Below the pieces are notes generated by a model. That model searched no databases. It was not told the DNA's origin and worked only from the letters and a program-made list of their open reading frames with translations. Made by a program: the position numbers and the translations under genes. Below are positions 1 to 64,000 of a DNA stretch of 64,000 bases, piece by piece. The stretch is taken from contig LFCN01000006.1 of the NCBI GenBank assembly GCA_001189075.1, positions 237,219 through 301,218 of the forward strand, given 5' to 3'. Numbering within the stretch: position 1 is the stretch's first letter; every line of letters starts with the position of its first letter. The DNA is from Parcubacteria bacterium C7867-004. Lineage in GTDB: Bacteria; Patescibacteriota; Minisyncoccia; Phycocordibacterales; Phycocordibacteraceae.

Positions 1-63
1 GAATCCCTTCTCGGATTCGGCTCCCGCGGCCTGGCGCTATTCTTCAGCATATTCCCCTGGGGA

Positions 64-528
64 TTGGCGACGCTTGATCTGATCTTGATAGCTCTGCTCG
101 TTTGGATGTTGCAGCACTTCAGGTTCGTGTACAGGACTCCGCTATTATTCATCATCGCCATACTGATAGTATTCGGCACGGCAAGCGGACTTCTGTTCGA
201 TCGCGAGACCGGGTTCCATGACGACCGATTCGAGGAAGCTGAGGCAGGAGAGCTTCCGATACCGATACAGGAGCTGTATGAGAATGTGCTCCCGACGGCA
301 CCTGAAGACCAGGGCATATATCGCGGGTATGTTACCGGCATCGTTTCCGGAGCGTTCCTGATGACGTATGACGATAATGATCACGACGAAGACGATGGCA
401 CCTGGATCGTCATGGGCCCTTCAGGTTTCGATACGTCCGCACTTCGGATAGGAGACAAGGTATATGTGGCGGGAGACCGTGACGGAAAGACGATCGAGGC
501 ATACGGCGTACGTACCTTGGCTCGGTAG
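64..528 (+). CDS. hypothetical membrane protein with an acidic C-terminal domain
   Basis: 154-aa ORF. N-terminus has two hydrophobic helices and a D/E-rich tail. No recognisable motifs. Confidence 0.4.
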   Translation: MATLDLILIALLVWMLQHFRFVYRTPLLFIIAILIVFGTASGLLFDRETGFHDDRFEEAEAGELPIPIQELYENVLPTAPEDQGIYRGYVTGIVSGAFLMTYDDNDHDEDDGTWIVMGPSGFDTSALRIGDKVYVAGDRDGKTIEAYGVRTLAR

Positions 529-568
529 GGCACTGAAATAAGAGGCGGTTCCCGGGTGTACTACCAGT

Positions 569-763
569 ATGCCCACAGAAACACTCGCATACTCGCTCTA
601 CGTCTGCCTCGAATGCGGATGGATATATGACGAGACGCTCGGGATGCCCGAGCGCGGTATCCCGCCCGGTACCCGGTGGGAGAGCCTTCCTGACGACTTC
701 CAATGCGGTGATTGCGATATCCAGAAGCGCGACACTCATATGTGGCAGAAACTCCCCGCATGA
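569..763 (+). CDS. rubredoxin
   Basis: 64 aa. CLECGWIYDE...GIPPGT...LPDDFQCGDCD carries a CxxCG knuckle and a second CxxC knuckle, a variant of the canonical CPxCG. Conserved aromatic core is present. Confidence 0.8.
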   Translation: MPTETLAYSLYVCLECGWIYDETLGMPERGIPPGTRWESLPDDFQCGDCDIQKRDTHMWQKLPA

Positions 764-1131
764 AAAAGGACACCAAGACATTCCTCTATACCGTACTCGG
801 CATCCCTCTCGTATTGAGTTGGGTGTGGGGGCTTAACGCTGCGAATGAGGCGAGTACGGTGACGTACCAGCGGGAGCATGTTGCCGAAGCTGTGCCTGAG
901 ATAGTGCTGCCGGTTGAACCTGCTCAGGAGGTGGTAGCTGTAGCGACGGCAACTCCCGTGGTGCCTGTCCCTAAGCCCGTGCGCGCAAAGCCTGTCCCGC
1001 AACCTGTGGTAGTTCCCGTGCCGGTAGCTCCACCTGCGGTTGTGACGGTCGTTACGCCTCCGCCTGCCGATCCTGCCCCTAAACCTAAGCCGGTGGCGGT
1101 GAAGAAGGCACGGCGCACCCGCGCCAGCTAA
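760..1131 (+). CDS. membrane-anchored Pro/Val-rich protein (TonB-like spacer, no C-terminal domain)
   Basis: ATG at 760 overlaps the rubredoxin stop (ATGA). One N-terminal TM helix, then a PVVPVPKPV... low-complexity region and a basic tail. Confidence 0.5.
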   Translation: MKKDTKTFLYTVLGIPLVLSWVWGLNAANEASTVTYQREHVAEAVPEIVLPVEPAQEVVAVATATPVVPVPKPVRAKPVPQPVVVPVPVAPPAVVTVVTPPPADPAPKPKPVAVKKARRTRAS

Positions 1132-1135
1132 TGCC

Positions 1136-2062
1136 ATGAAGGAATACGACTACGAGAAGAAGATCATGGGGTCAGAGGCGAGCTTGAGCATCATCGCGCC
1201 TACGCCAGCGATTGCTAACGCTGCGGTAGTTGAGCTCTTTGAGATCGCCGAGAATGAAGAAGCCCGCTTTTCGCGATTTCGCGAAGAGAGCGAGCTTTCA
1301 CGACTCAATCGTGAACGCTCGTGCCAGGTTTCCAAAGAGTTCATGGATGCGTTCTTGCTCGGGAAAGAGCTGTACCGCACAACGCACGGTACATTCAACC
1401 CGCTTGTCGACATTTCCCGTTTCGGATACGACGCGGACATAGCCGTTGTAAAGGGCACGAACCGTATTGGGAAAGAGATTGCGTCGTACGACACCGATAT
1501 GGAATCGGTGCTCGTCGATCAGGAAACTATGACCATTTCGCTTGCGGAGGGTCAGAATCTTGATTTCGGCGGATATATGAAAGGGCATACCGCGGAGAAG
1601 ATGGCGAAGGCTGCCAAGGGCTGTCAGGGAGTACTGGTAAACCTCGGCGGAGACATCTACGCCCGCGGACTCGATGCAGAAGGGAAGCCTTTTATCTTCG
1701 TAATCGAAGACCCGACTGATGCCGGTATCGACCTCTCATTCTTTGCGACTAATGCGGGGATCGCAACCAGTGGATCCTACAACCGCCACTGGAACTATCT
1801 CGGTACCCCGTTCTTTCATATCCTCGACGCATCAGGGACCAAGAACCCGGCGACAGAAATCCTGTCGGCCACTGTTATTGCGCGATCGGGCGCAGAAGCC
1901 GACGCATACGCGACTGCAGCTCTTATTCTCGGGATCAAGCCCGCTGAGAGATTCCTTGAGGAGAACGGGTGCGAGTACTGCCTCATCGGAAAGGACGGCA
2001 GTTTGACCTTTTCCGGAGCATTTCCACTTGTTCAGAAAGCTGAATCCTACCTCTATGCCTAA
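1136..2062 (+). CDS. apbE: FAD:protein FMN transferase (ApbE family)
   Basis: 308 aa. ApbE-like N-terminus (MGS...RFSRF...SELSRLN) and GGDIYARG / SGSY motifs. Confidence 0.8.
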   Translation: MKEYDYEKKIMGSEASLSIIAPTPAIANAAVVELFEIAENEEARFSRFREESELSRLNRERSCQVSKEFMDAFLLGKELYRTTHGTFNPLVDISRFGYDADIAVVKGTNRIGKEIASYDTDMESVLVDQETMTISLAEGQNLDFGGYMKGHTAEKMAKAAKGCQGVLVNLGGDIYARGLDAEGKPFIFVIEDPTDAGIDLSFFATNAGIATSGSYNRHWNYLGTPFFHILDASGTKNPATEILSATVIARSGAEADAYATAALILGIKPAERFLEENGCEYCLIGKDGSLTFSGAFPLVQKAESYLYA

Positions 2063-2681
2063 CAAAACATTCTTCACGTTCATAGCGTCACTTCAAGAGA
2101 CGCTCCTCATAATAGGTATCGGAATATCGCTCCTGCTGCCGATGATTCTTGCCTACGCTCCGGCGTATCTGCCGGAGTGGTCGTACACTGCACTATTCGG
2201 GCTGTCGCTATTCACGGTATTCCTCGTGATGATCATCCGCCCGCTTGCTGATTTGTTTCCTAGCGTCACCTGGATACGGCCGCTCGTGATCTTGCGCAAG
2301 GGATTCGGCGTACTGTCGGCATCGATCATCGTGGGGATTATGCTCTCGAAGTTCATGGTCGATGGATTTGTCTACGCGCTCGACTTCTTCAGTCCTGAGC
2401 ACTGGTCGCTTGCTGGCGGCGCCGTGCTCGCGCCGATCGGAGATCTCTCCGCGCTGGTGCTCTTGGTCACGTCTAACAAATACTCGAAACGCGTACTCGG
2501 CAAGAACTGGAAGCGAATACAGAAGCTCGCGTACGTGTACTTCTATGCAGGCGCCTTGTATGAATTCCTGTTGCTCGATCAAGTCCTCGCTCTGGTAGCG
2601 ATGATCCTCGTAACGGCTCTAGTGGGCGCGGCGTATATAAAGAACAACCTGAAGCCCGTGCGCACACCTCAAACCATATGA
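2055..2681 (+). CDS. ferric-reductase-domain (MsrQ/YedZ-like) polytopic membrane protein lacking the haem-ligating histidines
   Basis: ~6 TM helices. RKGFGVLSA and KLAYVYFYAGALYEF sit at positions resembling MsrQ RRxLG / LHNFVY...H, but the whole protein has only one His. ATG at 2055 overlaps the apbE stop. Confidence 0.6.
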   Translation: MPNKTFFTFIASLQETLLIIGIGISLLLPMILAYAPAYLPEWSYTALFGLSLFTVFLVMIIRPLADLFPSVTWIRPLVILRKGFGVLSASIIVGIMLSKFMVDGFVYALDFFSPEHWSLAGGAVLAPIGDLSALVLLVTSNKYSKRVLGKNWKRIQKLAYVYFYAGALYEFLLLDQVLALVAMILVTALVGAAYIKNNLKPVRTPQTI

Positions 2682-3379
2682 CTATAAAGCGCATGACCGC
2701 GAATATAGGAACCGTACGCGACCTCTCGCCGACCGCGCGTGAAGTCACGCTCCGTCTTCCTGAGCCGCTCGGTTTCTCGCCCGGCGCGTTCGTGAACGTA
2801 TTCATGGATGCGGATGGTTCTCGCCTACGCCGTGCCTACTCGATATCCTCCGATGAGAATGCTCAGGATACGGTCACGCTTTCCATTCGGAAAGGAAGCC
2901 CGGGCGGTATGAGCGAGCGCTTCTGGGACGAGCAGATTGAACGCGTGCCGCTCGAGATCATGGGACCGCTCGGAATTAATACTGCCGATAAGATCACTGG
3001 TAGCAGGATATTCCTATTCGGATTCGGTATCGGCGTGTCAGTGATAAAAGGACTCCTGCCGCACCTGCTTCGAAGGGAAAATGTGACAGAGATAACCGTC
3101 ATGATTGGAAGCAGAAACGAGAAAGAATCCTTATATAAGGGATTCTTCGAGGAATTAGCGGGGCGCGACCCGCGCCTCAGAGTGAAGATAGTACTCTCGC
3201 AGCCGCTCGATGCCGCGTATCCATTCAAGGGATATCTGCAGTACCATGTTGATGACCTCGATTTCAGTGACGCGTCGGTTTATATCTGCGGAACGAAGAT
3301 CGCTGCCGAGTCCCTGAGGGAAGTGATAGAAAAGAAAGGGTCCGCGGTCCGAGAGTTCTTACTAGAAGCGTTCGATTAA
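2678..3379 (+). CDS. FNR-like FAD/NAD(P)-binding oxidoreductase subunit
   Basis: RRAYSISS (RxYS FAD motif) and GFGIGVSV (NAD-binding glycine motif). Start overlaps the upstream gene by 4 nt (ATGA). Confidence 0.75.
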   Translation: MTIKRMTANIGTVRDLSPTAREVTLRLPEPLGFSPGAFVNVFMDADGSRLRRAYSISSDENAQDTVTLSIRKGSPGGMSERFWDEQIERVPLEIMGPLGINTADKITGSRIFLFGFGIGVSVIKGLLPHLLRRENVTEITVMIGSRNEKESLYKGFFEELAGRDPRLRVKIVLSQPLDAAYPFKGYLQYHVDDLDFSDASVYICGTKIAAESLREVIEKKGSAVREFLLEAFD

Positions 3380-3389
3380 GCATATACTC

Positions 3390-3785
3390 ATGACTATGAA
3401 TACCAACACGAAATTCCTCCTTGTCGGACTGCTCGGCATCATTATCGGAATGGGCGGAGCAACGCTTGCGCTGCATGAGCGCGGCAATGATAGCGATGAT
3501 GGCCACCGTATGGCAGACGGATCCCGGATGCGAGGCTCAATGAGTATGCAGGGAGAGATGGACGGCATGATGCAGGCTCTCGACGGGAAGACCGGAGACG
3601 CATTCGATCAGGCCTTCCTGAAGGAAATGATCGTCCATCACCAGGGTGCGGTAGCTATGGCAGAGGCAGCACTAAAGAATGCCAAGCACCAGGAGATCAA
3701 GGACCTCGCCCAGGGAATAATCTCCGCGCAGAATTCTGAGATTCAGAAGATGGGTGAGTGGCAGAAAAGTTGGTACGGTAAGTGA
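3390..3785 (+). CDS. DUF305 family protein (secreted)
   Basis: N-terminal TM/signal region and the DUF305 signature FLKEMIVHHQGAVAMAE. Confidence 0.7.
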   Translation: MTMNTNTKFLLVGLLGIIIGMGGATLALHERGNDSDDGHRMADGSRMRGSMSMQGEMDGMMQALDGKTGDAFDQAFLKEMIVHHQGAVAMAEAALKNAKHQEIKDLAQGIISAQNSEIQKMGEWQKSWYGK

Positions 3786-3961
3786 TACAGAGTAGATCAA
3801 TTTAAATCTCAATGACGCAGCTACAGTAGCTGGGATAAAATACTTTATTATCCTGGCAGCTCAAGCGTTCCTGAGTATCTACAGGAAACGCGCAGGGCGC
3901 AGTAGTTCCGCTAAGACACCCGCCTAGCCATTTGCGCTCTGCTTGGTATAGTTTTCCTATC

Positions 3962-4285
3962 ATGCCAATCATACGAATCGATTACGACAAGGAGCAGATC
4001 GAGAGCGAGGAAGTGCTAAGGCTTTCCCATGCTCTCCGGGATATCGTGTCTGAGGTAACGGGCATACAAGAGGTATTCGTCTATGCTGATAGCCACGAGA
4101 TCACCATCAAGGCGGATCCGCTTGAGATCTTCATAGAAATGAGCGCTCACCTTGCTACGGATGTTGATGCATTGATGGAGGAGATCAAGAAACGACTATC
4201 AGCATGGAAAGCAGAGGTGGGCTTCACCACACCGATAAACCTCACCATTATCCCGATGCAGTGGAAGATAGAGATCGGTATCTAA
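3962..4285 (+). CDS. hypothetical protein
   Basis: ORF 3932..4285. ATG at 3962 (MPIIRIDYD) chosen as start. No recognisable motifs. Confidence 0.4.
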   Translation: MPIIRIDYDKEQIESEEVLRLSHALRDIVSEVTGIQEVFVYADSHEITIKADPLEIFIEMSAHLATDVDALMEEIKKRLSAWKAEVGFTTPINLTIIPMQWKIEIGI

Positions 4286-4301
4286 AGGCTCAATCGTTCC
4301 T

Positions 4302-4736
4302 ATGGCCGAACCAAAGACAAAGGTAACGAAGGCGAGTGTGGAGAAGTTCTTGAGCGGGATAAAGGATGCGCAGAAGCGCGAAGATTGCACTGCCATATCC
4401 AAGATGATGGAGAAGGCGATAAAATCCAAGACAGAGATGTGGGGCGCATCGATCGTCGGCTTCGGTCGCCGGACGTACACGTATGCGAACGGGAAAGAGG
4501 GAGAGTGGATGGTAATCGGCTTTGCTCCGCGCAAACAGAATATCGCACTCTATGGTCTAAAGGTTTTCACTATGACAACTGCTGGCCTACAAGAGAAGAA
4601 AGGAGAAAACGACTTTCTTTTAAAACTGGGGAAATATAAGGAAGGAGGAGGGTGCCTCTATATCAATAGGCTTTCTGATATCGATACGAAAGAGCTTGAG
4701 AAGATAACAAAGCTTGCAGTAAGTCGAAATAAATAA
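4302..4736 (+). CDS. DUF1801 (YdhG-like) domain protein
   Basis: 144 aa. Composition and length fit the YdhG/DUF1801 family (KxxxxKxEDCT..., ...GFAPRKQNIALY). Confidence 0.6.
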   Translation: MAEPKTKVTKASVEKFLSGIKDAQKREDCTAISKMMEKAIKSKTEMWGASIVGFGRRTYTYANGKEGEWMVIGFAPRKQNIALYGLKVFTMTTAGLQEKKGENDFLLKLGKYKEGGGCLYINRLSDIDTKELEKITKLAVSRNK

Positions 4737-5305
4737 TGAACATGCTTTCCATAGAGGACACCAACCGCATGTCTTGGAATGAGGTCGATGAATGCAAAGA
4801 TCGGCTATTCAAGCAGATAGAAGCGGAATTCACTGACCCGGAATCCCTCATAATCGCGCCTCTGCTCCGGACAGGAGGAATTGTCGGCGGCATGCTGTCC
4901 ATAAAGCTTCGGGCGGTTCAGATGCTCCCGCTCCAGTTCAAGTATTTATATAACCCGACAAAGATCAGTCAGTTGCTCTCGATACCCGATTTTCTCGCTG
5001 AGGTGCCTAGCCCCATGAACGTTGTTCTGTGCGAAGGGAATACAAGCTCAGGCTCAACCGCGATAAAGGCATCCGCCGCGATACGTGAGAAATATCCGCA
5101 TGCAAAAGTTTACTTAGCTACGCTGACGAAAGTGTTCGGCGGCCCTGAGGAGCTCGAAGGCATAGAAAAGATATTCTATGGTCGCCAGACAGATGAAGGA
5201 TTTAAAGCTACTGCTGAAGAAAAGGAAAGCCTTGATCTAAGAGAAGGGGTTACCGTTTTCCCATGGGAAAATGCTGACGACGAACTCTCCGATCTAAATG
5301 CCTAG
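4736..5305 (+). CDS. phosphoribosyltransferase-like fold protein (degenerate PRPP motif)
   Basis: NVVLCEGNTSSGSTA resembles the type-I PRTase PRPP loop, but the acidic pair is replaced by EG. Start overlaps the previous stop (TAATG). Confidence 0.4.
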   Translation: MNMLSIEDTNRMSWNEVDECKDRLFKQIEAEFTDPESLIIAPLLRTGGIVGGMLSIKLRAVQMLPLQFKYLYNPTKISQLLSIPDFLAEVPSPMNVVLCEGNTSSGSTAIKASAAIREKYPHAKVYLATLTKVFGGPEELEGIEKIFYGRQTDEGFKATAEEKESLDLREGVTVFPWENADDELSDLNA

Positions 5306-5331
5306 AACAGACTGCTGGTCCTTGAGCCTCT

Positions 5332-5640
5332 CTATTTCTTAGATCGCTTGCTGAGCACCCCTCGCACCGAAGGACTCACCGCTTTATCCTTGCGGTGGAT
5401 ACAACCGATCCAGCAACAGGGACGGCGCACACCTTCCTTGAGCTTGCTGATAAGACACTCTCGATGCTCCTTTCTCGTCTCCTCCTTCTTTACGGAGATA
5501 ACCCAGCAGATCCATTCATTGCGCGCGAGCGGCGTAAGACTCTCCCAGGCAGCGCGTGCGGCCTTGCTTGAGGAAAGAGCCTTTTGGATATCTGAAGGTA
5601 GTGCGTGGGCGGTACCCGCGGAGATTGTTATCGTAGCCAT
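5332..5640 (-). CDS. YdeI/OmpD-associated family protein
   Basis: ~100 aa. C-terminal ...ARNEWICWVISVKKEETRKEHRECLISKL is typical of the YdeI (DUF1905-associated) family. Start taken at MATITIS. Confidence 0.55.
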   Translation of the reverse strand: MATITISAGTAHALPSDIQKALSSSKAARAAWESLTPLARNEWICWVISVKKEETRKEHRECLISKLKEGVRRPCCWIGCIHRKDKAVSPSVRGVLSKRSKK

Positions 5641-5691
5641 ACGTACATAGTACTGCAATTTTATTACCGGGAGATGTGCTACATTCTTCGC

Positions 5692-6237
5692 ATGGTTAGC
5701 ATCATGTACTTCGTCCATGGGACCACCGTCGACAACGAGAATGAGATCTCGTCCGGGTGGTCGGACGCAGAGCTCTCGGAGCTCGGTATCCGGCAGTCGA
5801 TCGAGCTCGGAGAGAAAGTCGATGGGGCATCATTCGACGTCGTCTTCTGCTCGGATCTTTCGCGGGCTCGCAAGTCCGCTGAACTCGCCTGGGGAGAGAC
5901 GGTACCCATCATTCCGGACGCTCGATTGCGGGAATGTAATTACGGAACGCTGAATGGCGCAGCTTCCGCGATCGTGGAGCCGCTGCAGGAGAGAGACATG
6001 CATCATACGCCGTTCCCGGAAGGGGAGAGCTATAACGATGTGAAGGACCGCGTCGCTGATTTCCTTGAATTCCTGAAAGCAGACTATGACGGGAAGCGCG
6101 TTGCTATAGTGGGTCATAAGGCTCCCCAGCTTGCGCTCGACGTATTGCTCAAAGGAATAACCTGGGACGAGGCGCTGGCTCGCGACTGGCGCAAGACCAA
6201 GTCCTGGCAGCCCGGGTGGGAATATACGATTACCTAA
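5692..6237 (+). CDS. histidine phosphatase family protein (phosphoglycerate mutase-like)
   Basis: YFVHGTT(V)...SDLSRARKSAE...VAIVGHKAP matches the RHG-type branch-1 phosphatase layout. The Arg of RHG is replaced by Val. Confidence 0.6.
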   Translation: MVSIMYFVHGTTVDNENEISSGWSDAELSELGIRQSIELGEKVDGASFDVVFCSDLSRARKSAELAWGETVPIIPDARLRECNYGTLNGAASAIVEPLQERDMHHTPFPEGESYNDVKDRVADFLEFLKADYDGKRVAIVGHKAPQLALDVLLKGITWDEALARDWRKTKSWQPGWEYTIT

Positions 6238-6786
6238 ATGAAAAAGGTCATCATCATCCACGGCAACGGGGGAAGCACGGGAAACGATCAGTGGATACCG
6301 TGGCTCGCGGACGAGCTCCGAGGCCACGGCTTTGAAGTGCAGCATCCGACATTCCCGGATAACGTCGAGGCAAAGGGTTCGGTCTGGCTTCCTTATATTG
6401 ATGAACTGGGGGCGGATGAGGATACGATTATCGTGGGCTGGTCTTCAGGAGCAGTGGCCGCTATGCGGTATGCGGAAACACACAAGCTACGTGCCTCGGT
6501 ACTGATCGGCGCCTGCCACACAGATCTCGGGGAAGAGAGCGAGAGGGTATCCGGGTATTACGACGCACCCTGGGATTGGGATGCTATTCGCGCCAATCAG
6601 GTATGGATCGCCCAGTTCGCATCCATAGATGATCCCCTTATTCCCATAGAGGAGGCCAGATTCATACAGGAAAAGCTCGGTACCGAGTACTACGAGTCCT
6701 CCGATAAGCAGCATTTCGGATATCCCGATTCCATGGACACGTTTCCCGAGGTTTTGGATGTAATCCTCTCGCATGAGGGTGCATAA
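6238..6786 (+). CDS. alpha/beta hydrolase (RBBP9/YdeN-like serine hydrolase)
   Basis: IIIHGNGGS and GWSSGA (GxSxG nucleophile elbow), plus a C-terminal His in ...HFGYPDS. Confidence 0.7.
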   Translation: MKKVIIIHGNGGSTGNDQWIPWLADELRGHGFEVQHPTFPDNVEAKGSVWLPYIDELGADEDTIIVGWSSGAVAAMRYAETHKLRASVLIGACHTDLGEESERVSGYYDAPWDWDAIRANQVWIAQFASIDDPLIPIEEARFIQEKLGTEYYESSDKQHFGYPDSMDTFPEVLDVILSHEGA

Positions 6787-6840
6787 GGACATGGTTCGCC
6801 CTTCACGCCAAATTAACGTACTACGCTATACTGTACGCAT

Positions 6841-7179
6841 ATGAAATTCTTTGTTACCTATCAGATGCCCCACACAGGACTCGATGAGTGGATGAAATTA
6901 CCCGAGGAGGAGCGTAAGGCGCAGGAGAACCAGATGAAGTCCGATTGGGATGCGTGGATGGCTGCGCACAAGGACGTGGTAACTGACACCGCAGGAGTCG
7001 GCAAGCCGAAGCGTATTCTGGGAGACACTGTTGAAGATGCTCGTAACGATCTTATGATGTACTCATTCGTCGAGGCAGAGTCGCTCGAAGCTGCTGCAGA
7101 GATATTCAAGGGACACCCTCATTTTGGTATCCCGGGAGGAAGCATCGAGGTAATGAAGGTGAACGCGAACGTCAGTTAA
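6841..7179 (+). CDS. hypothetical small protein
   Basis: 112-aa ORF with a plausible upstream spacer. No motif recognised. Confidence 0.45.
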   Translation: MKFFVTYQMPHTGLDEWMKLPEEERKAQENQMKSDWDAWMAAHKDVVTDTAGVGKPKRILGDTVEDARNDLMMYSFVEAESLEAAAEIFKGHPHFGIPGGSIEVMKVNANVS

Positions 7180-7191
7180 GAACGCCAGGCG

Positions 7192-8220
7192 TTACGGTTC
7201 GATAGGCAGGCTGTTCTCCGCTTCCTCCTGATAGAGGTAGCACTCGCCGTCCTCGAGGCAGTAGTGATCGTCGTAGTACTCGATGCCGTCCTCTTCGTAT
7301 GCGGCATCATCTTTCTCGGTCTTCTCTAGTACGCTAGCGAACGCTACGCCAGCGATAAGGCCGATGTAGATAACCGCCAGGAAGCCGAAAGAGAATATGG
7401 GTCCGAGCACCATGCCGAACAGGTTCGCCTTCGGGAGGACAACCGGCTGGTTCGGTTCGAAGAATGTGCGGATGCGAGAGAATCTGAGCGCGGTGAACGG
7501 ATGCGAGCTGTTCGTGTAGACCACCGCTGGCCAGAACTGCGACACGTCGCGCGCCTGTTCTTCGTACGCGGCGGCATCGAGCGCGGCGCTCCTGCCGTAA
7601 TTGGCGGTAGCGAGCACGGCCACTGCCTGACGCGCTTTTTCGAGCGAGCTTGCGCCGAAGCGCGCTCCGTAGGCGTCACAGGTATATTCACAGGCCCTGC
7701 TGTATGCGGTATAGAGCCACGGCACCAGGCGGACCGGCGCGAAGAAGCTGCTGAAGAGCGTGTGCTTCCGGACATGATGCCCGATCTCATGACCGAGGAT
7801 GAACGAAGTGAGCTCCTTGTCGTTATCGCAGGCGACGAGCAGATCAGTCGTTATAACGACGAAATCTCGCATCACCACCTTAAGTGCGAAGGCGTTGATC
7901 ATTCCGCTGCCGTTGAAGACATAGACACTCGGCAATTTCGTAAGGCCGATCCGATCGCTGATGCGCTTTGTCTCAGCATAGAGATCAGGGTACTGTGTGG
8001 CCGATACGCGGATACCGTACCCCTTTATCTGTGCGATGAATAGGCAATTGAGACAGATCCCGAGAAGACCTCCCAGCACTATCACGATAAGACCGATTCC
8101 GAGTGATGCTATAGCGAACCCAACCCAGAAGATGGTCGCGAGCGCGAAGATACTGAAGAATAACGGACGCTCAGTGGGATAGATCAGATCAGGGGAATCA
8201 GTGCCGGTGGTTTTTTCCAT
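7192..8220 (-). CDS. M48 family metallopeptidase (HtpX-like), membrane
   Basis: HExxH in ILGHEIGHHVRKH. N- and C-terminal TM helices and an acidic C-terminal tail. Start at MEKTTG. Confidence 0.7.
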   Translation of the reverse strand: MEKTTGTDSPDLIYPTERPLFFSIFALATIFWVGFAIASLGIGLIVIVLGGLLGICLNCLFIAQIKGYGIRVSATQYPDLYAETKRISDRIGLTKLPSVYVFNGSGMINAFALKVVMRDFVVITTDLLVACDNDKELTSFILGHEIGHHVRKHTLFSSFFAPVRLVPWLYTAYSRACEYTCDAYGARFGASSLEKARQAVAVLATANYGRSAALDAAAYEEQARDVSQFWPAVVYTNSSHPFTALRFSRIRTFFEPNQPVVLPKANLFGMVLGPIFSFGFLAVIYIGLIAGVAFASVLEKTEKDDAAYEEDGIEYYDDHYCLEDGECYLYQEEAENSLPIEP

Positions 8221-8262
8221 ATGCCAAAAGCATAGCACCCCTATAGAGGGTATGATTGCCGC

Positions 8263-8691
8263 ATGTCAGAAGGACCGCCGTCACAAAAAGAAGGAGATAG
8301 GTCCATGTCGTCGAAAGACGCGCGGGAGCGTTTGGAGCTGTATCTGGCGTTGGAATTCAGGCAGGAATCATATGAAGACTTACGTCCGCTAATTCTCCTC
8401 CTTGAGGGAATATTTGAGGACTTTGAAAAGGAGCATGATCCTGAAGCATTGCTTGCTATCACCTCATTCGCGTCCGAGGAAGAGCGTATCGCTTCTATCC
8501 GACAACCGGCGCTCCTCGCGCTCACGCCTATAGCGCAGACCCTTAAATACCTTAGTCATCAAAAAGCCGTTCCGAAGGATGTGTATGACGCTCTTCGGGC
8601 ACGCCAGAAGTTCCTTAATAATATTGTCGGATCCGTAACCGTTGACCCAAGCGGGAACGTATTCGAGCTCGTGCATCACGATCGAGGGTAG
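8263..8691 (+). CDS. hypothetical protein
   Basis: 142-aa ORF divergent from the M48 gene. No motifs recognised. Confidence 0.4.
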   Translation: MSEGPPSQKEGDRSMSSKDARERLELYLALEFRQESYEDLRPLILLLEGIFEDFEKEHDPEALLAITSFASEEERIASIRQPALLALTPIAQTLKYLSHQKAVPKDVYDALRARQKFLNNIVGSVTVDPSGNVFELVHHDRG

Positions 8692-8772
8692 AAGATAGAG
8701 GACCTGTCGGGAGAGTTGTTTTTCAAAAATTGTATGATATAATCAAAATACAAGACAACTAAACCCTCACCC

Positions 8773-9246
8773 ATGCCCGATTTCAAGAAGACCAATCGAT
8801 TCAGTAAGCCAGGAGGCTTCAAGCGCCCGACATTCGGGTCAGGACCGCGTCGCCCCGCTGGACGCGATTTCGGGAATACCGAGACATTCAAGGCAACCTG
8901 CAGCAAGTGCAACAATTCCTGCGATGTGCCGTTCCGTCCGAATGGGAAGAAGCCGGTATTCTGCAAGGACTGCTTCGTCCGCGATGACGCCCGCCCTCAG
9001 ACCGGGGGATATGAGAAGCGTAGCTACAACGACGAGCGCCCTTCCTACAATCCTAAGCCGGCTGTAACCGAGGACCCTCGTATCGGTGCTATGCAGAAGG
9101 AGCTCGCGGTAGTCCATGCGAAACTCGATACCCTTATCGAGCGCCTCGAAGGCGCGGCGTTCTCTTCGATCATTGAGAAGGCATCCGAGCGCGCGGAAAA
9201 GCCGGTAAAGACTAAAGCCGCAGCAAAGAAAGCAGCGAAAAAATAA
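8773..9246 (+). CDS. zinc-ribbon protein with Lys/Ala-rich C-terminal tail
   Basis: CSKCNNSC...FCKDCF gives a CxxC...CxxC zinc ribbon. C-terminal KTKAAAKKAAKK basic tail. Preceded by TTGTATGATATAAT. Confidence 0.55.
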   Translation: MPDFKKTNRFSKPGGFKRPTFGSGPRRPAGRDFGNTETFKATCSKCNNSCDVPFRPNGKKPVFCKDCFVRDDARPQTGGYEKRSYNDERPSYNPKPAVTEDPRIGAMQKELAVVHAKLDTLIERLEGAAFSSIIEKASERAEKPVKTKAAAKKAAKK

Positions 9247-9355
9247 TTCCTGCCGCAAGACACAGTGCAAGAGCGCGCCCTTCTGGGCGCGTTCTTGTTT
9301 GCTATGCTTGAAGGCATTAACGCTCAGTTCACTATCCTCATTCCATACTTCGCAC

Positions 9356-9748
9356 ATGCTTACCTACAAATCAACATTCAGCGGGTTCTCGGTAGACGAC
9401 ATCATCAAAGCGAAAGAGTTCTATGGCTCAATGCTCGGTATAGATACGAAAGAGACGGAAGAAGGGCTTGAGCTCCATGTTTCGGGAGATGCGCCCGTAT
9501 TTCTCTACCCGAAGCCCAATCATGCTCCGGCGAGTTATACGGTATTGAACTTCTTAGTAACCGACATCGATGCAGCGGCGGATGAACTTATCGCGGCAGG
9601 TGTCAGTCTTGAAACGTACGATATGGGAAAGATGGGAACTGCGGACGAGAAGGGAATCTATCGCGGCAAAGAGGGAGAGATGGGGCCTACGGCAATAGCG
9701 TGGCTCCTCGATCCGGCAGGGAACATCCTTTCGATCATTCAGGAATAA
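9356..9748 (+). CDS. VOC/glyoxalase family protein
   Basis: ~130 aa with βαβββ-like spacing (GIDTKE...ELHVSGD...YPKPNHAP...). Family called from overall pattern. Confidence 0.6.
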   Translation: MLTYKSTFSGFSVDDIIKAKEFYGSMLGIDTKETEEGLELHVSGDAPVFLYPKPNHAPASYTVLNFLVTDIDAAADELIAAGVSLETYDMGKMGTADEKGIYRGKEGEMGPTAIAWLLDPAGNILSIIQE

Positions 9749-9892
9749 AAGAAGATCGCCCATCGATGGATGGGCGAGTCATGCTGTCAACGGGAGCCAC
9801 CATGGTCAGCCAATATATCGAATCATTTGTTGCTTCATGAAGCATTCACACTGCACAGGGTACAGTTCGTTCATAACCCCTTACATTCATCC

Positions 9893-10210
9893 ATGATCTT
9901 CTTCCTTCTCATTGGCTTCATACTCGGCGCTGCCGTTATTATCTTCGCGCTTCAGAATACTGAGGTCGCATCACTCATGTTCCTCGGCTGGCAGTTCGAA
10001 AGCTCACTCGCGCTCGTGATTCTGCTTGCGATAGCCTCCGGCGTTATCATATCCGCCCTGGTGTCGCTCCCGAGTGCTATCGCCAACGGTATCCGCATGA
10101 TGGCGCTTCGCAAGGAGAATGTGAATCTGCGGAAGGAGCTCGAAGAGACGCAGCGCATCGCGTATCAGGGGACGGTGGTGATCGAGGAACCGACGAGCAT
10201 ATACCAATAG
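9893..10210 (+). CDS. LapA-domain (DUF1049) membrane protein
   Basis: MIFFLLIGFILGAAVIIFALQN...LGWQFE...LVILLAIASGVIIS. Two TM helices followed by a coiled tail, as in LapA/YciS. Confidence 0.6.
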   Translation: MIFFLLIGFILGAAVIIFALQNTEVASLMFLGWQFESSLALVILLAIASGVIISALVSLPSAIANGIRMMALRKENVNLRKELEETQRIAYQGTVVIEEPTSIYQ

Positions 10211-10216
10211 GATACG

Positions 10217-10247
10217 AAAGAAGCCGCGCCCCAGAGGGGCGCGGCTT
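10217..10247. terminator. bidirectional intrinsic terminator
   Basis: GAAGCCGCGCCCCagagGGGCGCGGCTTC perfect hairpin between convergent genes. Confidence 0.6.
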
Positions 10248-10270
10248 CTTCAATCTATAGGGACAAGACT

Positions 10271-10474
10271 CTAGACGCGCGAGACATTCACCGCGTAGGG
10301 GCCTTTCTTGCTCTCGGTCACGTCGAACGTGACCTTGTCACCCTTCTTCAATTCTTTGAAGGTGAGCGACTTGAGAGCATCGGCATGGAAGAAGAGTTGG
10401 TCTTCGATCCCAACCCGGCGAATATAGCCGAAGTTACGGTCGACGAGCTCTACAATAACGCCTTTTTGCAACAT
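10271..10474 (-). CDS. csp: cold-shock protein (CspA family)
   Basis: 67 aa with the RNP1-like GYGFI motif region (NFGYIRR...LFFH). Confidence 0.9.
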   Translation of the reverse strand: MLQKGVIVELVDRNFGYIRRVGIEDQLFFHADALKSLTFKELKKGDKVTFDVTESKKGPYAVNVSRV

Positions 10475-10511
10475 ACGAGTGGAATGAGTGCGGTTAGTAA
10501 TCTGTGCTCCC

Positions 10512-10540
10512 TAACGAAAGCGCGCCCAGAGGGCGCGCTT
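10512..10540. terminator. intrinsic terminator
   Basis: AAGCGCGCCCagagGGCGCGCTTTT. Same CAGAG loop as the 10217 terminator. Confidence 0.6.
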
Positions 10541-10547
10541 TTCGTCG

Positions 10548-10748
10548 TTAGATCTTGCTGACCTGGATAGCGTTTGGTCCCTTCGGGCTCTCACCGACCT
10601 CGAACGTCACCTTGTCGCCGACACGGAGGTCGTCGAAGTGTACGTTAACGAGTTCGTTCGAGTGAAAGAAGAGGTCCTTAGCCATCCCCTCAGCCTTGAT
10701 GAATCCGAATCCCTTGTCGGTAAGACCGGCAATTGTTCCTTCCTGCAT
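10548..10748 (-). CDS. csp: cold-shock protein (CspA family)
   Basis: MQEGTIAGLTDKGFGFIKAEG...LFFH. A second tandem csp paralog with a long 5' leader. Confidence 0.9.
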   Translation of the reverse strand: MQEGTIAGLTDKGFGFIKAEGMAKDLFFHSNELVNVHFDDLRVGDKVTFEVGESPKGPNAIQVSKI

Positions 10749-10940
10749 ACAATTTTGATACGAGCGATGCACCTGATAACAATCAAGTGCAGGAGGCTGG
10801 CATTGGAAACTCGACGCGACTTCCGTTCGACAGCACTGCGATTTGATAAGTCAAATCTACCATGAATGATTTTTTCTGTCAATCATTCGTGCTTCTGTCG
10901 ATTGACGTTCCGTAGTAGCTCGGCTACGGTTCAAGTACTC

Positions 10941-11153
10941 ATGAAAGAGTCCATTACCAACACCGTCTACCAGCACCGGAGCGTGCGCGGCGTAACACAG
11001 GAGGAATTCGCCGACGCGGTCGGCGTGAGTCGCCAGACCGTGATAGCGATCGAGAAGGGGAACTACGCTCCATCGGTCGCGCTCGCGCTGCGCATCGCCC
11101 GCTATTTCAAGGTGCCGGTAGAGACGCTATTCTCACTACGTCATCATGCATAA
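10941..11153 (+). CDS. XRE-family HTH transcriptional regulator
   Basis: VRGVTQEEFADAVGVSRQTVIAIEKG is a classic Cro/C1-type HTH. Confidence 0.8.
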   Translation: MKESITNTVYQHRSVRGVTQEEFADAVGVSRQTVIAIEKGNYAPSVALALRIARYFKVPVETLFSLRHHA

Positions 11154-11508
11154 CGCCTATCTCGAAGGAGCGACCGTGCTCGCGCTTGCGGGCCTCTCGC
11201 TCGTACTGCTCGATCCGTTCCATATCTGGATGCCGGACATGGCGTACATGATTGTGCTCTGCTGCCTGGTAGCAGCATTCGGCGCGTTCGCGGCGTTCGT
11301 GCTCTGCGAGCGGGCAGGCGACGAGCGGGAAGATGCGCACCGGATGCTTTCAGGCCGCATGGCCTTCCTAGCCGGAAGCGGAGTGCTGGTTGCGGGCATC
11401 GTGCTTCAGGGTCTTACGGGACCGATCGATCCGTGGCTCATTTATGCGCTTTGCGCGATGGTATTCGCGAAGCTGGCGGCACGCGCTTATAGCGATCGGC
11501 TGGGGTAG
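11146..11508 (+). CDS. membrane protein (partner of XRE regulator)
   Basis: Overlaps the XRE gene by 8 nt. Three or four hydrophobic helices. Confidence 0.5.
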   Translation: MHNAYLEGATVLALAGLSLVLLDPFHIWMPDMAYMIVLCCLVAAFGAFAAFVLCERAGDEREDAHRMLSGRMAFLAGSGVLVAGIVLQGLTGPIDPWLIYALCAMVFAKLAARAYSDRLG

Positions 11509-11523
11509 GTGGGGATAACGAAT

Positions 11524-11544
11524 GTAAAGCAGGCTTTACATCGA
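11524..11544. promoter_or_regulatory. perfect 9-bp inverted repeat (candidate operator)
   Basis: ATGTAAAGCaggCTTTACAT sits ~50 nt upstream of the Met-rich gene. A second IR, CTTAGGGgaatacCCCTAAG, lies at 11561..11579. Confidence 0.35.
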
Positions 11545-11592
11545 GTACGGGAGCTCTATACTTAGGGAATACCCCTAAGTACTATTCATTCC

Positions 11593-11901
11593 ATGGATTC
11601 AGATATGCAGAGCAAGTCGCACGTTATTCCCGTAGTTATCGGTATCATCGTTCTTGTACTCATCGGCGGTGTCGCGTACGCCATGATGAATAAGGAGGCG
11701 ATGATGATGGAGAAGAAGGACGCCATGATGGAGGAGAAGAAGATGGAAGGCGAGGGAAAGATGATGGAAGAGAACAAGATGATGGAGAACGGATCTTCCT
11801 CGGACACTATGATGAAGGGCGAGACGATGATGAAAGCCGATGATTCAGGAATGATGATGAAGGCTGAGTCAGGTGCGATGATGGACACCCCGACGAACTA
11901 A
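11593..11901 (+). CDS. membrane-anchored methionine-rich low-complexity protein
   Basis: One TM helix, then ~70 residues containing ~28 Met in MMxxKK / MMEE repeats. Confidence 0.6.
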   Translation: MDSDMQSKSHVIPVVIGIIVLVLIGGVAYAMMNKEAMMMEKKDAMMEEKKMEGEGKMMEENKMMENGSSSDTMMKGETMMKADDSGMMMKAESGAMMDTPTN

Positions 11902-11906
11902 GCTCG

Positions 11907-12617
11907 ATGGATACGATCTTCCTCGCAACCGCATTCCTGGCCGGCGTGGTCAGCTTCCTTGCGCCCTGTGTGCTCCCGATCATACCGGGATTCCTCGCGT
12001 ATCTCGCAGGATCGACATCTGCGGATTCCCCGAATCGGCGCCGTGACATATTCGTGAACAGCGTGTTCTTCGTTCTCGGATTCTCGGTGGTATTCGCGCT
12101 GCTCGGTATCTTGCTCCAGACGGTGCTTGCGAGCATCGGCGGGGAGGTGCAGAGCGGGCTCTCGAAACTCGGCGGGCTCGTGATCATCTTCTTCGGTCTC
12201 TATCTCACGGGATTGATCAAGATTGCGTTCCTTGAGCGGGATCATAAGGTGCTCGTGAAGAAGAAGTTCTCCTCGCGGTACCTGACCTCGTTCGTGTTCG
12301 GAACGGCATTCGCGGTGGGATGGACGCCATGCGCGGGCGCAGTACTCGGCAGCATCCTCGGACTCGCGGCGTCAGCCCCGGTCTCCGCGTTCTTCCTGCT
12401 GCTCTCCTATGCGCTCGGACTCGGCATGCCGTTCCTGCTAGTCGGCCTCTTCACGGCGCAGGCGACGCGGTTCATCGACCGATACGCAGGCGCGTTCGTG
12501 TACGTGAACAAGCTGTTCGGTGTGGTCCTGGTGCTACTCGGCATCCTCGTGTTCACCGAGAGCCTCTCGCTCGTGGGCAACTTCGACTTCGTGAATTCCT
12601 TTATTCTTAGCCGCTAG
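11907..12617 (+). CDS. ccdA: cytochrome c-type biogenesis / thiol-disulfide transporter CcdA (DsbD family)
   Basis: N-terminal LAPCVLP Cys, a second ...GWTPCAG Cys, and ~6 TM helices, typical of CcdA. Confidence 0.85.
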   Translation: MDTIFLATAFLAGVVSFLAPCVLPIIPGFLAYLAGSTSADSPNRRRDIFVNSVFFVLGFSVVFALLGILLQTVLASIGGEVQSGLSKLGGLVIIFFGLYLTGLIKIAFLERDHKVLVKKKFSSRYLTSFVFGTAFAVGWTPCAGAVLGSILGLAASAPVSAFFLLLSYALGLGMPFLLVGLFTAQATRFIDRYAGAFVYVNKLFGVVLVLLGILVFTESLSLVGNFDFVNSFILSR

Positions 12618-12620
12618 CTT

Positions 12621-13733
12621 ATGACTGTACGGAATGCCGTAACACTCGCCATCGTCATCGCACTCATTGCGGGCGCGATTTGGTACCTGGAGTCGCTGAA
12701 GCCGAAGACCGTGAGCGTCGATAGGAACGAGAACAGTGTCGAGCACGCGACCACTACCGAGACCGCCGACTACGCGGTCCGGGTAAAGAACTTTCCTCTC
12801 GCGCAGGAACTCGTCGCTCCCGACGGATACCTCAACACCGGCGACAAGCCGATAACCATCGCATCACTTGTCGGGAAGAAGGTCATTCTCGTCGACTTCT
12901 GGACGTACAGCTGTATCAACTGCCAGCGCACGCAGCCATATCTGAACGCCTGGTACGAGAAGTACGCGGACGAAGGTCTCGAGATAATCGGAGTGCATAC
13001 GCCGGAGTTCGACTTCGAGAAGGTGAAGGAGAACGTCGCGCAAGCGGTGGCGAGAGATGGGATAAAGTACCCGGTCGTGCAGGATAATGCGTACGCTACC
13101 TGGAACGCGTATCAGAACCGTTTCTGGCCTCATAAGTACTTGATCGATATCAACGGCCTCATCGTCTATGACCACATCGGCGAAGGCGCGTACGACGAGA
13201 CCGAGCGTGAGATTCAGAAAGCCCTTGCCGAACGCAAGCAGGTCCTGGGGGAAGCAGGCTCAATATCGACGGGTATCGTGGCGCCGAGCGAAACCCCGCG
13301 AGCGGGAAGCGCCGAGACGTACTTCGGGTACGATCGTAACGAATTCCTTGGAAACGGCCGCGCGGGGTCGGCGGGCATGCAGACGCTTACTCGTCCAGAA
13401 AAGGTATTACCGAACGTGCTGTACATGACCGGTGCCTGGAACTTCACGAAAGAGTACGCGGAGAGCGCAAGCGCTTCTTCGATTATCTATTCGTATGACG
13501 CGAAGCAGGTGTTCTTCGTCGCTGAAAGCACAGAAGGTACTACCATAACAGTCTTGCGCGACGGAGTGCCCGTAGCAGCTGAGAAAGGAGCTGATGTAGA
13601 CGCCTCAGGAAGGGTGCTTGTGAAGGAGGCACGCCTCTACAAGCTCATCAATGAGAAAGAGCGCGGCACGCACACTATCGAGATCAAGGTAGAGGGGGCA
13701 GGTCTCAAGGCCTTCACCTTCACGTTCGGCTAA
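12621..13733 (+). CDS. TlpA/ResA-like thiol-disulfide oxidoreductase with extra C-terminal domain
   Basis: TM anchor. WTYSCINCQ is a CxxC thioredoxin fold (ILVDFWTYSCINC...GVHTPEF). ~170-aa β-rich C-terminal extension. Confidence 0.8.
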   Translation: MTVRNAVTLAIVIALIAGAIWYLESLKPKTVSVDRNENSVEHATTTETADYAVRVKNFPLAQELVAPDGYLNTGDKPITIASLVGKKVILVDFWTYSCINCQRTQPYLNAWYEKYADEGLEIIGVHTPEFDFEKVKENVAQAVARDGIKYPVVQDNAYATWNAYQNRFWPHKYLIDINGLIVYDHIGEGAYDETEREIQKALAERKQVLGEAGSISTGIVAPSETPRAGSAETYFGYDRNEFLGNGRAGSAGMQTLTRPEKVLPNVLYMTGAWNFTKEYAESASASSIIYSYDAKQVFFVAESTEGTTITVLRDGVPVAAEKGADVDASGRVLVKEARLYKLINEKERGTHTIEIKVEGAGLKAFTFTFG

Positions 13734-13756
13734 TAGCCAGGATGTAGAATGGAGCT

Positions 13757-14374
13757 ATGGAAACCTCACTCACCGTACTGGTGCTGAACGCGTCGCTTAA
13801 GAAAGGAGGAGCGCCTTCGAATACTGAAGAGGTAGCAAACCTCGTACTCGAGCAGATGAAGAAGTATGGGCCTATCGAGAGCGAGATGCTGCGTCTTGCC
13901 GACATGGATATTCCGGTCGGTCTCGGGTATCGCGAGAGCGAGACCGATGAGTGGCCTATGGTCGTTGAGAAGATACAGAAGGCCGATGTCGTTATCTTTG
14001 CTACACCGATATGGTGGGGCGGGCGATCGAGCCTGATGCAGCGCGCAATCGAGCGCATGGACGCCTTCGATGAGGGTACCGTTCCAGGAGGACGCGGCGC
14101 GCTCCTTAATAAGGTAGCGGGCATCGTTATAACGGGAAGCGAGGACGGCGCGCAGGCGGTTATGGCCGGGCTCATGGAAGTGCTCTCATTCATGAACTTC
14201 ACGCTCCCGCCGCAGTGCTGCACGTACTGGGTCGGCGAGACGGGACTTGATCCTAAGACCGATGCGGAGCGCAGACGGGCGAATCCCGTCGTCCAGCATA
14301 TGGCGGAAGCGACCGGCAAGAACCTTTCCTATTACGCTCGTCTCCTCAAGGAGCATCCGCAGTCGACTTCCTAG
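13757..14374 (+). CDS. NADPH-dependent FMN reductase / flavodoxin-like fold protein
   Basis: LVLNASLKKGG...VVIFATPIWWGG flavodoxin-like motif. Confidence 0.7.
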   Translation: METSLTVLVLNASLKKGGAPSNTEEVANLVLEQMKKYGPIESEMLRLADMDIPVGLGYRESETDEWPMVVEKIQKADVVIFATPIWWGGRSSLMQRAIERMDAFDEGTVPGGRGALLNKVAGIVITGSEDGAQAVMAGLMEVLSFMNFTLPPQCCTYWVGETGLDPKTDAERRRANPVVQHMAEATGKNLSYYARLLKEHPQSTS

Positions 14375-14397
14375 GGTGCCCTGGTATCCTTATCCCT

Positions 14398-14874
14398 ATG
14401 GAAAAGAACCACATCATCGCGGCGGTGCTGTTCGTTATAGTCGGTATCGGCATACTCGCGCTCGTGCCCCCTCCACAATCAGTCATGGTAGAGCAGGGAA
14501 CACCTGCTGATACGAGCGTACTTATAGGTACGTTCGAAGGCACCACGCCTTGCGCTGACTGTCCCGGCATCAAGACCGAGCTCACGCTCGTCAAGGACGC
14601 CCCGGACGCCATGGGTGGAACTTATCGGCTCTCGATGACGTACCTCGAGCGGGACGTCGAGCCGTACGTTACGGCAGGAACCTGGATGTTCGTAGAGGGA
14701 ACCGCAACCGACCCGAACGCAACCGTCATTGCACTCGATGCGGACAAGCCGGATCAGCAGCAGAAGTATCAGGTAACGAGCGAGACAACCGTCCGCATGC
14801 TCGACAAGGACGGAAAGACGATTGATTCTTCGCTTCCGTTCGATCTGACGCTCCGCACCGAGACCGGAAGCTAA
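14398..14874 (+). CDS. NlpE N-terminal domain (YbaY-like) protein
   Basis: TM/signal region, then GTFEGTTPCADCPGIKTELTL...GTYRLSMTY fits the NlpE_N CxxC β-barrel. Confidence 0.6.
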   Translation: MEKNHIIAAVLFVIVGIGILALVPPPQSVMVEQGTPADTSVLIGTFEGTTPCADCPGIKTELTLVKDAPDAMGGTYRLSMTYLERDVEPYVTAGTWMFVEGTATDPNATVIALDADKPDQQQKYQVTSETTVRMLDKDGKTIDSSLPFDLTLRTETGS

Positions 14875-15350
14875 GCGAATTTCAGCATCTTGGCCCGGAT
14901 CTCCTGCAGGGATTTCTGGTAACGAGTATCGCTCGGATTCCTCTTATAGTTGATCTGACGAATCGCTACAGTATAGGATTTCCCGACCTTGCCGCGCATC
15001 TCGACACGGATGCGGAATGTGGACGTGAGACCTTTAGGAATCTTCGCGTAGACAATCGTTCCGAGCGTTATCTGCGCTATCCCGTCTCCTTCGCATGAGA
15101 TAGCGGTGGTCGAGATGAGACCCGGGACGGTCCCTTCGATTTGGTATACGAAACCGGTCGGTTTCTTTCCGGACGCTATTGAGACCGGGATATAGATATC
15201 TTCCGTAGGAGCGGTTATATCTAGTATGAACGAGAACTTGCCGATAACCGGGTCCGGTCCGTCAGGAACATAGGTCCTTCTGAAGCTTCGTTTTATATCT
15301 TGAACGTCGACGAGCAGGTTTGCGCTCGGTGTTGTCACCGGATTGCTCAT
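14871..15350 (-). CDS. hypothetical protein
   Basis: 159-aa ORF with a 4-nt overlap onto the convergent neighbour. No motifs. Confidence 0.45.
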   Translation of the reverse strand: MSNPVTTPSANLLVDVQDIKRSFRRTYVPDGPDPVIGKFSFILDITAPTEDIYIPVSIASGKKPTGFVYQIEGTVPGLISTTAISCEGDGIAQITLGTIVYAKIPKGLTSTFRIRVEMRGKVGKSYTVAIRQINYKRNPSDTRYQKSLQEIRAKMLKFA

Positions 15351-15464
15351 AGGTGGTGCAGGTACTCGTAATAGGAAAAATATAACAAGACAAGATGCCG
15401 GAAACCTCTCTTTTCCCCGTACGCCGCATTTGCAATTCAGTTCAATGGCGCTACTATCCGCATC

Positions 15465-16382
15465 ATGAAATACCTCGCCCTACTTATACTCGCAATCCTA
15501 TTCGTTCCTCAGTCAGCCCTGGCGGCGGTGACCAAGCCAACTGCTACGACCTCAACCATCTCAGCAGATACCAACTGGTCCTTCAATCGGCTCGGTAAGG
15601 GGATCAATGTAGGGAGCCAGATTGAGAAACAGGTTGAATATACCGAGGACGAGCTCGTAAACGCATATCGCTATAAGAAGGGAAAGCTTGCGAATCACGA
15701 GCAATACAGCAGCGGCGTTAAAGTCGACAAGAACGATCTTGCAGTCTGGAATATTTTCGAGGGTATCTCGGGAAAGGCGTTCGCCGAGAAGTACGTATAC
15801 GCTCTTCTCACCTATAAGGAACCCCAAAGTGCCTATCTCGCGTACGTACAGACTCTGGCATCGAAGGATAAGTCCTGGCAGCTGAGCGTTAACGTGAATG
15901 CAGTTGATCTGAATAACAAGAAGTGGACGCGGGACATGGCTATCACGCTCGTGCACGAATACGCCCACATCCTCACCCTGAACAATGCACAGATGAAGAA
16001 GGGTAAGGGACTTGAGGCCTCATGTCTGAAAGTGGGAGATACGTTCTGGGTAGCCCGGTACGGCTGCACTAAAGAAGATTCCTATCTTGGCATGTTCGTA
16101 AAGGCATTCTGGACTCCGGCAGACATTATGGCCTATCGTGCCGCACAGAAGAAAGGCGATGAGGCGGGACTCTACAAGGGACAGAACGAAGCATTTGTGA
16201 CTCCGTATGCCGCGACAAGTCCGGTCGAGGACATTGCCGAGTCCTTCACCGACTTCGTGCTCCAGCAGAAGCCGGTGGGCACTACCTCGATACGGGATAA
16301 GAAGATCCACTTCTTCTATCAGTACCCGGAGCTGGTGAAGATGAGGACCCAGATTCGGGCCTCGATATCGAAGTACTTCTAG
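15465..16382 (+). CDS. secreted putative zinc metallopeptidase
   Basis: Signal peptide. HExxH in ITLVHEYAHIL. Downstream DIAESF. Confidence 0.55.
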   Translation: MKYLALLILAILFVPQSALAAVTKPTATTSTISADTNWSFNRLGKGINVGSQIEKQVEYTEDELVNAYRYKKGKLANHEQYSSGVKVDKNDLAVWNIFEGISGKAFAEKYVYALLTYKEPQSAYLAYVQTLASKDKSWQLSVNVNAVDLNNKKWTRDMAITLVHEYAHILTLNNAQMKKGKGLEASCLKVGDTFWVARYGCTKEDSYLGMFVKAFWTPADIMAYRAAQKKGDEAGLYKGQNEAFVTPYAATSPVEDIAESFTDFVLQQKPVGTTSIRDKKIHFFYQYPELVKMRTQIRASISKYF

Positions 16383-16389
16383 TAATAAG

Positions 16390-16435
16390 AACAAATGAAA
16401 CGGCCCGCATTGCGGGCCGTTTCATTTGTTCTATA
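16390..16435. terminator. bidirectional intrinsic terminator
   Basis: GAACAAATGAAACGGCCCGCattGCGGGCCGTTTCATTTGTTC long perfect hairpin between convergent genes. Confidence 0.7.
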
Positions 16436-19400
16436 GCTCCTTGTATCGCTCGCGAACGTCTTTGCCTGGCCAGCGGTGATAGAGGACCGGTATGAGCACC
16501 AGGGTGAGCACCATGGAGAACGCGAGACCGAACATGATCGCGAAGGCGAGCGGGCCCCATATCGCCGAGGCGAAGGAGAGAGGGATCATACCGACAACGG
16601 TAACAACCGTAGTAAGAACGATAGGGCGGAAGCGCGAGCTTGCCGCTGCTACAACCACGTCGGTCAGCGACTGATCGGGATTCTGGCGACCGATGCGCGC
16701 TACCGAGTCCATGAGGATGATCGCGTGGTTTATGATCACGCCGGCTAGCGCGATGACGCCGAGCATCGAGGTAAGCGAGAGTGGGGAACCGGTGAGCATG
16801 AGGCCGATGAACACGCCGATGAGCGAGAACGGGATGATGGAAAGGAGGTAGAGGGAATGGCGGAACGAGTTGAACTCAAGCACGAGGATGGCGAGCATGA
16901 GCGCCGCGCCTCCGACGAGCGCGAGGATAAGCTCAAGGAATGACTTGTTAACGTCCTCGCTTTCGCCGCCCTGCTTCACCACAACGCCCTCTGGAAGCTG
17001 GATGTTTTTCATCTGCTTCTGGAACTCGTTCGTGATCTGAATAGGGTTCCCGCCCTTAGCCGCTTCTGCGGAAAGGGTAGCGATACGCTCGCCGTCCTCG
17101 TGACGGATAACGGTATTTGCAGGCTCGTATGAAATAGTCGCGATCGAGCTCAGCGGCACGGGGCCGTTGATGCCGTTCACGGTCAGGCTGCGAACCGCGT
17201 CGATGGTGGTCTCGTTGGTCTCAGACGGATCACGGTACCCGGGGTTGAGATCGAGCTTGGTGCGGACTTCGATATCGTCATCTCCGGTGCGGATGCTGGT
17301 GGCTTCGGTACCGTAAAGCGCAGTACGAAGCAGATCGGCAACCGCAAGCGTCGAGACGCCGAGCTCGCTCGCTTTGGCGGTGTCGAGATTAACGACGAAC
17401 TCGGCGCTGTCGTCCTTGGTCGAGGTGGTGATGTTGGTGGTACCGGGAATGTCGGCGAGGATGCGTTCCGCCTGAGCAACCGCAGTCGCGAGCGCGCCCA
17501 GGTCGTCTCCCGAGAAGGTGGTCGAGACCGCAGCTCCTGACGGAGGACCGCCTTCAGGTTCGGAGACGGTTACGCGCGCGGACGTAATGGATCCCAGCTC
17601 CGTGCGCAGGTCCTCGACGATTTCGGCGCTGGTCTGCTTGCGCTTCTCCTTCAGGTTCACGCTTATGTTCGCAGCGCGGGATCCGCCGAGACCACTCGCA
17701 GCGAACGAGCTTCCGGCACCTACTTCCGTTACGAATGATGCGATGCGGTCGTCCGCGTACAGAAGCTCCTCGACTTCGCGGACGGCAAGGTCGGTCTCCG
17801 AGAGGGAGGTTCCCTGCGGCTTCTCTATCTCGACGTACACGAGATCGACGTCCTCTCCGGGGAAGAACACTACTTTAACTAAGCCGAGAGCCGGCAGCGT
17901 GAGGACAACGAAGAGAAGAACCGTGATGCCGATAAGGAAGCGGCTCTCTTTTTTGCGGTCGCCGAGAATACCGCGCAGGAACTTCTCGTACCATGCCTTA
18001 GCGCGCTCGTTGTATTCCTCCTGACGTATCTCGAGAGGGGAGAGCGTCGGACGGATGATATACATCGAGAAGAGCGGTACGAATCCGAGCGCGACGAAGA
18101 TGCTCGCGAGCAGCACGAAGATAACGGTGAACGGGATCGACGCGAGGAACTGGCCTACGATACCCGAGAGGAAGAAGAGCGGGACGAATACCGCAATCGT
18201 AGTGAAGGTTCCGGCAAATAGTGGCCACGCATATTCCTTGATGGCGGTCACGGCAGCCTTCTTCTTGTCGCCGTATTCCACGAAGCGGGTGTGGATCGCT
18301 TCCACGATAACGATGCCGGAGTCCACGAGGATACCGATCGCGAGGATCAACGAGAAGAGCGATATGAAGTTGATGGTGTTGCCCGACGCTTGTATGCCGA
18401 TGAACGCGATAAGGAACGAGAGCGGTATGGAAATAGCGGCGGCGATGGATTCGCGCCAGCCGAGCGTGAGGAAGAGCATCAGCATCACGAGCGCCACGGT
18501 CTCAAGTCCCGTGCGGGTGAGCTCGGTGAGGTCATGATTCACGTCCTTGGGCGCGTCGTAGGAGATGACGATCTTGGTTCCGGCGAGCGTCGTAGCCTTG
18601 AGCTCCTCGAGCTTTTCTTTTACCTGGTTTCCGGTGGTGACGACGTTTCCGCCGCGGCTCTTGAATACGCTGATGCCGAGCGCTGGAGCTGAGGGTGCGC
18701 CCTCTACCGAAACTCTGGAATATGTGCGCGCGTCGGCCAGTCCGTTCACCACCTTCGCGACGTCGCGAATGTGAAGGGGCGTGCCGCCGGGGCCGGCAAG
18801 CGCGATGCTTCCCACGCGATCAGGATCAGAGAGACCTGCCTCGAGACGGACTGCGTAGGAGATGTCGTTTACCGTTATCGAACCGAGAGGGGAGGCGAGT
18901 CCCGAGGAGCGAATGGCGTTCGTGACGTCGGAGAGCGAAAGGTTGTACTGACGGAGCTTCGATTGCTCGACGATAACGCTCACTTCGCGCTCGCGGACGC
19001 CCGAGAGCGCTACCTCGGACACGCCCGGAATGCGTTCGAGTTCGTCCTTTACGGTCTCTCCGAGCGCGGTTAGTTCAGCAGGCGCAAGCTCGCCCGAGAT
19101 AGACGCGATGATGATCGGCTGGTCGGCGAAGTTAACGTCGGATACGGACGGATCTTCGGCTTCTCCGGGAAGCTCGGGGCGCACCTTCTCTACCTCGTCT
19201 TTGAGGAGCTGTATGGACTTATCGATATCAGCGGACGCATTGAACTCGACGGTCACGTTCGATACGCCGTCGCCTGAGGTCGAGGTTACTTTCGAGACGT
19301 TCTCGATGCCGAGCACGCGATCCTCGACCTTATCGGTTATGAGTCGCTCAACGTCCTCGCTCGAGGCGCCGGGAAGCACCGTCGTTACGATGCCGACCGG

Positions 19401-19529
19401 TATCTGGATCTCCGGAGATGACTCCTTCGGGATAGTTGCCGCAGCGACAACGCCGGCCGCGATAAGCACTACCGCGAGCAGTATCGTGAAGTGGTGCTTA
19501 TTGATGAAGAAGGTCCAGAACTTAGTCAT
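16431..19529 (-). CDS. RND family efflux transporter permease (AcrB/HAE1-like)
   Basis: 1032 aa with 12 TM helices and two large periplasmic loops. Typical RND length and architecture. Confidence 0.9.
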   Translation of the reverse strand: MTKFWTFFINKHHFTILLAVVLIAAGVVAAATIPKESSPEIQIPVGIVTTVLPGASSEDVERLITDKVEDRVLGIENVSKVTSTSGDGVSNVTVEFNASADIDKSIQLLKDEVEKVRPELPGEAEDPSVSDVNFADQPIIIASISGELAPAELTALGETVKDELERIPGVSEVALSGVREREVSVIVEQSKLRQYNLSLSDVTNAIRSSGLASPLGSITVNDISYAVRLEAGLSDPDRVGSIALAGPGGTPLHIRDVAKVVNGLADARTYSRVSVEGAPSAPALGISVFKSRGGNVVTTGNQVKEKLEELKATTLAGTKIVISYDAPKDVNHDLTELTRTGLETVALVMLMLFLTLGWRESIAAAISIPLSFLIAFIGIQASGNTINFISLFSLILAIGILVDSGIVIVEAIHTRFVEYGDKKKAAVTAIKEYAWPLFAGTFTTIAVFVPLFFLSGIVGQFLASIPFTVIFVLLASIFVALGFVPLFSMYIIRPTLSPLEIRQEEYNERAKAWYEKFLRGILGDRKKESRFLIGITVLLFVVLTLPALGLVKVVFFPGEDVDLVYVEIEKPQGTSLSETDLAVREVEELLYADDRIASFVTEVGAGSSFAASGLGGSRAANISVNLKEKRKQTSAEIVEDLRTELGSITSARVTVSEPEGGPPSGAAVSTTFSGDDLGALATAVAQAERILADIPGTTNITTSTKDDSAEFVVNLDTAKASELGVSTLAVADLLRTALYGTEATSIRTGDDDIEVRTKLDLNPGYRDPSETNETTIDAVRSLTVNGINGPVPLSSIATISYEPANTVIRHEDGERIATLSAEAAKGGNPIQITNEFQKQMKNIQLPEGVVVKQGGESEDVNKSFLELILALVGGAALMLAILVLEFNSFRHSLYLLSIIPFSLIGVFIGLMLTGSPLSLTSMLGVIALAGVIINHAIILMDSVARIGRQNPDQSLTDVVVAAASSRFRPIVLTTVVTVVGMIPLSFASAIWGPLAFAIMFGLAFSMVLTLVLIPVLYHRWPGKDVRERYKEL

Positions 19530-19537
19530 GTAGCGAA

Positions 19538-21076
19538 TTAGCGCACCGAGGCTGCGGACTGCGTCTTAACGAGCTCGCCTTCGGAGAGGCCGCGTGCATC
19601 GGTGACGATCCTGAGATCGCCGGGAAGCTCGGAGAGTATCTCGATACGGTCGCCGCGTACTTCGCCTACTTCGACGGGGCGCGCGACGAGACGGGAATCA
19701 GCATCGACCGTAAAGATGATGCGATCACCGGCGCGGAGCTTCACGGAAGCGAGTGGAAGGAGCGCAGGACCTGCGGCCGCAACAACGGTTGTCTGGGGAG
19801 CGAGGTCAGGAAGCGCGATATGCACGGACTGGCCGTTCACGAGATCGTTCGCACCCGTTACGGCGACGTGCACTTCGATTTGCTTGTTGGTGGGATCGAG
19901 CGCTGGAGCGATCGAGGTGATGATGCCGTCACTCTTGCCTTCGACGGTAACCTTGGTGCCCGCAGCAAGGAGATCACGGTCGCCTTCAGAGACGTATGCG
20001 ACGATCTCGAGCGCGCCGTTCTGAGCTACGGTAGCGACGTGCATGAGGTTGGTGACGTAATCGCCGACGCGTATCGGAAGGAAGTTCACCTGTCCTGCGA
20101 TAGGCGCACGGATAACCGTCTTCTCGAGGTTCGCTTGTGCGGCACGAAGCGATCCCAGCGCCTGCTTCACGGACGCGTCAGCGCTCGCGGACGCACCCAC
20201 GCTTCCTGCGCGGTATCCGCTGCGGGCGGCCTGTAGCGACGCGATCACTCCGTCGACGCTCGCGCGTGCAGCGACGAGTGCCGCTGACTGCGTTTCGGTA
20301 GTGCGGGAGTCGCGGCCGTTAGCGGCAACTGCGAGGCGGGCCATGAACGTCGCTACCTGGCGCGCGATCGATTCAGCTTCCTCAAGAAGCGCGAGCGGGT
20401 CACGGGAACCGGCACTTCCAAGCTTCGCGGCATACGCTTCCATGAGTCCGTCGATTCGCTCGCGTTCGCGGGAAAGATTGTCCGCTTCTGCTGCATTGCT
20501 CGCGAGGATAAGGAGATCGGGACCGACCGGCTTCGGGTCGCCGAAGAATTGGTCTACCTGCGTCTCGAGCGCGGTATCGAGGGTGGTGTAGGCGGCGCGA
20601 TATTCCGCAACTGCTTCATCCTTCGTGTCGGGAAGCGACTGCGCGGAGCGGGCGGCGACCGCTGCGTCGTAGGCGCCTTCGGCCTGAAGCACGCTCGCAC
20701 GCTCGGCTGCGTTCTCGAGGCTCGCGATTATGGAACCGGCTGCGACGAATCCGCCGAGCTGGACGTTAACGGCACGGACGGTACCACCGTTCTGGGCGAG
20801 GAGATCCGCCTCGGTGACGCTGCGCACGGTGCCGATGAGATCCACGACACTTCCGGTACCGGAGAGTTCTCCAATGGACGCGAGGGTGACGGTGCGGCTC
20901 TGGTCAGCAGTCTCTTCAGGCTTCGCCGACGTGAGAAGGAAGATTAGTCCGGCGATAGCTGCGGCGAGCACGAGTGCCATAGCGATGCGCTGCCACAGAG
21001 GACGGGCGACATACCACTTCCAAGAGTGGCGTGCTCGAGCGGGTAGAGTATTGAAAAATGCGCGTACGCGCTTCAT
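19538..21076 (-). CDS. efflux RND periplasmic adaptor (HlyD/MFP family)
   Basis: N-terminal TM, coiled-coil hairpin and a β-barrel region (TVIRAPIAGQV). Immediately upstream of the RND gene. Confidence 0.8.
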   Translation of the reverse strand: MKRVRAFFNTLPARARHSWKWYVARPLWQRIAMALVLAAAIAGLIFLLTSAKPEETADQSRTVTLASIGELSGTGSVVDLIGTVRSVTEADLLAQNGGTVRAVNVQLGGFVAAGSIIASLENAAERASVLQAEGAYDAAVAARSAQSLPDTKDEAVAEYRAAYTTLDTALETQVDQFFGDPKPVGPDLLILASNAAEADNLSRERERIDGLMEAYAAKLGSAGSRDPLALLEEAESIARQVATFMARLAVAANGRDSRTTETQSAALVAARASVDGVIASLQAARSGYRAGSVGASASADASVKQALGSLRAAQANLEKTVIRAPIAGQVNFLPIRVGDYVTNLMHVATVAQNGALEIVAYVSEGDRDLLAAGTKVTVEGKSDGIITSIAPALDPTNKQIEVHVAVTGANDLVNGQSVHIALPDLAPQTTVVAAAGPALLPLASVKLRAGDRIIFTVDADSRLVARPVEVGEVRGDRIEILSELPGDLRIVTDARGLSEGELVKTQSAASVR

Positions 21077-21186
21077 GAGGACGGCTGGTTTCATATGTAT
21101 TTACTACACTATTTTATCAGTAATGTCAATTTGTAGGCCGTCTCAGAAGGAAGAAGATGCGGAGGCGAAGTGGTATCCTTATATCC

Positions 21187-22029
21187 ATGAAATTCCACGA
21201 GTACGTCGACCACCACCATACCTTTATGTACCTCTGGATCGTGGGCGCGCTCTTGGTTCTCGGGGGACTTGCCTATTCCTATATAGATACGCATCCGCAG
21301 GGCGTGCTCGACGGCCAGCATGAAGGGGATGTCCGTACCCTTATCGGCGCATTCGGCAACCAGCTAAATACAGTCTCGCTCCTTTCTCCGGAGGCTGCGG
21401 AAGATATCCGCAAGGCATACGGTCCGTATGCGACGCCCGAACTCGTTGAGGCTTGGGCTGCGGATCCTGCAACCGCGCCGGGACGACTCACCTCAAGTCC
21501 CTGGCCCGATCACATCGAGATCGCAAGCGTGATCATGACTCCGCCTGATTCCTACGCCGTCGAAGGAGAGATCATGCTCGTTACCTCAAGCGGGGACGCC
21601 GGAAGCGTGCCGGTCTCGTTTACGGTTGCGAGGGTAGCCGATCGGTATCTCATCACCTCGTATCGGGAACAGCGCGGTACGTCTGCGGAAGCGCTCCCGA
21701 TTCCTGGTACGGTTGAAGCGAGAACGGTTGCGCTTGGCGAGATCGTGACCGCGTTCGGCGTTTCCGTTACACCCCTCGAAGTTGTCGAGGACAGTCGATG
21801 TCCTGCGAACGCGAATTGCATCCAAGCAGGTACCGTGCGTGTACAGGGAACCTTCGAAGACAAGACGGGCAAGATAGATGCGGTGTTCGGCCTCGGTGTC
21901 GAGATGTCTGGAGTCATCGATGGACCGACTGCGTTCGTGACGCTTACCGAAGTCACGCCTCTGAAGTCGACCTCGACAACCATTGATCCAAGCGACTACC
22001 GCTTCACATTCAAGTTCGAGTACCGCTAG
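21187..22029 (+). CDS. hypothetical membrane-anchored protein
   Basis: N-terminal TM helix and a β-rich ectodomain with a Cys pair (RCPANANC). Confidence 0.45.
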   Translation: MKFHEYVDHHHTFMYLWIVGALLVLGGLAYSYIDTHPQGVLDGQHEGDVRTLIGAFGNQLNTVSLLSPEAAEDIRKAYGPYATPELVEAWAADPATAPGRLTSSPWPDHIEIASVIMTPPDSYAVEGEIMLVTSSGDAGSVPVSFTVARVADRYLITSYREQRGTSAEALPIPGTVEARTVALGEIVTAFGVSVTPLEVVEDSRCPANANCIQAGTVRVQGTFEDKTGKIDAVFGLGVEMSGVIDGPTAFVTLTEVTPLKSTSTTIDPSDYRFTFKFEYR

Positions 22030-22095
22030 GGTTTTTATCTTTTCTTTAACTTTTTCTTAACAGGCCTTGAATATCCGGTCTGCTAGTATGCGCCT

Positions 22096-23769
22096 ATGAC
22101 CCAGAACGAGGCGCTCGCCATTTTGAAGACTGGAGCGAATGTATTCCTTACCGGAGAGCCCGGAAGCGGGAAGACGCATACCGTGAACGCGTACATTGCG
22201 TGGCTACGTTCGCATGGTATTGATCCCGCTATAACCGCGTCTACCGGCATCGCCGCGACGCACGTGGGCGGCATGACGCTCCATGCCTGGGCAGGCATCG
22301 GCATTGCGGAACGCATGACGCCGCAGCTCCTCGATGCGATCGCGAGCAAGGAGCATGTCGCGAAGCGTCTTCAGCGCGCGAAGGTGCTTATCATCGATGA
22401 GGTATCGATGCTTTCTGCGAATGTGCTCTCGATGGTAGACGAAGTTGCGCGTGAAGTGCGGCACGAGCCCCATGAAGCGTTCGGCGGACTGCAGGTAGTG
22501 TTTGTCGGCGATTTCTTCCAGCTCCCGCCAGTCTCGCGCACGGAAACCTCGTTCGCGTTCGAATCCCCGGCGTGGGCAAATGCTCGGCCGATGATCTGTT
22601 ACTTGTCCGAACAGCATCGCCAGGACGACGAGCGGTTGCTCGACGTCCTCTCAGCGATACGCGGCGGCACCTGGGACCATACGCATGTTTCCATCATCAC
22701 CGCTCGGGAAGCCGAATTCGAGGTTATCGAGGACGGCATCCCGCAGTTATTCACGCATAACGCGGATGTCGACCGGATGAACGAGGAACGGCTGAGCCGG
22801 CTTTCGGGCAAAGAGCACGTGTATCTCATGCAAAGTGCAGGAACGCCTGCGCTTACCGAAGCGCTCAAGCGGGGCTGCCTCTCTCCGGAGAGGCTTGTAC
22901 TCAAGGAAGGTGCTGTCGTCATGGCGACGAAGAACAATCCGATCGCGGGGTATTCGAACGGCACGCTTGGTACCGTCATCGATTTCGAATCAGGTACTGA
23001 TTTTCCGATCATAGAAACGCGCGACGGTCGCGAGATAACCGTGCAGCCTGTCGACTGGGCAGTCGAAGAGAATGCAAAGGTCCGCGCTAAGCTCACGCAG
23101 TTTCCGCTCAGGCTCGCGTGGGCGATAACGGTGCACAAGAGTCAGGGACAGAGTCTTGATGCAGCTGCGATCGATCTCTCTCGTGCATTCGAGCACGGAC
23201 AGGGGTATGTTGCACTTTCTCGCGTGCGCAGGCTCGACGGCCTCTTCTTGCTCGGATGGAGCGAGATGGCGCTCTCGGTGCATCCGCGCGTATCCGCACT
23301 TGATGTGGAATTCCGCGAAGCGTCAGCCGCAGCTGCTGAAGCGTTCGCGGAGCTTGAAGAGAGTGGGGAGCGGAAGCAGATGGAGAAGAATTTCATACTG
23401 GCCTCGGGAGGTACGCTCGAATCAAAAGAAGGAACGGCTGGGGCGATTGTTCCGAAAGCAACCACCTACGACCTGACGCTCGCGCTCATCGAAGCCGGGA
23501 AGACGTTAGTTGAGATCGCGAAGGAACGCTCGCTCACAATCGGCACGATCGCGGACCATGCCGACAAACTGGTATCGGCAGGACGCGTTACTGCCTCGAC
23601 CCTTGAGGAGATCATTCCAGACCGCCTAAAGAAGGCGCTCCCGAAGATATTTGAAGCCTTCGAGAAGAAGGGGGCCGAAAAACTTACTCCGGCGTATTCT
23701 ACTCTTAAAGGAAAGTATTCCTATGACGAGTTGAAGCTGGCGCGCGTGCTGTTCCTGCGGCGTGCGTAG
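22096..23769 (+). CDS. PIF1/RecD-like ATP-dependent DNA helicase with C-terminal HTH
   Basis: Walker A GEPGSGKT. Walker B LIIDEVSM. Helicase motif VHKSQGQSLD. Confidence 0.8.
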   Translation: MTQNEALAILKTGANVFLTGEPGSGKTHTVNAYIAWLRSHGIDPAITASTGIAATHVGGMTLHAWAGIGIAERMTPQLLDAIASKEHVAKRLQRAKVLIIDEVSMLSANVLSMVDEVAREVRHEPHEAFGGLQVVFVGDFFQLPPVSRTETSFAFESPAWANARPMICYLSEQHRQDDERLLDVLSAIRGGTWDHTHVSIITAREAEFEVIEDGIPQLFTHNADVDRMNEERLSRLSGKEHVYLMQSAGTPALTEALKRGCLSPERLVLKEGAVVMATKNNPIAGYSNGTLGTVIDFESGTDFPIIETRDGREITVQPVDWAVEENAKVRAKLTQFPLRLAWAITVHKSQGQSLDAAAIDLSRAFEHGQGYVALSRVRRLDGLFLLGWSEMALSVHPRVSALDVEFREASAAAAEAFAELEESGERKQMEKNFILASGGTLESKEGTAGAIVPKATTYDLTLALIEAGKTLVEIAKERSLTIGTIADHADKLVSAGRVTASTLEEIIPDRLKKALPKIFEAFEKKGAEKLTPAYSTLKGKYSYDELKLARVLFLRRA

Positions 23770-23776
23770 GTTTTGA

Positions 23777-24811
23777 ATGGGTTACAATAGTCCCGACATG
23801 CATGTTCAGGTTGTTGAGACAGTCAGACACCGGCGTCCATCACGCCGGATCCTCGTTATAGGGCTGGTAGCGTTCGTCATCGTCCTTGCGGGAAGCCTTC
23901 TCGCGTACGCGCGTTATTTCGGTCCCGCAGATGAGTACGCTGCCATGAGCGAGTTCCTCGTCACGCCGGACCAAGAGTTCGCGGTTATCGCTCATGACCT
24001 CAAAGTTGCCGGCTACATCCGCAGTATCACCGCGTTCCGCGTCGCGTTCGCGCTTACGGGAAATATCCGGGGCGTGCGGGAGGGAGGATATCGCATCAGT
24101 CCGTCGATGGACGCGTGGAGTATTGCCTCCGCGCTCGCGCATCCGCCGTATCTGGCGTGGGTAACCTTCAAGCCGGGACTGCGCAAAGAAGAGATAGCAA
24201 CCATTCTCGCGAAGAAGCTCGAGTGGACTCCCGAAGAGAAGGAGACGTGGCTTACCGTTGATACCGTACCGAACGCGTCGCAGGCGGAAGGTGTGTATCC
24301 CGGAGGCACCTATCTCATCCCGTCTGATCGAACACCGGCGGAAGTCGCGGTGCAATTGCGCGCCCGCTTCCAGGAAGAGTTCGCACCCTACGCGGAGCTC
24401 GTTATCGAGAAGAACATCACGTGGACCGAAGCGATAACGATGGCTTCCCTTATTGAGCGCGAGGCAGCGAAAAGCGACAAGGCGCTCATCGCGGGTATCC
24501 TCTGGAATCGCATCAATGATGGTATGCGCTTGCAGGTAGACGCGACGCTACAGTACATCCGAGGAGAGGAAGGGAACTGGTGGCCAGTGCCGAACGTCGA
24601 GGATAAGAAGATTGATTCTCCGTACAATACCTATAAATACGCGGGGCTCCCGCCGCATCCGATCGCGAATCCTTCGATAGAGTCCATCGAAGCCGCGCTT
24701 AATCCCGAGAAGACGAAGTGCATCTATTATCTCCATGACACCGATGGCGTTATTCATTGCTCGCCGACCTACGCGGGGCAGGTTGCGAACGTGAATAAGT
24801 ACTTGAAATAG
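23777..24811 (+). CDS. mltG: endolytic murein transglycosylase MltG (YceG family)
   Basis: N-terminal TM and the YceG-like domain (GLPPHPIANPS..., ...YYLHDTDG). Confidence 0.8.
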   Translation: MGYNSPDMHVQVVETVRHRRPSRRILVIGLVAFVIVLAGSLLAYARYFGPADEYAAMSEFLVTPDQEFAVIAHDLKVAGYIRSITAFRVAFALTGNIRGVREGGYRISPSMDAWSIASALAHPPYLAWVTFKPGLRKEEIATILAKKLEWTPEEKETWLTVDTVPNASQAEGVYPGGTYLIPSDRTPAEVAVQLRARFQEEFAPYAELVIEKNITWTEAITMASLIEREAAKSDKALIAGILWNRINDGMRLQVDATLQYIRGEEGNWWPVPNVEDKKIDSPYNTYKYAGLPPHPIANPSIESIEAALNPEKTKCIYYLHDTDGVIHCSPTYAGQVANVNKYLK

Positions 24812-24908
24812 CTTGGAACACGCCGTTGACGCTTTACCTATATAAGGTTATTCTATTTTCATCAGCCCGCAGGGCCTTTTTATTTTACCCACGCCAGCTT
24901 AGATCCCT

Positions 24909-26702
24909 ATGGAAATCCGAAATATCGCTATCATCGCCCACGTGGACCACGGCAAGACCACGCTGACCGACGCCATCATGAAGCAGACCGGTGCGGCTCC
25001 TGAGGGCCTCTCCATGGACTCGAACGCTCTCGAGCACGAGCGCGGCATCACCATTTACTCGAAGAACACCTCCATCGAGTACAAGGGAACGAAGATCAAC
25101 ATCGTCGACACCCCTGGCCACTCCGACTTCGGTTCGGAGGTTGAGCGCGTGCTCCGCTCCATCGACTCGGTGCTCCTGATCGTGGACGCACAGGAAGGTC
25201 CGATGCCGCAGACCCGCTTCGTGCTGAAGAAGTCGCTCGAGTTGGGCCTCAAGCCTATTGTCGTACTCAACAAGATCGACAAGCCAGCCGCTGATCCCGC
25301 ACGCGCTGAAGAGCAGGTGCTTGAGCTCTTCTACGATCTCGGCGCTTCTGACGAGCAGTCTGATTTCACTACGGTATACGCGATCGGCCGCGAAGGCGTC
25401 GCGATGCGCAAGCTCGACGACGAGAGGGTTGATCTCTCTCCGCTCCTCGACGTGATCCTCGAGAAGGTGACGCCGACGGCCAGCGATGTCGAATCCGCAA
25501 AGCCGCTCAAGCTCCAGACCTTCAACCTCGCCTACGATAACTTCCTCGGACGCCTCGCTATCGGTCGCGTGTACGAAGGTATCGTGAAGGCAGGACAGAA
25601 CGTCATCGTGAAGAAGCCGGACGGCACCTCACGCAACGCGAAGATCACCAAGGTCTTCACCTTCAAGGGCATCGAGCGCGTCGACGTCGAGCAGGCGGTG
25701 GCAGGTGACATCGTCATCATCGCGGGAATCGCTGACGCCTACATCGGCGAGACGGTCACTACCGACCCTGAGGTCGAGGCGATGCCGGCTATCGCTATCG
25801 ACGAGCCGACCATCACCGTGAACTTCCTCGTGAACAACTCTCCGTTCGCCGGAAAGGAGGGCAAGTTCGTCACGAGCCGTCAGCTGCGTGACTATCTCGA
25901 GAAGGAGCTCGAGGTTAACGTAGGACTCAAGGTTGATTTCCATTCGCCTGACGCATTCAAGGTGTCAGGTCGTGGCGAGCTCCACATCGCGATCCTTCTT
26001 GAGAACATGCGCCGTGCCGGCTACGAGATGCAGGTCTCTCAGCCGCAGGTCATCATCCGCGAGGAGGACGGCGTGAAAGTCGAGCCGTACGAGGAGGTCA
26101 CTATCGATACACCGACCGAATTCCAGGGCTCCATCATCGAGCGTCTCGGTACGCGCGCGTTCGTCCTTCAGAACCTCGTGCAGACCAACGACCAGGTGCG
26201 CCTCACCCTCGAAGGCCCGACCCGCGGACTCCTCGGCTACCGCAACCAGTTCGTCGTCGACACCAAGGGCGAAGGCATCCTCTCTTCACGCGTCATCGGC
26301 TTCAAGCCGTACGCAGGAGAGATCAAGAAGCGCCAGGTTGGCTCGATGATCTCCATGGCTTCAGGCAAGTCTCTCGGCTATGCGCTTTGGGGTCTTCAGG
26401 AGCGCGGCGTGCTCTACATCGTTCCTGCTACGGAAGTGTACGAGGGCATGGTTATCGGAAACACCTCGAAGGGCGAGGAAATGATGGCGAACCCAACGAA
26501 GGGAAAGAACCAGTCCAACGTTCGTTCCTCGGGTATGGACGAGGCTATCAATCTCGTGCCGGCCTACACCCTCACCATCGAGCGCGGACTCGAAGTCATG
26601 TCGGAAGACGAATACCTCGAGATCACGCCGACCTCGGTGCGTCTGCGCAAGCAATTCCTCAATGAGAGCGAACGCGTGAAGGCTCGTAGCAAGAACAAGT
26701 AG
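24909..26702 (+). CDS. typA: translational GTPase TypA/BipA
   Basis: [25 protein letters not shown] and NKIDK G-motifs in the EF-G-like domain order. Confidence 0.95.
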
Positions 26703-26723
26703 GGTTCATTTTGGAACCAGTAA

Positions 26724-26757
26724 TGAAGGGCGGTGCCGCAGGGCACCGCCCTTCATT
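26724..26757 (+). terminator. intrinsic terminator after typA
   Basis: ATGAAGGGCGGTGCCgcagGGCACCGCCCTTCAT, then ATT. Confidence 0.6.
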
Positions 26758-26814
26758 AATTCTCCAGACGGATTTTCGTATGGTTTCCTGTATTAGAACC
26801 ATAAATCATATTCC

Positions 26815-26967
26815 ATGCTGTACACCATCGCCGTCATACTTCTCGTGCTCTGGCTTCTGGGTCTCGTGACGTCGTACACTATCGGCGGGTTCATCCATCT
26901 TCTCCTGGTTGTTGCGATAGTCATGGTGATGATTCGTCTCATACAGGGACGCAACCCGATCGCGTAA
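26815..26967 (+). CDS. lmo0937-family small membrane protein (50 aa)
   Basis: MLYTIAVILLVLWLLGLVTSYTIGGFIHLLLVVAIVMVMIRLIQGRNPIA. Not in the ORF track because it is under 60 aa. Confidence 0.55.
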   Translation: MLYTIAVILLVLWLLGLVTSYTIGGFIHLLLVVAIVMVMIRLIQGRNPIA

Positions 26968-26980
26968 ATAACGTAGATTG

Positions 26981-27030
26981 CCTATTGGCAGGAAACGAGC
27001 GCCACGTTCTGTGGCGCTCGTTTCCAATAG
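26981..27030 (+). promoter_or_regulatory. long near-perfect hairpin in DEAD-box helicase leader
   Basis: CCTATTGGcaGGAAACGAGCGCCACgttcTGTGGCGCTCGTTTCCaATAGG forms a ~23-bp stem with no U-tract. Confidence 0.45.
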
Positions 27031-27233
27031 GGCTTGCTAAAATACGTACGTCTGCTATACTAGTTTCACAACGGTTACTCCATTGTTTGTCGTCCAGGGA
27101 GCCAAGGCTCAAAGGACCACGGGGCTACGCGCGAAACGCAACGCCTACACGCACAGAGAACGGTTGGAGTCGGTTTTCCGACGACCTTATACACAACCAA
27201 GGCACGGCGCACCCGTGCGAACAACAACACTAC

Positions 27234-28670
27234 ATGGATCAGAAGAACAACCAGCGCTCGCGTGGCGGAAGCCGTGGCGCAGCGCCATCACGCCGTCCCG
27301 GCGGTCGCGATACCCGCATGAGCTCCGCATACGAAGCAGGTATGAAGTTCGCGCTCGATAACGGCTTCAAGCGACCGATGACGGCCGCGGTAGAGCCGCG
27401 TCGCCGTCCTTCGGGAGGCGGAGCTTCACGTGGCGGACCCCGTCGCGATAGCGGCTCGTCGTCGAGCCGTGGCGGATACTCACGCGACGCAGGTCGGGGC
27501 GCGGATCGCGGTGGCTCACGCGGCGGAAGCCGTGGTGGCGGTCGCGGATTCCAGGAGATGCACGTCGACCTCGCAAAGCTCGTCAACAAGGCGCAGCCGC
27601 ACGAGGAAGTCGAGGCATACGTCCCGACCCACGCATTCGCTGACTTCGCTATCGATGAGCGTCTCAAGGACAACATCATCGCGAAGGGCTACATCACCCC
27701 GACCCCTATCCAGGATCAGTCGATCCCGCACGTCCTTCTCGGGAAGGATATCGTCGGCATGGCGAACACCGGAACAGGAAAGACCGCGGCATTCCTCATT
27801 CCGCTTATCGATAAAGTGCTTAAGTTCCGCGCGATCGGCACTGATGAGCGCGTGCTTATCATGGTTCCGACCCGCGAGCTCGCTATCCAGATCGAGGCCG
27901 AGTTCTTCGGCTTCGCGAAGGGGCTCCAGCTCTCGTCCGTTACCTGTGTCGGTGGCGCGAACATCACGCCGCAGATCCGCCTCCTTCAAAGGAAGCCGTC
28001 ATTCGTCATCGGTACTCCGGGACGCCTCAAGGACCTCATGGAGCGCCGCGATCTCGATCTCTCGAAGTTCGGCACCGTTGTCCTCGACGAGGCTGATCGC
28101 ATGCTCGACATGGGATTCATCGACGACATGCGCTTCATCATGAGCACGATGCGCGCTGAGCGCCACACGCTCTTCTTCTCGGCGACCATGTCCCGGGAGA
28201 TCCAGGCTCTCATCGGCGCATTCCTCAACGATCCCGTCTCGGTATCGGTGAAGACCCGCGAGACTTCGCACACTATCGAGCAGGACGTTGTGCGCGTTCC
28301 GCATGCTCAGAAATTCGAGAAGCTCGTCGAGCTTCTCTCGACTCCGGGCTTTGACAAGGTGCTCGTCTTCGGACGTACCAAGCACGGCGTCGAACGCCTC
28401 GCGAAGGATCTCCGTCACCGCGGCATCAAGTCTGATTCCATCCATGGAAACAAGACGCATGGCGCGCGCCAGAAAGCCCTTACCGCTTTCAAGCGCGGGG
28501 AAGCGAGCGTGCTTACCGCTACCGACGTTGCCGCTCGCGGTCTCGATATCTCGGGCGTTTCGCACGTCATCAACTATGACCTGCCGTCGACCTACGAGGA
28601 CTATACGCACCGCATCGGTCGTACCGGGCGCGCGGGACAGGCAGGCATGGCGCTTACCTTCATTCCGTAA
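27234..28670 (+). CDS. DEAD-box ATP-dependent RNA helicase with N-terminal RG-rich tail
   Basis: Q-motif, AxTGTGKT, PTRELA, DEAD (VLDEADRM), SAT and HRIGRTGR. ~100-aa RGG/SR N-terminus. ORF opens at 26985, but MDQKNNQ at 27234 is the likely start. Confidence 0.85.
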   Translation: MDQKNNQRSRGGSRGAAPSRRPGGRDTRMSSAYEAGMKFALDNGFKRPMTAAVEPRRRPSGGGASRGGPRRDSGSSSSRGGYSRDAGRGADRGGSRGGSRGGGRGFQEMHVDLAKLVNKAQPHEEVEAYVPTHAFADFAIDERLKDNIIAKGYITPTPIQDQSIPHVLLGKDIVGMANTGTGKTAAFLIPLIDKVLKFRAIGTDERVLIMVPTRELAIQIEAEFFGFAKGLQLSSVTCVGGANITPQIRLLQRKPSFVIGTPGRLKDLMERRDLDLSKFGTVVLDEADRMLDMGFIDDMRFIMSTMRAERHTLFFSATMSREIQALIGAFLNDPVSVSVKTRETSHTIEQDVVRVPHAQKFEKLVELLSTPGFDKVLVFGRTKHGVERLAKDLRHRGIKSDSIHGNKTHGARQKALTAFKRGEASVLTATDVAARGLDISGVSHVINYDLPSTYEDYTHRIGRTGRAGQAGMALTFIP

Positions 28671-28700
28671 GCAGCCGTCATCGAATACCAGGATAAGCCG

Positions 28701-28727
28701 AAAAAGCCCCGTTTTGCGGGGCTTTTT
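28701..28727 (+). terminator. intrinsic terminator after DEAD-box gene
   Basis: AAAAAGCCCCGttttGCGGGGCTTTTT. Confidence 0.7.
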
Positions 28728-28753
28728 CATGCCTACGGCTCCCGGCGGGAACA

Positions 28754-28781
28754 TTGACATATTTCTATTATGGTATATGAT
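28754..28781 (+). promoter_or_regulatory. sigma70-like promoter for the 28.9-31.6 kb module
   Basis: TTGACA, 16 nt, TATGAT, preceded by TG. Confidence 0.5.
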
Positions 28782-28823
28782 TAGAACAGGAAAAAAGTAC
28801 CTTGACAATAGAGGTTAGTACAC

Positions 28824-28880
28824 GGGCGGTTGCAGCCATAAGCGGCCTAGTTCTTAGGCCATTTACGGCTGCAACCGACC
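28824..28880 (+). promoter_or_regulatory. nested inverted-repeat element in 5' leader
   Basis: GGGCGGTTGCAGCC...GGCTGCAACCGaCCC outer stem encloses the inner palindrome GGCCTAGttcCTAGGCC. Confidence 0.45.
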
Positions 28881-28979
28881 CAACCCATCATGATGGTGGA
28901 CGGACAACAGCTCGTGTTGAGGCGATGCCTCGATGCAGATCACCTTTCCACCATCAGCAAATCTCAAGGAGACACCCTC

Positions 28980-30491
28980 ATGCGCATGCCGTTCAAGCGT
29001 CAGACCGCAACGACTGCCACGACCGACGAGAACGGGCTTGAGACTCTCAATCCCGCGCTCCTTCTGGAGGGCGAGATTGAGACCGAGATCGGGCGGGCGC
29101 ATGCCCTCGCGGTCACGTTCAAGCCCGGAGAAGAACTCCAACCCTTCCTCAGACAGATCATCGGGCGCGTCGCTCGCATGCACGTGGACTACAACAAGCG
29201 TGCGACGAGCACCCTGCAGGCTATCGCCGGCAGGTTCGTGGTCCTCAAGACCCAACTCGACCAGCCGGTCGAAACCGAGGCAGCGAAGTCTCGCGCGGAA
29301 CTCACCAAAAGGATCGAGAACCACGTGAGGGATCGCGTTCGTCGGAAACTGAAGATCGCCAGCTCCCTCAAGGGACAACGTGAAGACGAGCGCAAGCTCG
29401 CCATCGGCATCTTCGGTGATCCGGAACTCTCGGCTCAAAAGCCGAGCCGGCTGAAAGACGTGGCCGCCTTCCTCATCAGCCTCTTCGTTGGAGCGGGTCT
29501 CGACCTGTCCCTCAACCTGGAGTTGATGAGCTTCGGCTCCACCTTCGCCGTCGCGATCTCCATGTCGCTGCTGATCTCGCTGATCGGTGCGACCTTGGCG
29601 CATTTCGCCTCCCGGTCCATCAGGACCTGGAAGTGCCATCGCCAAGCCCTCGCCGCCTTCAGCCGGGAATTCCCGGATGGGAAGGACTTCAAGACTGGGA
29701 AAGAGGTCTTCGTGTTGCCGCTGCCGCCCGGCTTCGCGCCGATGGCAAGCGTCACGCACGGCGGCCTCATCCTGCTCGCTGCCGCTCTTGTCTGGGTTCG
29801 CCTGGACATCATGCGGGACCAGCCCGGCGCGAATGCCATCGGCCTCTTCGCGACCTTCCTGGTGATCGGCACCTGGTTCGTCCAGTACCTCTTTGAAGCG
29901 TTCATGTCGGGCATCGAACACGCCCGGCTCCGTGAGCTTCATGAGATGCAGGAGAACCTGGGCGGTCTCGAAGAGGAACACCTTTCCCTCAGCGAGATCG
30001 ACGGCACCGACGAGTTCATGGTCAAGATCGGCCAAGAGGTCTCGGACTACGAAGAAGCCGCCGTGACCCGCGCGAAAGCGCTGGCAGAGACGGCGGAAAA
30101 GCTCACTCGCGAGCGTAACGAGTTCGATCGTTTGTTGGCGGAGTTCCAGGCATCTCATGCCTGGTTCACCGCCGCTGCGACGGATGTGGCCGAGGTTTTC
30201 CTGGCCGACGTCGCGGGCTCCAAGACTGCTCCGAGTGCGCTTAAGCCCAACGATCTCAGTACGATGATCGTGGGCGTGCTCCCGGAACCCGTCAAGGCTG
30301 TGGCTGATTTCGACAAGATCTTCGCCTTCGATGTCCCGCAAGACGGGGCGTCGGAGGAACCGGTCGACGTCGAGACTATCGTCCTCAGCTTCGCGGACGC
30401 TTTCGAGGCTCGTGAACGTTCGCGACAAGAAAAAGAAGCTGAGCGGGCTCGAGTCGAAGAGGCGCAAGCCTTCCTCGCCAAGACCAACTGA
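28980..30491 (+). CDS. polytopic membrane protein with N- and C-terminal cytoplasmic coiled-coil domains (unknown family)
   Basis: ~503 aa. ~165-aa soluble N-terminus, 3-4 central TM helices, ~190-aa acidic coiled-coil C-terminus. Very GC-rich codons. Confidence 0.55.
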   Translation: MRMPFKRQTATTATTDENGLETLNPALLLEGEIETEIGRAHALAVTFKPGEELQPFLRQIIGRVARMHVDYNKRATSTLQAIAGRFVVLKTQLDQPVETEAAKSRAELTKRIENHVRDRVRRKLKIASSLKGQREDERKLAIGIFGDPELSAQKPSRLKDVAAFLISLFVGAGLDLSLNLELMSFGSTFAVAISMSLLISLIGATLAHFASRSIRTWKCHRQALAAFSREFPDGKDFKTGKEVFVLPLPPGFAPMASVTHGGLILLAAALVWVRLDIMRDQPGANAIGLFATFLVIGTWFVQYLFEAFMSGIEHARLRELHEMQENLGGLEEEHLSLSEIDGTDEFMVKIGQEVSDYEEAAVTRAKALAETAEKLTRERNEFDRLLAEFQASHAWFTAAATDVAEVFLADVAGSKTAPSALKPNDLSTMIVGVLPEPVKAVADFDKIFAFDVPQDGASEEPVDVETIVLSFADAFEARERSRQEKEAERARVEEAQAFLAKTN

Positions 30492-30520
30492 GCTACAACA
30501 CCTTCAGGAAAGTTACTGAC

Positions 30521-31606
30521 ATGAAACGCCAAGCTGTCACGCCCACGCCGAAGGCCGGGCAAAAGTCCGCATCGCGCGGATTCAGTATCTGGTGGATCGT
30601 CGGCGCGGTGGGAGCGTTCATCGCCCTCATCGCCCTGATCTCCGTCTTCGTCTTCGGGCGATCGGAGTTCATGCCGCAGACGGACACCTACACCTTCGCG
30701 CGCGACCTGTCCATCGACAACGGCCAGAAGATCGATCCCGCCACGTTCAAGGACACGACGGGAAAGATCACGCTCGCCGAGGTCTTCACGGACAACAAGG
30801 CGCTGAGCTACTACGGCGCCGACGACAAGGGTCAAGACGGAGTGGGCCTCACGGTCCGCTTCGTCACGACGGTGGGCGGCAGGCCGGTCCCTGGTGGGGA
30901 CAAGGCCTTCAGCCTTCCGGGCTGGAAGAGCCGAAACGAGAACGGGGTCAACAACCCCGTTCGTCGCGCGTTCGCGAAAGAGAAGCAGGGCGAGTTCCAC
31001 TCGCTCGTCGGCTCCTTCGCCGCGTCCGTTTCTCTCGATCGTCTCGCAGTCGTGGTGGTCGACACCACGAGCGGGGTGAGCGAGGACATGGCCCGCCGGG
31101 TCAACACCACGGTCAACGGGATCTGCAAGGATCCCGATACTGTGGTCCGGCTGCACCTCATCTCGAGCGAGTCCTACCAGGGCGGCGCTCGCGAATGGCG
31201 GTGTCGGATCCTGTCTTCGGGCGAGATCGACGCGGTGATCGCAAGCCAAGGGGCCAACGCCTCCGGCGTGCTCAAGAGCCTCCGGGCTATCACCGAGTCG
31301 GTCTCGAACGAGGTCGCGGAGAACCCGCGGTCGCTGGTCACGGTCCATGTCTTCACCGACGGGATCGAGAACTACGACGGCTGGGACTTCTACAAGGCCC
31401 AGCGCCCGATGATCGAAGACCAGTCCAACTGGTCCAAGGTCGATGAGCGGTTCGGTCTCGCCAGCTTCAAGCTGCAAGGGGTGAGGTTCGTCCTCCACCC
31501 CACGCCGCAACCGCCGGAGCATCAGGCGCTGATGGGGCATGCACTCGCGTACCTGGCCGACAGGCTGGAGAACGCGGGCGCGAAGGTCCAAAAGCTCGAC
31601 TTCTAG
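30521..31606 (+). CDS. membrane-anchored protein with vWA-like domain
   Basis: N-terminal TM. VVVVDTTSGVS (MIDAS-like) and VHVFTDGIEN (vWA TDG motif). 30 nt downstream of the previous gene. Confidence 0.5.
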   Translation: MKRQAVTPTPKAGQKSASRGFSIWWIVGAVGAFIALIALISVFVFGRSEFMPQTDTYTFARDLSIDNGQKIDPATFKDTTGKITLAEVFTDNKALSYYGADDKGQDGVGLTVRFVTTVGGRPVPGGDKAFSLPGWKSRNENGVNNPVRRAFAKEKQGEFHSLVGSFAASVSLDRLAVVVVDTTSGVSEDMARRVNTTVNGICKDPDTVVRLHLISSESYQGGAREWRCRILSSGEIDAVIASQGANASGVLKSLRAITESVSNEVAENPRSLVTVHVFTDGIENYDGWDFYKAQRPMIEDQSNWSKVDERFGLASFKLQGVRFVLHPTPQPPEHQALMGHALAYLADRLENAGAKVQKLDF

Positions 31607-31641
31607 TCGGGCCAACGACGGTACTACCCTCTATTGTACTT

Positions 31642-31684
31642 GCGCCCCCTGGACCACAACGGTTCCGGGGGCGTTTTCTTTTAT
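31642..31684 (+). terminator. intrinsic terminator
   Basis: GCGCCCCCTGGaccacaacggttCCGGGGGCG, then TTTTCTTTT. Confidence 0.6.
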
Positions 31685-31720
31685 ACAGCCGTTGAGTATG
31701 CCTTTCGGTATACTGGATAG

Positions 31721-32179
31721 ATGCAAACGGATTCTCCTCACGGTACGGGATTCGATCCGGATTTCCGGCCGGATCTGACGCCCGCGCAAATGCTCGCGCT
31801 CGGCGTGTTCGGCGGCGCGTATTTTGATAACGAATCGACAGACGAATATCCGAAGGAATGGTTCAAGGATGCAAAGATCTCGGATCATGGCCCCGATAAG
31901 AGCCTGAACTATTTCGGTGTCGATGCGTCGCAGTCGAGAGAGGAGTGGATACGCAAAGGATGGATACGCGATCAGGATCCGCTCGGGTGGTTCCAGTGGT
32001 ACTGCCGGTATTATCTCGGTCGCCGCTCAGAGGATGATGCGCGTCAGATCAAGCGCTGGCGTCAGATGGTCCGTCATGCGGCGCAGGTGAAGTACGGATG
32101 TCGCGCAGGAGACGCAACCTGCAGGCCCAAGCAGCGTCAGGCGCTGTTACACTGGGCCTATGACTCACGCAGGATCTGA
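31721..32179 (+). CDS. hypothetical conserved protein
   Basis: 152 aa, Trp-rich (WFQWYCRYYLGRR). No TM helices. Family not recognised. Confidence 0.45.
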   Translation: MQTDSPHGTGFDPDFRPDLTPAQMLALGVFGGAYFDNESTDEYPKEWFKDAKISDHGPDKSLNYFGVDASQSREEWIRKGWIRDQDPLGWFQWYCRYYLGRRSEDDARQIKRWRQMVRHAAQVKYGCRAGDATCRPKQRQALLHWAYDSRRI

Positions 32180-32804
32180 TCGATTCAAGTACGGCTGGCT
32201 CACGCTCACGCTCACGCTCACGCTCAGTCTCGTATCGTCAGCAGCGTTCCTCGCGCTCGCGCTTATCGAATACTACGCCCACGATCTTCCGCAAGCGGTA
32301 GATTCCTTAGTCGCTACTATGATCGGTCCCTTACGTACGGTCGGACTCATAGAGGTATTCCTCACCATAACTACGCTCGGGAACACGCTCTCGATAGTGC
32401 TCGTCGCGCTTGCTTCCGCATTCTTCCTGCGTAAGAGCCCGCACGTTGTCGAACGTCTCGCGTTCGTGCTCATCGGAAGCACGCTTGTCGTAAACATCGT
32501 GAAGATCGCGATATCCCGCGTACGACCGGAAACACTCATATGGTTCGATCCGCTGCTTACGTATTCCTTTCCGAGCGGGCACGCGGCAGCAAGCATGGCG
32601 CTGTACGGGTCCTTGGCGATCATATCCGCACGCTTGCTGAGGGGCTGGAAACGCACACTCGCTGTTATCCTCTGCGTCCTCATCATCCTCGGGGTAGGCA
32701 CAAGCCGGGTGGTGCTCAGCGCACATTTCTTCACGGATGTAATCGGTGGATACCTGCTTGGTATCGCGTTCGTAGCCTTGGCGTTCTCGTTTAGGAGCCG
32801 CTAG
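32160..32804 (+). CDS. PAP2 superfamily phosphatase
   Basis: KIAISRVRP (KxxxxxxRP), FPSGHAAAS (PSGH) and SRVVLSAHFFTDVIGG (SRxxxxxHxxxD). Confidence 0.8.
   Translation: MTHAGSDRFKYGWLTLTLTLTLSLVSSAAFLALALIEYYAHDLPQAVDSLVATMIGPLRTVGLIEVFLTITTLGNTLSIVLVALASAFFLRKSPHVVERLAFVLIGSTLVVNIVKIAISRVRPETLIWFDPLLTYSFPSGHAAASMALYGSLAIISARLLRGWKRTLAVILCVLIILGVGTSRVVLSAHFFTDVIGGYLLGIAFVALAFSFRSR
32199..32227 (+). repeat. (CTCACG)n hexanucleotide tandem repeat, ~4.7 units
   Basis: ctcacgctcacgctcacgctcacgctcag encodes the (LT)n run LTLTLTLTL near the PAP2 N-terminus. Confidence 0.8.
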
Positions 32805-33462
32805 CGGGACCCTGCTTCTGGGCTTCTTCGGCTTTCTTGTCTTGCCGATGGTTCCAGTATTCGAATGCGAGCGGAAGGAATGAGAGTACGATGATCAATC
32901 CGATGATAGGAAGGAGGTAGTGCTCGCTTTGTGGAAAGGATCTTCCGAGGAAGTACCCGAGTGTCGTCACGCCCGTTCCCCAGAGCAATGCGCCGATGAC
33001 GTTGTAGGTGATGAAGGTGCGGTACTGCATCGAGCCGATGCCGGCGAGTATCGGGACGAATGAGCGCACGGCCGGTATGAAGCGGGCAAGGACAACCGCA
33101 CGCACGCCATACTTCTCATAGAACTCCTCGGTGCGCTTCACATGCTTCTCCTTGATGAAGAAGGAGTCGGGTCGTCCGAGGTATTTCTTGCCAAGCACGC
33201 TTCCGAGCCAGTACCCAGCGCTGTCGCCGAGTATCGCTGCAATGGTAACGACCACCACGAGCGGCACGATAGGGAACCATCCTTGGGACGCGAGGAAGCC
33301 GGCGGTAAACAGGAGGCTCTCTCCGGGAAAGACGAATCCGAACGGCATGCCACTCTCGCAAAAGACGATAATGAAAAGGCCTACTAATCCCGCGCTCTGG
33401 ACCAGGTGCGGCAGTGAGATACCGATAGCATCAAGCATTTCATCCCAGTATACTGCCCCCAT
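32791..33462 (-). CDS. DedA/VTT (SNARE-associated) family membrane protein
   Basis: FCESGMPFGFVFPGESLLFTAGFLA and ...VVLARFIP... DedA signatures. Start may instead be MLDAIG at 33438. Confidence 0.8.
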   Translation of the reverse strand: MGAVYWDEMLDAIGISLPHLVQSAGLVGLFIIVFCESGMPFGFVFPGESLLFTAGFLASQGWFPIVPLVVVVTIAAILGDSAGYWLGSVLGKKYLGRPDSFFIKEKHVKRTEEFYEKYGVRAVVLARFIPAVRSFVPILAGIGSMQYRTFITYNVIGALLWGTGVTTLGYFLGRSFPQSEHYLLPIIGLIIVLSFLPLAFEYWNHRQDKKAEEAQKQGPASGS

Positions 33463-33871
33463 GAACGAACGGGAATTCGAGCAGATCGCGATAGAGGAGT
33501 GGAAGCGGGTGCCGGACCGATTTAAGGGGAAGATACAGAATCTCGCACTCCTTATCGAAGACGAGCCAGACCAGGAGGTGCGAGAACTGGAAGCGCTCGA
33601 AGAGGGCGAGACGCTGCTCGGTCTCTATCGCGGCGTCCCGCTCACCGAACGGGGAAGCGAGTACGGCATCGGCATGACGCTGCCCGATACGATAACGCTG
33701 TACCGGCTTCCAATTATAGAGGAGGCGGAGGAGATGGATCGCGCGTTCAGGGATGCGGTGCGCATTGTTGTCCGCGAGACCATATGGCACGAAGTAGGGC
33801 ACTACTTCGGTCATGGGGAAGAATCGATCAATGAGCGGGAGGATGATGGGACCAATCGGTTCGAGTCCTAA
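33461..33871 (+). CDS. zincin-like metallopeptidase family protein (DUF1025-like)
   Basis: HExxH in IWHEVGHYFGH. ~136 aa. Confidence 0.6.
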   Translation: MNEREFEQIAIEEWKRVPDRFKGKIQNLALLIEDEPDQEVRELEALEEGETLLGLYRGVPLTERGSEYGIGMTLPDTITLYRLPIIEEAEEMDRAFRDAVRIVVRETIWHEVGHYFGHGEESINEREDDGTNRFES

Positions 33872-33991
33872 TCTCCCAGCTTGGCACAAGGTGACGCCTT
33901 GACAGCTCCAATCGCGGTCGCGTTGCGAATTTAGCATGTCGGTACATAATTCGAGCGAGCCCGCAGGGGCGGTTACGTCGGGCTACTCACT

Positions 33992-36289
33992 ATGATTTCT
34001 AAGATAAATCGCGTCAGAAAACTCGGACTCGTCTTCGCTGACTTCTCATGGTCAGCGGTAGTCCCCGCGTTTCGAGCCTTCAATCTGGTCTATGGCTGGA
34101 ACGGCTGCGGAAAAACGACGCTCACCCGCCTGTTCGACATGATCGCGCGCGGCGACGCTGGCGAGGTGGAATACGAAGTTGAAGATGTAAGCGGGGCCGC
34201 TTTCAGGTCAGCAGATCAATTCCCCACGCCGATACGCGTCTTCAATCAGGACTACGTCCAGAGCAATGTCCGAGTCCTGGAGTCGTCAGCGAACACAATC
34301 TCCGTACTGTTGGGCGCAGAGAACAAGGAACTCGCGACCCAGATTGAAGCTGACGAGCGCCTCCTGAACGGCTTGCCAGGTGACGGCGACAAAATCGGGA
34401 AGGTTCGCGAACTGCGCGGGTACACCGAAAAGAAGATCCGCAAGGAAAAGGGTAACGACACCGCCTTCACCGACATCGCCAAGACCATCGGAGCGGCGAT
34501 TGTCGGTAGCGGCGCGGCATCTCGCACCTATCGGGCTCCGGATGCGAAGAAGGACTTCTCTAGCATAAAAGCGCCCGCGCTCCTCTCGGACGAGGAGCGG
34601 GAACGGCACATTCTGGCGCTCAAGCAGGAGATGCTGCCCGAGGTGGAGCCAGTCCAGGCCCCTTCCTTGGACTTTAACGGCAAAGAGGCCTCAGTCCTCG
34701 AGGTCCTCGCCGCGCTTTCCGACCGCGCGGCCGCGCTCTGCATCGAAACGGTCGAGAGCGAAACGGTCCGCAAGCTAATAGGGCATCCCGACATCGCAGC
34801 CTGGGTTGAGGCGGGCCTCCATCTTCACAACGAGCATTCGTCGAAGAGTTGTGAATTCTGCGGCAACGAAATCCCAAAGGACCGCTTGGCCCAGCTTGCG
34901 CGCCACTTCAGCGAGGCCGATCGACGCCTGAAGGCGGACGTTGAGGCTGTCGTGGTGCAGCTCCGCGACGTGCATCGCCTCCTTACGGCCGTTCCGGTGC
35001 CCGATGCTGCGCGCCTATACCGCGAGCTTCAGGCGGACTTCGCCGAGAAGCGGTTGCTGGTTGAGGATGCCCGAACCAACCTGCTGGCACAGGTAACGGC
35101 GGTCGGGAAGGCGCTTCAAGAAAAGAAGTTGCGCACGACAGAAGCCGTCGAGCTAGGCGCAGGGGTGGACGTGAGGCCGCTCGCCGATGCGATCGAGACG
35201 GCGAACGCCGTGATCGAAATGCACAACCGGAGATCCAAGGACTTCATGGCGGTGCAGAGAAAGTCAGTGGGCGCGATCAAGGTGCACTATCTCAGCACCA
35301 TCTTCGACGATGTGACGCGGCGAAACGGCGAGATTGCAGAACTCGTAACAGGCCTCGCGCGGCGGTCCGTGGAGATCGATGAAATTCGCGCTCGGGTCGC
35401 AGCAGCACGGGCCAAGATCTCCTCCGCTCATGCGGCATGCGAGCAGATCAACGAAGGCCTTAGGACCTTCTTGGGGCGCGACGAGCTGCGCTTTGTACCT
35501 GAGGAGCGCGAAGCCGACGGGGACGGCCAGGCCGCGGGTACTGTGTTGGGTTATCGGATCATGCGGGGCGACGAGCCGGCGGTTTATCTCAGCGAAGGGG
35601 AGAAGACAGCACTCGGGTTCGTGTACTTCGTTGTGCACCTCAACGACGGTCAGTTCCCTAAGCGGGATGGAATCGTCGTTATCGATGACCCGATCTCAAG
35701 CCTCGACTCGAACTCTCTCTACCAAGCGTTCAGCTTCCTCAAGAATGCTGTGGCGGGTTGCCAGCAGGTCTTCGTGCTCACTCACAATTTTGACTTTCTC
35801 AAGCTCCTCCTGAATTGGCGTAAACGGGATGGAGGTGCCGGATACTACATGATCAAGAACCATATCGAAGCCGACGAACGACGTGCCTCGATTGTCGAAA
35901 TGGACAAGGAGCTTCGGCAGTACGAGAGCGAGTACCATTACCTGTTCAAGCGCCTGAAGGAGATGCGGACGGAGCAGGACGGCACAATCATGCGCGCCTA
36001 TCCGGTGCCGAACATCGCGCGCAAGGTTTGGGACACGTTCCTCACCTTCCAAGTTCCGAACGGCGAGAGTCAATATCAGAAGATGAAGTACCTCAAGACG
36101 CAGGACTATTCAGCCGAAAAGCTCGACGCCATATATAAGTTTACGAACGATCAGTCCCACATCACCGGTGCGGGCTTTGATCCCGCTCTGGTCCCTGAGA
36201 CACAGAAGGTTCTGGCCGAGTTGTTCGAGATGATGGAGCAGATCGCGCCCGAGCATTTCCGGATTCTCGACCGCGCTACGGCTGTCTAG
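33992..36289 (+). CDS. RloC/PrrC-like AAA_13 ATPase with zinc hook and anticodon-nuclease-like C-terminal domain
   Basis: Walker A GWNGCGKTT. Central coiled-coil with CEFC. Walker B/ABC-like VVIDDPISSLD. C-terminal IARKVWDTFLTF and NDQSH. Confidence 0.65.
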   Translation: MISKINRVRKLGLVFADFSWSAVVPAFRAFNLVYGWNGCGKTTLTRLFDMIARGDAGEVEYEVEDVSGAAFRSADQFPTPIRVFNQDYVQSNVRVLESSANTISVLLGAENKELATQIEADERLLNGLPGDGDKIGKVRELRGYTEKKIRKEKGNDTAFTDIAKTIGAAIVGSGAASRTYRAPDAKKDFSSIKAPALLSDEERERHILALKQEMLPEVEPVQAPSLDFNGKEASVLEVLAALSDRAAALCIETVESETVRKLIGHPDIAAWVEAGLHLHNEHSSKSCEFCGNEIPKDRLAQLARHFSEADRRLKADVEAVVVQLRDVHRLLTAVPVPDAARLYRELQADFAEKRLLVEDARTNLLAQVTAVGKALQEKKLRTTEAVELGAGVDVRPLADAIETANAVIEMHNRRSKDFMAVQRKSVGAIKVHYLSTIFDDVTRRNGEIAELVTGLARRSVEIDEIRARVAAARAKISSAHAACEQINEGLRTFLGRDELRFVPEEREADGDGQAAGTVLGYRIMRGDEPAVYLSEGEKTALGFVYFVVHLNDGQFPKRDGIVVIDDPISSLDSNSLYQAFSFLKNAVAGCQQVFVLTHNFDFLKLLLNWRKRDGGAGYYMIKNHIEADERRASIVEMDKELRQYESEYHYLFKRLKEMRTEQDGTIMRAYPVPNIARKVWDTFLTFQVPNGESQYQKMKYLKTQDYSAEKLDAIYKFTNDQSHITGAGFDPALVPETQKVLAELFEMMEQIAPEHFRILDRATAV

Positions 36290-36605
36290 CCCGTCGCGGC
36301 AGCGCAATCGGAGACCGTGGAGTAGGACGACAGCATCCTTCAGGCGCATCGTCTGGTGCCGCTACGACACCAGGAAGTGGACGTAGGGACGTTAGGACTT
36401 TCTATGCGGCCTCGTGTGCCGTATCGCGCCGTCGACGAACGACCAACCCGGCAAGATCAAGCTGATCTCGATGGGTTTCGTCGGCCGCGATTTCTTCAAC
36501 AGTCCGCTTCAATTCAGCTTCAAGGGTTTGAACTTCGTCGCGTAGCCCCAGCCTGTGATTTTATAAAAAGAAAAGAGCCGATGTGTTACATCAGCTTCAC
36601 GTTTT

Positions 36606-36869
36606 CTAGACCGGCACCATGTCCACTTCTCCCATCGTAGACCTCACCGCATAGACGAGGCACTGGTCAGTGCAGGACTCGGGGTTGGCGGCGATGAACT
36701 CCTGCGCCTTTTCTATGGACGTGAAGGTTTCGAGCACACAGAGACCCATCACGATGTCGAGCAGCGGTGCATAGACCAGCCCATCGCCCATTCCCATTTT
36801 CGGGGCAATGCGGCACAGCCAGGGATTCAGGGACGCGGTCGCGTTCTTCTTGATACAGAACTTATCGCT
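36606..36869 (-). CDS. hypothetical small protein (cassette 1)
   Basis: ORF 36606..36884. MSDKFCIKK after a GGAGG RBS. Four Cys. No known motif. Confidence 0.4.
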   Translation of the reverse strand, partial: SDKFCIKKNATASLNPWLCRIAPKMGMGDGLVYAPLLDIVMGLCVLETFTSIEKAQEFIAANPESCTDQCLVYAVRSTMGEVDMVPV

Positions 36870-36936
36870 CATGTGAGCCTCCAAGGTGTCAGTCAGGGCG
36901 ACTATATCACCAATTCAAAGTTTGTCATTGCAAAAA

Positions 36937-36961
36937 GGTTCCAACGTCGTACCAAACTCCC
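36937..36961 (-). repeat. conserved 25-nt promoter-proximal element, copy 1
   Basis: + strand GGTTCCAACGTCGTACCAaACtCCC. Lies between the terminator of gene 37024..37860 and the -35 of gene 36606..36869. Confidence 0.7.
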
Positions 36962-37023
36962 AAACAAAAAAGATAGCCTCGCGCTATAAGAGCGCGAGGC
37001 CTAATCTATCTCGGGACTGGGAT

Positions 37024-37860
37024 CTAAGCGGCCGATGTCCGCAGACGGGGGCGAGGGGTGAACTGAAGCACCTTTCCATCCCCGAACTTGACTTCAGCTT
37101 CATCGCTCAGCGCGACCACCACCGGGGTGCTTTCCTCCGCCAGGGTTCGATTGAGATACTCCACCAGGCAGTTTAAGGCGTGGTTGAGGAAGCAGTGCTT
37201 CGTGGGATTCTCGACGAAGAGCGGGATACCGCTCGTCTGACTAAGAATCTCAAGAAATGCGTCCCTGCGCCGCTCCCAGTTCGTATCGGCTTCGGGATTG
37301 AGGACCACGAAGCTCGGGCTAATGCCCGCTCCAACCAGTCCCCAGAACACACCGGGATCTTCCTCTCCGACAGGAAGCCGGAGAATCGCCGGCGCCTGTT
37401 CGAATGGCCACCCCGAAGCTTGATGCGCCGGCTGTCCAACCTGCTCTCGTGGATAGAAGCCGAACGCGAGCGTGCCGCCCTGAATCAGGGTCGATTGGCC
37501 GTCGGCAGGAATGACGCAAACGCCGAGGTCAAACCCGAGGGTGCTGATGTCAGGATACCCCTCTTGAAGATCCTGAAGCAGGAGCCCCATCAGCAGCTGT
37601 GCGTTCGACGGGTTCTGCGACCGGAGCCGCTCGTACTCATCGCAGAACGCCTGGTATTCAGGCGCCGGGTTCGAGGCCCGGATCTCCTGCATATACAGAG
37701 CGTCATGGCTCAGAAGATCTTCGAAGGTGTAGATCGGGTGGCAACCCTCTCGCTCCGTCTCGAACAGACAGACGATGTGTTGCCGCCCGATGTTTCCGTT
37801 GATGATGTGGCAGACCTGCCGAGGATCATCGGATTCCAGCATTTCAATGCCAAACAACAT
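37024..37860 (-). CDS. hypothetical protein (cassette 2)
   Basis: 278 aa with its own promoter and terminator (GGCCTCGCGC...GCGCGAGGC, then a T-run). Confidence 0.5.
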   Translation of the reverse strand: MLFGIEMLESDDPRQVCHIINGNIGRQHIVCLFETEREGCHPIYTFEDLLSHDALYMQEIRASNPAPEYQAFCDEYERLRSQNPSNAQLLMGLLLQDLQEGYPDISTLGFDLGVCVIPADGQSTLIQGGTLAFGFYPREQVGQPAHQASGWPFEQAPAILRLPVGEEDPGVFWGLVGAGISPSFVVLNPEADTNWERRRDAFLEILSQTSGIPLFVENPTKHCFLNHALNCLVEYLNRTLAEESTPVVVALSDEAEVKFGDGKVLQFTPRPRLRTSAA

Positions 37861-37957
37861 ATTCGCCTCCAGGGCAGGTTGAACGTTCCTGGAGCTGAAT
37901 ATATAAGATTATTTATAAAAGTCAAAAATGTACTTAACTAAGGGAATTACTCAAAAA

Positions 37958-37982
37958 GGTTCCAACGTCGTACCAGACACCC
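37958..37982 (-). repeat. conserved 25-nt element, copy 2
   Basis: GGTTCCAACGTCGTACCAGACACCC. Confidence 0.8.
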
Positions 37983-38019
37983 AAAGAAAAAACGACGGTG
38001 GTGGCCGTCGCTCGTCTCA

Positions 38020-38406
38020 TCAGTGTTTGGGAACAATTTTGAGAGCATCTGCTTCCTTCAGATGCTTCAGGAAGTGCGACATGCCGTCGCGCATGTCTCT
38101 GGCCCAGAAGTCGGCGAAGAACACTTCCGCATCTGCGAGCAGGTCAGTGAAGTCATCGCCCTTGATCGTGGGGTTGGTGAGGTCGCCGCTCAGATCAACT
38201 CGCGTGACTGCCTGAGCCTCGACGAAGAGTCGCACCCCGCCGTTCCAGCTGTCTCGCTGAATTCGAACGGTCTCCTGCCCGTTGCGAGACAGGATGAGGT
38301 CCTGGATGCCGAGCCCCGGCTCATACACCCCTTCGTACAGACCTCGTGGGCTGTACATTACGCCCTGCTCCCTCGCCAGTTCCCGCACGTTGTCTTGATA
38401 GCCCAT
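38020..38406 (-). CDS. hypothetical protein (cassette 3)
   Basis: Start at MGYQDN after a GGGAGGTG RBS. The longer ORF to 38505 would run through repeat copy 3, so it is rejected. Confidence 0.5.
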   Translation of the reverse strand: MGYQDNVRELAREQGVMYSPRGLYEGVYEPGLGIQDLILSRNGQETVRIQRDSWNGGVRLFVEAQAVTRVDLSGDLTNPTIKGDDFTDLLADAEVFFADFWARDMRDGMSHFLKHLKEADALKIVPKH

Positions 38407-38453
38407 AAACACCTCCCTGGGGTCTGGACAGAACCTAGCATGGATTGCGTGAG

Positions 38454-38478
38454 GGTTCCAACGTCGTACCAGACACCC
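38454..38478 (-). repeat. conserved 25-nt element, copy 3
   Basis: GGTTCCAACGTCGTACCAGACACCC. Confidence 0.8.
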
Positions 38479-38537
38479 ACTATACAAAAGACCCGCCGAC
38501 AACATGCCAGCGGGCCCAGAAAACTATACTCGTGCGA

Positions 38538-38792
38538 CTAGGGGATCTTGTCCACCACCGCTTGAGCCTTGAGGAGCTGGTACACCATGAGCGGACCCAT
38601 GGCGAACGCGCCCCTCTCATTGTCGGACATGGGCGGGAGTTTGAGGAGCCACTCCGCCACATGAGCGGCGATGATGGGGTTCTCCTCAGTGACCTCCTTC
38701 AGCCAGTTGCCGACATCGGCACCGGCTCTGTCCCGGACCGACTCCATCACGGCGTCGGAGGTTGCTCGGGACACTACAGGAAGTTCGGTCAT
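38538..38792 (-). CDS. hypothetical protein (cassette 4)
   Basis: 84 aa. TTGACA...TATTAT promoter and a GGTG RBS. Confidence 0.45.
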   Translation of the reverse strand: MTELPVVSRATSDAVMESVRDRAGADVGNWLKEVTEENPIIAAHVAEWLLKLPPMSDNERGAFAMGPLMVYQLLKAQAVVDKIP

Positions 38793-38893
38793 TTCACCTA
38801 ATCCTTGTGAGTTGTTGTCAGAATGTGCTCAAATACATAATACACATATATTATGTATTTGTCAATGTTTTAAGAGCAAAAGCCTTCAAAAAA

Positions 38894-38918
38894 GGTTCCA
38901 ACGTCGTACCAGACACCC
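38894..38918 (-). repeat. conserved 25-nt element, copy 4
   Basis: GGTTCCAACGTCGTACCAGACACCC, 5 nt beyond the stop of the L,D-transpeptidase gene. Confidence 0.8.
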
Positions 38919-38923
38919 AGCTC

Positions 38924-39751
38924 CTAATTTTGCACCAGAACTGAAGTACCAAGCTGAGCCCATGCATACAGCTTCTCCGCTGTGTCGAGCGGCAGGTTCA
39001 CGCAACCATGCGACCACTGCTTCCCGAACTCGGTATGCCAGTATGCGCCGTGTATCGCTCCGCCCTCTTTGGTGAAATACAGGTTCCAGGGGACACCGGG
39101 AAGGTCATAATACTGATCGGATATGCCGGGAAGCGGCCCTTGCATGTAGCGGCTCGGAGTCTTTCGATACACGCTGAAGAAGCCGCGCGGCGTCGGTGTG
39201 AGATCGAGCCCGGTCGATGCCTGAGACTCCATGAAGAGTTCCTCGCCCTCATATGCGTAGAGCTTCTGTTCGGAGATATCGACTACAATGTGCTTTTTCG
39301 CTGACGGTTCATTCTGCATATCTTCAACAGGGAAGAATGGATGGACGAAATCTCCGGCGACATACCAGTCCTTAGCCACGCGATCGGGATACCGAATCCA
39401 TTCGGTGAATTGAACCCGATACCACGTTCGTCCGGTGGAATCGATGCTCGTGCTCGTCGCAACCGGTAATACCATGCCGGTGCGGAGGTTACCGATCGAA
39501 GGAGCCGTGCTCGTCGGCGCCGAGCGTATGTTCACGCATGCTCCTTCGAAATGCGGTCCGCATCCGTCGAGTATCTCTATATATGGGGGATGTGGAGCAG
39601 TGTTTTCCTGCTCCGTGAACAGCTCCGAGAAGAGGTTGGCGGCTGGGCCTTCCACACCGCCCGTCTCTGGTTTAGAAAAGAGAACGAACAAGAGGATACA
39701 GATAAGTACGGCCGCGCAGGCGAGAAGCGGTATCCAAGTAATTTTACGCAT
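38924..39751 (-). CDS. L,D-transpeptidase (YkuD domain) with N-terminal anchor
   Basis: HIVVDISEQKLYAYEG...SHGCVNLP catalytic His/Cys motif. N-terminal TM. Confidence 0.8.
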   Translation of the reverse strand: MRKITWIPLLACAAVLICILLFVLFSKPETGGVEGPAANLFSELFTEQENTAPHPPYIEILDGCGPHFEGACVNIRSAPTSTAPSIGNLRTGMVLPVATSTSIDSTGRTWYRVQFTEWIRYPDRVAKDWYVAGDFVHPFFPVEDMQNEPSAKKHIVVDISEQKLYAYEGEELFMESQASTGLDLTPTPRGFFSVYRKTPSRYMQGPLPGISDQYYDLPGVPWNLYFTKEGGAIHGAYWHTEFGKQWSHGCVNLPLDTAEKLYAWAQLGTSVLVQN

Positions 39752-39816
39752 GAAGGCCGACTGATTCCCGCATATGCCGATGTATCTCCATGCAATCCGT
39801 TCTTCGGTATGCCGGG

Positions 39817-40278
39817 TTACGGCACAAGCTGCGAGAATACCTCGTCAGTACCGTCTCCTTTCGTGAAGTCCGCCCACCGCACCCTGCTCGGCGTTATCTT
39901 GTAGAAGAGCACACGGCCTGCATCGAGGTGCGTAAGCGGGGCGAAATGCGGACCGTTCTTCATGAGCGTATCCATGAGTTCCTGCACGATCGGATCGATT
40001 GTTGCGGTATCGGTGAGCTCGGATATCACGCCTTCTATCTGTATCGTCCGCGGCACGTCTTCAGCGGATACAACGAACGCAGCATGATGATCGTTATTGA
40101 TGTCCTCAACCTTGCTCGTTCCGGAAAGCGTAAGGAAGAATATCCCGAACGAATCATCAGAGGCGTAATAGACGCTCCTCGCTCTCGGCTCCCCCTCGGG
40201 CGATACGGTCGCGAGTACGCCGAACGCGCGCTCCTTGAGGAAGGAGAGCGCCGTCTGCCTCGTAAGTGGATCGGTCAT
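39817..40278 (-). CDS. pyridoxamine 5'-phosphate oxidase-like FMN-binding protein
   Basis: ERAFGVLATVSPEGEPRARSVYY...FFLT is a split-barrel PNPOx signature. Confidence 0.7.
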   Translation of the reverse strand: MTDPLTRQTALSFLKERAFGVLATVSPEGEPRARSVYYASDDSFGIFFLTLSGTSKVEDINNDHHAAFVVSAEDVPRTIQIEGVISELTDTATIDPIVQELMDTLMKNGPHFAPLTHLDAGRVLFYKITPSRVRWADFTKGDGTDEVFSQLVP

Positions 40279-40350
40279 ATGCCTCTAGTGTATACCATTC
40301 GGAACGGTATACTTACCGGGAGCTGTCAATTGCCCATAATCCCACACACC

Positions 40351-40758
40351 ATGAAAGGATTCGTCTCAAACATTGAGCAGGAAACTCTGGAAAACGAGGA
40401 TTTCCGACGCGTTCTCTATACTGCCGAGCACTGCCAGCTCGTGCTCATGTGCATACCCGCAGGCGGTGAAATCGGCGAAGAGGTGCATGATGTCGATCAA
40501 TTCATCCGTATCGAGGAAGGGGAAGGGGAAAGCATCCTCGACGGCGTGGAGCGTGATCTAACCGACGGTTCAGTCATCATCATTCCGGCGGGAGTACGGC
40601 ATAACATCAAGAACGTACTGCCGGACGAACCGCTGAAGCTCTATAGTCTTTACGCACCTCCGCACCATAAGGACGCAACTGTCCATAGGACGAAGGAGGA
40701 TGCCATGAAAAGTGAGGAAGAATTCGACGGTGAGACGACTGATGACCTTACGCCGTAA
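40351..40758 (+). CDS. cupin domain protein
   Basis: GGEIGEEVHDVDQFIRIEEGEG...IIIPAGVRHNIKN gives two cupin His motifs. Confidence 0.7.
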   Translation: MKGFVSNIEQETLENEDFRRVLYTAEHCQLVLMCIPAGGEIGEEVHDVDQFIRIEEGEGESILDGVERDLTDGSVIIIPAGVRHNIKNVLPDEPLKLYSLYAPPHHKDATVHRTKEDAMKSEEEFDGETTDDLTP

Positions 40759-40761
40759 GTT

Positions 40762-41241
40762 ATGAATACCGGCACACGATTCGCGCGTTCGTTCATCTTG
40801 TACGTCGCAACACTCCTGTTCTTCGGTGTAGGAGCGATAACAACCTTGGGCATTGATTGGTATGCGACGCTTCGGCTTCCGTCCTGGGCACCGCCGGAGC
40901 TCGTCGTCGCTCTCATCTGGTTCGTTCTCTTCCTATGCACAGCCTTCTCGGTAATCCGATTCTGGGAGCACTCAAAGAGAGATGAGATTTCTTTCCGTTC
41001 GGTTATCTACCTGTATGTGCTGAATAGCTTCTTGGTACTTCTCTGGAACTACTTGTTCTTCGGAGTTCACGAGCTTGGCTTCGCGTTCGCTGCCGCAGTG
41101 GCTGTGGGAGTGTCGGTGGCCATCCTCATATTCCGTCTCTGGAGGGAAGCTCGCACGTCGGCGCTGCTTCTCGTGCCGTATCTGGCGTGGATGCTGTTCG
41201 CCCTTCTGTACACGTATACGGTTATGTCCTTGAACGCGTAA
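40762..41241 (+). CDS. tspO: TspO/MBR family tryptophan-rich sensory protein
   Basis: WYATLRLPSWAPP..., five TM helices, conserved Trp and Tyr residues. Confidence 0.8.
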   Translation: MNTGTRFARSFILYVATLLFFGVGAITTLGIDWYATLRLPSWAPPELVVALIWFVLFLCTAFSVIRFWEHSKRDEISFRSVIYLYVLNSFLVLLWNYLFFGVHELGFAFAAAVAVGVSVAILIFRLWREARTSALLLVPYLAWMLFALLYTYTVMSLNA

Positions 41242-41407
41242 CGGGAGAGTCTCTGAAAGCGCTTACAAAGTCCGATTAGGTTTGTTTAGGTGTTGCGCAG
41301 TCGACCGGCAATAAAAGGAAGTCGCACACCAACCGAGGAGCGGGGTTACCGAATAAGGTGCCTGGCCCGATTTATCCACGACGGTATACCGGGTATAGAA
41401 TAGGAAC

Positions 41408-41866
41408 ATGGAACTCGATGCACTCAGGCAGTTTATCCTTGGTGCGAGTAGGGCGACGTACGCCTCGGGAGATGCGTCAATAAAAGAGAGGCAACCGGAC
41501 AACTCAACGACCATTCGTTTTGAACAAGGTGAGTTTCGTTACCACGACAACTATTTCGGCGGCGAGCCCTATGGAGGACGTGAGGTCGTCTTTCATAACG
41601 ATAAACCGGTGTGGATGATGGTGTACTACGGTCTCGTCGATGCGGGCGTCCCGAAGCAAGATGTCTACCCGTTCCTTATGGAGAGCCTGTCACAAGCTAC
41701 TCTCGATATGCCGTATCGTGGACCTGCGGATTACCGGCGCGGAGACTACCGGTATGAAAACTTGCTCGAGGGCGATCTCGATTCGTTCTCAGGCATTGAG
41801 AAGATCTTCAGGGATAAAGAATGTATTTATGAAGCTAGATATATGGGTGGTCTTATTGATCAGTGA
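41408..41866 (+). CDS. hypothetical protein (DUF5680-like)
   Basis: 152-aa soluble ORF. Family guess only. Confidence 0.4.
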   Translation: MELDALRQFILGASRATYASGDASIKERQPDNSTTIRFEQGEFRYHDNYFGGEPYGGREVVFHNDKPVWMMVYYGLVDAGVPKQDVYPFLMESLSQATLDMPYRGPADYRRGDYRYENLLEGDLDSFSGIEKIFRDKECIYEARYMGGLIDQ

Positions 41867-41914
41867 GGCGGGTATTGTCGGATAGAGAATATATCCGCGT
41901 GCTACGCTTTCGGC

Positions 41915-42688
41915 ATGAAGGTCAAGCCGGTAAGCATAGTCATCCCTACGCTTAACGAGGAACAGTATCTGCCGCGCCTGCTTGAATCCCTAGTAAGCGT
42001 CACGAGCCCACTCGATATCATCGTGGTCGACGGCGCATCGGAGGACGGGACCGTCCACGTCGTCGAGCGATTCTCATCATCGTTCCAAAGAGACTCTTCA
42101 CTCACCTTGATACAAAGTCCGGAGCGGGGAATATCCCTCCAGCGCAACAAGGGAGCCGAACAGGCAACGCATGACATTCTGATTTTCTGCGATGCCGACA
42201 TTGTCTTTCCTTCAGACGAGGTATTCCAAAGGATCGTTACTGAATTGGTAGAAAAGAAGTATGCGGTAGCGGCTCCACTACTTCGACCCATTGAGTCCGG
42301 GAATGATCTGAAACGCTTGTATCATATTCTTACCCTCATGCAGAAGTTGCTACTCTTCTTCGGTCGGCCGTTTTTCGCCGGCTCATGCCTGCTTACCTCA
42401 AAGGACGTGTTCAAGCGCGCGGGAGGATTCGATGAGACTATCATGCTCGGAGAAGATGTCGATTATTCGATTCGGGCAGCAAAACTCGGACGTGCCGGTC
42501 TGGTGCATATCGAGCTACCGGTCTCAGCTAGACGAGCAATCAAGTATGGATATAAGTGGCTTCTCTCCGAACTTCCAAATCTTTTCAGATTTCTTCTAAC
42601 CGGCAAATTGAAATCGGAAACCATCTACTATCCGTTCGGGGAATACGGAGGCCAGAAGCCGCATCATGTAACGCGAAATACGGGTTGA
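41915..42688 (+). CDS. family 2 glycosyltransferase
   Basis: VSIVIPTLNEE...VVDGASEDGT...CDAD with DxD. Confidence 0.8.
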   Translation: MKVKPVSIVIPTLNEEQYLPRLLESLVSVTSPLDIIVVDGASEDGTVHVVERFSSSFQRDSSLTLIQSPERGISLQRNKGAEQATHDILIFCDADIVFPSDEVFQRIVTELVEKKYAVAAPLLRPIESGNDLKRLYHILTLMQKLLLFFGRPFFAGSCLLTSKDVFKRAGGFDETIMLGEDVDYSIRAAKLGRAGLVHIELPVSARRAIKYGYKWLLSELPNLFRFLLTGKLKSETIYYPFGEYGGQKPHHVTRNTG

Positions 42689-42719
42689 TAGAGTTCCTTC
42701 CGTATAGAAAGAGAACGCG

Positions 42720-43070
42720 CTATTTCCGCAGGATCTTCTCCATCGCTTTTCCTTTCGCGAGCTCATCGATGAGCTTGTCGAGATAGCGGATCTCGCGCAT
42801 GGTTGGCTCCTGTATGTCTTCTACACGGATGCCGCACACTACGCCCGTTATCAATTTCCTCGAGGGATTGAGCTTCGGCGCTGTAGCGAAGAAGGTCTCC
42901 AGGTCGGTGCCTTTCTTCAATTGGGATTCTAGTTTCTTAGGCGTGTAGCCGGTCATCCAGCGGATGATCTCATTCACTTCAGCTTTCGTCCGACCTTTCC
43001 GCTCCGCCTTGGCGATATAGAGCGGGTAGACTCGCGCGAAGCTCATCGTATAGATCCGGTGTTTGTCCAT
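42720..43070 (-). CDS. DUF2200 family protein
   Basis: 116 aa. ...[22 protein letters not shown]... is typical of DUF2200. Confidence 0.5.
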
Positions 43071-43147
43071 GGTGCCTTACTTTGTATACGCAAGGCTACC
43101 ACGACTTAGACTAGGGACCGGTCCGGGCCTCTGCTAGGATAGATCCG

Positions 43148-43471
43148 ATGAAGAACCTATCAGCACTCCTTCTCCCGCTGCTGCTGATAGCCATACTCGC
43201 ATTCGGCGGCATCCTGCACGCAACGCTTCCGCATTCCCATACGGGAACCGCGATGATGACGGACCTAATGCATACCGTGACGAGCACCGCCTCAAAGGAG
43301 CTGTTCGCGTTCGTGCAGCTTGCAATTCCGTTCCTGTTCATTCTGGCTGTCTCGCTCGCCAGGCTTCTTCCTGCGAGCCACTTCTCGCTTTATGCGATAC
43401 GGGCCTCATCGCGCGATACCAGCATCCAAGCGCTCAGGCGGGGCATCGTGCACTATCGACGCTTCCTCTAG
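43148..43471 (+). CDS. small membrane protein with His/Met-rich loop
   Basis: Two TM helices flank HATLPHSHTGTAMMTDLMH. Confidence 0.4.
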   Translation: MKNLSALLLPLLLIAILAFGGILHATLPHSHTGTAMMTDLMHTVTSTASKELFAFVQLAIPFLFILAVSLARLLPASHFSLYAIRASSRDTSIQALRRGIVHYRRFL

Positions 43472-43518
43472 TTTGCACTCGTATTCCTTTTACTGGGGTT
43501 CGAGTATCACAATCTAAG

Positions 43519-44196
43519 ATGAAGTATCTATTCGCGTTCGCACTGGCATTGTCTCTCGTAGTCATGCCGGTTTCAGTCAGTGCTCACGAGGTGCAGCAGT
43601 TCGAGATAAATGGTGAGCACTATGAATTCGTCGTTGGTTCGCTTAACGAGCCAGTTACCGTGGATGACAAAACGGGTGTGTACCTGCATGTCCGGGAAGT
43701 CGGCCATGTCGCAGGCGGGGAAGCTGACCACCATGCTGCCGCCGGAGCGCTCGCCGGTCTCGAAGAGACGCTCCAGGTAGAGATCTCAGCGGGTACTGAG
43801 AAGAAGGTGCTCGCGCTCTCGCCGATACATGATGAGCCGGGCGCATACCGCGCTTCCTTCTATCCGACTGTCGCGACCACGTACTCGTATCGCTTCTTCG
43901 GCACGATAGAGGAGACCCCAGTGGACCTCGCCTTCACTTGCAGCCAGGCGGGTCACGCAGTAGCCGAAGAGGACACGAAGGAAGTAGTCCTCTCTGAAGG
44001 TGTGACTCGCATCAGCAAGACGGGCGCGTTCGGTTGCCCGGCTCCAAAGGAAGATCTTGGATTCCCTGAACCAGCCGTAACCATGACCAGTCTCAGGGAT
44101 GATGTCGCGAAGGCGAACACACTCGCTACGGGAGCGATGGGCGTCGCCGTCCTTGCGATCCTCGGCATGGCCTATATCGCAATGCGCAAGAAATAA
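43519..44196 (+). CDS. YcnI-like (DUF1775) secreted copper-binding protein with C-terminal TM anchor
   Basis: Signal peptide. Predicted mature N-terminus begins with His (SA|HEVQ). C-terminal TM. Sits directly upstream of the CopC-CopD gene, as in the Bacillus ycn locus. Confidence 0.5.
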   Translation: MKYLFAFALALSLVVMPVSVSAHEVQQFEINGEHYEFVVGSLNEPVTVDDKTGVYLHVREVGHVAGGEADHHAAAGALAGLEETLQVEISAGTEKKVLALSPIHDEPGAYRASFYPTVATTYSYRFFGTIEETPVDLAFTCSQAGHAVAEEDTKEVVLSEGVTRISKTGAFGCPAPKEDLGFPEPAVTMTSLRDDVAKANTLATGAMGVAVLAILGMAYIAMRKK

Positions 44197-44252
44197 TCGA
44201 GCGTTTGCTCGCGGGGTCTCGGTACTCGGGACCTCGCCGCAAGTCCTTGCAT

Positions 44253-47003
44253 ATGAAACTACTACTCACATCGATACTCGTAGCTTTCGCATTCATCGTT
44301 CTGCCGATGGAAGCATCTGCGCATGCTTCGCCGATAGACTATGCGCCGAAGTCGTCCGCGGGCCTTACGGAAGCTCCCTCAGAGATTAGTATCAGATTCA
44401 GCGAGCGGCTCGAGCCGGGCGCAAGCCGCATCGTTGTCACGGACAGCTCCGGCGCGCGATTATCTACGGGGAATGCCACGGTCGATCCGAGTGATCCTCG
44501 TGTCCTTACGCTCGCTATTCCGCAAAGCAGGGAAGGCACCTTCATTGTTACCTGGAGTGTCGTGTCTTCGGACGACGGGCACTTTACGAAAGGCGGCTAT
44601 ACGTACTTCGTAGGGCAGGAAGACGTGGTAGGGAGTACCACCCCTCAAGTGGAAGTGGTGCAGCTTTCGGCGCTTCCTGAAGCCTCAGCGATATTCGTCG
44701 AACTCTTGGGGAATTCATTCCTGCTCGGCGCCCTATTCCTGTTCGCGTTTTGCATACGCAGGGTGCTTCCGGGCTTTTCCGAGCGGGAACGCTCTGCTAT
44801 CTCGCGGGTATATCTGTCCTTCGTTGCTGTCGGCATCGTATTCGTACTTGGCGGCGGAATATCGCATGTGCTACTTAAGACCCTTGAGCTCGCGAGCCTG
44901 CACGAGATACCGATAGGCGAAGCATTCCCGCTCTATACCGCAACGGTGGCAGGTTCCGCGACGATAGGAAGGGCGCTCGTTGCTCTATCGTTCGGCGTCC
45001 TGTTCCTCTTCCGGCGCCGGATCATCCTGCAGGCTTCAAAGCTCACCCTCTCTGAGGTCGCTCTGTTCCTGCTGCTCTGCGTGTTCGCGTATCTTCGCGC
45101 GAAGGTAAGTCATGCAACCGCTAACCCCTTCTTCCCGGAGCTATCCGTCCTCGTTAATTTCGTGCATCTCATCGGCAAGGATGCCTGGGCCGGCATGTTG
45201 GGCGTTCTCTCCGTGATGCTTCTGGTCCCGACGCTCCGCGCGCACCTTCCCGAACTGCTCCCAAAAGCATTCAAGCTCATGTTGGGAGCCGCCGCGCTTG
45301 TTGCGATAAGCGCCACATATATCGTATGGCTCCATCTCAAGGACTTCTCGAATCTTTCCTCGACGCTCTGGGGCGAGCGATTCGTTCCGCTTGCGATTAC
45401 CGCCCTACTTGCGGTCGGATTACTCACGTACCACGTCCTGAGTAATCGCTTCCGACCGGCGCTATTCAGCCGTTTCCTTGCGTACACACTCCCTGCAGAA
45501 TTCGCAGCCGGCGTACTCGTAGTCTTCTTCTCAAGCCTTCTCATCATCACGTCTCCGCCGCTCGAGATGTCTCGAGGACAAGTATTCAGGGTGAGCGATC
45601 AGGGTATTAAGATCGAGTTTCAGGCGTCGCCGTACGAAGACGAGGCGGGGCTGATAACCGTCACGAGCAAAACGGGAAGCGCTCTCAATCAGCCGACGGC
45701 ATTCCTCGGGACCAATAGCGAAGAGGGGGTACTCCTGGCACTCAAGAAACGCTTCGATGGAGGATACGCGTTCCCGCTCGCACTGCTTCCGCTTGATAAC
45801 CCGAGCACGCTTACCGTAAACGTGTCCCAAGAAGGCGGATATGACGCTCGCGCGAGCTTCAGCGTCTCGCGCGCCAGCCTCATACCGAGCGCCGGGCCGC
45901 CACGCAGCCTGGATGCGTTCACGCTCGTCATGATCGCTGTCGCGGCCGCCGCCGTCATCTTCCTCGTGCTGCTGTATAGGACTTCATCCGCAACGTATCC
46001 CGCGATCGGCAAGCATGCGTGGTTCGCTCCGATACTCGGCATCTTGCTCTTAATCTTTATTTCGAGCCAGCTCATTGCTGGAGCGAAGCTTCTGTTCGGA
46101 AACTCGTATAAGAAGGAGTGTCTGTCAGACGGCAACGCCTGGCACCTCATGCTTCCGTCCAAGGATTCGATACCGCAGTCCTCCATCCCGAGAGAAGGAT
46201 GCATGGCACTCGGCGGCGCGTTCCATATCGCGGACAGCCGCGAATACCAGTACCTGAAGTCTCCCGGAGAGTCGAACGTACACTTCGCGCATGAGCTGAC
46301 CGATCTGCAGGCCGGCATTCCGGTCGATATCGAGTTATCTATCGTCGACGAGGAAGGAAAGGATGCGCTCCTCTCGCTCGTGCATGAGCGTCTCGTGCAC
46401 GCCATGATAACGAGCAAGGACATGAAAGAATTCTGGCACGTGCATCCTGAGCGCCAGGAAGACGGAAGCTTCATCCTTCCATTCACATTCCCGCGCTCGG
46501 GAGAATATCTGCTCGCGCTCGATTACACGAACGGGCTCTCTTCGGTGACCGAGACGTTTCCTCTGGCGGTAGCGGGTTCGATTCCTCAAGATCCTCAGCC
46601 TGCTCTCTATCCGTCGCCCGAAAAGATAGATAACTATGAGATCCGCCTCGAGCACTCGCTGCTGTTCGTAGGCCGAAAAGAAACGTTTACGTACCGCATA
46701 ACGCGCAACGGGGAAGACGTTACCGATCTTGCGCCGTATCTGGGGGCCGCGATGCATCTGGCGGTGGTAAAGAACGATCTCTCCGCGTTCATCCATACGC
46801 ATGGGGAAGTGCATCCGTTCGGTACCGTGACCAAACCGCTCCCGACAAGTACGGTGCATCAGCATGCGCCGCCGCCCGCCCGGTTCGGACCCGTAGTAGA
46901 GGCGCACGTCACGTTCCCGAGTCCCGGCACCTACACGATATTCGGCGAATTCAGCCATGAGAGCGTGGTCCGAACCTCATCATTCACCGTTACGGTCGAG
47001 TAA
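44253..47003 (+). CDS. CopC-CopD fusion (YcnJ-like) copper transport protein with extended C-terminal His-rich domains
   Basis: Signal peptide, SA|HASPIDY...VVSSDDGH CopC domain, ~8 TM CopD region, YtkA-like segment, two more TM helices, then a duplicated WHVHPE / IHTHGEVHP domain. Confidence 0.8.
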   Translation: MKLLLTSILVAFAFIVLPMEASAHASPIDYAPKSSAGLTEAPSEISIRFSERLEPGASRIVVTDSSGARLSTGNATVDPSDPRVLTLAIPQSREGTFIVTWSVVSSDDGHFTKGGYTYFVGQEDVVGSTTPQVEVVQLSALPEASAIFVELLGNSFLLGALFLFAFCIRRVLPGFSERERSAISRVYLSFVAVGIVFVLGGGISHVLLKTLELASLHEIPIGEAFPLYTATVAGSATIGRALVALSFGVLFLFRRRIILQASKLTLSEVALFLLLCVFAYLRAKVSHATANPFFPELSVLVNFVHLIGKDAWAGMLGVLSVMLLVPTLRAHLPELLPKAFKLMLGAAALVAISATYIVWLHLKDFSNLSSTLWGERFVPLAITALLAVGLLTYHVLSNRFRPALFSRFLAYTLPAEFAAGVLVVFFSSLLIITSPPLEMSRGQVFRVSDQGIKIEFQASPYEDEAGLITVTSKTGSALNQPTAFLGTNSEEGVLLALKKRFDGGYAFPLALLPLDNPSTLTVNVSQEGGYDARASFSVSRASLIPSAGPPRSLDAFTLVMIAVAAAAVIFLVLLYRTSSATYPAIGKHAWFAPILGILLLIFISSQLIAGAKLLFGNSYKKECLSDGNAWHLMLPSKDSIPQSSIPREGCMALGGAFHIADSREYQYLKSPGESNVHFAHELTDLQAGIPVDIELSIVDEEGKDALLSLVHERLVHAMITSKDMKEFWHVHPERQEDGSFILPFTFPRSGEYLLALDYTNGLSSVTETFPLAVAGSIPQDPQPALYPSPEKIDNYEIRLEHSLLFVGRKETFTYRITRNGEDVTDLAPYLGAAMHLAVVKNDLSAFIHTHGEVHPFGTVTKPLPTSTVHQHAPPPARFGPVVEAHVTFPSPGTYTIFGEFSHESVVRTSSFTVTVE

Positions 47004-47037
47004 CGCTATGCAGTACGCGCACATATTTCGGTAGGGT

Positions 47038-47619
47038 ATGATACCAGTCATGACACTCGACCAATTCTCAGCTCTGCTCTCGATCGGATTACTCGCGATA
47101 AGTGGTACCGTGCTTATCGGTACGGTGCTGTATTTCCTCGTCCCATCGGTGCGAAGGCACGTAGAGCGGCATACCTATCGGCAGTTCATCGCTGTTCTCG
47201 GACTTCTGTCTGCTGCGTCAATCGTCGGCGCGCTGATCTACCAGCTCGCGTATCTCACCCCGGTCTGCGAACTCTGCTGGTGGCAGCGTATCTTCCTCTT
47301 CCCGATAAGCGTGATCGCGGGTGTCGCGTACTGGTACAAGACTAAGGAAGCACATATCACCATCGGCATACTCGCGCTCTTCGGTCTCTTCTACGCTTCC
47401 TACCATTACTACTACCACTTCCAGGGCCTCGTCCTCGGCAACACGCTCGCGCTGCCATGCTCGTCGGGCGGTCTCCTGCCGGCCTGTACTGACTCGCCGA
47501 TACTGACGTTCGGGTTCGTAACCATCCCGCTCATGGGAATCCTAGTATTCGGCAGCATGCTCATACTCGCTGCATTCGCCCATGTGGCGGCAAAACGGGA
47601 GCAAAGGACAGGTGTGTAG
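47038..47619 (+). CDS. DsbB-family disulfide oxidoreductase (BdbC-like)
   Basis: Four TM helices. CELC in the first loop. C...C (CSSGGLLPAC) in the second loop. Confidence 0.6.
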   Translation: MIPVMTLDQFSALLSIGLLAISGTVLIGTVLYFLVPSVRRHVERHTYRQFIAVLGLLSAASIVGALIYQLAYLTPVCELCWWQRIFLFPISVIAGVAYWYKTKEAHITIGILALFGLFYASYHYYYHFQGLVLGNTLALPCSSGGLLPACTDSPILTFGFVTIPLMGILVFGSMLILAAFAHVAAKREQRTGV

Positions 47620-47640
47620 AAATTGCTATACTCTTCCCAT

Positions 47641-48291
47641 ATGACAACGAAATCAATGCTATGGACGGGCGGGATTGTGATCGTAGTTCTCGGGTTCGCG
47701 TTCGCGCTCTCCCTGCTCGGTACGAAGCCTGCGGCAGGCGTTGCGATCCCGCTTCCGCCGGTCACCGCTGACGATCACGTCAAAGGAGCGGAGAACGGCA
47801 GGGTCACGGTCGTCGAGTATCTCGATCTCGAATGCGCTGCCTGCGCCGCGTACTATCCGCTCGTGAAGCAGATGGAAGAGGAGTTCGGGGACCGCGTAAC
47901 CTTCGTCGTACGCTATTTCCCGCTCCAGGGCCACATCAACGGGTATCCTGCAGCGCTCGCAGCAGAGGCTGCGAGCCGCCAGGGAAAGTTCTGGGAAATG
48001 CACGATCTTCTGTTCGAGAACCAGAAGGAGTGGGGAGGAAAGCAGTCGGCTACTCCTGAAGTCTTTGAAACCTATGCACAGAAAATCGGCCTCAATATGG
48101 AGCAGTTCAAGACGGATTTCGCGTCCGAGAGCGTGAAGGAGCGTGTCGAACGAAACAAGACGGAGGCCCGGGACCTGAAGCTCAACGGCACGCCGTCGTT
48201 CTTCCTCCAGGGGCTGCAAATCGCGAGCCCGCCGTCACCTGAAGCTTTCCGTGCGCTTATCCAGGCAGAGCTTGATCGCACTGCGTCATAA
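47641..48291 (+). CDS. DsbA-family thiol:disulfide oxidoreductase
   Basis: TM anchor and a thioredoxin fold with the CAAC active site (LECAACAAY). Confidence 0.8.
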   Translation: MTTKSMLWTGGIVIVVLGFAFALSLLGTKPAAGVAIPLPPVTADDHVKGAENGRVTVVEYLDLECAACAAYYPLVKQMEEEFGDRVTFVVRYFPLQGHINGYPAALAAEAASRQGKFWEMHDLLFENQKEWGGKQSATPEVFETYAQKIGLNMEQFKTDFASESVKERVERNKTEARDLKLNGTPSFFLQGLQIASPPSPEAFRALIQAELDRTAS

Positions 48292-48312
48292 CTGACCCTA
48301 CTACCTATATCT

Positions 48313-49041
48313 ATGGAACACGAACCAACCCCAAAGGCCGCATCAAACGTTGCGCTCACGACCCCGGTCGCGATACTTATCGGTTCGCTGATAATTGCCG
48401 GAGCGATACTCATAACCAAGTACGCGCCTAATCCGCTTGGAGGAGTAGCGGCTCAAGCGGAAGAGAAAGTGAATCTTGAGGCGATGCGTCCGGTTACCGC
48501 TGAAGATCACATCCGTGGCAATCCCGACGCGCCGGTAAAGATAGTCGCGTATTCCGATACCGAGTGCCCGTTCTGCAAGCGTTTCCATGACACCATGATG
48601 GAGGTTATGGCCACCTATGGCGCAGAGGGGAAAGTAGCGTGGGTATATCGCCATTTCCCGCTCGATCAGCTCCATCAGAGCGCACGCGCAGAAGCGGTCG
48701 CTACCGAATGTGCGGCAGAGCAGGGAGGCGATGAGGTGTTCTGGAAGTACGTCGACCGGATGATGGAGATAACCCCTTCGAACGACGGGCTCGATCCCAG
48801 CGAGCTTCCGAAGATCGCCGCATTCGTCGGACTCGACGTCACCGCATTCAATGCCTGCGTCTCGTCTGACAAGTACGCAAAGAAGATCCAGGACGATATT
48901 GATAACGCGGTGGAAACGGGCGGACGGGGAACGCCGTGGAGCATCATCGTCGGCGCGGACGGCAAGCAGTACCCGCTCTCAGGCGCGCAGCCGATCACGG
49001 CAATCAACAAGCTCGTCGATGTCGCACTCGCCGGTACATAA
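48313..49041 (+). CDS. DsbA-family thiol:disulfide oxidoreductase
   Basis: TM anchor and the CPFC active site (TECPFCKRF). Confidence 0.8.
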   Translation: MEHEPTPKAASNVALTTPVAILIGSLIIAGAILITKYAPNPLGGVAAQAEEKVNLEAMRPVTAEDHIRGNPDAPVKIVAYSDTECPFCKRFHDTMMEVMATYGAEGKVAWVYRHFPLDQLHQSARAEAVATECAAEQGGDEVFWKYVDRMMEITPSNDGLDPSELPKIAAFVGLDVTAFNACVSSDKYAKKIQDDIDNAVETGGRGTPWSIIVGADGKQYPLSGAQPITAINKLVDVALAGT

Positions 49042-49045
49042 TCGG

Positions 49046-49579
49046 ATGCTCGGCACCCTGCGAACGGTGTTCAAGGAAGCCAGGAGCACGAGCATAGCAA
49101 TTGCCGCGATGCTGGTGCTTTTCGCTATCGTGGCCTTCTTCCCGAACCTCGGCGTGCTCGGACCCGTGTTCGCGTCCGCGGCGCCAGTTGGAGAGAAAGC
49201 CGCATTCCTATTCTCCCTGCTCGGCTCTCCCGCGGAGAATGCAACCGGGTTCGGGTTCGCACTGCTTCTTATAAGCGTATTCCTGTCGGGTCTGGTTATA
49301 GCACTCGCAGCTTTTGCGTTACGTAAGCGCGCGCAGGATGTGAGCGCCATGGGCGTGTCAGGGCTCGGTATGCTCTCTGCCTTCGTTGGTATCGGATGCG
49401 CCTCCTGCGGATCGCTCGTGCTGTCCGCTCTCATCCCAATAATCGGCGCAGGGGCGTTCGCGACGCTGCTGCCGCTCGGGGGCCTCGAGTTCAGTATCCT
49501 CGGGATTCTGCTTCTGCTGATCTCGGGATATGTACTCGTACGCAAGATTGAACGGTCCGGCGTGTGTGCTATCGCGTAA
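49046..49579 (+). CDS. polytopic membrane protein with CxxC
   Basis: Four or five TM helices. GCASCGS at the membrane edge. Confidence 0.45.
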   Translation: MLGTLRTVFKEARSTSIAIAAMLVLFAIVAFFPNLGVLGPVFASAAPVGEKAAFLFSLLGSPAENATGFGFALLLISVFLSGLVIALAAFALRKRAQDVSAMGVSGLGMLSAFVGIGCASCGSLVLSALIPIIGAGAFATLLPLGGLEFSILGILLLLISGYVLVRKIERSGVCAIA

Positions 49580-49583
49580 TACT

Positions 49584-50174
49584 ATGACCATTCGATTGGA
49601 ACGGTTCCTAGTCCCCGTAGTCCTGCTGCTTGCGGTGTGTCTCCTGCCGCAGGGCGTACAGGCGCACGGGGAGGGCGTGCTTCCGTTCACGGCTACCACG
49701 ACCGAGGGCTATATCATCGATGTCGATTACGGCGGTCTCAAGATAGAGTCCGATGTCTCGGGCACTTTCACCTTCAATCTCTTTAAGGACGCGGCGCGTA
49801 CAGAGGAGGCGGTCTTTAAGGACCTATGGGTCCGCATCGTCGAAGAGGATGGGAGCGAGCATGGTCGTACGATATTCGCGGGACCGATAGCCCGCCCGGT
49901 ATTCGGACAGCTCAGCTTCTTGTACGTATTCCAGCATGCGGGGAAGTATTCGCTCGTAGTTCGGTATAACCAGGAGGAGACAGGAAGCATCTATGATCAG
50001 AAGAAGATTGAAGCAACCTTCCCGCTTGAAGTGTATCCACGGGCAGCTACAGGATGGTTCTCGGTCTCCTCTGAATTCCTTATGGGAGGCGCGGCGGGCG
50101 CCTTGAGCGTGCTGCTGCTTGGCTTACTCATGCACGTGATACGACGCAAGCGGTCAGGCAAGCGTGCTCTATGA
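49584..50174 (+). CDS. secreted protein with mature N-terminal His and C-terminal TM anchor
   Basis: Signal peptide ...GVQA|HGEGV, β-rich body and a C-terminal TM plus basic tail. Same architecture as the YcnI-like gene. Confidence 0.45.
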   Translation: MTIRLERFLVPVVLLLAVCLLPQGVQAHGEGVLPFTATTTEGYIIDVDYGGLKIESDVSGTFTFNLFKDAARTEEAVFKDLWVRIVEEDGSEHGRTIFAGPIARPVFGQLSFLYVFQHAGKYSLVVRYNQEETGSIYDQKKIEATFPLEVYPRAATGWFSVSSEFLMGGAAGALSVLLLGLLMHVIRRKRSGKRAL

Positions 50175-50713
50175 AGAGGAATCTTTTAATCCTTGCCGCG
50201 CTTGTACTCGTCGCTCTAGCGGGTATCGCGTTGTGTCACTATTTCGCAAGGGAGGATAGTGCGCTCTCGAGTGACGTCGCGGGCGTACCGTTCATCATGC
50301 GAGGCGAGTTCGTAACGCTTCATGGCGGAGTCGCGGAAGACGTTACGGGACCTGACGGGATATCTAAAACAGTCGTGCGCTATTTCGGCAATGAGGTGCG
50401 GCATGACATCGACGGAGACGGTACCGATGATGTTGTCTTCCTCATCACGCAGGAAACGGGAAGCAGCATGTATTTCTATGCGGTAGGAGCGCTCAAGCGA
50501 GACAAGGGATATCAGGGAACGGCGGCAGTTATGCTCGGAGAAGGTATTGCACCTCAGACTACGGAAAAAGGAGAAGGACGGTCGGTCGTGGTGAACTATG
50601 CTGAGAAGACTGCGGATTCGACCTCGATCAACAAGAGCATCCATCTAGTGCTCGATACGAAACGCCTTGAGTTCGGCGAGCTGGTCCAGGGCTTCGAAGG
50701 AGAGGAGCGGTAA
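50171..50713 (+). CDS. secreted hypothetical protein
   Basis: Signal/TM region, then a β-rich domain. 4-nt overlap with the upstream gene. Confidence 0.4.
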   Translation: MKRNLLILAALVLVALAGIALCHYFAREDSALSSDVAGVPFIMRGEFVTLHGGVAEDVTGPDGISKTVVRYFGNEVRHDIDGDGTDDVVFLITQETGSSMYFYAVGALKRDKGYQGTAAVMLGEGIAPQTTEKGEGRSVVVNYAEKTADSTSINKSIHLVLDTKRLEFGELVQGFEGEER

Positions 50714-50764
50714 GTACGAAAGGCCATCCTAGGATGGCCTTCGGGTGGCGGGAGAGAAAGAGAG

Positions 50765-51016
50765 TCAGGGCTCCTGGATGGGGGTCACGTGCGGGAGAAC
50801 GAACGGCTCTTGAGAGAGCGGTATGGTTCCAGCAGATGCGGCGAGGTCGGTAGCTACGGTAGCTGAGACGAATGCGCCATGCAGGAACGCGACTACGGTC
50901 TTTTCTCCTTCGGAAAGGACGGCGGGAGCGAGGAATTTGAGGACGATGATAAGCACACCGAGACCGATAGCTTGCAAGATAGGCATAACGGAGAAGGTGA
51001 ATGGTAAGTCGAACAA
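50765..51016 (-). CDS. possible small membrane protein
   Basis: 83-aa ORF with two hydrophobic segments. Weak support. Confidence 0.25.
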   Translation of the reverse strand: MFDLPFTFSVMPILQAIGLGVLIIVLKFLAPAVLSEGEKTVVAFLHGAFVSATVATDLAASAGTIPLSQEPFVLPHVTPIQEP

Positions 51017-51152
51017 GAATATATCTTGCCGACGAGACAGCGAGGCCGTCTCGTATCATCGTCTTTCAAGGTGCTTGCCCCTCTATCAGCTAGAACCAGC
51101 AGTTATATGGAAGGTTTCAGCTGAACCGGTCTCGGCGGTATACTGTACGCAT

Positions 51153-51632
51153 ATGGAGACCAAAACAGAGCAGGCTATATTCGCCGCGGGGTGTTTCTGG
51201 GGCGTCGAGGCGGCGTTTCTCGCCGTCCCTGGAGTTACGGATGCCGAGAGTGGGTACACGGGAGGACATACGCAGAACCCAACCTATGGCGAGGTATGCA
51301 CCGATACAACCGGGCATGCCGAGGCCGTGCGGGTCACGTTCGATCCAGAAACGGTATCCTTCGAGACACTCGTACGAAAGTTCTTCACGTTGCACGATCC
51401 GACGCAGGTAAATCGACAAGGACCGGATGTGGGAAGCCAGTATCGTTCCGGCGTGTTCTACCTTTCTGACGAGCAAAAAGAGGTCGCGGAAAAGGTGAAG
51501 AGCGAGTATGCGCAGAAACTTGCGCCAAAGGCGGTCGCCACCGAAGTAACCAAGGCGTCAGAATTCTTCCGCGCGGAAGAATACCATCAGCGGTATTTCG
51601 AGAAGCATCCTTCGGCTACCTGCCACATATAG
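51153..51632 (+). CDS. msrA: peptide methionine sulfoxide reductase MsrA
   Basis: GCFWGVE active-site motif. ...HDPTQVNRQG...YHQ... Confidence 0.9.
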   Translation: METKTEQAIFAAGCFWGVEAAFLAVPGVTDAESGYTGGHTQNPTYGEVCTDTTGHAEAVRVTFDPETVSFETLVRKFFTLHDPTQVNRQGPDVGSQYRSGVFYLSDEQKEVAEKVKSEYAQKLAPKAVATEVTKASEFFRAEEYHQRYFEKHPSATCHI

Positions 51633-51716
51633 GACTTCATACGGCGCTCATCGTCGGAAGGGTACAAGAGTATGCGGAGCGATCGCTCCGCATTTCTCGT
51701 AACTTCTTTTCTGACA

Positions 51717-52193
51717 ATGGACCCAATAGAAATAATCAAGAACGACCATCGAACCGTCGAGGCGTTGTTCTCTGAGTACGAATCGCTTGGCGATCGTGCA
51801 TACGAAGGGAAGCAGCGCATCGTCGACCAGCTCATCAAGGAACTCACGCTCCACGCCGAGATGGAGGAGACCATCGCGTACCCGGCATTCATGGAAGCTT
51901 TCACCAAAGAAGACGACAAGATGGTTGCGGAAGCGTATATCGAACATACGGGCGCCAAGCGCCTCATGGAGGATCTCCAAGGGCTCTCTCCCGAAGACAT
52001 AGAATTTGATGCAACCGTGAAAGTGCTCAAGGAGAACATCGAACATCACGTGAAGGAGGAAGAGGAGGAGTTGCTTCCGACGGCCGAAAAAGAGGTGCCG
52101 GAAGACGTGCTCGAGGAGATCGGGAAGGACATGATGGCGTTCAAGGATGCTGCGGCTGACGAAGAAGAAGACGCAGAATTGGAAGCGCTTTAA
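51717..52193 (+). CDS. hemerythrin HHE cation-binding domain protein
   Basis: DHRTVEALF...HAEMEE...IEHH...HHVKEEEEE gives an H...H...E pattern. Acidic tail. Confidence 0.7.
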   Translation: MDPIEIIKNDHRTVEALFSEYESLGDRAYEGKQRIVDQLIKELTLHAEMEETIAYPAFMEAFTKEDDKMVAEAYIEHTGAKRLMEDLQGLSPEDIEFDATVKVLKENIEHHVKEEEEELLPTAEKEVPEDVLEEIGKDMMAFKDAAADEEEDAELEAL

Positions 52194-52212
52194 TCCTAGA
52201 AACGAGAACAAA

Positions 52213-52243
52213 AAACGCGCCTTGAGGGGCGCGTTTTTGATTG
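52213..52243. terminator. bidirectional intrinsic terminator
   Basis: AAAAACGCGCCttgagGGGCGCGTTTTT between convergent genes. Confidence 0.7.
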
Positions 52244-52244
52244 C

Positions 52245-52652
52245 TTATTTCTGAGCGTCCTCTTGCTCGAAGCCGAGGCACACCGAGTTGATGCAATACC
52301 GCTTGCCGCCGGCATCTTTTGGACCGTCATCGAAGACGTGTCCCAGATGGCCTCCGCAGGTCTTGCAGTACACTTCCGTGCGATGCATCCCAAGCGAGCT
52401 ATCGTCGCGTGTGCCTACGTTTGCTGCTACGGCAGGGTCGGTGAAGGAGGGCCAGCCGCTCCCAGAATCGAACTTCTTTTCGGACGAGAACAGCGCAGAC
52501 CCACAGGCGCGGCAGGTATACATGCCGGTCTCATGGTTATTCACGAATTTCCCCGTGAACGGGGCTTCGGTACCTGCTTCGCGTAGGACGCGGTATTCCT
52601 CAGGGCTCAGCTCGTTCTTCCACTCCTCTTCGGTCTTGGTGACGGGTTCCAT
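52245..52652 (-). CDS. msrB: peptide methionine sulfoxide reductase MsrB
   Basis: Two CxxC zinc pairs (CRAC...CKTC), GWPSF and RYCINS catalytic Cys. Start at MEPVTK. The upstream ORF extension is rejected. Confidence 0.9.
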   Translation of the reverse strand: MEPVTKTEEEWKNELSPEEYRVLREAGTEAPFTGKFVNNHETGMYTCRACGSALFSSEKKFDSGSGWPSFTDPAVAANVGTRDDSSLGMHRTEVYCKTCGGHLGHVFDDGPKDAGGKRYCINSVCLGFEQEDAQK

Positions 52653-52718
52653 ATAGGAAAAGTATAGCAGGGAGGGTAAATCTTGACTCAGGGGGCATTG
52701 TGATACCATAGGCCTATT

Positions 52719-53888
52719 ATGAAGCGCCTCGGTATATTCGCGGCCGTACTCCTTATGGGAGCGATACCGCTTCAGGCGGCGGCGGCTACTTTGCTCAGCA
52801 ATCGTACGCTCGTCGTATCCGAGGCACCTCCCGGGAACGCCTATCTCACCGGAACCGATATCACGGTGACGGTCCCGCTCCCAGCTGACGTTGCGGCCTT
52901 CGGAGGCACTCTCACGCTCTCGGCTCCCGTTATGGGCGACGCACTGCTTGTCGGGGGTACGGTGCTTGCGAGCAAGGCAGTAGCGGGAGATCTGCGTGCT
53001 GCCGGAGCGCAGATAACGGTCACCGGTCCTGTAACCGGCGATTTGATGCTCGCGGGAGGCTCGGTCGTTGCGTCGACCTCCGCAAGCGACGTGCATATCA
53101 TCGGCGGGAACGTGCAGCTTACCGGTAGCGGCGGACCAGTCACCATCTATGGCGCCGACGTCATACTTTCAGGCGAGTTTGATGGCGACGTCGCTATCGT
53201 CGCCTCGGACAGCGTTACGCTCGGCGAGGGCACTGTAATCCATGGCGCGCTCAAGTACGATGCGCCGCAGCAGGCGGGAATCCCGGTATCTGCAGTCATC
53301 GATAACGGCGTCAACTACACCGGTGCCGCGACCTATCTCCCGACGGTCGAGCAGGCGGAAACGTTTGCGATAGCCGGTGCGGGAGTTCTCTACGTCGTGA
53401 AGATCATCGCGCTCCTGATAGCGGCAGGGCTTCTCGCCGGTCTCTTCCCGCTCTTTACCCAGACGGTAGCTGATCGCGCCATAGCGCGTACGCCCGGCCG
53501 GTTCATACTGCTTGCGCTTCTCGGGTTTGCTATCGTTATCGCGACACCCGTCCTCATCTTCCTGCTCCTCATCTCGTTCGTAGGCATGGCGGTGGCGTTC
53601 ATGCTCGCCGCTTCCTATGCGCTCCTGCTTTTGCTCGGGTACGTGTACGCGGGCATCATCGCCGGAAGCGCGCTCTCGCGCGGCGTGCTCAAGCGCACTG
53701 ACGTGAGTTGGAAGATAGCGTTGCTCGGCATGCTCGTGCTCTCGGTTATCGGCGCTATCCCGGTCTTCGGCGCCCTCGTGATATTCATACTCTTCCTGGC
53801 CGCTACCGGCGCCATCGTCTCGATCGGCTACACGTTCGCATTCGGCAAACAGGACGTCGATGATCTTGCGGACCTTTCCGTTGAGTAG
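52719..53888 (+). CDS. membrane protein with N-terminal β-helical repeat domain (bactofilin/DUF4097-like)
   Basis: Signal peptide, ~200 aa of repeating GxxVxVxGxVxGD units, then four TM helices. Confidence 0.45.
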   Translation: MKRLGIFAAVLLMGAIPLQAAAATLLSNRTLVVSEAPPGNAYLTGTDITVTVPLPADVAAFGGTLTLSAPVMGDALLVGGTVLASKAVAGDLRAAGAQITVTGPVTGDLMLAGGSVVASTSASDVHIIGGNVQLTGSGGPVTIYGADVILSGEFDGDVAIVASDSVTLGEGTVIHGALKYDAPQQAGIPVSAVIDNGVNYTGAATYLPTVEQAETFAIAGAGVLYVVKIIALLIAAGLLAGLFPLFTQTVADRAIARTPGRFILLALLGFAIVIATPVLIFLLLISFVGMAVAFMLAASYALLLLLGYVYAGIIAGSALSRGVLKRTDVSWKIALLGMLVLSVIGAIPVFGALVIFILFLAATGAIVSIGYTFAFGKQDVDDLADLSVE

Positions 53889-53894
53889 CCGGAT

Positions 53895-54368
53895 ATGAGT
53901 TCGATGCCGCAGGTTGGAGACATCGCCCCAGATTTCACGCTTCCCGATCAAGACGGCGGCATGCACGCGCTCTCGAGTTATCGGGGCAAGAACATTCTCC
54001 TGTATTTCTATCCGAAAGATGATACGCCCGGCTGCACGAAGGAGGCCTGCGCCATCCGGGATGCTGAACCCGACTTCTCAAAGCTCAATGCGGTTGTGCT
54101 CGGGGTATCTGCGGACTCGGTGAAGAGTCATAAGAAGTTCTCCGAGAAGTACGGTCTCGCATTCACGCTCCTGGCTGACGAAGGGAAGGAGGTAGTGAAT
54201 CTCTACGGCGTATGGGGCCGGAAGAAGATGATGGGACGCGAATATGACGGCGTGTTCCGCACTTCCTTCCTCATCGGCCCGGATGGGCGCATCAAGCGAG
54301 TGTATGAAAAAGTGAAGCCGGAACTGCATGCGGCTGACGTGCTCGCTGATCTTAACGGGCATGCCTGA
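53895..54368 (+). CDS. bcp: thiol peroxidase Bcp (peroxiredoxin Q)
   Basis: [15 protein letters not shown] gives the peroxidatic Cys and the resolving Cys five residues apart. Confidence 0.85.
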
Positions 54369-55029
54369 GAAAATATTCGAGGAACGAAAGGCACGGGCGA
54401 AGAAACTGATCGCGTATCTTAAGAAAGCGTATCCGAAACCGGCAACCGAGCTCAATTATACGACCCCTATACAGCTCGTTGTAGCAGTCATGCTGTCGGC
54501 GCAATCGACCGACAAGCGCGTGAATCTGGTCACGGAGGTGATCTTCAAGAACTACAAGACCGTGAATGACTTTGCGGATGCTGACTTGGCGACGTTCACG
54601 CAGCAGATCTCTTCCATCACGTTCTTCCAGAACAAAGCGAAGCACATCATCGCAACCGCGAAGATGATCAGGGATGAGTTCGGAGGCGAGATACCCAAGA
54701 TTGAAGCCCAGCTCGTGCGGCTTCCCGGGATCGCGTACAAGACTGCGCACGTGGTGCTCGGCGAGCTCTACGGCATCTATGAAGGCATCCCAACCGATAC
54801 GCACGTCCGCCGGTTCGCACTGCGCTTCGATCTCACCAACCGCACTGAGCTTACGAGGATATCAAAGGATCTTGAGATGCTCATCCCGAAGAACGATTGG
54901 AAATACGTGAACAACGGCTTCGTGCTCTATGGCCGATATCTGTGTCCTGCGCTCCCGCATCCGTGCGAGAACCATCCGCTCACGAAGCTTTGGCCGCCAG
55001 CGGCCAATCGTTGGCCGAAATCGAAATAA
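54361..55029 (+). CDS. nth: endonuclease III-like HhH-GPD glycosylase (incomplete Fe-S motif)
   Basis: Hh[14 protein letters not shown] and catalytic Lys/Asp region. Only two of the four cluster Cys are present (CPALPHPC). Overlaps bcp by 8 nt. Confidence 0.8.
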
Positions 55030-55080
55030 TTAAAAACCGCAGGGGAGCGAAGCTCCGCCTGCAGTCTGGGTTGAAGTGGA

Positions 55081-55482
55081 CTAGACCCGAGGCTCGGACC
55101 TGCAGACCAGGTAGAAGTCGTACCTTCGGCCGTGCCCGCCGGGCGTCACGACCCGCTCTTCGAACATCTGACCGGCAGAACAGTCGCGGAGACCTTGCCG
55201 AATGCACACTGCGCTGATCTCCGAGAATATAACGTTGTTCCTGTAGCTGCGGAGATAGACGCGCAATGCCGCATCCTTGTAGCCGGGCTGACAGGGCGTC
55301 GACTTCATCCGACCGTGCTCGTCAGTGTGTCTGTGAAAGTCGTCGTTCTTCGGGGCCCCCGCGGGTGCCGTCTTGAGCCTCGGCGACGGCACGTCCGCGC
55401 CGTAGCTGTCGCCCGGAGAGGCATACGCCGGGCAAGAAATGGCCAGCGTGCCAGCAGCCAAGGTAATCAATATACGACGCAT
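55081..55482 (-). CDS. secreted hypothetical protein
   Basis: Signal peptide MRRILITLAAGTLAISCPAYA. Four Cys. No family. Confidence 0.4.
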   Translation of the reverse strand: MRRILITLAAGTLAISCPAYASPGDSYGADVPSPRLKTAPAGAPKNDDFHRHTDEHGRMKSTPCQPGYKDAALRVYLRSYRNNVIFSEISAVCIRQGLRDCSAGQMFEERVVTPGGHGRRYDFYLVCRSEPRV

Positions 55483-55618
55483 AGAAGCGGACTCCATAGA
55501 CGGCCCTTGATTGGGTCAGTCGTCCATCTAGAGAGCAGACTTACATACTTATTCATTTTGTCAATTTCAAAGAAAATGTACACAAAGTCATAAGGAGGAT
55601 TTGATATACTGAACACAT

Positions 55619-55867
55619 ATGGAAAAACGACTGTATCGAAGCCGCACTAATAAGGTCATTGCGGGCGTCCTCGGCGGGATCGGCGAGTATTACGACACTG
55701 ACCCTGTGATCATCCGTCTGGTCTACCTCCTCGCTACATTCGCAACCGGTATCGTCCCGGGCATCCTCGCGTATTTGGTCGCCATGCTCATTGTTCCGGT
55801 AGCGCCTCCGTTCGTACCGTCCACCCCGGCCTCTGCCGAAGCGGTACATGACACCGAAACGGTTTAG
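55619..55867 (+). CDS. PspC domain membrane protein
   Basis: LYRSRTNKVIAGVLGGIGEYYDTDPVIIRLVYLL is the PspC signature. One TM. Confidence 0.7.
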   Translation: MEKRLYRSRTNKVIAGVLGGIGEYYDTDPVIIRLVYLLATFATGIVPGILAYLVAMLIVPVAPPFVPSTPASAEAVHDTETV

Positions 55868-56657
55868 GGAAACCGTCCTCGCGTACTACGCGAAAGAAGG
55901 AAGACAAACGCTTCCGTGGAGGCGAACGAAGGATCCGTACCGTATCCTCGTGTCGGAAGTAATGCTGCAGCAGACGCAGGTGGAGCGGGTCATCCCGTAC
56001 TATCGCGCATTCCTCGATCGGTTCCCGAAGATAGAAGACCTTGCGAGCGCTCCGCTTTCAGACGTTCTCACACTTTGGCAAGGACTCGGCTACAACCGCC
56101 GCGCAAAGATGCTGCATGAGGCAGCGAAAATGGTGCGGGTAGATTTCAGTGGAAAGATGCCGACGACTCCCGAGAAGCTTGAGATGCTTCCCGGTGTGGG
56201 TCCGTACACGGCAGGAGCGATAGCAGCATTCAGCAAGAACACCGATGTGATATTCATCGAGACGAATATTCGTACGGCAGTTATCCATCATTTCTTTCCG
56301 GGAGAAGAGAAGGTTCCTGATAGCGAGATAGTTTCAATACTCGAGAAAGCGTATCCCGAGGGTAAGGCCCGCGAGTGGTATTCGGCGCTCATGGACTATG
56401 GCTCAATGCTCAAGCGAAGTGGCGTGCGAGTAAACGTGAAAAGCAAGGGATACGCAAAGCAAACGAAGTTCGAGGGCTCGAAGCGTCAGGCACGCGGAGC
56501 GATTCTGAAAGCACTCGTAGGAAGTCCTCGTAGAGGAGATTTCCTCATCGCGCTCCTTGGTCCCGAGCGGGAAGGACAGATGCGTTCGCAACTCGCCTCC
56601 CTTACAAAAGAAGGGCTTGTCGAGCTTACGAACCGACGGTTCCGGCTTCCAGGCTGA
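55848..56657 (+). CDS. MutY/EndoIII-like HhH-GPD glycosylase lacking Fe-S cysteines
   Basis: LPWRRTKDPYRILVSEVMLQQTQV...WQGLGYNRRAKML...LPGVGPYTAGAI. No Cys cluster. Confidence 0.75.
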   Translation: MTPKRFRETVLAYYAKEGRQTLPWRRTKDPYRILVSEVMLQQTQVERVIPYYRAFLDRFPKIEDLASAPLSDVLTLWQGLGYNRRAKMLHEAAKMVRVDFSGKMPTTPEKLEMLPGVGPYTAGAIAAFSKNTDVIFIETNIRTAVIHHFFPGEEKVPDSEIVSILEKAYPEGKAREWYSALMDYGSMLKRSGVRVNVKSKGYAKQTKFEGSKRQARGAILKALVGSPRRGDFLIALLGPEREGQMRSQLASLTKEGLVELTNRRFRLPG

Positions 56658-57837
56658 TAATGGAGGTCTTCTGTGCACGAGGAATAGCAACCTGATGTAT
56701 GCCGATAGTTGCAATAACGCCGAGCGCTGCGATCAAGGCGCCTGCAATAAGGAAGAAGATGAGGTAGTTTCCGGCGAAGAGGATGATGCTCGCGAACACT
56801 GGGGCGATAAGCGCCGATAGGGGGCGCGTCATGCGAAATACGCTGATGGTATTCGCATCCCGCTCCGAGACCCTGCGGAAGAAGTGACTCTCCACCATGC
56901 TCTCGACGAGCGCCGCGCCGATGCGACTTATAAAGAGTATGGCGACGATAATTTCTACCGGTGTGGTGGTATCAACGAAGCCGATTGCTGCGAACGCCAC
57001 GCCCGCGATAAGGAACCCGGCTATGAGCATGCCCTTGTCCCCGAGATACCGATCCGCAAGCCAGCCTGCGGGGTACTCAACGAAGACGAACGGTAGCAGC
57101 ATAATGGCGAAGATCCACCCGAGTTGTTCCCACGGCATGCCGAGTACCGTGTGAAGATATAGCGGGATATAGAGCGGCGCGAGGTGATAGAAGAACTGGA
57201 GGACCGCGTTGCCGAGTGCGGCCGCACGCAGATCGGCATCCTTCCAGATGCACGCGCACGTCATCCCAACCGCGCTGAATACCGGCGGCTGGCCTTCAGG
57301 AAGCGGCTCGATAAGAAAGAGCGCAATAAACGGTGCGAGCGAGAGGCTCGCAACCAGGAATACGAGGGAGTATCGCTCGCTATCATCGAGCAGGAAGCCT
57401 ATCGCGATTGGCGCCATTATGAGCGCCAGGTTGCCGGCGGTAAGGAAGGCGGTACGGACCCGGCCGGTAGTGCTCTCGCCACGCATGGTTGCCTCAAGGA
57501 GGAGGTCGAGTTGATACGCGATGAGCGGCGATAGTGCGCAGGAGAGCGCGATGCAGGCAATAGCGAGCACCATCATCGGCGCACCAGCCAGCAGGAACAG
57601 GTTCACCGACTGGAGGAACGCGAGGATGATAACCAACCGCTTCGCGCCGAACTTACACACGAGTCGCGGCATGAACGGGAATACGCTGAGCGTGATGATC
57701 GCACCGAGTGAGACAACAAGACCGGCTTGTGCGGCCGGCATGAAGAGCGCGAGGTAGGGCGCGATGATATAGACGATCAAGAAGAAGTGCGCGGCACTAA
57801 AAAAGTTACCGACCGAAAGGATCAAGCGCGGGTGCAT
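56626..57837 (-). CDS. MFS transporter
   Basis: 403 aa with 12 TM helices. Confidence 0.85.
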   Translation of the reverse strand: MHPRLILSVGNFFSAAHFFLIVYIIAPYLALFMPAAQAGLVVSLGAIITLSVFPFMPRLVCKFGAKRLVIILAFLQSVNLFLLAGAPMMVLAIACIALSCALSPLIAYQLDLLLEATMRGESTTGRVRTAFLTAGNLALIMAPIAIGFLLDDSERYSLVFLVASLSLAPFIALFLIEPLPEGQPPVFSAVGMTCACIWKDADLRAAALGNAVLQFFYHLAPLYIPLYLHTVLGMPWEQLGWIFAIMLLPFVFVEYPAGWLADRYLGDKGMLIAGFLIAGVAFAAIGFVDTTTPVEIIVAILFISRIGAALVESMVESHFFRRVSERDANTISVFRMTRPLSALIAPVFASIILFAGNYLIFFLIAGALIAALGVIATIGIHQVAIPRAQKTSIISLEAGTVGS

Positions 57838-57930
57838 TACGAATATTTTAGCATCCTGGTTGTCCGAATTGGCACAAAAGAAACATGCCGCACGAGGTGC
57901 GGCATGTTTCTTTGCGAGACGTTGGGTAAC

Positions 57931-59886
57931 TTACACTCCGATAAGAACCGGAATAACCATCGGCGCCTTGTTGGTCCTCGTGAAGAGGTACCCGCTCATG
58001 GTGTCGGAGAGCGCATTCTTCACGAAGTCGAGGTCGACGGGGTCCATACCCTCGGTAGAGTCCTCCACGGTCTTCTTGATGAGAAGGCGCGCCTGATTGA
58101 GCATGTCCTGGCTCTCGCGCAGGTACACGAATCCGCGGGAGATGATGTCCGGAGACTTGCGGAGCTTGCCGGTCTTGAGGTTTACGGTCGCGATAATCAC
58201 GAACATGCCGTCCTTGGCAAGCATCTGGCGGTCGCGGATGACCACCTCCTGCATATCGCCGATGGAGAACCCATCGACAACAAGCGGGGCGGACGGGACC
58301 TTCTCCTTGTGCCAGAAGAGCTTCTCGCCGTTCTCGACGATGTCGATGACGCTGCCGTTATCGGCGAGGATGATGCTCTCGCGCGGGCGTCCTGCCTGCT
58401 CAACTGCTTTGGCGTGGCAACTGGTCATGGAGTAGTAGCCGTACGCAGGCATGAAGAACTTTGCGCCCACCTGCTGGTTGATCCAGATGAGCTCGCCGGT
58501 GTTGCCGTGCCCGGTCGAGTGAACGTCCGAGGAACGGTAGTGGATGAGCGTCACGCCGTTGCGGTAGAGGTTGTCCTTCAGCTTCTGGACGCTGATCTCA
58601 TTGCCCGGGATAACCGAGGACGAGAGGACAATGGTGTCGCGGTTCGTGAGTTGTATGTTCTTGTGCTGCTTGGTCGCGATGCGCATGAGGGCAGCGAACT
58701 CCTCGCCCTGTGCGCCGGTAGCGAGCACGACGATCTTGTCGGGAGGGTAATCGCCGATCTCCTGCGCGCTGATGAGCGTATCTTTCTTTACGGTGAGAAG
58801 GCCGGTCTTCTGCGCGATCTCGAGGTTCGTCTTTATCGAGCGGCCCTCGGTCACGATCTTCTTCCCGAGGCTCTCCGCGATCTGGATGATACGGACCATG
58901 CGCTCGAACTGCGACGCGAAGGTGCCGATGATGAGGCGGCCCTGCACCGTCTTAATGATCTCCTCGAGAGTCTCGTGCACCTTGCGCTCAGGCACCGAGA
59001 ACCCGTCGCGCTCGGCGTTGGTCGAGTCGGCGATGAAGAGGAGGTTCTTCTGACTGCCTAACGCTCCCCATTTCTTTGCCTCGGCTTCCGTCGGGATGCC
59101 ATTGTTGTGATCAAGCTTGAGGTCGCCGGTAGCGATGACGTTTCCGTACGGGGTCGAGATTGCGATACCCATCGAATCGGGAATGGAGTGTGTAACGGGG
59201 AAGAACTGGACCTTCGTATTGCTGATGGTCATGGTGCTCCCTGGCTCTACCGTGACGATATCGAGCTCCGGCATATCCGGATATTCTTCCTGGCGCTTCT
59301 TGATCATCACCGCGGAAAGGTTCTGCGTGTAGATGGTCGGGTTGCCGAAGCGGTTCATCAGGAACGGGATGCCGCCGATGTGGTCGAGGTGGCCGTGGGT
59401 TATGAATACGCCCTTGATGCGATCCTGGTTCTTCTCGAGGTACTTCGTGTTCGGAAGGACGTAGTCGACGCCCGGAGAGGTGTCCTCGGAGACGAACTGG
59501 AAGCCGACATCGAAGATGAAGATATCGTTGTTCGTCTCGATGGTGAACATGTTGCGTCCGACCTCCTCGACGCCGCCGAGCGGGACGACGCGGACGACGT
59601 CCTTGGCAGGCGCTTCAGGATAATAATCGGCTACTTTCTTCTCGCGCGGTGGACCGCTGCGATCGGGTGCACCGCCGCTTTGGCGGCGGACAGGACGGCG
59701 AAGAGTACGATTGCCTCCTCCACGAGGGGGGCGGGAACCGTCACTGCGTGGTGCGCCGCTGTTCGGGCGCGGACCGCGGTCACGCGGAGGGCGTCCGCTA
59801 TCGCGCGGAATGCGCGGTTGCTCTGATTGTGATGCCGGTTGAGGGCGGGGGCTTGGCGCCGGAGCCGGCGCGGGTGCTGCTGACAT
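57931..59886 (-). CDS. rnj: ribonuclease J (metallo-β-lactamase/β-CASP) with disordered RP/G-rich N-terminal extension
   Basis: HxHxDH (ITHGHLDHIGG) and β-CASP motifs. ~110-aa APAPAP / RPPR low-complexity N-terminus. ORF extends to 59937. Confidence 0.9.
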   Translation of the reverse strand: MSAAPAPAPAPSPRPQPASQSEQPRIPRDSGRPPRDRGPRPNSGAPRSDGSRPPRGGGNRTLRRPVRRQSGGAPDRSGPPREKKVADYYPEAPAKDVVRVVPLGGVEEVGRNMFTIETNNDIFIFDVGFQFVSEDTSPGVDYVLPNTKYLEKNQDRIKGVFITHGHLDHIGGIPFLMNRFGNPTIYTQNLSAVMIKKRQEEYPDMPELDIVTVEPGSTMTISNTKVQFFPVTHSIPDSMGIAISTPYGNVIATGDLKLDHNNGIPTEAEAKKWGALGSQKNLLFIADSTNAERDGFSVPERKVHETLEEIIKTVQGRLIIGTFASQFERMVRIIQIAESLGKKIVTEGRSIKTNLEIAQKTGLLTVKKDTLISAQEIGDYPPDKIVVLATGAQGEEFAALMRIATKQHKNIQLTNRDTIVLSSSVIPGNEISVQKLKDNLYRNGVTLIHYRSSDVHSTGHGNTGELIWINQQVGAKFFMPAYGYYSMTSCHAKAVEQAGRPRESIILADNGSVIDIVENGEKLFWHKEKVPSAPLVVDGFSIGDMQEVVIRDRQMLAKDGMFVIIATVNLKTGKLRKSPDIISRGFVYLRESQDMLNQARLLIKKTVEDSTEGMDPVDLDFVKNALSDTMSGYLFTRTNKAPMVIPVLIGV

Positions 59887-60001
59887 ATGGTAAATGATTA
59901 GTTTGCTAGTTGTGGTTGTGCACGGGTCGACTGACACGAGTGCGCAATGGGCAGTCCGTAGGAGAGAAGGGGACGTATCCGGCTTCGCTATGGACTATCT
60001 A

Positions 60002-61732
60002 CTACTCACTCGCCGGAACCAGGAATGGCCATACGTACTCGCTTTCCCGGTACCAGGTGCTGACGTCGTTGAATCGGTCAGACGGCGAGGTTATCTGCGG
60101 AAGGCGGACCCCGTACACGCTCTTAGGTACAGCATACAGGAAGTCGGGGGCATGCGTAAAGGCGGCGGGGAAATCGAGCGCAATAGCGTCCGAAATACGC
60201 TGCAGAGCAGCCTGCTTTGCTTCAGGGTCGAGCTCGGTGCGCGCGTCATCGAGGAGGCCATCCACCGTCTTATTCGCGTATGCGGCGATGTTGAGGCCGG
60301 GGTCCTGACGCTCGCCAGAGTCCCAGAACGCGTACAGATCCTGGTCGCGTCCGATAACCATGCCGAAGAGAAGCGCTTCATAGGCGCGCGGACGTATTAC
60401 GTCGCTTGCGAGGTCTCCCGGCTCATAGAGCTCGACTTCTACTGGCACGCCGAGCGCCTCCCAGTCGCTCTCGATCTCGGCAGCAATAGCCTTGAGTTCG
60501 GGAACGTTCGAGGTCTTGAGCGTGATGGAGGGGAGGGTAATCTTCTCCTTCGCGTTCGACCATAGGCCGGTCTCGGGATCCTGTGCCCAGCCTCCGTCCG
60601 TAAGGGCAGCTTTTGCGAGCTCGACGCTATTGCCTTCCGGTAGTGCCGGCTGCGTTACGCTGCTACCAGGCGGTACGGGACCCATCAGCGCAGTTGCATA
60701 CCCGCCGAGTATGTCGTTCACGATGCGCGTACGATCAACCGCGAGCGAAAGCGCTTCCCGCACTTCACGCCTCGCAAACGCGGGGTTCTGGTCGCTGTTG
60801 AAGAATGCGCCGAAGACGCGCGAATAGGGAGCACGCAGCGCAGTATCGCTCGCAATGCCGTGCGCGCTCTCGATGCTCCCTGACTTATACGCGCTTTGGA
60901 GCGCCTGCAGATCATCAAAAAACTTCACCCGGATGCGGTCGAGGTACGGCTTCCCGAGCACGTACTTTGCGAACGGCTTGAGCTCTATCTCCTTGATGCT
61001 GCCGTCACTTCCGCGTGCCACATTCGCGATCTGGAACGGACCTGCTCCCACCGGTTTCGTCATAAGTGGGGAGAAGGGGAATTCGTCCGCGGGAATGTTT
61101 CGCCAGAGGTGCGCCGGAAGGATACCGAGCGTAGTGTCGATAAGGAACGGTGCGTACGGTTTCGGCAGTAGGAACCGGACGGTGCGTGCATCCACGACAT
61201 CCGCCTTAATGCTCGCCCAGTTCGCAAGCTCGGGGCTCTTAAGTGCTGGATCCTGCGCCCGTTCGATGGTGAAGACGACATCGTCCGCGGTTACGGGCGT
61301 TCCGTCGGAGAAGCGTGCATCCTCCCGTATCACGAACACGTATTCTTTCCCGTCTTCGGACACACTGTAGCTTTCTGCAAGTACCAGCTGGAGCATACCG
61401 TCGCCGTCCACTTTCATGAGGCCCGCGTACGTGAGCGCAGTGAGATCACGATCGGCGTCCGAAAGTGCGAGCAGGGGATTCACGAATCGGGGAGAGCCGA
61501 TGATGCCTTCGGTGAGCGTTCCGCCATGAGCAGGTACGCGCACGAGGACTGAGCGCTCGAGTGCGAACAAGGCTATAAGGCTCGACGCCACGATAAGCGC
61601 GCCGAGGAACCCGAGAATGAGCTTGTCGCCGGGGCGTAGTCCGCATATGTGCGCGGAAAGCCATTCGAACGCCGGAACATGCCTGCGCCTGGTTAGTACG
61701 GAAAAGAGGGTAGAGAGTCGCGGGAGCGACAT
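60002..61732 (-). CDS. ABC transporter substrate-binding protein (family 5, peptide/nickel-type) with N-terminal TM anchor
   Basis: ~575 aa. Cluster-C SBP-like length and motifs. Start taken at MSLPRL to avoid overlapping secG. Confidence 0.75.
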   Translation of the reverse strand: MSLPRLSTLFSVLTRRRHVPAFEWLSAHICGLRPGDKLILGFLGALIVASSLIALFALERSVLVRVPAHGGTLTEGIIGSPRFVNPLLALSDADRDLTALTYAGLMKVDGDGMLQLVLAESYSVSEDGKEYVFVIREDARFSDGTPVTADDVVFTIERAQDPALKSPELANWASIKADVVDARTVRFLLPKPYAPFLIDTTLGILPAHLWRNIPADEFPFSPLMTKPVGAGPFQIANVARGSDGSIKEIELKPFAKYVLGKPYLDRIRVKFFDDLQALQSAYKSGSIESAHGIASDTALRAPYSRVFGAFFNSDQNPAFARREVREALSLAVDRTRIVNDILGGYATALMGPVPPGSSVTQPALPEGNSVELAKAALTDGGWAQDPETGLWSNAKEKITLPSITLKTSNVPELKAIAAEIESDWEALGVPVEVELYEPGDLASDVIRPRAYEALLFGMVIGRDQDLYAFWDSGERQDPGLNIAAYANKTVDGLLDDARTELDPEAKQAALQRISDAIALDFPAAFTHAPDFLYAVPKSVYGVRLPQITSPSDRFNDVSTWYRESEYVWPFLVPASE

Positions 61733-61742
61733 ACGAAAGGGG

Positions 61743-61973
61743 TTAGAGGAAGAACCCGGCAGCAGCCGAAAGCACGAAGAGAACGGCGAGCACAATCGTA
61801 GCATTGAACAGGAACTTCTCAGCGCCGCGGCGCTTGTAGAAGGTCGAAGCGAAATTGTCGCCACCGAAGGCGCCGCCAAGGGACGCGCCGCGGTTCTGCA
61901 GCACGATTCCCGCTATGAGGAGCACCGCGAGCGTTATCTCGATGTAGGGCAAAAGGCCTATAATAGTCTGCAT
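61743..61973 (-). CDS. secG: preprotein translocase subunit SecG
   Basis: MQTIIGLLPYIEITLAVLLIAGIVLQNRGASLGGAFGG..., two TM helices. Classic SecG. Confidence 0.7.
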   Translation of the reverse strand: MQTIIGLLPYIEITLAVLLIAGIVLQNRGASLGGAFGGDNFASTFYKRRGAEKFLFNATIVLAVLFVLSAAAGFFL

Positions 61974-62063
61974 CTTGGTGGGGAGGATAGCATGGATAGG
62001 GGCCGGTTTCAAGGTTGTCTAGGCGGGTTCGATACCTGCTCTGCCAACATAAGTGTATAAATA

Positions 62064-62091
62064 AAAAGAAGCCGCCCGGACGCGACAGGAA
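62064..62091 (-). terminator. intrinsic terminator for gene 62114..62563
   Basis: On the minus strand, GCCCGGAatattcctgtcgcgTCCGGGC is followed by a T-run. Confidence 0.6.
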
Positions 62092-62113
62092 TATTCCGGG
62101 CGACTCCAGACGG

Positions 62114-62563
62114 CTACAAATAGGACGGCGGAGACTCTACTCCAGCCTCCCGCTGCCATTGGTCTTGAAGGATCAGGTCGCGCGCCACGCAGACGATGAC
62201 CTGCGTCGCTACTCTCGCGAGAAGGCCATGGCCGTTAAACGAGTGCATGTAGAAATTGGGCGCCGGGAGGTGAACGAATCCGGTTTGATGACGGAATCGC
62301 GCACCAGGGATCTTTTCTCCAGGGAGATGAGCACCATGCGGCGTCCCGTACGCACAGATGCGCCCGAGCGTCTCGTTGCTCATCTCGTATGCCTTCTGCT
62401 GGATTAGCAGATGAAGCTGCTCGTAGAGCTTGTGAGCATCAGCTCCCTTATCCCGCTCTCGGTGGGCGCGAAGTAGTCTCACTCCCACGACGTGCTTGGT
62501 CAGGTTGATGATGTAGTCCCCGTCTTGGACCCACGGTTCCGCGACCGTAATGGACATACTCAT
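62114..62563 (-). CDS. hypothetical protein (His-rich; downstream of repeat copy 5)
   Basis: 149 aa. GAGGGAT RBS. ~200-nt leader starting at a TTGACT...TAAATAT promoter next to the degenerate 25-nt element. Confidence 0.45.
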   Translation of the reverse strand: MSMSITVAEPWVQDGDYIINLTKHVVGVRLLRAHRERDKGADAHKLYEQLHLLIQQKAYEMSNETLGRICAYGTPHGAHLPGEKIPGARFRHQTGFVHLPAPNFYMHSFNGHGLLARVATQVIVCVARDLILQDQWQREAGVESPPSYL

Positions 62564-62768
62564 GTTTATCCCTCGGTAAGAGATTTCCCACTATCTGAAT
62601 GAATCGAGTAGCTCAGCATTGAGCAGTTCGATACAAGGCAGAGTGACCTTGTTAGTGGCCCAGCAGGCCGAAGCAAGCTGATGTGGAGTATATTTACATA
62701 AAAAACGAATAAGTCAAGTATCATACCCCGCGGCCAGTACTCGAGTAGGATTTTAATAATTTATTAAA

Positions 62769-62792
62769 AGTTCTAACTTCGTCCCAGACACC
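62769..62792 (-). repeat. degenerate 25-nt element, copy 5
   Basis: aGTTCtAACtTCGTcCCAGACACC. Same orientation relative to the minus-strand promoter as copies 1-4. Confidence 0.5.
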
Positions 62793-62815
62793 AAGCCGCG
62801 CTACACTGCACGTAT

Positions 62816-63034
62816 ATGGCACTTGGACGACTCATTTCAAACCGGTTCACGAACGAGAAGGGGAATGACATATATGTGCGAGCCAAGGAAGAACCGATAG
62901 GAGGGGTTCCGGGCATCCTGCTCTATATCGCCGGTCCAGATTCTGATAGCGAGATGCACGTTACGCGACAGGAAGGTCTTGAACTCCTCGCAGTACTGTC
63001 GAAACTCCTGAAGACCGGTCGCAGGAGCGCGTAA
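62816..63034 (+). CDS. hypothetical small protein
   Basis: 72-aa ORF. Weak support. Confidence 0.3.
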   Translation: MALGRLISNRFTNEKGNDIYVRAKEEPIGGVPGILLYIAGPDSDSEMHVTRQEGLELLAVLSKLLKTGRRSA

Positions 63035-63048
63035 GCATACGAGCCCAT

Positions 63049-63077
63049 TTGACGCTCCCGAAGGGGATTCATATACT
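63049..63077 (+). promoter_or_regulatory. sigma70-like promoter upstream of groES
   Basis: TTGACG, 17 nt, TATACT. A GCGAGaaaaCTCGC inverted repeat lies downstream. No canonical CIRCE seen. Confidence 0.45.
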
Positions 63078-63163
63078 GGGGATAACTTCGGGGCGAGAAA
63101 ACTCGCGTCGAGTAGGGAATTAATCGTTTTCTCTTTACTAACCGTTCAGCGAATATCTTTCCT

Positions 63164-63475
63164 ATGGCTACACCAGCAAAAACGCTCTCTATCAAGCCGC
63201 TTGGCGATCGCGTCGTCGTCCAGCCGATACAGAAAGACGAAGTGTCAAGCTCCGGCATCATCATTCCCGACACGCTTAAACCAGAAAAGCCGGAGCGGGG
63301 AACTGTGGTTGCGGCTGGTCCCGGCAAGTACGGCGACGAGGGCGACCTCATCCCTATGACGGTTAAGGTCGGCGACAAGGTCCTCTTCTCCAAGTACGGC
63401 TATGACGAAGTGAAGATAGACGGCACGGAATACTACATCCTCTCCGAGTCGAACGTGCTTGCGGTCCTCAAGTAA
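63164..63475 (+). CDS. groES: co-chaperonin GroES
   Basis: IKPLGDRVVV...GIIIPDT...KPERGTVVAVG is the canonical GroES sequence. Confidence 0.95.
   Translation: MATPAKTLSIKPLGDRVVVQPIQKDEVSSSGIIIPDTLKPEKPERGTVVAAGPGKYGDEGDLIPMTVKVGDKVLFSKYGYDEVKIDGTEYYILSESNVLAVLK

Positions 63476-64000
<525 letters not shown>

Follow-up and report, generated by a model that had tools for sequence, protein, structure and literature searches.

Parcubacteria bacterium C7867-004, an ultra-small member of the CPR, possesses five tightly coupled genes on a single strand, at positions 569-3379 of the 64,000-nucleotide stretch of DNA that was analysed (the window). The membrane protein encoded among them is, judging by its sequence, a protein of the FRD fold and of the YedZ/STEAP branch, in which both haem-ligating histidines have been lost throughout the clade and a flavin pocket of the STEAP/MsrQ type, where a flavin would be bound, is intact. 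It might tentatively be regarded as a CPR/Patescibacteria-specific 'MsrQ-like' derivative, that is, an FRD protein that gave up its surface-proximal bis-His haem site, kept the cytoplasmic flavin pocket and may pass electrons along a path starting from it.

The gene order originally predicted, namely rubredoxin, Pro-rich anchored protein, ApbE, six-TM protein and FNR-like protein, was borne out by the coordinates and the Pfam matches (Table 1), as was the ATGA coupling of the Pro-rich and FNR-like genes. At 760, the ATG of the carrier gene shares an ATGA with the stop codon of rubredoxin, and the FNR-like gene, with its FAD_binding_6 and NAD_binding_1 domains, is coupled to the membrane gene in the same way at 2678. 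In addition, the ATG of the membrane gene overlaps the 3' end of the ApbE gene by 8 nt, and its product is 100% identical to the deposited AB199_01525.

Table 1. Features of the locus and its downstream neighbour, in positions of the window.
Feature	Position	Strand	Remarks
Rubredoxin, 64 aa	569..763	+	Pfam PF00301, 9e-18; CxxC...CxxC
Anchored Pro-rich carrier protein, 123 aa	760..1131	+	N-terminal membrane helix, disordered Pro/Val-rich linker, conserved C-terminal tail
Carrier C-terminal heptapeptide A-R-R-T-R-A-S-COOH	1108..1128	+	Family consensus S-R-x-[ST]-x-A-S; candidate ApbE flavinylation site, terminal Ser
ApbE-family FAD:protein FMN transferase, 308 aa, without signal peptide	1136..2062	+	PF02424, 1.2e-44
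Six-TM FRD-fold membrane protein, 208 aa, YedZ/STEAP branch	2055..2681	+	Flavin pocket kept, haem ligands lost
Arg81-Lys82 of membrane protein	2295..2300	+	Equivalents of MsrQ Arg77/Arg78 (MAFFT alignment)
Ile95 of membrane protein	2337..2339	+	Position of TM3 haem ligand, MsrQ His91 (MAFFT alignment)
Gln156 of membrane protein	2520..2522	+	Position of MsrQ His151; cytoplasmic flavin pocket; BLASTP and MAFFT
Tyr169 of membrane protein	2559..2561	+	Position of TM5 haem ligand, MsrQ His164 (MAFFT alignment)
FNR-like FAD/NAD(P)H oxidoreductase, 233 aa, separate subunit resembling Fre in size and architecture	2678..3379	+	PF00970, 7.5e-09; PF00175, 2.2e-07
DUF305/CopM-like protein	3390..3785	+	PF03713, 1e-21; NCBIfam CopM, 4e-18

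The membrane protein gave no Pfam match at E <= 0.1 and therefore lies below the PF01794 gathering score, and against the NCBIfam MsrQ equivalog it reached 20.9 bits, far from the cut-off of 130. Nevertheless, the family profile reaches intermediate relatives that pass Pfam Ferric_reduct (P0152 and P0245, the latter scoring 32.2 bits where 28 is the gathering score), and a confident fold prediction shows six TM helices with the h2-h5 cofactor bundle of the FRD superfamily; membership in the FRD family was thereby upheld against a different six-TM fold, which the original prediction had named as its refutation. Homologues numbered 545, a relative is encoded in 156 genome stretches, and 25 columns do not vary even among sequences sharing as little as 47% identity. 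The YedZ/STEAP branch is defined by a conserved Arg in TM3 and a Gln or His in TM5 in place of the cytoplasm-proximal His (PMC3591440), and R81 (TM3) and Q156 (TM5) are invariant here where other FRD proteins have that His. Most invariant residues lie on the cytoplasmic face, while Y107, W117 and D130 on the outer side are also invariant or nearly so.

The residues of the FMN pocket of MsrQ, R77, R78, L131, S135, W147 and H151 (PMC12525009), align by MAFFT with R81, K82, L136, S140, W152 and Q156, all of which are invariant or nearly so (K82 nearly). The first two of these, Arg77 and Arg78, are essential for FMN binding in MsrQ, and STEAP also has a Lys at the second position (PMC12525009). 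The claim that the positional motifs of MsrQ are kept thus proved correct, the stretch TS...LGK.W...(H/Q) aligning along with the six pocket residues. A covalent flavin on the membrane subunit, which had also been suggested, found no such backing, as no flavinylation-type motif is present in that protein and the Pro-rich anchored protein is the better candidate.

The haem ligands have fared differently from the pocket. In a MAFFT alignment including E. coli MsrQ, H91 is replaced by I95, H164 by Y169 and H151 by Q156. The column at position 95 holds F, I or L across the clade, and position 169 is Tyr in 120 of 120 close homologues, with Phe in a small number of genome loci; the haem-type relatives have His in both columns, as more distant family members do. 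The surface-proximal pair of haem-ligating His, one in TM3 and one in TM5, which has been reported to be conserved throughout the FRD superfamily (PMC3591440), is thus missing from this protein (I95, Y169) and from its clade (F/I/L, Y/F). Substitution of His by Tyr or Ala had been expected; H164 has indeed become Tyr, but H91 has become Ile or Phe, and H151 is Gln as in STEAP. The membrane subunit does contain a single His, H116 in the loop between helices 3 and 4, which is not conserved (His in 40 and Tyr in 50 of 120 sequences); the family has no invariant His column, and His is entirely absent from at least nine members. Since a single His in 208 residues is unremarkable by chance, the weight rests on the positions of His. 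The proposed loss of bis-His haem sites therefore stands as far as the ligand His are replaced throughout the clade, but not in the plural, because MsrQ and STEAP hold one bis-His haem and a flavin, not two haems (PMC12525009, PMC3591440). An assembly error, which relatives retaining the His ligands would have suggested, was excluded by the 545 homologues and the 156 genome stretches encoding a relative, together with the lack of any invariant His column.

In sister clades of Parcubacteria, most species have two outer-leaflet histidines, His52 in TM2 and His127 in TM4, and binding of haem or metal might thus persist in some members. The clade of the source genome has L52 and P127 instead, with its gene cluster nonetheless complete. 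In bulk, the outer helix halves do not exceed those of haem-type relatives, and the outer half has become more polar and acidic (D130, invariant, together with S132 and K99).

The carrier protein belongs to no Pfam or NCBIfam family, and its AF2 model consists of a single helix (residues 2-41) followed by a remainder without secondary structure (pTM 0.23). It has an N-terminal signal-anchor and no lipobox, and charge bias predicts an N-in/C-out topology in 42 of 60 carriers, including those of the source-genome clade. A counterpart adjoins rubredoxin or ApbE in about 66 loci. Of the 6526 ORFs in the loci, 67 terminate in R.[ST].AS; they come from 66 of 85 loci, and nearly all of them are the carrier. 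The tail has the same length and the same skeleton at -3, -1 and 0 as the ApbE motif D-x-x-[ST]-G-A-[ST]; [ST] at -3, A at -1 and S at 0 occur in all 48 trimmed carriers, although these positions, as well as the Arg at -5, were fixed by the regex used for selection. It departs from the canonical motif in having S, V, T or A rather than Asp at -6, mostly R (also K, Q, H, T, N, A or S) rather than Gly at -2, and throughout an Arg at -5 that the canonical motif lacks. Searching the neighbours for D-x-x-[S/T]-G-A-[S/T], the check proposed originally, returned no canonical copy, as neither this motif nor [S/T]GA[S/T] occurs in any real gene of the window and only the S-R-x-[ST]-x-A-S tail was found. 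Previous work showed that ApbE needs no more than a seven-residue motif, which is most effective at the terminus of a protein, with a minor effect of D-to-A and about 50% flavinylation left after G-to-A (PMC12052999), and that unstructured C-terminal extensions of FMN_red proteins are flavinylated (PMC11334425). The relatives are instructive in this respect: in L085 the carrier is a lipoprotein ending in SRYSEAS beside an FMN_red::TM fusion ending in SRHSQAS, a second such fusion ends in ARRSQAS (the tail-bearing fusions being P0168 and P0172), and in L087 and L090 the genomic slot of the carrier is filled by an FMN_bind-like lipoprotein with DGITGAS or GYVSGSS, the FMN_bind assignment being by sequence inspection only and the L090 gene having no recorded Pfam match. 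No covariation was found between the tail and residues of the membrane protein. The carrier tail, rather than the membrane subunit, is probably the best candidate for a covalent flavin.

The ApbE protein matches PF02424 over positions 1-264 of the 266 in the profile, but scores 86.9 bits against the NCBIfam equivalog cut-off of 498. Most characterised ApbEs have an N-terminal lipoprotein signal, while cytoplasmic ApbEs are known in Klebsiella and trypanosomatids. Here the N-terminus MKEY..K.MGS is conserved, the 62 homologous ApbE ORFs mostly leave room for 8-16 residues before x-MG-[ST] without any hydrophobic stretch, and the linked ApbE is leaderless in every locus. With an N-in/C-out carrier, as predicted, and lipoproteins as its analogues, the membrane would separate the enzyme from its candidate substrate, unless the flavin is attached before export.

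Among 80 related loci, ApbE is directly upstream in 68 and FNR directly downstream in 62, with rubredoxin in 57 and the tail protein in 61, a count made by regex that misses further variants. The tail protein occurs together with ApbE (47/4/1/5, Fisher p = 1.7e-4, with loci treated without phylogenetic correction), and no enzyme other than ApbE is shared by all tail-bearing loci. The FNR-like protein matches the NAD(P)H-flavin reductase model PRK08051 over its full length, with 52 bits, far below the 230-bit cut-off. Fusions in relatives comprise TM::rubredoxin::FNR, Fer4::FNR::TM, TM::Fer4::FNR and FMN_red::TM, and in P0230 and P0270 rubredoxin is fused between the membrane domain and the FNR module; rubredoxin likely shuttles one electron at a time between the FNR-like subunit and the membrane protein. 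No molybdopterin partner MsrP was found in this cluster or in the Pfam-annotated neighbourhoods of relatives. A superoxide dismutase gene adjoins the cluster in L040, and in L046 the cluster is broken into fragments.

Several known systems resemble this locus in part. E. coli MsrQ (YedZ) with Fre shares the six-TM FRD fold, the conserved FMN-pocket residues and the directly aligning TS...LGK.W...(H/Q) motif (PMC12525009), as well as a separate FNR-family NAD(P)H reductase of 233 aa as donor. It differs in that the present protein has Ile95 and Tyr169 for His91 and His164, Gln for His151, no MsrP partner and a score failing the NCBIfam MsrQ cut-off, and is encoded alongside ApbE, rubredoxin and a tail-bearing carrier. 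STEAP1-4 likewise have Arg in TM3 and Lys and Gln at the flavin pocket, and they share the layout in which an inner flavin is combined with a single outer site (PMC12525009, PMC3591440). However, STEAPs are eukaryotic, keep the bis-His outer haem and have no ApbE. STEAP2-4 also carry a fused N-terminal reductase domain of the F420H2:NADP+ type, in contrast to the separate FNR-like subunit and rubredoxin here. NOX proteins (SpNOX, NOX5, NOX2) possess four His, two haems and a fused dehydrogenase domain, and the present protein, without TM His or haem ligands, with its reductase in a separate gene and with rubredoxin added, is not of that kind.

The locus also resembles the 'MsrQ-like' flavinylation clusters (PMC8238504, PMC11334425), in which ApbE, an FRD-family membrane protein, a PF00175 module and a partner with an ApbE-type motif are likewise clustered. 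At this locus apbE is in the cluster and PF00175 is adjacent as a separate subunit, but an FMN-binding domain protein with [S/T]GA[S/T] is lacking; in L087 and L090 a lipoprotein substrate with an FMN_bind-like domain, recognised by inspection, is present. The clusters as described comprise His-conserved, PF01794-positive cytochromes with folded FMN_bind, mainly actinobacterial, and they were selected for signal peptides in a survey where CPR was strikingly under-represented (PMC8238504, PMC11334425). Here, by contrast, the His are gone, Pfam gives no match, ApbE is leaderless, and a disordered tether with a terminal heptapeptide replaces FMN_bind. The Lactococcus FMN_red extensions and the engineered seven-residue 'flavin-tag' are similar in using a short unstructured terminal peptide as ApbE substrate (a candidate one here), whose flavin can then occupy a pre-existing non-covalent flavin site. 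They differ in bearing D-x-x-[ST]-G-A-[ST] instead of S-R-x-[ST]-x-A-S, and the candidate tag here, being on a separate membrane-tethered protein, would act in trans. The His-less FRD module of CPR is thus perhaps best seen, with due caution, as a lineage-specific variation on the known MsrQ-like flavinylation systems.

In the proposed mechanism, NAD(P)H would reduce the FAD of the FNR-like subunit, and rubredoxin would deliver electrons one by one to a flavin bound non-covalently in the inner pocket (R81, K82, L136, S140, W152, Q156), from which they might pass to an FMN that ApbE had attached to the C-terminal Ser of the tethered, disordered carrier and then to an acceptor at the cell surface. 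The carrier tail would thereby be a natural seven-residue flavin tag. As a guess, we would favour that the tail FMN docks in the remodelled, more polar former haem pocket and in this way spans the gap that the haem has left. The full form of this scheme, a haem-free all-flavin wire in which leaderless ApbE flavinylates the tail in the cytoplasm before export and the FMN then sits in the former haem pocket and swings out to surface acceptors, is doubtful. If no cofactor sits at the outer site, the inner flavin is too far from the surface for ordinary tunnelling, and L090 combines a His-less FRD protein with a folded FMN_bind-like lipoprotein, whose flavin would be hard to plug into a membrane pocket. 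If true, it would represent a new class of ApbE substrate, a new timing of ApbE action and the first FRD-superfamily member working without haem. Of the flavin-only transmembrane conduit in the original prediction, a flavin-based system is likely, given the intact pocket and the linked ApbE, but the transmembrane passage of electrons and an outer cofactor are without support.

Alternatively, the outer site might hold another cofactor, such as a haem ligated by Tyr169 or by His52/His127, a host-scavenged quinone or a metal, which would make the protein an ordinary two-cofactor FRD conduit with odd ligation. The invariance of Tyr169 in the 120 close homologues, the outer-leaflet His pair of most sister species and the unchanged bulk of the outer helix halves, which may leave the cavity in place, all speak for it; moreover, MsrQ also binds ubiquinone or menaquinone (PMC12525009), and some Parcubacteria encode haem-dependent oxidases (PMC12577380). 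It is nonetheless unlikely, as the source-genome clade has kept the whole cluster with L52 and P127, Phe at 169 in several species and F/I/L at 95 leave no pair of axial ligands, and the polar, acidic outer half is a poor fit for haem or quinone. A five-coordinate Tyr-ligated haem is not known to serve as a membrane relay. Also improbable is the absence of any transmembrane conduit, with the FRD-like protein as a membrane dock bearing a cytoplasmic flavin and forming with the FNR-like protein and rubredoxin a cytoplasmic NAD(P)H oxidoreductase, for example in oxygen or peroxide detoxification through rubredoxin, and with the leaderless ApbE fixing flavin in the cytoplasm. Such a dock would suit the lack of a leader on ApbE in every locus, the tail motif on the cytoplasmic C-terminus of FMN_red::TM fusions, the cytoplasm-facing majority of invariant residues, the lack of an evident outer cofactor and the superoxide dismutase gene beside the L040 cluster, but would hardly need the (near-)invariant outer Y107, W117 and D130. 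It also sits badly with the predicted C-out carriers and the lipoboxes on their analogues in L085, L087 and L090, and haem-type relatives with the same partners are of a kind described as transmembrane systems (PMC8238504).

The tail itself might be unrelated to flavinylation and serve as a docking, sorting, protease or kinase signal, with ApbE acting as an FAD pyrophosphatase or as an FMN supplier for the non-covalent pocket. The missing Asp at -6 and Gly at -2, the Arg at -5 and the predicted separation of enzyme and tail by the membrane would agree with this. R-x-[ST] resembles the sites of basophilic kinases, and FAD is hydrolysed by some ApbE/Ftp homologues. This is, however, decidedly unlikely in view of the co-occurrence of motif and ApbE, with no other enzyme common to all tail-bearing loci, the shared genomic slot with the DGITGAS/GYVSGSS lipoproteins of relatives, and the seven-residue length with the -3/-1/0 skeleton of the minimal ApbE tag, which is tolerant at -6 and -2. 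Pseudogene decay, or an error of sequencing or assembly, can hardly be entertained as the origin of the His-less protein: the fragments in L046 might suggest decay, but this explanation was rejected on the number and spread of homologues and their invariant columns, the conserved translational coupling and gene order, and the confident fold prediction.

As a side observation, the DUF305/CopM-like gene begins 10 nt downstream of the FNR-like gene, no terminator-like site was found between the two, and co-transcription with the cluster is possible. The association occurs only in close relatives: in L005 the gene follows directly downstream, and L007, L010 and L071 have it at another place in the locus.

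The gene order of the original prediction, running from rubredoxin through a Pro-rich protein, ApbE and a membrane protein to an FNR-like protein, was found as described, with both ATGA couplings present, and the five genes are tightly packed on the + strand (window 569-3379). The first coupling is formed where the ATG of the Pro-rich protein, here called the carrier, overlaps the rubredoxin stop, and no promoter-like or terminator-like site was found inside the five-gene block. The membrane protein matches, at 100% identity, one annotated as hypothetical in Parcubacteria bacterium C7867-004; its only NCBIfam match, MsrQ, is below threshold (20.9 bits, cut-off 130).

Features of the five-gene cluster and other open reading frames noted in the window (window positions)
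Feature	Position	Strand	Remarks
154-aa ORF	64-528	+	Directly 5' of rubredoxin; two N-terminal hydrophobic segments, acidic C-terminal half; no family match
Rubredoxin	569-763	+	Pfam Rubredoxin 9e-18
Carrier, 123 aa	760-1131	+	N-terminal hydrophobic helix, Pro/Val-rich remainder; no Pfam match
Carrier tail (last seven residues)	1108-1128	+
ApbE	1136-2062	+	Pfam ApbE 1.2e-44
Membrane protein, 208 aa	2055-2681	+	Overlaps ApbE by 8 nt; no Pfam match
L52 of membrane protein	2208-2210	+	His position in sister clades
P127 of membrane protein	2433-2435	+	His position in sister clades
FNR-like protein	2678-3379	+	ATGA-coupled; Pfam FAD_binding_6 and NAD_binding_1
DUF305/CopM-like protein	3390-3785	+	Copper-metallochaperone family; 10 nt after the FNR-like gene; may be co-transcribed
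Spurious ORF with ApbE motif	8839-9357	-	Antisense to a real zinc-finger gene (+), which it overlaps
370-aa protein	12621-13733	+	AhpC/TSA-Redoxin and thioredoxin-like C-terminal domain (Thioredoxin_10); a further redox-defence gene
Overlapping ORF pair	28863-30491	+/-	533 aa (+) and 534 aa (-) overlap almost wholly; neither has a Pfam match
Overlapping ORF pair	30155-31615	+/-	361 aa (+) and 486 aa (-) overlap almost wholly

The cluster recurs widely among relatives. Across 80 genome loci, nearly all of them carrying a Patescibacteria/CPR label, ApbE lies directly upstream of the membrane gene in 68 and the FNR-like gene directly downstream in 62, while rubredoxin is present in 57 and an OmpR-type two-component pair is inserted between rubredoxin and ApbE in 37; the subclade of the window has the collinear five-gene form without this pair. 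Fusions in relatives, namely TM::rubredoxin::FNR (P0230), Fer4::FNR::TM (P0130), TM::Fer4::FNR (P0245), FNR::TM (P0136) and FMN_red::TM (P0168), support a putative path in which electrons from NAD(P)H reach the membrane domain by way of the FNR flavin and then an Fe-S carrier. In the Campbellbacteria MAG RB_MAG_00022 (L046:4834-7186), the ApbE, membrane and FNR-like genes are each split into 2-3 ORF fragments, so that either this copy of the cluster is in decay or the assembly is poor.

Of 1.84 billion representatives searched with a profile, only 337 proteins matched at E <= 0.001, so the membrane protein belongs to a small separate family. Direct comparisons were less informative: hhalign of the family against a single MsrQ sequence was weak (probability 16%), and a profile search of PDB sequences gave no relevant match. 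BLASTP pairs TSNKYSKRVLGKNWKRIQ of the membrane protein with TSTQAMQRKLGKHWQQLH of MsrQ from E. coli MG1655, and the residue register was set by a 38-sequence MAFFT alignment through intermediates. The presence of Pfam Ferric_reduct-positive proteins among the distant members (P0245, 32.2 versus 28 bits, and P0152) places the protein in the FRD family, as had been proposed, and it is very probably an FRD homologue that has lost its haem ligands.

The cytoplasmic flavin of MsrQ and STEAP is held by R77, R78, L131, S135, W147 and H151, two of which are replaced in STEAP by Lys and Gln (PMC12525009). The corresponding residues of the window protein are R81 and K82, at the two positions essential in MsrQ, together with L136, S140, W152 and Q156 (the last being Gln in STEAP as well), and all are invariant or nearly so in the family. 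As the YedZ/STEAP branch is defined by an Arg in TM3 and a Gln in TM5 (Zhang et al. 2013, PMC3591440), R81 and Q156 with the other conserved pocket residues fit the signature of this branch with the full flavin pocket kept, and on these residues the flavin site is probably retained.

In contrast to the flavin pocket, the haem ligands are gone. The surface-proximal His pair has been treated as the one feature conserved across the whole NOX/FRE/STEAP/MsrQ superfamily (Zhang et al. 2013, PMC3591440). MsrQ and STEAP hold one haem through H91 and H164 (Carpentier et al. 2025, PMC12525009), so the plural bis-His sites of the original prediction reduce to a single one; of the expected replacements by Tyr or Ala, that of H164 was found (Y169), while H91 corresponds to I95. 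The protein has a single His as stated, H116, which is not conserved and belongs to the helix 3-4 loop. One His per 208 residues is not unusual by itself, and what counts is the positions that lack it: no His column is invariant among 120 close homologues, at least 9 of which have no His at all. At positions 95 and 169, respectively, distant members carry His and His, an intermediate group A/N/S/F and Y/V/I/L, and the Parcubacteria clade F/I/L and Y (rarely F). The intermediate group further has an R/H127-E130 pair, and D130 is invariant in the Parcubacteria clade. As read from these alignments, ligand loss is family-wide and graded, and such conservation across the family rules out a pseudogene or an assembly error. 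An inability of CPR bacteria to make haem, as an explanation of the loss, is weakened by the presence in some Parcubacteria of haem-biosynthesis genes and of haem-dependent oxidase genes (for the latter, PMC12577380). Most sister Parcubacteria species (L005-L084, e.g. L015-L081) have His52 in TM2 and His127 in TM4, both in the outer leaflet, where the window subclade has Leu and Pro; lying on the other helix diagonal, H52/H127 might form an alternative haem or metal site in these sister clades. At ten loci (L058-L061, L067, L071, L076, L082-L084) from Moraniibacteriota, Minisyncoccota and 'Bdellovibrionales'-labelled MAGs, a His-less member (F52, H127, D130, Y169) with an ORF longer at the N-terminus has no partner genes within 6 kb.

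Plugging of the former haem pocket by bulky residues is not supported: on a crude sequence-only estimate, the outer halves of TM2-TM5 are about 358 cubic angstroms (net) smaller, not larger, than those of haem-type relatives, that is, distant members keeping both ligands. The same halves are more polar (D130, S132, K99, H/P127), and since they are polar without being bulkier, a cavity fit for a polar ligand may persist. A covalent flavin within the membrane subunit, which the original prediction had raised, was not borne out, as the protein has no [ST]GA[ST] motif and each substitute is discounted: S88-A89-S90 is invariant but lies inside TM3 without an Asp, T139/S140 is also conserved in E. 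coli MsrQ, whose FMN is non-covalent (PMC12525009), and S144 gives way to Ala or Cys in part of the family. Nothing obvious in the sequence bridges the inner flavin to the outside.

The carrier is the conserved partner in the cluster, newly found here. Its N-terminal helix (consensus MKKDxxNVxxTF) and its last seven residues (S-R-x-[ST]-x-A-S-COOH) are conserved, while the middle is highly variable and of low complexity, P/V/T-rich or A/Q-rich; an AF2 model gives one helix at residues 2-41 and no structure beyond. A homology search retrieved only 8 close relatives, all 'hypothetical' and without a Pfam domain; sequence searches are defeated by the low complexity of this family. Most tails read SRxSRAS or SRRTRAS, some species having H/T/N/A/S/K/Q at position -2, and an R.[ST].AS C-terminus was found in 67 of 6526 ORFs (>= 50 aa) of the loci, nearly all of them the carrier, at 66 of 85 loci. 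Where ApbE and the membrane gene occur without FNR and rubredoxin, the carrier is still present, while loci without ApbE lack it as well (contingency 47/4/1/5, Fisher p = 1.7e-4, kinship not corrected); of the four apparent exceptions, two merely carry a Lys at -5.

The minimal ApbE motif has been reported as seven residues, D-x-x-[S/T]-G-A-[S/T], with the last residue modified and the best activity when placed terminally in a protein; changing D to A matters little, and about 50% flavinylation survives a change of G to A (PMC12052999). In length and in its -3/-1/0 skeleton the tail equals this motif, and unstructured C-terminal extensions of FMN_red proteins are known to be flavinylated (PMC11334425). 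The suggested search of the neighbours for a flavinylation motif yielded this similar tail, while canonical motifs elsewhere in the window fall only in out-of-frame or antisense ORFs. Overall, the balance tips slightly towards the tail being an ApbE substrate. Tail positions -2/-4/-7 showed no covariation with positions 52/99/127/170/175 of the membrane protein.

Comparison of loci L085, L087 and L090 adds support, as it puts the tail protein in the slot that the flavinylated subunit has in 'MsrQ-like' systems (PMC8238504). At L085, the slot upstream of ApbE is taken by a 90-aa lipoprotein (lipobox LVAC) ending in PSRYSEAS, two genes upstream of an adjoining His-less FMN_red::TM fusion (L085:5001-6179) ending in SRHSQAS; a second such fusion (L086:172-1353) ends in ARRSQAS, and in both fusions the motif lies on the expected cytoplasmic C-terminus. 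The slot at L087 holds a lipoprotein, FMN_bind-like by sequence inspection, with a canonical DGITGAS motif, adjoining a TM::rubredoxin::FNR fusion and ApbE. All genes of this Logan SRR31021092 contig read through TGA where Gly is expected (e.g. MG-T and DGIT-G-AS), so a Gracilibacteria/SR1-type genetic code is used. At L090, an FMN_bind-like lipoprotein by inspection (GYVSGSS, no Pfam hit on record) lies beside ApbE and a His-less Fer4::FNR::TM fusion.

The location of ApbE does not fit with these substrates, since the linked ApbEs are all leaderless (62 ORFs, mostly <= 8-16 residues before the x-MG-[ST] motif and no hydrophobic stretch), whereas the carrier is predicted N-in/C-out in 42 of 60 cases and its analogues are lipoproteins. 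One ApbE at L085 would need to act on a cytoplasmic tail as well as on that of a lipoprotein. A leaderless ApbE and an exported carrier would be compatible if flavinylation preceded Sec export; to our knowledge, this has no precedent.

In the proposed scheme, NAD(P)H would reduce the FNR-like subunit, rubredoxin would ferry electrons one at a time to a flavin bound non-covalently in the STEAP-type inner pocket, and the electrons would then pass to FMN on the tether's terminal Ser and from it to a cell-surface acceptor. A working haem-free transmembrane path of this kind is tentative, and we lean somewhat against it.

Flavinylation-associated MsrQ-like proteins have been described as cytochromes with conserved His (PMC11334425). 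Published flavinylation surveys required signal peptides and Pfam hits, filters under which this system would have gone unseen, and CPR bacteria were reported there as strikingly under-represented, almost without such systems. No description of the system was found in our literature searches. Its clade, comprising many Patescibacteria species, drops both superfamily His while keeping the flavin pocket and all redox partners, which raises the questions of what replaces the haem and whether flavins alone can carry electrons across a membrane. A terminal heptapeptide on a disordered tether would widen the ApbE substrate range past folded domains, and the pairing of leaderless ApbEs with lipoprotein substrates would call into question that this flavinylation takes place only after export.

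The system could moreover reveal a redox outlet in organisms thought to lack electron-transport chains, with metal reduction, oxygen handling and NAD+ regeneration as possible roles. Neighbouring genes give hints, weak and not conserved, that copper or oxidative stress may be involved. The DUF305/CopM-like gene recurs only in close relatives (L005:7313-7723, L007, L010 and L071), while ApbE is adjoined by a CsoR-family metal repressor in L087 and by a superoxide dismutase gene in L040.

Follow-up and report, generated by a model that had tools for sequence, protein, structure and literature searches.

The methionine-rich open reading frame (ORF) that precedes ccdA in the window (the whole 64,000-nucleotide stretch of Parcubacteria bacterium C7867-004 DNA analysed here) represents, on sequence grounds, the stand-alone form of an exported module that is spread across the Patescibacteria. 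When 1.84 billion representative proteins were searched exhaustively with phmmer, only two matches were returned, each located directly upstream of dipZ, in agreement with the initial annotation, which had proposed a real protein-coding ORF tied to ccdA/tlpA. The search for homologous Met-rich ORFs that it suggested was also productive, since such ORFs occupy the same position beside ccdA/dipZ in about 20 loci, either stand-alone or fused to a thioredoxin. The conserved gene order is a small XRE regulator, a 120-aa membrane protein, the Met-repeat gene, ccdA and a DipZ-type reductase. Patescibacteria (CPR) are tiny and mostly uncultured bacteria which, to our knowledge, have few recognisable stress defences and whose surface protection is poorly understood. 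The finding reveals in these organisms a regulated module of five parts (XRE, membrane protein, Met-repeat protein or thioredoxin, CcdA and DipZ), joined at many loci by msrA/msrB.

Table 1. Features of the Met-repeat operon, its leader and the other window genes discussed in the text.
Feature	Position	Strand	Remarks
XRE-family HTH regulator	10941..11153	+	Pfam HTH_3, E 1.9e-13; 70 aa
Multi-pass membrane protein	11146..11508	+	120 aa; 8-nt overlap with the XRE gene
Palindrome 1	11522..11541		ATGTAAAGC-AG-GCTTTACAT; perfect 9-bp arms
Sigma-70-like promoter (predicted)	11535..11562	+	TTTACA, 16-nt spacer, TATACT; 10/12 consensus matches
Palindrome 2	11559..11581		TACTTAGGG-AATAC-CCCTAAGTA; perfect 9-bp arms, 5-nt spacer; overlaps the -10 box
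Met-repeat protein	11593..11901	+	102 aa; signal-anchor at about residues 10-30, then 71-residue tail
CcdA, membrane thiol-electron transporter	11907..12617	+	Pfam DsbD_TM, E 5.7e-16
DipZ-C-type exported reductase (DipZC)	12621..13733	+	TM anchor, TlpA-like thioredoxin, Thioredoxin_10 beta-sandwich
NAD(P)H-dependent FMN reductase-like	13757..14374	+	Pfam FMN_red, E 1.5e-22; 23-nt gap
NlpE N-terminal-domain protein	14398..14874	+	Pfam NlpE, E 1.7e-20; membrane-anchored, CxxC
CopC-domain protein	44205-47003		
msrA	51153-51632		about 39 kb from the operon; no signal peptide or TM segment
msrB	52245-52652	minus	about 39 kb from the operon; no signal peptide or TM segment

The methionine repeat and its relatives

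As first described, the ORF encodes one N-terminal hydrophobic helix followed by a Met-rich tail. We counted 20 Met in the 71 residues of this tail (28%; 23 Met over the full length), and not the roughly 28 Met in about 70 residues initially reported; Asp, Glu and Lys account for 37% of its residues. The Met enrichment is real, since Met represents only 1.7% of the residues encoded by 21 Pfam-supported genes of the window (binomial P ~6e-19), and a scan of the 64 kb found no other Met-rich stretch of this kind. The membrane anchoring that had been proposed is plausible, but it is not certain because the hydrophobic helix terminates in A-Y-A, where signal peptidase I might cleave.

More than a biased composition, the Met-rich part forms a genuine sequence repeat. 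Its consensus, D-A-M-M-E/K(-x-x), forms a unit of about 7 residues arranged in tandem after the N-terminal signal-anchor, DAMMEKE and DSMMKKD being the most frequent heptads. MM doublets most often follow one another at a spacing of 7, and few repeats have a single Met. In 17 linkers, MM occurred 64 times as compared to 32 ± 4.5 in shuffled sequences, MxM 2 times as compared to 26 and MxxM once as compared to 20. The same bias was observed in 121 database proteins, with about two-fold more MM than expected from shuffles (592 versus 298 ± 14) and very few MxM (16 versus 238) or MxxM (6 versus 190), the two latter spacings being about 15- to 30-fold below shuffles. His represents 0.2% of the repeat region in the 121 proteins (0.2–0.6% overall) and Cys is absent; the window tail contains no MxM, no MxxM and no His. 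Across relatives the repeat region is composed of about 20–28% Met and about 40% charged residues. Met positions gave a weak periodic signal at 7–8 residues, corresponding to the repeat unit. An amphipathic "Met-stripe" helix was discarded: the Met positions lack a period of 3.6 residues, a score as high being reached by 1926 of 2000 shuffles. AlphaFold2 run on the single sequence predicted a helix from residue 11 to 66 followed by coil (mean pLDDT 69); confidence was moderate for the helix and low for the coil, and the model does not separate the hypotheses considered below.

The Met-repeat protein gave no match to the NCBIfam and Pfam models used, and an NCBIfam scan of this protein and four relatives at E <= 10 produced spurious weak matches to FliL and CopL alone. 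Used alone as query in a word-indexed homology search, the protein gave no match and missed even its own entry, an artefact of low complexity, the gene itself being called in public records. It is also annotated in independent assemblies made from this strain; L094 and L095 among them match the window at 100% identity and thus give no population-level information. An antisense ORF of 100 aa (11586-11888), in which Ile, Ser and Phe abound, was dismissed as the mirror image of the ATG-rich repeat, since it is the plus-strand frame that relatives keep, together with the anchor and the fused domains.

A profile of the anchor and repeat alone recovered 144 proteins at E <= 1e-3, and all the named ones belong to Patescibacteria. 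They are mostly membrane-anchored thioredoxins, with a few cupredoxins, peptidoglycan-binding proteins and stand-alone peptides. The domains joined to the repeat are thioredoxin, cupredoxin, PG_binding_1 (with repeat on both sides), Lipoprotein_15 and fasciclin. The commonest repeat-bearing form in relatives is a membrane-anchored WCPxC thioredoxin, which adds a second thioredoxin to their ccdA/dipZ loci; cupredoxins carrying the type-1 copper-site signature are fused to the repeat in 6 of the 121 proteins. D-A-M-M-E/K is thus a distinct repeat borne by well over a hundred proteins, on which a literature search was empty; a search for Met-rich proteins in Patescibacteria/CPR likewise returned nothing relevant. 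Met-repeat genes lie directly before ccdA/dipZ in loci L003–L006, L013, L023, L025, L026, L034, L062, L064, L084, L085, L090–L092, L096 and L097. This slot is filled by a stand-alone gene in at least six loci of divergent lineages (the window, L034, L064, L084, L090 and L091), and that of L090 has its own operator copy.

In the closest relatives, L086 and L087, whose CcdA proteins are 75–82% identical to that of the window, the repeat is joined to a fasciclin domain. The L086 fasciclin gene, which occupies the same slot, is homologous to the N-terminal DNA of the window ORF and also aligns with the final codons of this ORF (P-T-N-stop). The Met tract extends over 71 residues in the window and about 26 in L086 and L087. 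The window gene appears to be derived from a fasciclin-domain gene which lost its domain and expanded its repeats.

A split DipZ and the Msr genes of related loci

The short intervals noted at the outset, 5 nt between the Met-repeat stop and ccdA and 3 nt between ccdA and dipZC, agree with the coordinates. The C-terminal domain of about 170 aa of the TlpA-like protein had been regarded as unusual; it corresponds to the known Thioredoxin_10/DipZ domain (PF17991, E 5.7e-30, in addition to Redoxin/AhpC-TSA), and residues 41–370 match M. tuberculosis DipZ (PDB 2HYX, also 5CYY) with an E value of 8e-61. The active site SCINC (FWTYSCINCQRT) is invariant in 40 homologues, and 7949 of the 8000 candidates scored reached E <= 1e-30. 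M. tuberculosis DipZ shares with the window proteins a CcdA-type membrane domain, a TlpA-like thioredoxin with the SCINC motif, described previously (PMC6107167), and Thioredoxin_10, but it holds these parts in one polypeptide whereas the window encodes them in two genes. Many relatives have fused CcdA-DipZ forms of 550–640 aa, and domain content indicates that the window ccdA and dipZC are a split variant of DipZ. Downstream, the FMN reductase-like gene is probably part of the same transcript, as judged from spacing only; L002 has a homologue of 80% identity located after a fused DipZ. The NlpE-like gene is the last one on the plus strand, the next gene converging from the minus strand. The anchored DipZC and NlpE-like proteins have ordinary linkers.

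The initial annotation also pointed to msrA and msrB. Both are present in the window but are remote from the operon and devoid of export signal (Table 1), and the window ORFs scanned included no exported Msr and no MsrP/MsrQ. In the 89 loci compared, msrA and/or msrB adjoin dipZ homologues in 21, on the same strand except for msrB of L013; among these 21 are the Patescibacteria modules L005, L012, L013, L023 and L062. Msr proteins encoded beside dipZ in Patescibacteria loci had neither signal peptide nor TM segment (maximum hydropathy < 1.0), so that no enzyme was found for a repair cycle; Msr with Sec/Tat-type signal peptides were seen only in loci mostly carrying fused DipZ. The strong genomic tie between DipZ-type proteins and Msr genes offers a starting point for testing the function of DipZ, for which we know of no physiological substrate.

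Envelope systems made of CcdA, a surface thioredoxin (Etrx) and MsrAB2 have been described in Streptococcus pneumoniae and S. gordonii (PMC3914529, PMC7034828). As in these single-membrane bacteria, CcdA would serve surface thioredoxin-fold proteins in the window host; CcdA and an extracytoplasmic thioredoxin-fold reductase share one operon, and the msrA/msrB linkage is found in relatives of this operon. However, the streptococcal Msr is anchored outside the cell, whereas the Msr proteins of the window and of the Patescibacteria loci examined have no export signal, leaving the window with no exported or surface Msr acceptor, and the streptococcal systems have no Met-repeat component. The thioredoxin domain (C(C/S)INC) of SOQ1 from the Arabidopsis thylakoid lumen and of NHLRC2 belongs to the same subfamily as DipZC (E 1e-18 to 4e-20), a further likeness being that CcdA is the proposed electron donor of SOQ1. 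A preprint ties SOQ1 to methionine sulfoxide reduction (10.1101/2024.11.01.621559), but the domain credited with this activity is a C-terminal one that contains Cys, whereas that of DipZC has no Cys and is not accompanied by an NHL propeller.

A candidate operator and its regulator

The XRE ORF spans 10866-11153, with a likely true start at 10941 giving the 70 aa that the records of independent assemblies also call. Among the first 89 loci, 15 have a homologue of 66–75 aa at this position, as do L090–L092, L096 and L097. The overlapping gene for the 120-aa membrane protein is kept in 14 aligned loci (27–47% identity) with M29, E55, D59, E60 and K109 invariant, an IDPWL motif and an invariant Met within a W-M-P motif; the protein and 13 homologues matched no family in Pfam and NCBIfam. 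The membrane protein is a candidate sensor or partner of the XRE regulator and may have a role in signalling.

The leader of the Met-repeat gene is 84 nt long and contains two inverted repeats, both perfect as first reported, although the second has arms of 9 bp and not 7 bp. The right arm of palindrome 1 constitutes the -35 hexamer of the predicted promoter, which in relatives reads TTGACA, 16–17 nt, TATACT. Both palindromes are unique in the 64-kb window when 3 mismatches are tolerated, and no second copy of either was found upstream of the window XRE gene. The core of palindrome 1, TGTHAAG-N4-CTTDACA, was found in all loci having an XRE homologue and in no locus devoid of one, where it precedes either the Met-repeat or Trx gene or the gene for XRE. 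Palindrome 1 is thus likely to be the conserved operator of the XRE regulator, and its overlap with the core promoter and co-occurrence with the regulator gene are those expected of an XRE-type repressor. This operator/regulator pair is defined precisely enough for a direct in vitro test. Of the two palindromes, only this one is conserved; the sequence of palindrome 2 is not, L086 and L087 carrying a TGTTAC...GTAACA repeat a few nt past the -10 box. Palindrome 2 was flagged as terminator-like in a scan, and a transcript hairpin or terminator was discarded as it is unconserved and overlaps the -10 box; because of this overlap of its left arm, it is never wholly inside a transcript from the predicted promoter. 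Inverted repeats with arms of 9 bp or more number 21 in the window, as compared to 2–5 in shuffles, and most of them are GC-rich hairpins at gene ends; the leader pair is of another type.

Possible functions of the repeat

The reading that we tentatively favour, while granting it somewhat less than an even chance, is that of a sacrificial oxidant sink similar to MrpX and co-regulated with the reducing pathway. MrpX of Azospira suillum is exported, contains 20% Met and 44% charged residues and is oxidised by hypochlorite (PMC4436054), and BcrX of Brucella melitensis is an exported Met-rich hypochlorite scavenger annotated as "MXKDX repeat protein" (PMC8315932). The window protein resembles both in being small, exported and devoid of Cys, with about 20–28% Met, about 40% charged residues and a K-D-x-M flavour, in sharing an operon with an envelope reducing system and in having as neighbour a regulator paired with a membrane protein. 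It differs by its unit of about 7 residues with MM doublets, as opposed to the MXKDX pentapeptide, and neither this pentapeptide nor a curated-model match was found in it. Its partner is the CcdA/DipZ thiol pathway and not the molybdoenzyme MsrPQ (YedYZ), the operon encoding CcdA, DipZC, FMN_red and NlpE_N; its regulator is an XRE protein, a predicted repressor, instead of an ECF sigma/anti-sigma pair; and its host is a Parcubacterium, the repeat usually serving to tether a thioredoxin and not as a free peptide. According to the sink model, the XRE repressor bound to the 20-bp palindrome would hold the operon, which would be read from the strong sigma-70-type promoter, and upon its release the cell would deploy the thiol-reducing pathway together with a dense array of exposed thioethers. 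The repeat methionines could then react with HOCl, chloramines or peroxides, and would act as a sacrificial buffer guarding the cell surface and the catalytic cysteines exposed there, a role demonstrated for the Met-rich peptides MrpX and BcrX of Proteobacteria. The initial annotation had also envisaged an oxidant sink, and both the MrpX-like composition and the msr genes beside dipZ homologues speak for it indirectly; the re-reduction by CcdA and the thioredoxin-like protein that it added is unsupported, the scanned ORFs of the window including neither an exported Msr nor MsrPQ. Should the repeat be an oxidant buffer, the principle of MrpX would reach past Proteobacteria and be coupled to a reducing system based on thiols in place of molybdenum. 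A far more speculative proposal, to which we give very little weight, is that the D-A-M-M-E/K repeats are a dedicated substrate of CcdA-DipZC, together with the WCPxC thioredoxin, re-reduced by thiols outside the cell without MsrA/B or MsrP, for which the Thioredoxin_10 domain might be the docking site. If true, the surface of Patescibacteria would bear a regenerable catalytic antioxidant coat and the DipZ family would gain a substrate.

The repeat could also be a passive spacer, a hydrophilic and partly helical stalk keeping extracytoplasmic domains at a distance from the membrane, with the window ORF being a functionless remnant since it resembles a fasciclin gene minus its domain. We regard this explanation as unlikely, yet as one to be taken seriously. 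The repeat is joined to domains as unrelated as thioredoxin, cupredoxin, PG_binding_1, Lipoprotein_15 and fasciclin, some of which (fasciclin, PG_binding_1, Lipoprotein_15) are not redox domains, which fits a generic spacer and argues against a sink; the predicted helix runs on from the TM segment to residue 66, and the alignments with the L086 gene at both ends are those expected of a remnant. However, domain-less copies recur in the same slot in at least six loci of divergent lineages, one with its own operator, and the Met tract of the window has grown and not decayed in comparison with L086 and L087. A spacer needs neither 20–28% Met nor strict MM doublets, and other anchored proteins of the window, DipZC and the NlpE-like protein, manage with ordinary linkers. 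Binding of Cu(I) or Ag(I), whereby the thioethers would buffer extracellular copper away from CxxC thiols or pass it to copper proteins, seems to us less probable still. Ctr1, CopC, CusF and CueO all use Met-rich segments for Cu(I) binding, and the window protein is, like Ctr1 Mets motifs, CopC/PcoC, CusF, the CueO insert and PcoE/SilE, extracytoplasmic and Met-rich. The copper theme of the initial annotation stands as regards NlpE_N, whose CxxC protein closes the operon, and the CopC domain encoded elsewhere in the window, but not as regards YcnI, the corresponding ORF (43519-44196) having no Pfam match; in addition, a divergent multicopper oxidase gene adjoins the L097 module. The copper chaperone suggested there is nevertheless disfavoured, and we retain it in view of the cupredoxins to which the repeat is joined. 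Cu(I) Mets proteins use MxM or MxxM, often with His, whereas the window repeat pairs its Met directly (MM) between Asp, Glu and Lys residues, and it is the Mets spacings that are depleted, with His scarce and Cys absent. Moreover, the single cupredoxin context examined falls outside the ccdA module, the copper genes of the window are 30 kb away, and the recurrent neighbours of the module are msrA/msrB and not copper genes.

Two other proposals give the ORF a regulatory role. Oxidation of Met could alter the conformation of the repeat or the way it touches the 120-aa membrane protein, leading to XRE release or affecting thioredoxin/DipZC activity. The maintenance of the Met-repeat gene beside the XRE and membrane-protein pair and the invariant Met of the W-M-P motif are in favour of such a redox sensor, which we nonetheless hold to be highly improbable: L012 lacks a Met-repeat gene although XRE, membrane protein, operator and ccdA are all present there, and in L001 the slot gene goes with a MarR regulator instead of XRE. 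Alternatively, translation of a Met-rich leader peptide could sense the methionine supply and attenuate ccdA, as the 23 ATG codons, the shortness of the ORF and its stop 5 nt ahead of ccdA might suggest. The interval between the ORF and ccdA contains no terminator or antiterminator structure, and this attenuation is effectively refuted by the export signal of the ORF and by the in-frame fusion of most relatives to folded extracytoplasmic domains.

A methionine-repeat gene heading a split dipZ

The Met-rich ORF at the head of the operon is a real, conserved gene. The encoded protein contains 23 Met, of which 20 lie in the 71-residue tail following the hydrophobic helix (28%), and not about 28 as counted in the initial annotation. 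Since the background Met content is 1.7% (21 Pfam-supported genes of the window), the tail is enriched about 16-fold, and nothing comparable occurs elsewhere in the window in any of the six frames. The ORF was also called as a gene in independent assemblies of the same strain, Parcubacteria bacterium C7867-004. Its position and those of ccdA and the thioredoxin-like gene, together with the gaps between them, were as originally placed. The thioredoxin-like protein, 100% identical to NCBI protein AB199_01630, consists of a TlpA-like thioredoxin domain with a SCINC active site and of a C-terminal domain, initially regarded as unusual, which corresponds to the known Pfam family PF17991 (Thioredoxin_10). 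Alignment with M. tuberculosis DipZ (PDB 2HYX) gave an E-value of 8e-61 over residues 41-370. Because the match covers the C-terminal part of DipZ and a separate ccdA adjoins the gene, the pair represents a split DipZ, and the protein is referred to as DipZC. Among the loci collected around DipZ/DipZC homologues or Met-repeat proteins (L001-L097), one fused DipZ, with all parts in one polypeptide, carries an internal Met-rich linker (GEAMMSADNPAMMSGNNPAM...) ahead of its thioredoxin domain (L077:3029-4924).

On the same strand, 3' of DipZC, come an FMN reductase and then an NlpE N-domain protein containing CxxC, with 23 nt separating each gene from the one before. An 80%-identical homologue of the FMN reductase directly follows a fused DipZ in an unrelated MAG (L002:2598-3204), while the DipZ proteins themselves are just 56% identical, a hint that the two genes may be functionally linked or were transferred together. 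A perfect palindrome located where the genes at 15465-16382 and 16431-19529 converge is probably a bidirectional terminator.

Features of the window discussed in the text
Feature	Coordinates	Strand	Remarks
Cold-shock-domain genes	10271-10772	-	two, tandem
Membrane protein	11146-11508		120 aa, multi-pass
Palindrome 1	11522-11541		9-bp arms
Palindrome 2	11559-11581		9-bp arms
Met-rich ORF	11593-11901		102 aa, heads operon
ccdA	11907-12617		5-nt gap after Met-rich ORF; Pfam DsbD_TM match
DipZC gene	12621-13733		3-nt gap after ccdA
FMN reductase	13757-14374		
Converging gene	15465-16382	+	
Palindrome	16388-16432		perfect, 22-bp arms
AcrB-like gene	16431-19529	-	
CopC-domain protein, DsbB, two DsbA-like genes	44205-49041		CopC domain N-terminal, 932-aa protein
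Oxidative-stress cluster	51153-54368		msrA, hemerythrin-domain gene, msrB (minus strand), peroxiredoxin
Palindromes in msr cluster	51563-51582; 51672-51693		perfect

Promoter, palindromes and the XRE regulator

Upstream of the Met-rich ORF lie a gene for a 70-aa XRE helix-turn-helix regulator and an overlapping gene for a membrane protein. The 84-nt leader contains two perfect inverted repeats, each occurring once in the window; both had been noticed in the initial annotation, the second being longer than described there. Palindrome 1, ATGTAAAGCAGGCTTTACAT, is conserved, and its arms (ATGTAAAGC-AG-GCTTTACAT) have similar counterparts in other loci, such as GCATGTCAAGTTAACTTGACATGC in L012 and ATGTTAAGTTAACTTAACAT in L006. 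The core TGTHAAG-N4-CTTDACA was present in all loci with an XRE homologue and in none without, always just before the XRE gene or before the slot gene, i.e. the gene immediately preceding ccdA or dipZ. Two copies each were found in L025 and L090, those of L090 (positions 3909 and 4340) preceding a stand-alone Met-repeat gene and a separate thioredoxin gene. The right arm of palindrome 1 forms the -35 hexamer, with a TATACT -10 box 16-17 nt further on, and the natural reading is that the small XRE protein would be a candidate repressor occluding the -35 box. This offers a precise, testable candidate operator-regulator pair. The sequence of palindrome 2, which covers part of the -10 box, is unconserved, a different inverted repeat occupying about the same place in L086 and L087.

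Homologues of the membrane protein (116-122 aa, multi-pass) are always encoded after the small XRE gene. They matched no family in Pfam or NCBIfam, and their alignment (A3) displays invariant M29 (within W-M-P), E55, D59-E60 and K109 as well as a near-invariant IDPWL motif; such a conserved protein may act as a sensor. Just upstream of the XRE gene, two cold-shock-domain genes lie on the opposite strand.

Distribution, composition and derivation of the repeat

The search for homologous Met-rich ORFs beside ccdA/tlpA in other genomes, proposed along with the initial annotation, recovered them repeatedly in the same slot. When 1.84 billion representative proteins were searched exhaustively with phmmer, just two matched: one of 217 aa (anchor, Met-rich linker and thioredoxin) and one of 82 aa (anchor and Met-rich peptide). 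The gene for each stands immediately 5' of a fused dipZ. Around DipZC homologues, 83 loci were gathered. The slot gene encodes a signal-anchor, a Met-rich linker and a WCPxC thioredoxin in L003-L006, L013, L023, L025, L026 and L062, and in L034 and L064 just a stand-alone Met-rich peptide (79-99 aa).

A search with a profile of the anchor and Met-rich part alone (12 sequences) yielded 144 proteins at E <= 1e-3, and wherever a source named the lineage it was Patescibacteria. Domains were tallied for the 120 best listed plus P0122. A WCxxC thioredoxin was present in 98 of these 121 proteins, a cupredoxin in 6, Lipoprotein_15 in 1 and a PG_binding_1 domain with repeats on both flanks in 3, while 8 were stand-alone peptides of at most 100 aa. 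The PG_binding_1 proteins (P0135, P0168 and P0190) bear long MMKKDDAMM tracts on either side of the domain, which shows the repeat to be more than an N-terminal tether. Cupredoxin domains, with a type-1 copper site, follow the same anchor and repeat in P0149, P0160, P0191, P0227, P0237, P0240 and L093:4001-4513. Inspection of the genomic context of six further profile-found proteins placed four more in the same module (small XRE regulator, membrane protein, Met-repeat gene, ccdA and DipZ-type reductase), two of them stand-alone peptides whose genes are flanked by the membrane-protein gene and a separate thioredoxin gene; the gene of one cupredoxin fusion lay elsewhere, among housekeeping genes. 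A DM13-domain gene adjoins the module in two loci (L096:2944-3372 and L097:1508-3233); in L097 the opposite strand carries a multicopper oxidase gene beside it.

The Met-rich region is a true repeat. Across the 121 proteins it is composed of 20.8% Met, 14% Lys, 14% Glu, 12% Asp and 10% Ala, with 0.2% His and no Cys. Adjacent MM pairs were observed 592 times against 298 ± 14 (mean ± SD) in shuffled sequences, whereas MxM occurred 16 times (shuffled 238 ± 14) and MxxM 6 times (190 ± 13). Successive MM pairs are most often 7 residues apart, and the most frequent heptads are DAMMEKE, DSMMKKD and KAMMEKE. The window protein obeys the same rule, with 10 MM and neither MxM nor MxxM. Met does not recur in it with a 3.6-residue period, so that these residues do not line one side of a helix. 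An AlphaFold2 model, of modest confidence, predicts a helix up to residue 66 and then coil.

In the closest relatives, whose DipZC is 65% identical to that of the window (L086-L088), and also in L001, a fasciclin domain follows the anchor and a short Met repeat (MMEKDTMMEEKKDGAMMD) in the product of the slot gene. At the DNA level, the promoter region, anchor and first repeats of this gene align with those of the window gene, and the last codons (P-T-N-stop) are common to both. The window gene is without the fasciclin domain, the 75-nt spacer ahead of ccdA is missing, and the repeat tract has lengthened from about 26 to 71 residues. The stand-alone form in the window is thus derived. Simple decay is unlikely, since the tract expanded and stand-alone genes of this type arose in a number of distant lineages.

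Thioether buffer, copper ligand or spacer

In 21 of 89 loci, msrA and/or msrB adjoin dipZ or dipZC and, apart from the msrB of L013, share its strand. They lie directly 3' of the module in L005, L012, L013, L023 and L062; examples, within the range L003-L083, are L005:5119-6067, L012:2661-3602 and L060:2699-3244 and 4975-5604. This adjacency suggests that DipZ-type proteins belong to a methionine-oxidation response, and provides a useful lead on DipZ function. A parallel exists in MrpX and BcrX. These Met-rich peptides are exported, their genes accompany that of an envelope reductase, and a regulator with a membrane-protein partner controls them; for MrpX, sacrificial oxidation by hypochlorite has been shown (PMC4436054, PMC8315932). 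The window protein resembles them in composition and operon logic but does not belong to their family by sequence; by analogy, it plausibly works like them. In streptococci, envelope systems of CcdA, thioredoxin and Msr are established (PMC3914529, PMC7034828). Given these parallels, the msr adjacency and the scarcity of Cu(I)-type spacings and His, the best explanation is that the repeat would serve as a buffer of exposed thioethers that the cell deploys alongside the thiol-reducing pathway.

A role of the repeat in copper binding keeps some weight because the same repeat is fused to cupredoxins and an NlpE-like gene belongs to the operon. Yet the repeat has hardly any His and hardly any MxM or MxxM, the usual spacings at Cu(I) sites, and this, together with the msr adjacency, points to methionine oxidation rather than copper. 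The repeat might also be a passive spacer, a reading that keeps weight because it accompanies non-redox domains as well. For the thioether buffer, the weak point is the recycling of oxidised repeats. In one set of dipZ loci, mostly with fused DipZ, Sec/Tat-type signal peptides are present on the neighbouring Msr proteins, which are predicted to be exported, but the Msr proteins of the Patescibacteria loci have no signal. The msrA and msrB invoked in the initial annotation are indeed present in the window, but about 39 kb from the operon and both without an export signal, and no MsrPQ was detected among the window ORFs scanned.

CcdA, DipZ and the XRE repressor are of known kinds, and Met-rich scavenger peptides are a known concept as well. 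We found no literature description of the D-A-M-M-E/K repeat, of its wide use in Patescibacteria surface proteins or of its fixed place heading an XRE-controlled ccdA-dipZ module. The window also contains DsbB and two DsbA-like genes, so that, with CcdA/DipZC, the organism encodes both oxidising (DsbAB) and reducing envelope thiol pathways.

Follow-up and report, generated by a model that had tools for sequence, protein, structure and literature searches.

The domains and motifs encoded by the gene pair described here recall several families of bacterial envelope proteins. Among the closest known systems are the surface adhesins built on a vWA domain with a metal-ion-dependent adhesion site (MIDAS), which include the integrin alpha-I domain, the Gram-positive pilus tip adhesins PitA, GBS104 and SpaC, the modular pilin PilB of S. 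sanguinis and Mfa5. In MIDAS-bearing vWA domains, a D-x-S-x-S sequence follows beta-1, a Thr lies in the next loop and an Asp follows beta-4. Type IV pilins are recognised by a class III signal peptide with Gly(-1), Phe/Met(+1) and Glu(+5), followed by a hydrophobic N-terminal helix.

The MotA/MotB-type 5:2 stators, which include ZorA/ZorB of Zorya and GldL/GldM, share with the present pair a polytopic, four-TM subunit with a cytoplasmic loop or tail and a single-pass, N-terminally anchored subunit with an outer domain. Adjacent, overlapping genes and a conserved membrane-embedded acidic residue are also held in common. A conserved Asp in the TM helix is the hallmark of MotB, TolR, ExbD and ZorB. 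In the MoxR-vWA and BatA-D systems, as here, a bacterial vWA protein, sometimes membrane-anchored, is encoded beside a dedicated partner gene. At the RNA level, the 5' UTR of ompA and the leaders of ribosomal-protein and riboswitch-controlled genes resemble the leader of this locus in placing 5'-end hairpins before an unpaired Shine-Dalgarno sequence, with structure conserved through compensatory changes.

The pair, termed A and B, was found in a 64-kb stretch of DNA (the window) from Parcubacteria bacterium C7867-004, a member of the CPR, and it departs from each of these systems. Unlike the vWA adhesins, B has no sequence-level similarity to Pfam or PDB entries, its MIDAS-like site lacks the third Ser and a dedicated four-TM partner is always present. 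It has no class III signal peptide with Glu5, in contrast to the pilins, and it is not sortase-anchored, since B ends in ...KLDF and its anchor is an N-terminal TM helix. Compared with the MotA/MotB-type proteins, the acidic residue lies in A and not in the TM helix of B, and the outer domain is vWA instead of peptidoglycan-binding and OmpA-like. No Pfam or PADLOC match at E <= 1 places the pair among the MotAB, ExbBD, TolQR or ZorAB stators, so the likeness is one of overall topology only. The partner differs from those of MoxR-vWA and Bat proteins in being a novel four-TM protein, and an extracellular position is predicted for the vWA domain. No MoxR AAA+ ATPase, DUF58 or TPR partner is found among the called genes and Pfam marks that flank the pair, either in the window genome or at six other loci. 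The leader has neither an Rfam match nor a terminator/antiterminator or Shine-Dalgarno-sequestering alternative, in contrast to known structured leaders. The view of the initial annotation that no characterised system has this pairing stands, and no description of the A-B pair was found in the literature.

A two-gene operon of Parcubacteria

A and B form a genuine two-gene operon, confined almost wholly to the tiny, symbiotic Parcubacteria. The proposal that they make up a self-contained membrane module was borne out. Promoter, leader and terminator are all present. Directly upstream, the DEAD-box gene ends in a terminator with perfect 12-nt arms and a T run (28700-28728). A sigma-70-type promoter, TTGACA-N16-TATGAT, follows on the plus strand at 28754..28781 and matches the consensus at 11 of 12 positions, in agreement with the strong promoter first reported there. 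The operon closes with the expected intrinsic terminator (31642..31683, plus strand), a 13-bp GC-rich hairpin (31642-31674) followed by UUUUCUUUU. On the minus strand, two long stop-free frames do cross the operon, at 28863-30467 (534 aa) and 30155-31615 (486 aa). They were rejected as genes because they are absent or fragmented in homologous loci of lower GC3 (L004, L005), and are best regarded as by-products of GC3-rich codons.

In each of the 14 loci with sufficient sequence, B is directly preceded by a homologue of A. The stop of A and the start of B overlap by 1-4 nt in L004, L010, L016, L017 and one further contig, and are separated by 2-40 nt in the remainder. The B family was collected by exhaustive HMMER search and comprises 62 clusters at 50% identity among 1.84 billion representatives; a pattern scan of 185,579 species genomes recovered only two. 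A word-indexed protein search returned self matches only for A, and a single relative for B.

Gene B encodes an anchored vWA protein

Gene B (30521..31606, plus strand) encodes a protein of 361 aa with a predicted N-in signal anchor (residues ~23-45), a small beta-rich subdomain and a vWA domain (~173-358). The anchor at the N-terminus and the two motifs that had been noted, DTTSGVS and VFTDGIEN, are all there. Searches of Pfam and NCBIfam, including the vWA profiles PF00092, PF13519 and their relatives, gave no match for B, nor did any vWA profile match the 24 family members. PADLOC and PHROGs profiles likewise found nothing in B, and the family profile matched no PDB sequence at E <= 10. The vWA fold, missed by every sequence profile, was nevertheless recovered through structure prediction from the 24-sequence alignment. 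The resulting confident model has a Rossmann-like alpha/beta fold with a helix-flanked central sheet, is closest to known vWA structures and matches vWA domains almost exclusively, among them those of PitA, GBS104, the PilB minor pilin, Mfa5 and the integrin I-domains, which upholds the suggestion of a vWA-type protein.

B carries a putative, partial MIDAS, consisting of D181-x-T183-x-G185, S248 and D280. Within the family D181 is invariant, while T183, S248, D280 and G281 are nearly so, and these residues are placed, like those of a MIDAS, where beta-1 and beta-4 end and where a helix begins. As the fifth position is Gly, metal coordination may be weak or absent. An outward-facing, extracytoplasmic vWA domain is favoured by the positive charge of the N-terminus ahead of the anchor and by two co-varying Cys pairs, found in subsets of the family, which suggest disulfides. 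The short N-terminal helix anchors the domain near the membrane, and it may not reach past the wall or S-layer; this limited reach counts against direct host adhesion. B was also considered as a type IV (modular) pilin and rejected, as the window protein reads RG-FSIWW without Glu5 and the Lys/Arg N-termini of most members are short and lack a G-F motif.

Gene A encodes a polytopic partner

Gene A (28980..30491, plus strand) is preceded by AAGGAG at 8 nt and encodes an all-helical protein of 503 aa, whose homologues align from precisely its Met. In keeping with the initial description, it has central TM helices, four in number (about residues 161-181, 187-209, 258-277 and 287-306), and an acidic C-terminus, the last 197 aa containing 42 D+E against 20 K+R. 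The central loop holds 5-9 K/R and the two short loops 0-2. On this distribution both large helical domains, one of ~155 aa at the N-terminus and the acidic one of ~197 aa at the C-terminus, are probably cytoplasmic.

Homologues of A match at E = 6e-21 and 7e-16, and the family HMM matches 14 loci. Residues kept in at least nine of ten full-length members are G146, P148, an acidic residue at 175 (TM1), S196, D236, R274, Y303 and F396; S196 and R274 are invariant, and the acidic TM1 residue and Y303 each occur in 9/10. Searches of Pfam, NCBIfam, PADLOC, PHROGs and PDB gave no match, in support of the earlier impression that A falls outside known families, and judged by its sequence A founds a family without known relatives. 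The profile libraries were equally blank for the other family members. A profile of A matched only designed helical bundles among PDB sequences, which was put down to composition, and single-sequence structure prediction gave no usable model (pLDDT 45).

A putative surface receptor

The best reading, although we hold it at somewhat less than even confidence, is that A and B form a metal-dependent receptor complex at the cell surface, which evolves fast and is made from an mRNA subject to unusual control. The two proteins would be subunits of a Parcubacteria-specific envelope complex made from one operon. B would be held in the membrane by its single N-terminal helix and display its vWA domain outside the cell, where this domain, through its partly conserved MIDAS, would probably bind a protein or surface ligand with the assistance of a divalent cation. 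A may be the membrane partner in an arrangement resembling that of integrins: its four helices would contact the anchor of B, and its two large cytoplasm-facing helical domains would serve as scaffold or transducer, a role that is a guess from topology. The near-consensus promoter would drive the operon, while the conserved three-hairpin leader and the GC-rich coding sequence may control or stabilise the transcript post-transcriptionally. A ligand-facing system might be engaged in an arms race or be tracking different hosts, which would account for A and B diverging much faster than the neighbouring genes.

Parcubacteria, like other CPR bacteria, are believed to lead an attached life on other cells, and to our knowledge almost nothing is known of the surface receptors of the CPR. 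A compact, strictly paired and fast-evolving membrane/vWA module is thus a concrete candidate for host- or environment-facing recognition in these bacteria. Two observations sit less easily with a receptor: an adhesion or receptor role alone does not explain the GC3 excess of the pair, and its housekeeping-like neighbourhoods and single copy at each locus would suit a core function in the envelope as well.

Divergence and base composition

Between genomes in which neighbouring genes are far closer (49-73% identical), A is 18-33% and B 31-37% identical. In the same comparisons UvrD is 72%, KsgA 53%, LysM-M23 49% and Zincin_1 73% identical. Pairwise identity within the B family has a median of 29% and a maximum of 47%, and A/B homologues are only about 30% identical even in closely related hosts. 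The flanks (leader and Zincin_1) are 75-81% identical in nucleotides around a pair that is 27-31% identical in protein.

At seven of eight loci the two highest GC3 values are those of A and B (e.g. 0.76 vs 0.32), in hosts whose local GC ranges from 35% to 57%. The GC content changes in sharp steps at the ORF ends, and the rise sets in with the start codon, leaving promoter and leader outside it. In the window, B has the highest GC3 of 62 ORFs (0.87, z = 3.4), but A (0.78) stands at the level of the adjacent TypA (0.79) and DEAD-box (0.77) genes; the statement that third positions are almost all G/C was overstated. Both C and G are raised in every degeneracy class, with fourfold-site A falling from about 0.36 to about 0.09, which indicates a general GC pressure and not C-only translational selection. 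Expression-linked codon bias is unlikely, since G and C both rise and GC3 is not high in the nearby genes for ribosomal proteins, IF3 and RRF. As the protein divergence of A and B is saturated, the excess cannot be a remnant of recent transfer. Neither recent transfer nor expression-linked codon bias thus explains it.

The composition could instead mark a recombination hot spot, in which frequent allelic exchange, diversifying selection and GC-biased gene conversion raise synonymous-site GC and cause the hyper-divergence. This is the likeliest of the alternatives, though itself unlikely, and it is compatible with the receptor reading. It is favoured by the similar flanks around a dissimilar pair, by the joint rise of C and G and by the ordinary GC3 of the nearby translation genes, and the vls locus of Borrelia, which serves antigenic variation and is also GC-rich, offers a loose parallel. 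Against it, gene conversion would find no silent donor cassettes or paralogues in the 64-kb window, GC skew is absent, and the biased gene conversion reported for bacteria is much smaller in size than the excess of +0.2 to +0.45 in GC3.

A wider, possible but rather doubtful, extension of the receptor reading is that A-B represents a hitherto unrecognised, lineage-specific and hypervariable surface-receptor locus of Parcubacteria, with a new class of cis-acting leader RNA and an active process holding the ORFs GC-rich. They would have been kept 10-25 GC points (20-45 GC3 points) above their hosts over long evolutionary times, by a process that could be GC-biased gene conversion, if the locus recombines, or selection for an mRNA that resists nucleases and is long-lived. 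Under either, this would be a new case of gene-specific base-composition control in reduced-genome bacteria, one that could inform the debate between biased gene conversion and selection on GC content.

Other roles in the envelope

A different possibility is that A and B make up an ion-driven membrane machine of the MotAB/ExbBD/ZorAB/GldLM type, with A as polytopic subunit with a cytoplasmic tail and B as single-pass subunit whose outer vWA domain anchors to or pulls on an envelope component. The predicted topology of A (N-in, TM1-2, cytoplasmic loop, TM3-4, long helical C-terminal tail) is that of MotA/ZorA, and the layout of B (short cytoplasmic N-terminus, one TM helix, outer domain) is that of MotB/ZorB; the adjacent, frequently overlapping genes, the acidic TM1 residue and the conserved S196, R274 and Y303 of A point the same way. 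It is nonetheless improbable, as A and B match none of Pfam MotA_ExbB, MotB/OmpA and PADLOC Zorya, even at E <= 1, and the TM helix of B has no conserved Asp.

The surroundings of the pair bear on a third reading, a core Parcubacteria envelope or cell-wall function, such as a wall-remodelling or division scaffold, in place of a ligand receptor. In other loci the neighbours are housekeeping genes (RRF, RseP, L9, L27, UvrA/C, NDK, UvrD, KsgA), among which the pair occurs as a single copy. Synteny is partly conserved (Zip, LysM-M23, A, B, UvrD, KsgA), and is conserved in L005, L018 and L019. The pair adjoins LysM-M23 peptidase and Amidase_2 genes in Nomurabacteria-type loci and lies near PAP2 and DedA genes in the window, and the strong, conserved promoter also suits a core role. 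The rarity of the family, a divergence far exceeding that of neighbouring core genes and neighbourhoods that vary by lineage argue otherwise, and a core function carries only a small probability.

The initial annotation had proposed a horizontally acquired accessory unit, perhaps related to phage defence. The first part is not supported, given conservation of the pair in at least 14 loci, in housekeeping surroundings with partly conserved synteny; nor is the second, given the absence of PADLOC families and the housekeeping neighbours at other loci. The refutation test set out in the initial annotation has a mixed outcome, as the synteny is conserved but the GC content of the pair is atypical in every genome. 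The RloC-like (AAA_13) gene cited in support is confined as a neighbour to this genome. No relatives of the pair were found in phage, plasmid or viral (IMG/VR) collections, and no flanking direct repeats, tRNA genes or integrase around it; in the absence of such signatures a simple recent acquisition is unsupported. A cassette recently and repeatedly transferred from a GC-rich donor would fit the sharply bounded GC-rich block in every host, the unit's own promoter and terminator and the AAA_13 gene 2.4 kb downstream, but it is largely refuted and very improbable, as ~30% identity implies ancient transfers after which GC should have drifted to host level, the synteny is conserved and the GC step falls at the start codon.

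A conserved leader RNA

Near-consensus TTGACA/TATAAT-like promoters, read by eye, occupy the same relative position in L011, L013, L017, L018, L019 and L005. Between promoter and gene A, the window carries a leader with three hairpins on the plus strand. The first, P0 (28799..28815), has a short stem and a loop with a conserved UUGAYAAUAG motif; it is invariant across the window, L007 and L013, and in L011, L017 and L018, again read by eye, the stem has compensatory changes while the loop motif is retained. The second, P1 (28824..28880), is a long nested stem with 26-nt arms, 85% complementary. The reported ~190-nt leader with a nested inverted repeat was confirmed, with its inner palindrome corrected from ...ttcCTAGGCC to GGCCTA-gttct-TAGGCC. 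For P1, 21 pairs were predicted from four sequences, four of them with compensatory changes on both sides, and 25 pairs, 98.6% paired, across three. P1 was rejected as a terminator or attenuator, there being no U tract downstream. In the third hairpin, P2 (28891..28956), conservation covers the base, GAUGGUGGAC / UCCACCAUC, and the GGACAGCAAG-like segment; the interior is variable yet still folds. The Shine-Dalgarno AAGGAG of gene A (28966..28971, plus strand) lies within a CA-rich linker and is unpaired in the minimum-energy fold.

Folding of the leader is far stronger than expected by chance (z = -6.3; none of 200 shuffles folds equally well), and the leader is 81% nucleotide-identical in L007, whose A/B proteins are only 27-31% identical. 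Covariance-model matches were found upstream of A in L013 (E 1e-15), L011 (7e-8) and L017 (0.003). In the alignment 99% of cells are paired and nine pairs have changes on both sides, against 0-3 in slid controls. Together, folding, identity in L007 and compensatory changes uphold the leader as structured and conserved. Rfam gave no matches at gathering score in the whole window, and on 28650-29050 only sub-threshold, terminator-like or miRNA-like chance matches. The leader is a candidate new RNA motif. Conservation of the loop and bulge sequences (UUGAYAAUAG and the GGACAGCAAG segment) beyond that of the downstream proteins suggests a specific binding partner.

As the window and L007 do not share a reading frame through P2, it is the RNA that is constrained and not a leader peptide. 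M(M)VDGQQ is conserved at the 5' arm of P2, but an upstream ORF was rejected: neither the window nor L007 has a Shine-Dalgarno sequence for it, their frames differ across the 3' arm and the peptides end in unrelated tails. The covariance model found no match to the leader in L004, L005 or L010. In the L004/L010 lineage an ORF of ~86 aa lies upstream of A, in place of the leader.

Organization of the operon

The 779-kb genome bin C7867-004, from Hanford groundwater, has a GC content of 56% (PMC4508563). On the forward strand of the window, gene A (28980-30491) encodes a 503-aa membrane protein and gene B (30521-31606), directly downstream, a membrane-anchored protein of 361 aa. The pair is set apart by its own expression signals. 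A perfect terminator of the preceding DEAD-box gene (28700-28728) lies directly before a forward-strand promoter, TTGACA-N16-TATGAT (28754-28781), which matches the consensus at 11 of 12 positions. There follows a leader of ~190 nt containing a long nested hairpin (28824-28880) and a second hairpin (28891-28956), with a folding z of -6.3 and no shuffled sequence as stable as the native one. An AAGGAG is found 8 nt upstream of gene A, and a hairpin rich in GC and followed by a U tract, also on the forward strand (31642-31683), forms the terminator. On the reverse strand, two antisense ORFs, 534 and 486 codons long, run across A and B. Every feature that the initial annotation lists was found in the sequence; the inner palindrome of the leader hairpin is likewise present, although its letters had been given wrongly and should read GGCCTA-gttct-TAGGCC.

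Conservation of the pair

DNA around B homologues was gathered from species genomes, metagenomes and by exact look-up. Wherever upstream DNA exists, a gene of ~450-540 aa with the architecture of A lies directly upstream of B on the same strand. BLASTP with gene A matched two of these upstream proteins (E = 6e-21 and 7e-16), and an HMM from ten full-length A proteins found matches in 14 loci. In five loci the stop of A and the start of B share 1-4 nt, and elsewhere 2-40 nt separate the genes; this arrangement indicates that A and B would be co-translated as fixed partners. Where a host is named, it belongs to Parcubacteria or Candidatus Nomurabacteria, apart from a single MAG that carries the label Bdellovibrionales (putative binning). 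Identity is 18-33% for A and 31-37% for B between genomes with neighbouring genes 49-73% identical. Among 24 B proteins, pairs share a median of 29% identity and at most 47%, and of ten 90%-identity clusters looked up, nine contain just one member.

Gene B is an orphan branch of the vWA fold

Neither protein has a match in Pfam, NCBIfam, PADLOC or PHROGs, and a word-indexed search of 5.8 billion proteins returned only itself for gene A and a single relative, 32% identical, for B. An exhaustive HMMER search with two B sequences yielded 62 cluster representatives (23 below 1e-30), nearly all 330-380 aa in length. Alignment of 24 sequences reveals the motifs VVDTTEGV, YQGGR, SSVLRGL, FTDGLEN, NWxKLD and YLADRL, with D181, D308, Y344 and R348 invariant. 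The AlphaFold2 model derived from this alignment is confident (pLDDT 86.9, pTM 0.79) and shows a helix at the N-terminus (23-45), then a small region rich in beta structure and, from ~173, an alpha/beta domain. It bears out the proposal that B has a vWA fold, which was missed by every sequence method used. A putative metal-ion-dependent adhesion site (MIDAS) is kept in part, as D181-x-T183-x-G185, then S248, then D280. B adds a new branch to this fold, one that is an orphan at the sequence level. The segment preceding its anchor is positively charged and two Cys pairs co-vary in subsets of the family, which suggests an extracytoplasmic vWA domain. B is not a pilin, is not anchored by sortase, and is not MoxR-associated, unlike the proteins of MoxR-vWA systems. 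The B-family HMM also weakly matches an ORF of ~102 aa elsewhere in the window (11566-11898, E = 0.0011), probably through similarity of TM helices only.

Gene A is without known relatives among characterised families. Its product is all-helical with four hydrophobic helices, and its single-sequence structure model is unreliable (pLDDT 45). The 48-aa central loop carries 5-9 K/R residues against 0-2 in the short loops, so that the positive-inside rule places this loop and both large domains, by prediction, in the cytoplasm. At least nine of ten full-length members keep a G-x-P (G146, P148) just ahead of TM1, an acidic residue within TM1 (position 175), and S196, D236, R274, Y303 and F396.

A conserved leader RNA

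Window positions 28796-28909 are 81% identical in nucleotides to the leader of L007, a homologous locus in another genome, against protein identities of 27% for A and 31% for B. Both leaders fold as three hairpins, P0 (28799-28815 in the window), P1 (28824-28880) and P2 (28891-28956), with z = -9.9 in L007. A covariance model of the two placed the element immediately before the A homologue of two further loci, L013 (E 1e-15) and L011; a single iteration brought E to 7e-8 for L011 and 0.003 for L017, another such locus. In P1, 4 of 21 pairs show both-sided compensatory changes among four sequences. A three-sequence structural alignment, with 99.2% of cells paired, has double changes in 9 pairs, against 0-3 in slid controls, and none of 500 shuffles attains the observed value; this covariation comes from few sequences, in an alignment fitted to the model. 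Read by eye, the upstream DNA of the homologous loci L018 and L019 follows this order too: a motif resembling P0 comes first, then a long hairpin and then another one, the stems being unrelated in sequence. In every lineage inspected, a near-consensus promoter lies ahead of the leader.

The interior of P2 differs wholly between the window and L007, but folds in each of them. Since the reading frame is not kept across it, P2 is under RNA rather than peptide constraint, and a leader peptide was rejected. Simple sequestration of the Shine-Dalgarno sequence of A is unlikely, since this lies in an unpaired, CA-rich linker. The leader matches no Rfam family, and an Rfam scan of the whole 64-kb window found no tRNA or other family at gathering score.

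In the homologous loci L004 (~4060-4295) and L010 (965-1225), an ORF of ~86 aa replaces the three-hairpin leader directly upstream of A. By eye the two copies are alike, with RGKKLV...VDDVG...LVPIG in common; Pfam has no match for the one from L010. In this lineage the ORF may belong to the operon as a third gene. In L017 the A homologue is preceded by a gene for 193 aa (5159-5740) without a Pfam match, and GC is moderately raised just beyond its stop (~5850-6000). A palindromic hairpin at 5798-5842 weakly matches, on either strand, the portion of the leader model that describes P1 (E ~0.003-0.02).

A gene-specific GC excess

The initial annotation had regarded GC3 across the unit as extreme. 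This holds for B (0.87, first of 62 window ORFs, z = 3.4) but not for A, which at 0.78 is level with its neighbours, the TypA and DEAD-box genes. For A and B together, GC3 exceeds that of flanking genes in the window (0.82 vs 0.74) and in the homologous loci L007 (0.83 vs 0.72), L013 (0.67 vs 0.42), L011 (0.74 vs 0.41), L017 (0.62 vs 0.31), L018 (0.76 vs 0.32), L019 (0.47 vs 0.24), L005 (0.65 vs 0.26) and L004 (0.54 vs 0.49). A and B hold the first two GC3 ranks in seven of eight loci (z 3 to 15), and in a 150-nt profile GC rises abruptly at the start codon of A and drops at the stop codon of B. GC1, GC2 and amino-acid composition are shifted only slightly. Both C and G are higher in each degeneracy class, and adenine falls from ~0.36 to ~0.09 at fourfold sites. 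Ribosomal-protein, IF3 and RRF genes nearby are not GC3-rich. Because the divergence of A and B is saturated, the excess is not left from recent transfer; it is maintained by something. Leader and GC-rich ORFs may jointly yield a nuclease-resistant, tightly controlled mRNA. Instead, the locus may be one that recombines, with the excess arising by biased gene conversion. As far as we can tell, the leader RNA and this gene-specific excess are undescribed.

Possible function and genomic neighbourhood

A literature search found no description of the pair, in keeping with the earlier statement that no characterised system is known to combine such genes. It may be a surface vWA receptor with a novel partner. 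Of the readings considered, the preferred but tentative one is that A and B form a two-subunit envelope complex, in which an outward vWA/MIDAS-like domain of B would bind a ligand and A would be its membrane partner, with cytoplasmic domains as scaffold or transducer; the fast divergence of both might then stem from selection facing a host or an enemy. An ion-driven machine of the MotAB/ZorAB kind would have the same topology, but no profile matches and B lacks a TM Asp. A core function in wall or division is a further rival to the envelope complex.

The proposal of a horizontally acquired or phage-defence unit is largely refuted: the neighbours are housekeeping genes, PADLOC is negative at the pair, its flanks show neither direct repeats nor tRNA genes nor an integrase, and IMG/VR and the phage and plasmid collections yielded no relatives. 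Neighbours across loci include TypA and the DEAD-box helicase in the window, UvrC and UvrA, and RRF, RseP, an aminoacyl-tRNA synthetase, ribosomal proteins L9 and L27, and NDK. In L005, L018 and L019 the gene order is conserved (Zip, LysM-M23, A, B, two large proteins, UvrD, KsgA). The RloC-like gene mentioned in the initial annotation exists, as an AAA_13 (PF13166) protein of 765 aa 2.4 kb downstream (33992-36289, E = 5e-122), yet is not a recurrent neighbour elsewhere.

L007 and the window have in common the leader and a downstream Zincin_1 gene (33461-33871 in the window, 2962-3366 in L007; 73% protein and 75% nucleotide identity). This gene adjoins the pair directly in L007, while orf152, PAP2 and DedA (31721-33462) intervene in the window, which indicates that a rearrangement or insertion took place locally. 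The 152-aa ORF just past the terminator (31721-32179) has no Pfam match and is unlinked to the pair elsewhere.

Downstream of the pair, L018 (9263-12633), L019 (9075-12614) and L005 (7652-10861) each have one or two genes of large size (267-311 aa; 807-1069 aa). They have no detectable mutual similarity though UvrD is 72% identical, and their GC3 of 0.21-0.26 is more AT-rich than the surroundings; in these Nomurabacteria-type loci they are probably hypervariable surface proteins. Upstream of the pair, the DEAD-box ORF stays open for ~190 codons ahead of its called start at 27558 (26985-27557). This stretch is Arg/Gly/Ser-rich and RGG-like, with a promoter-like site at 27034-27061, and the helicase may have an unannotated low-complexity N-terminal extension.
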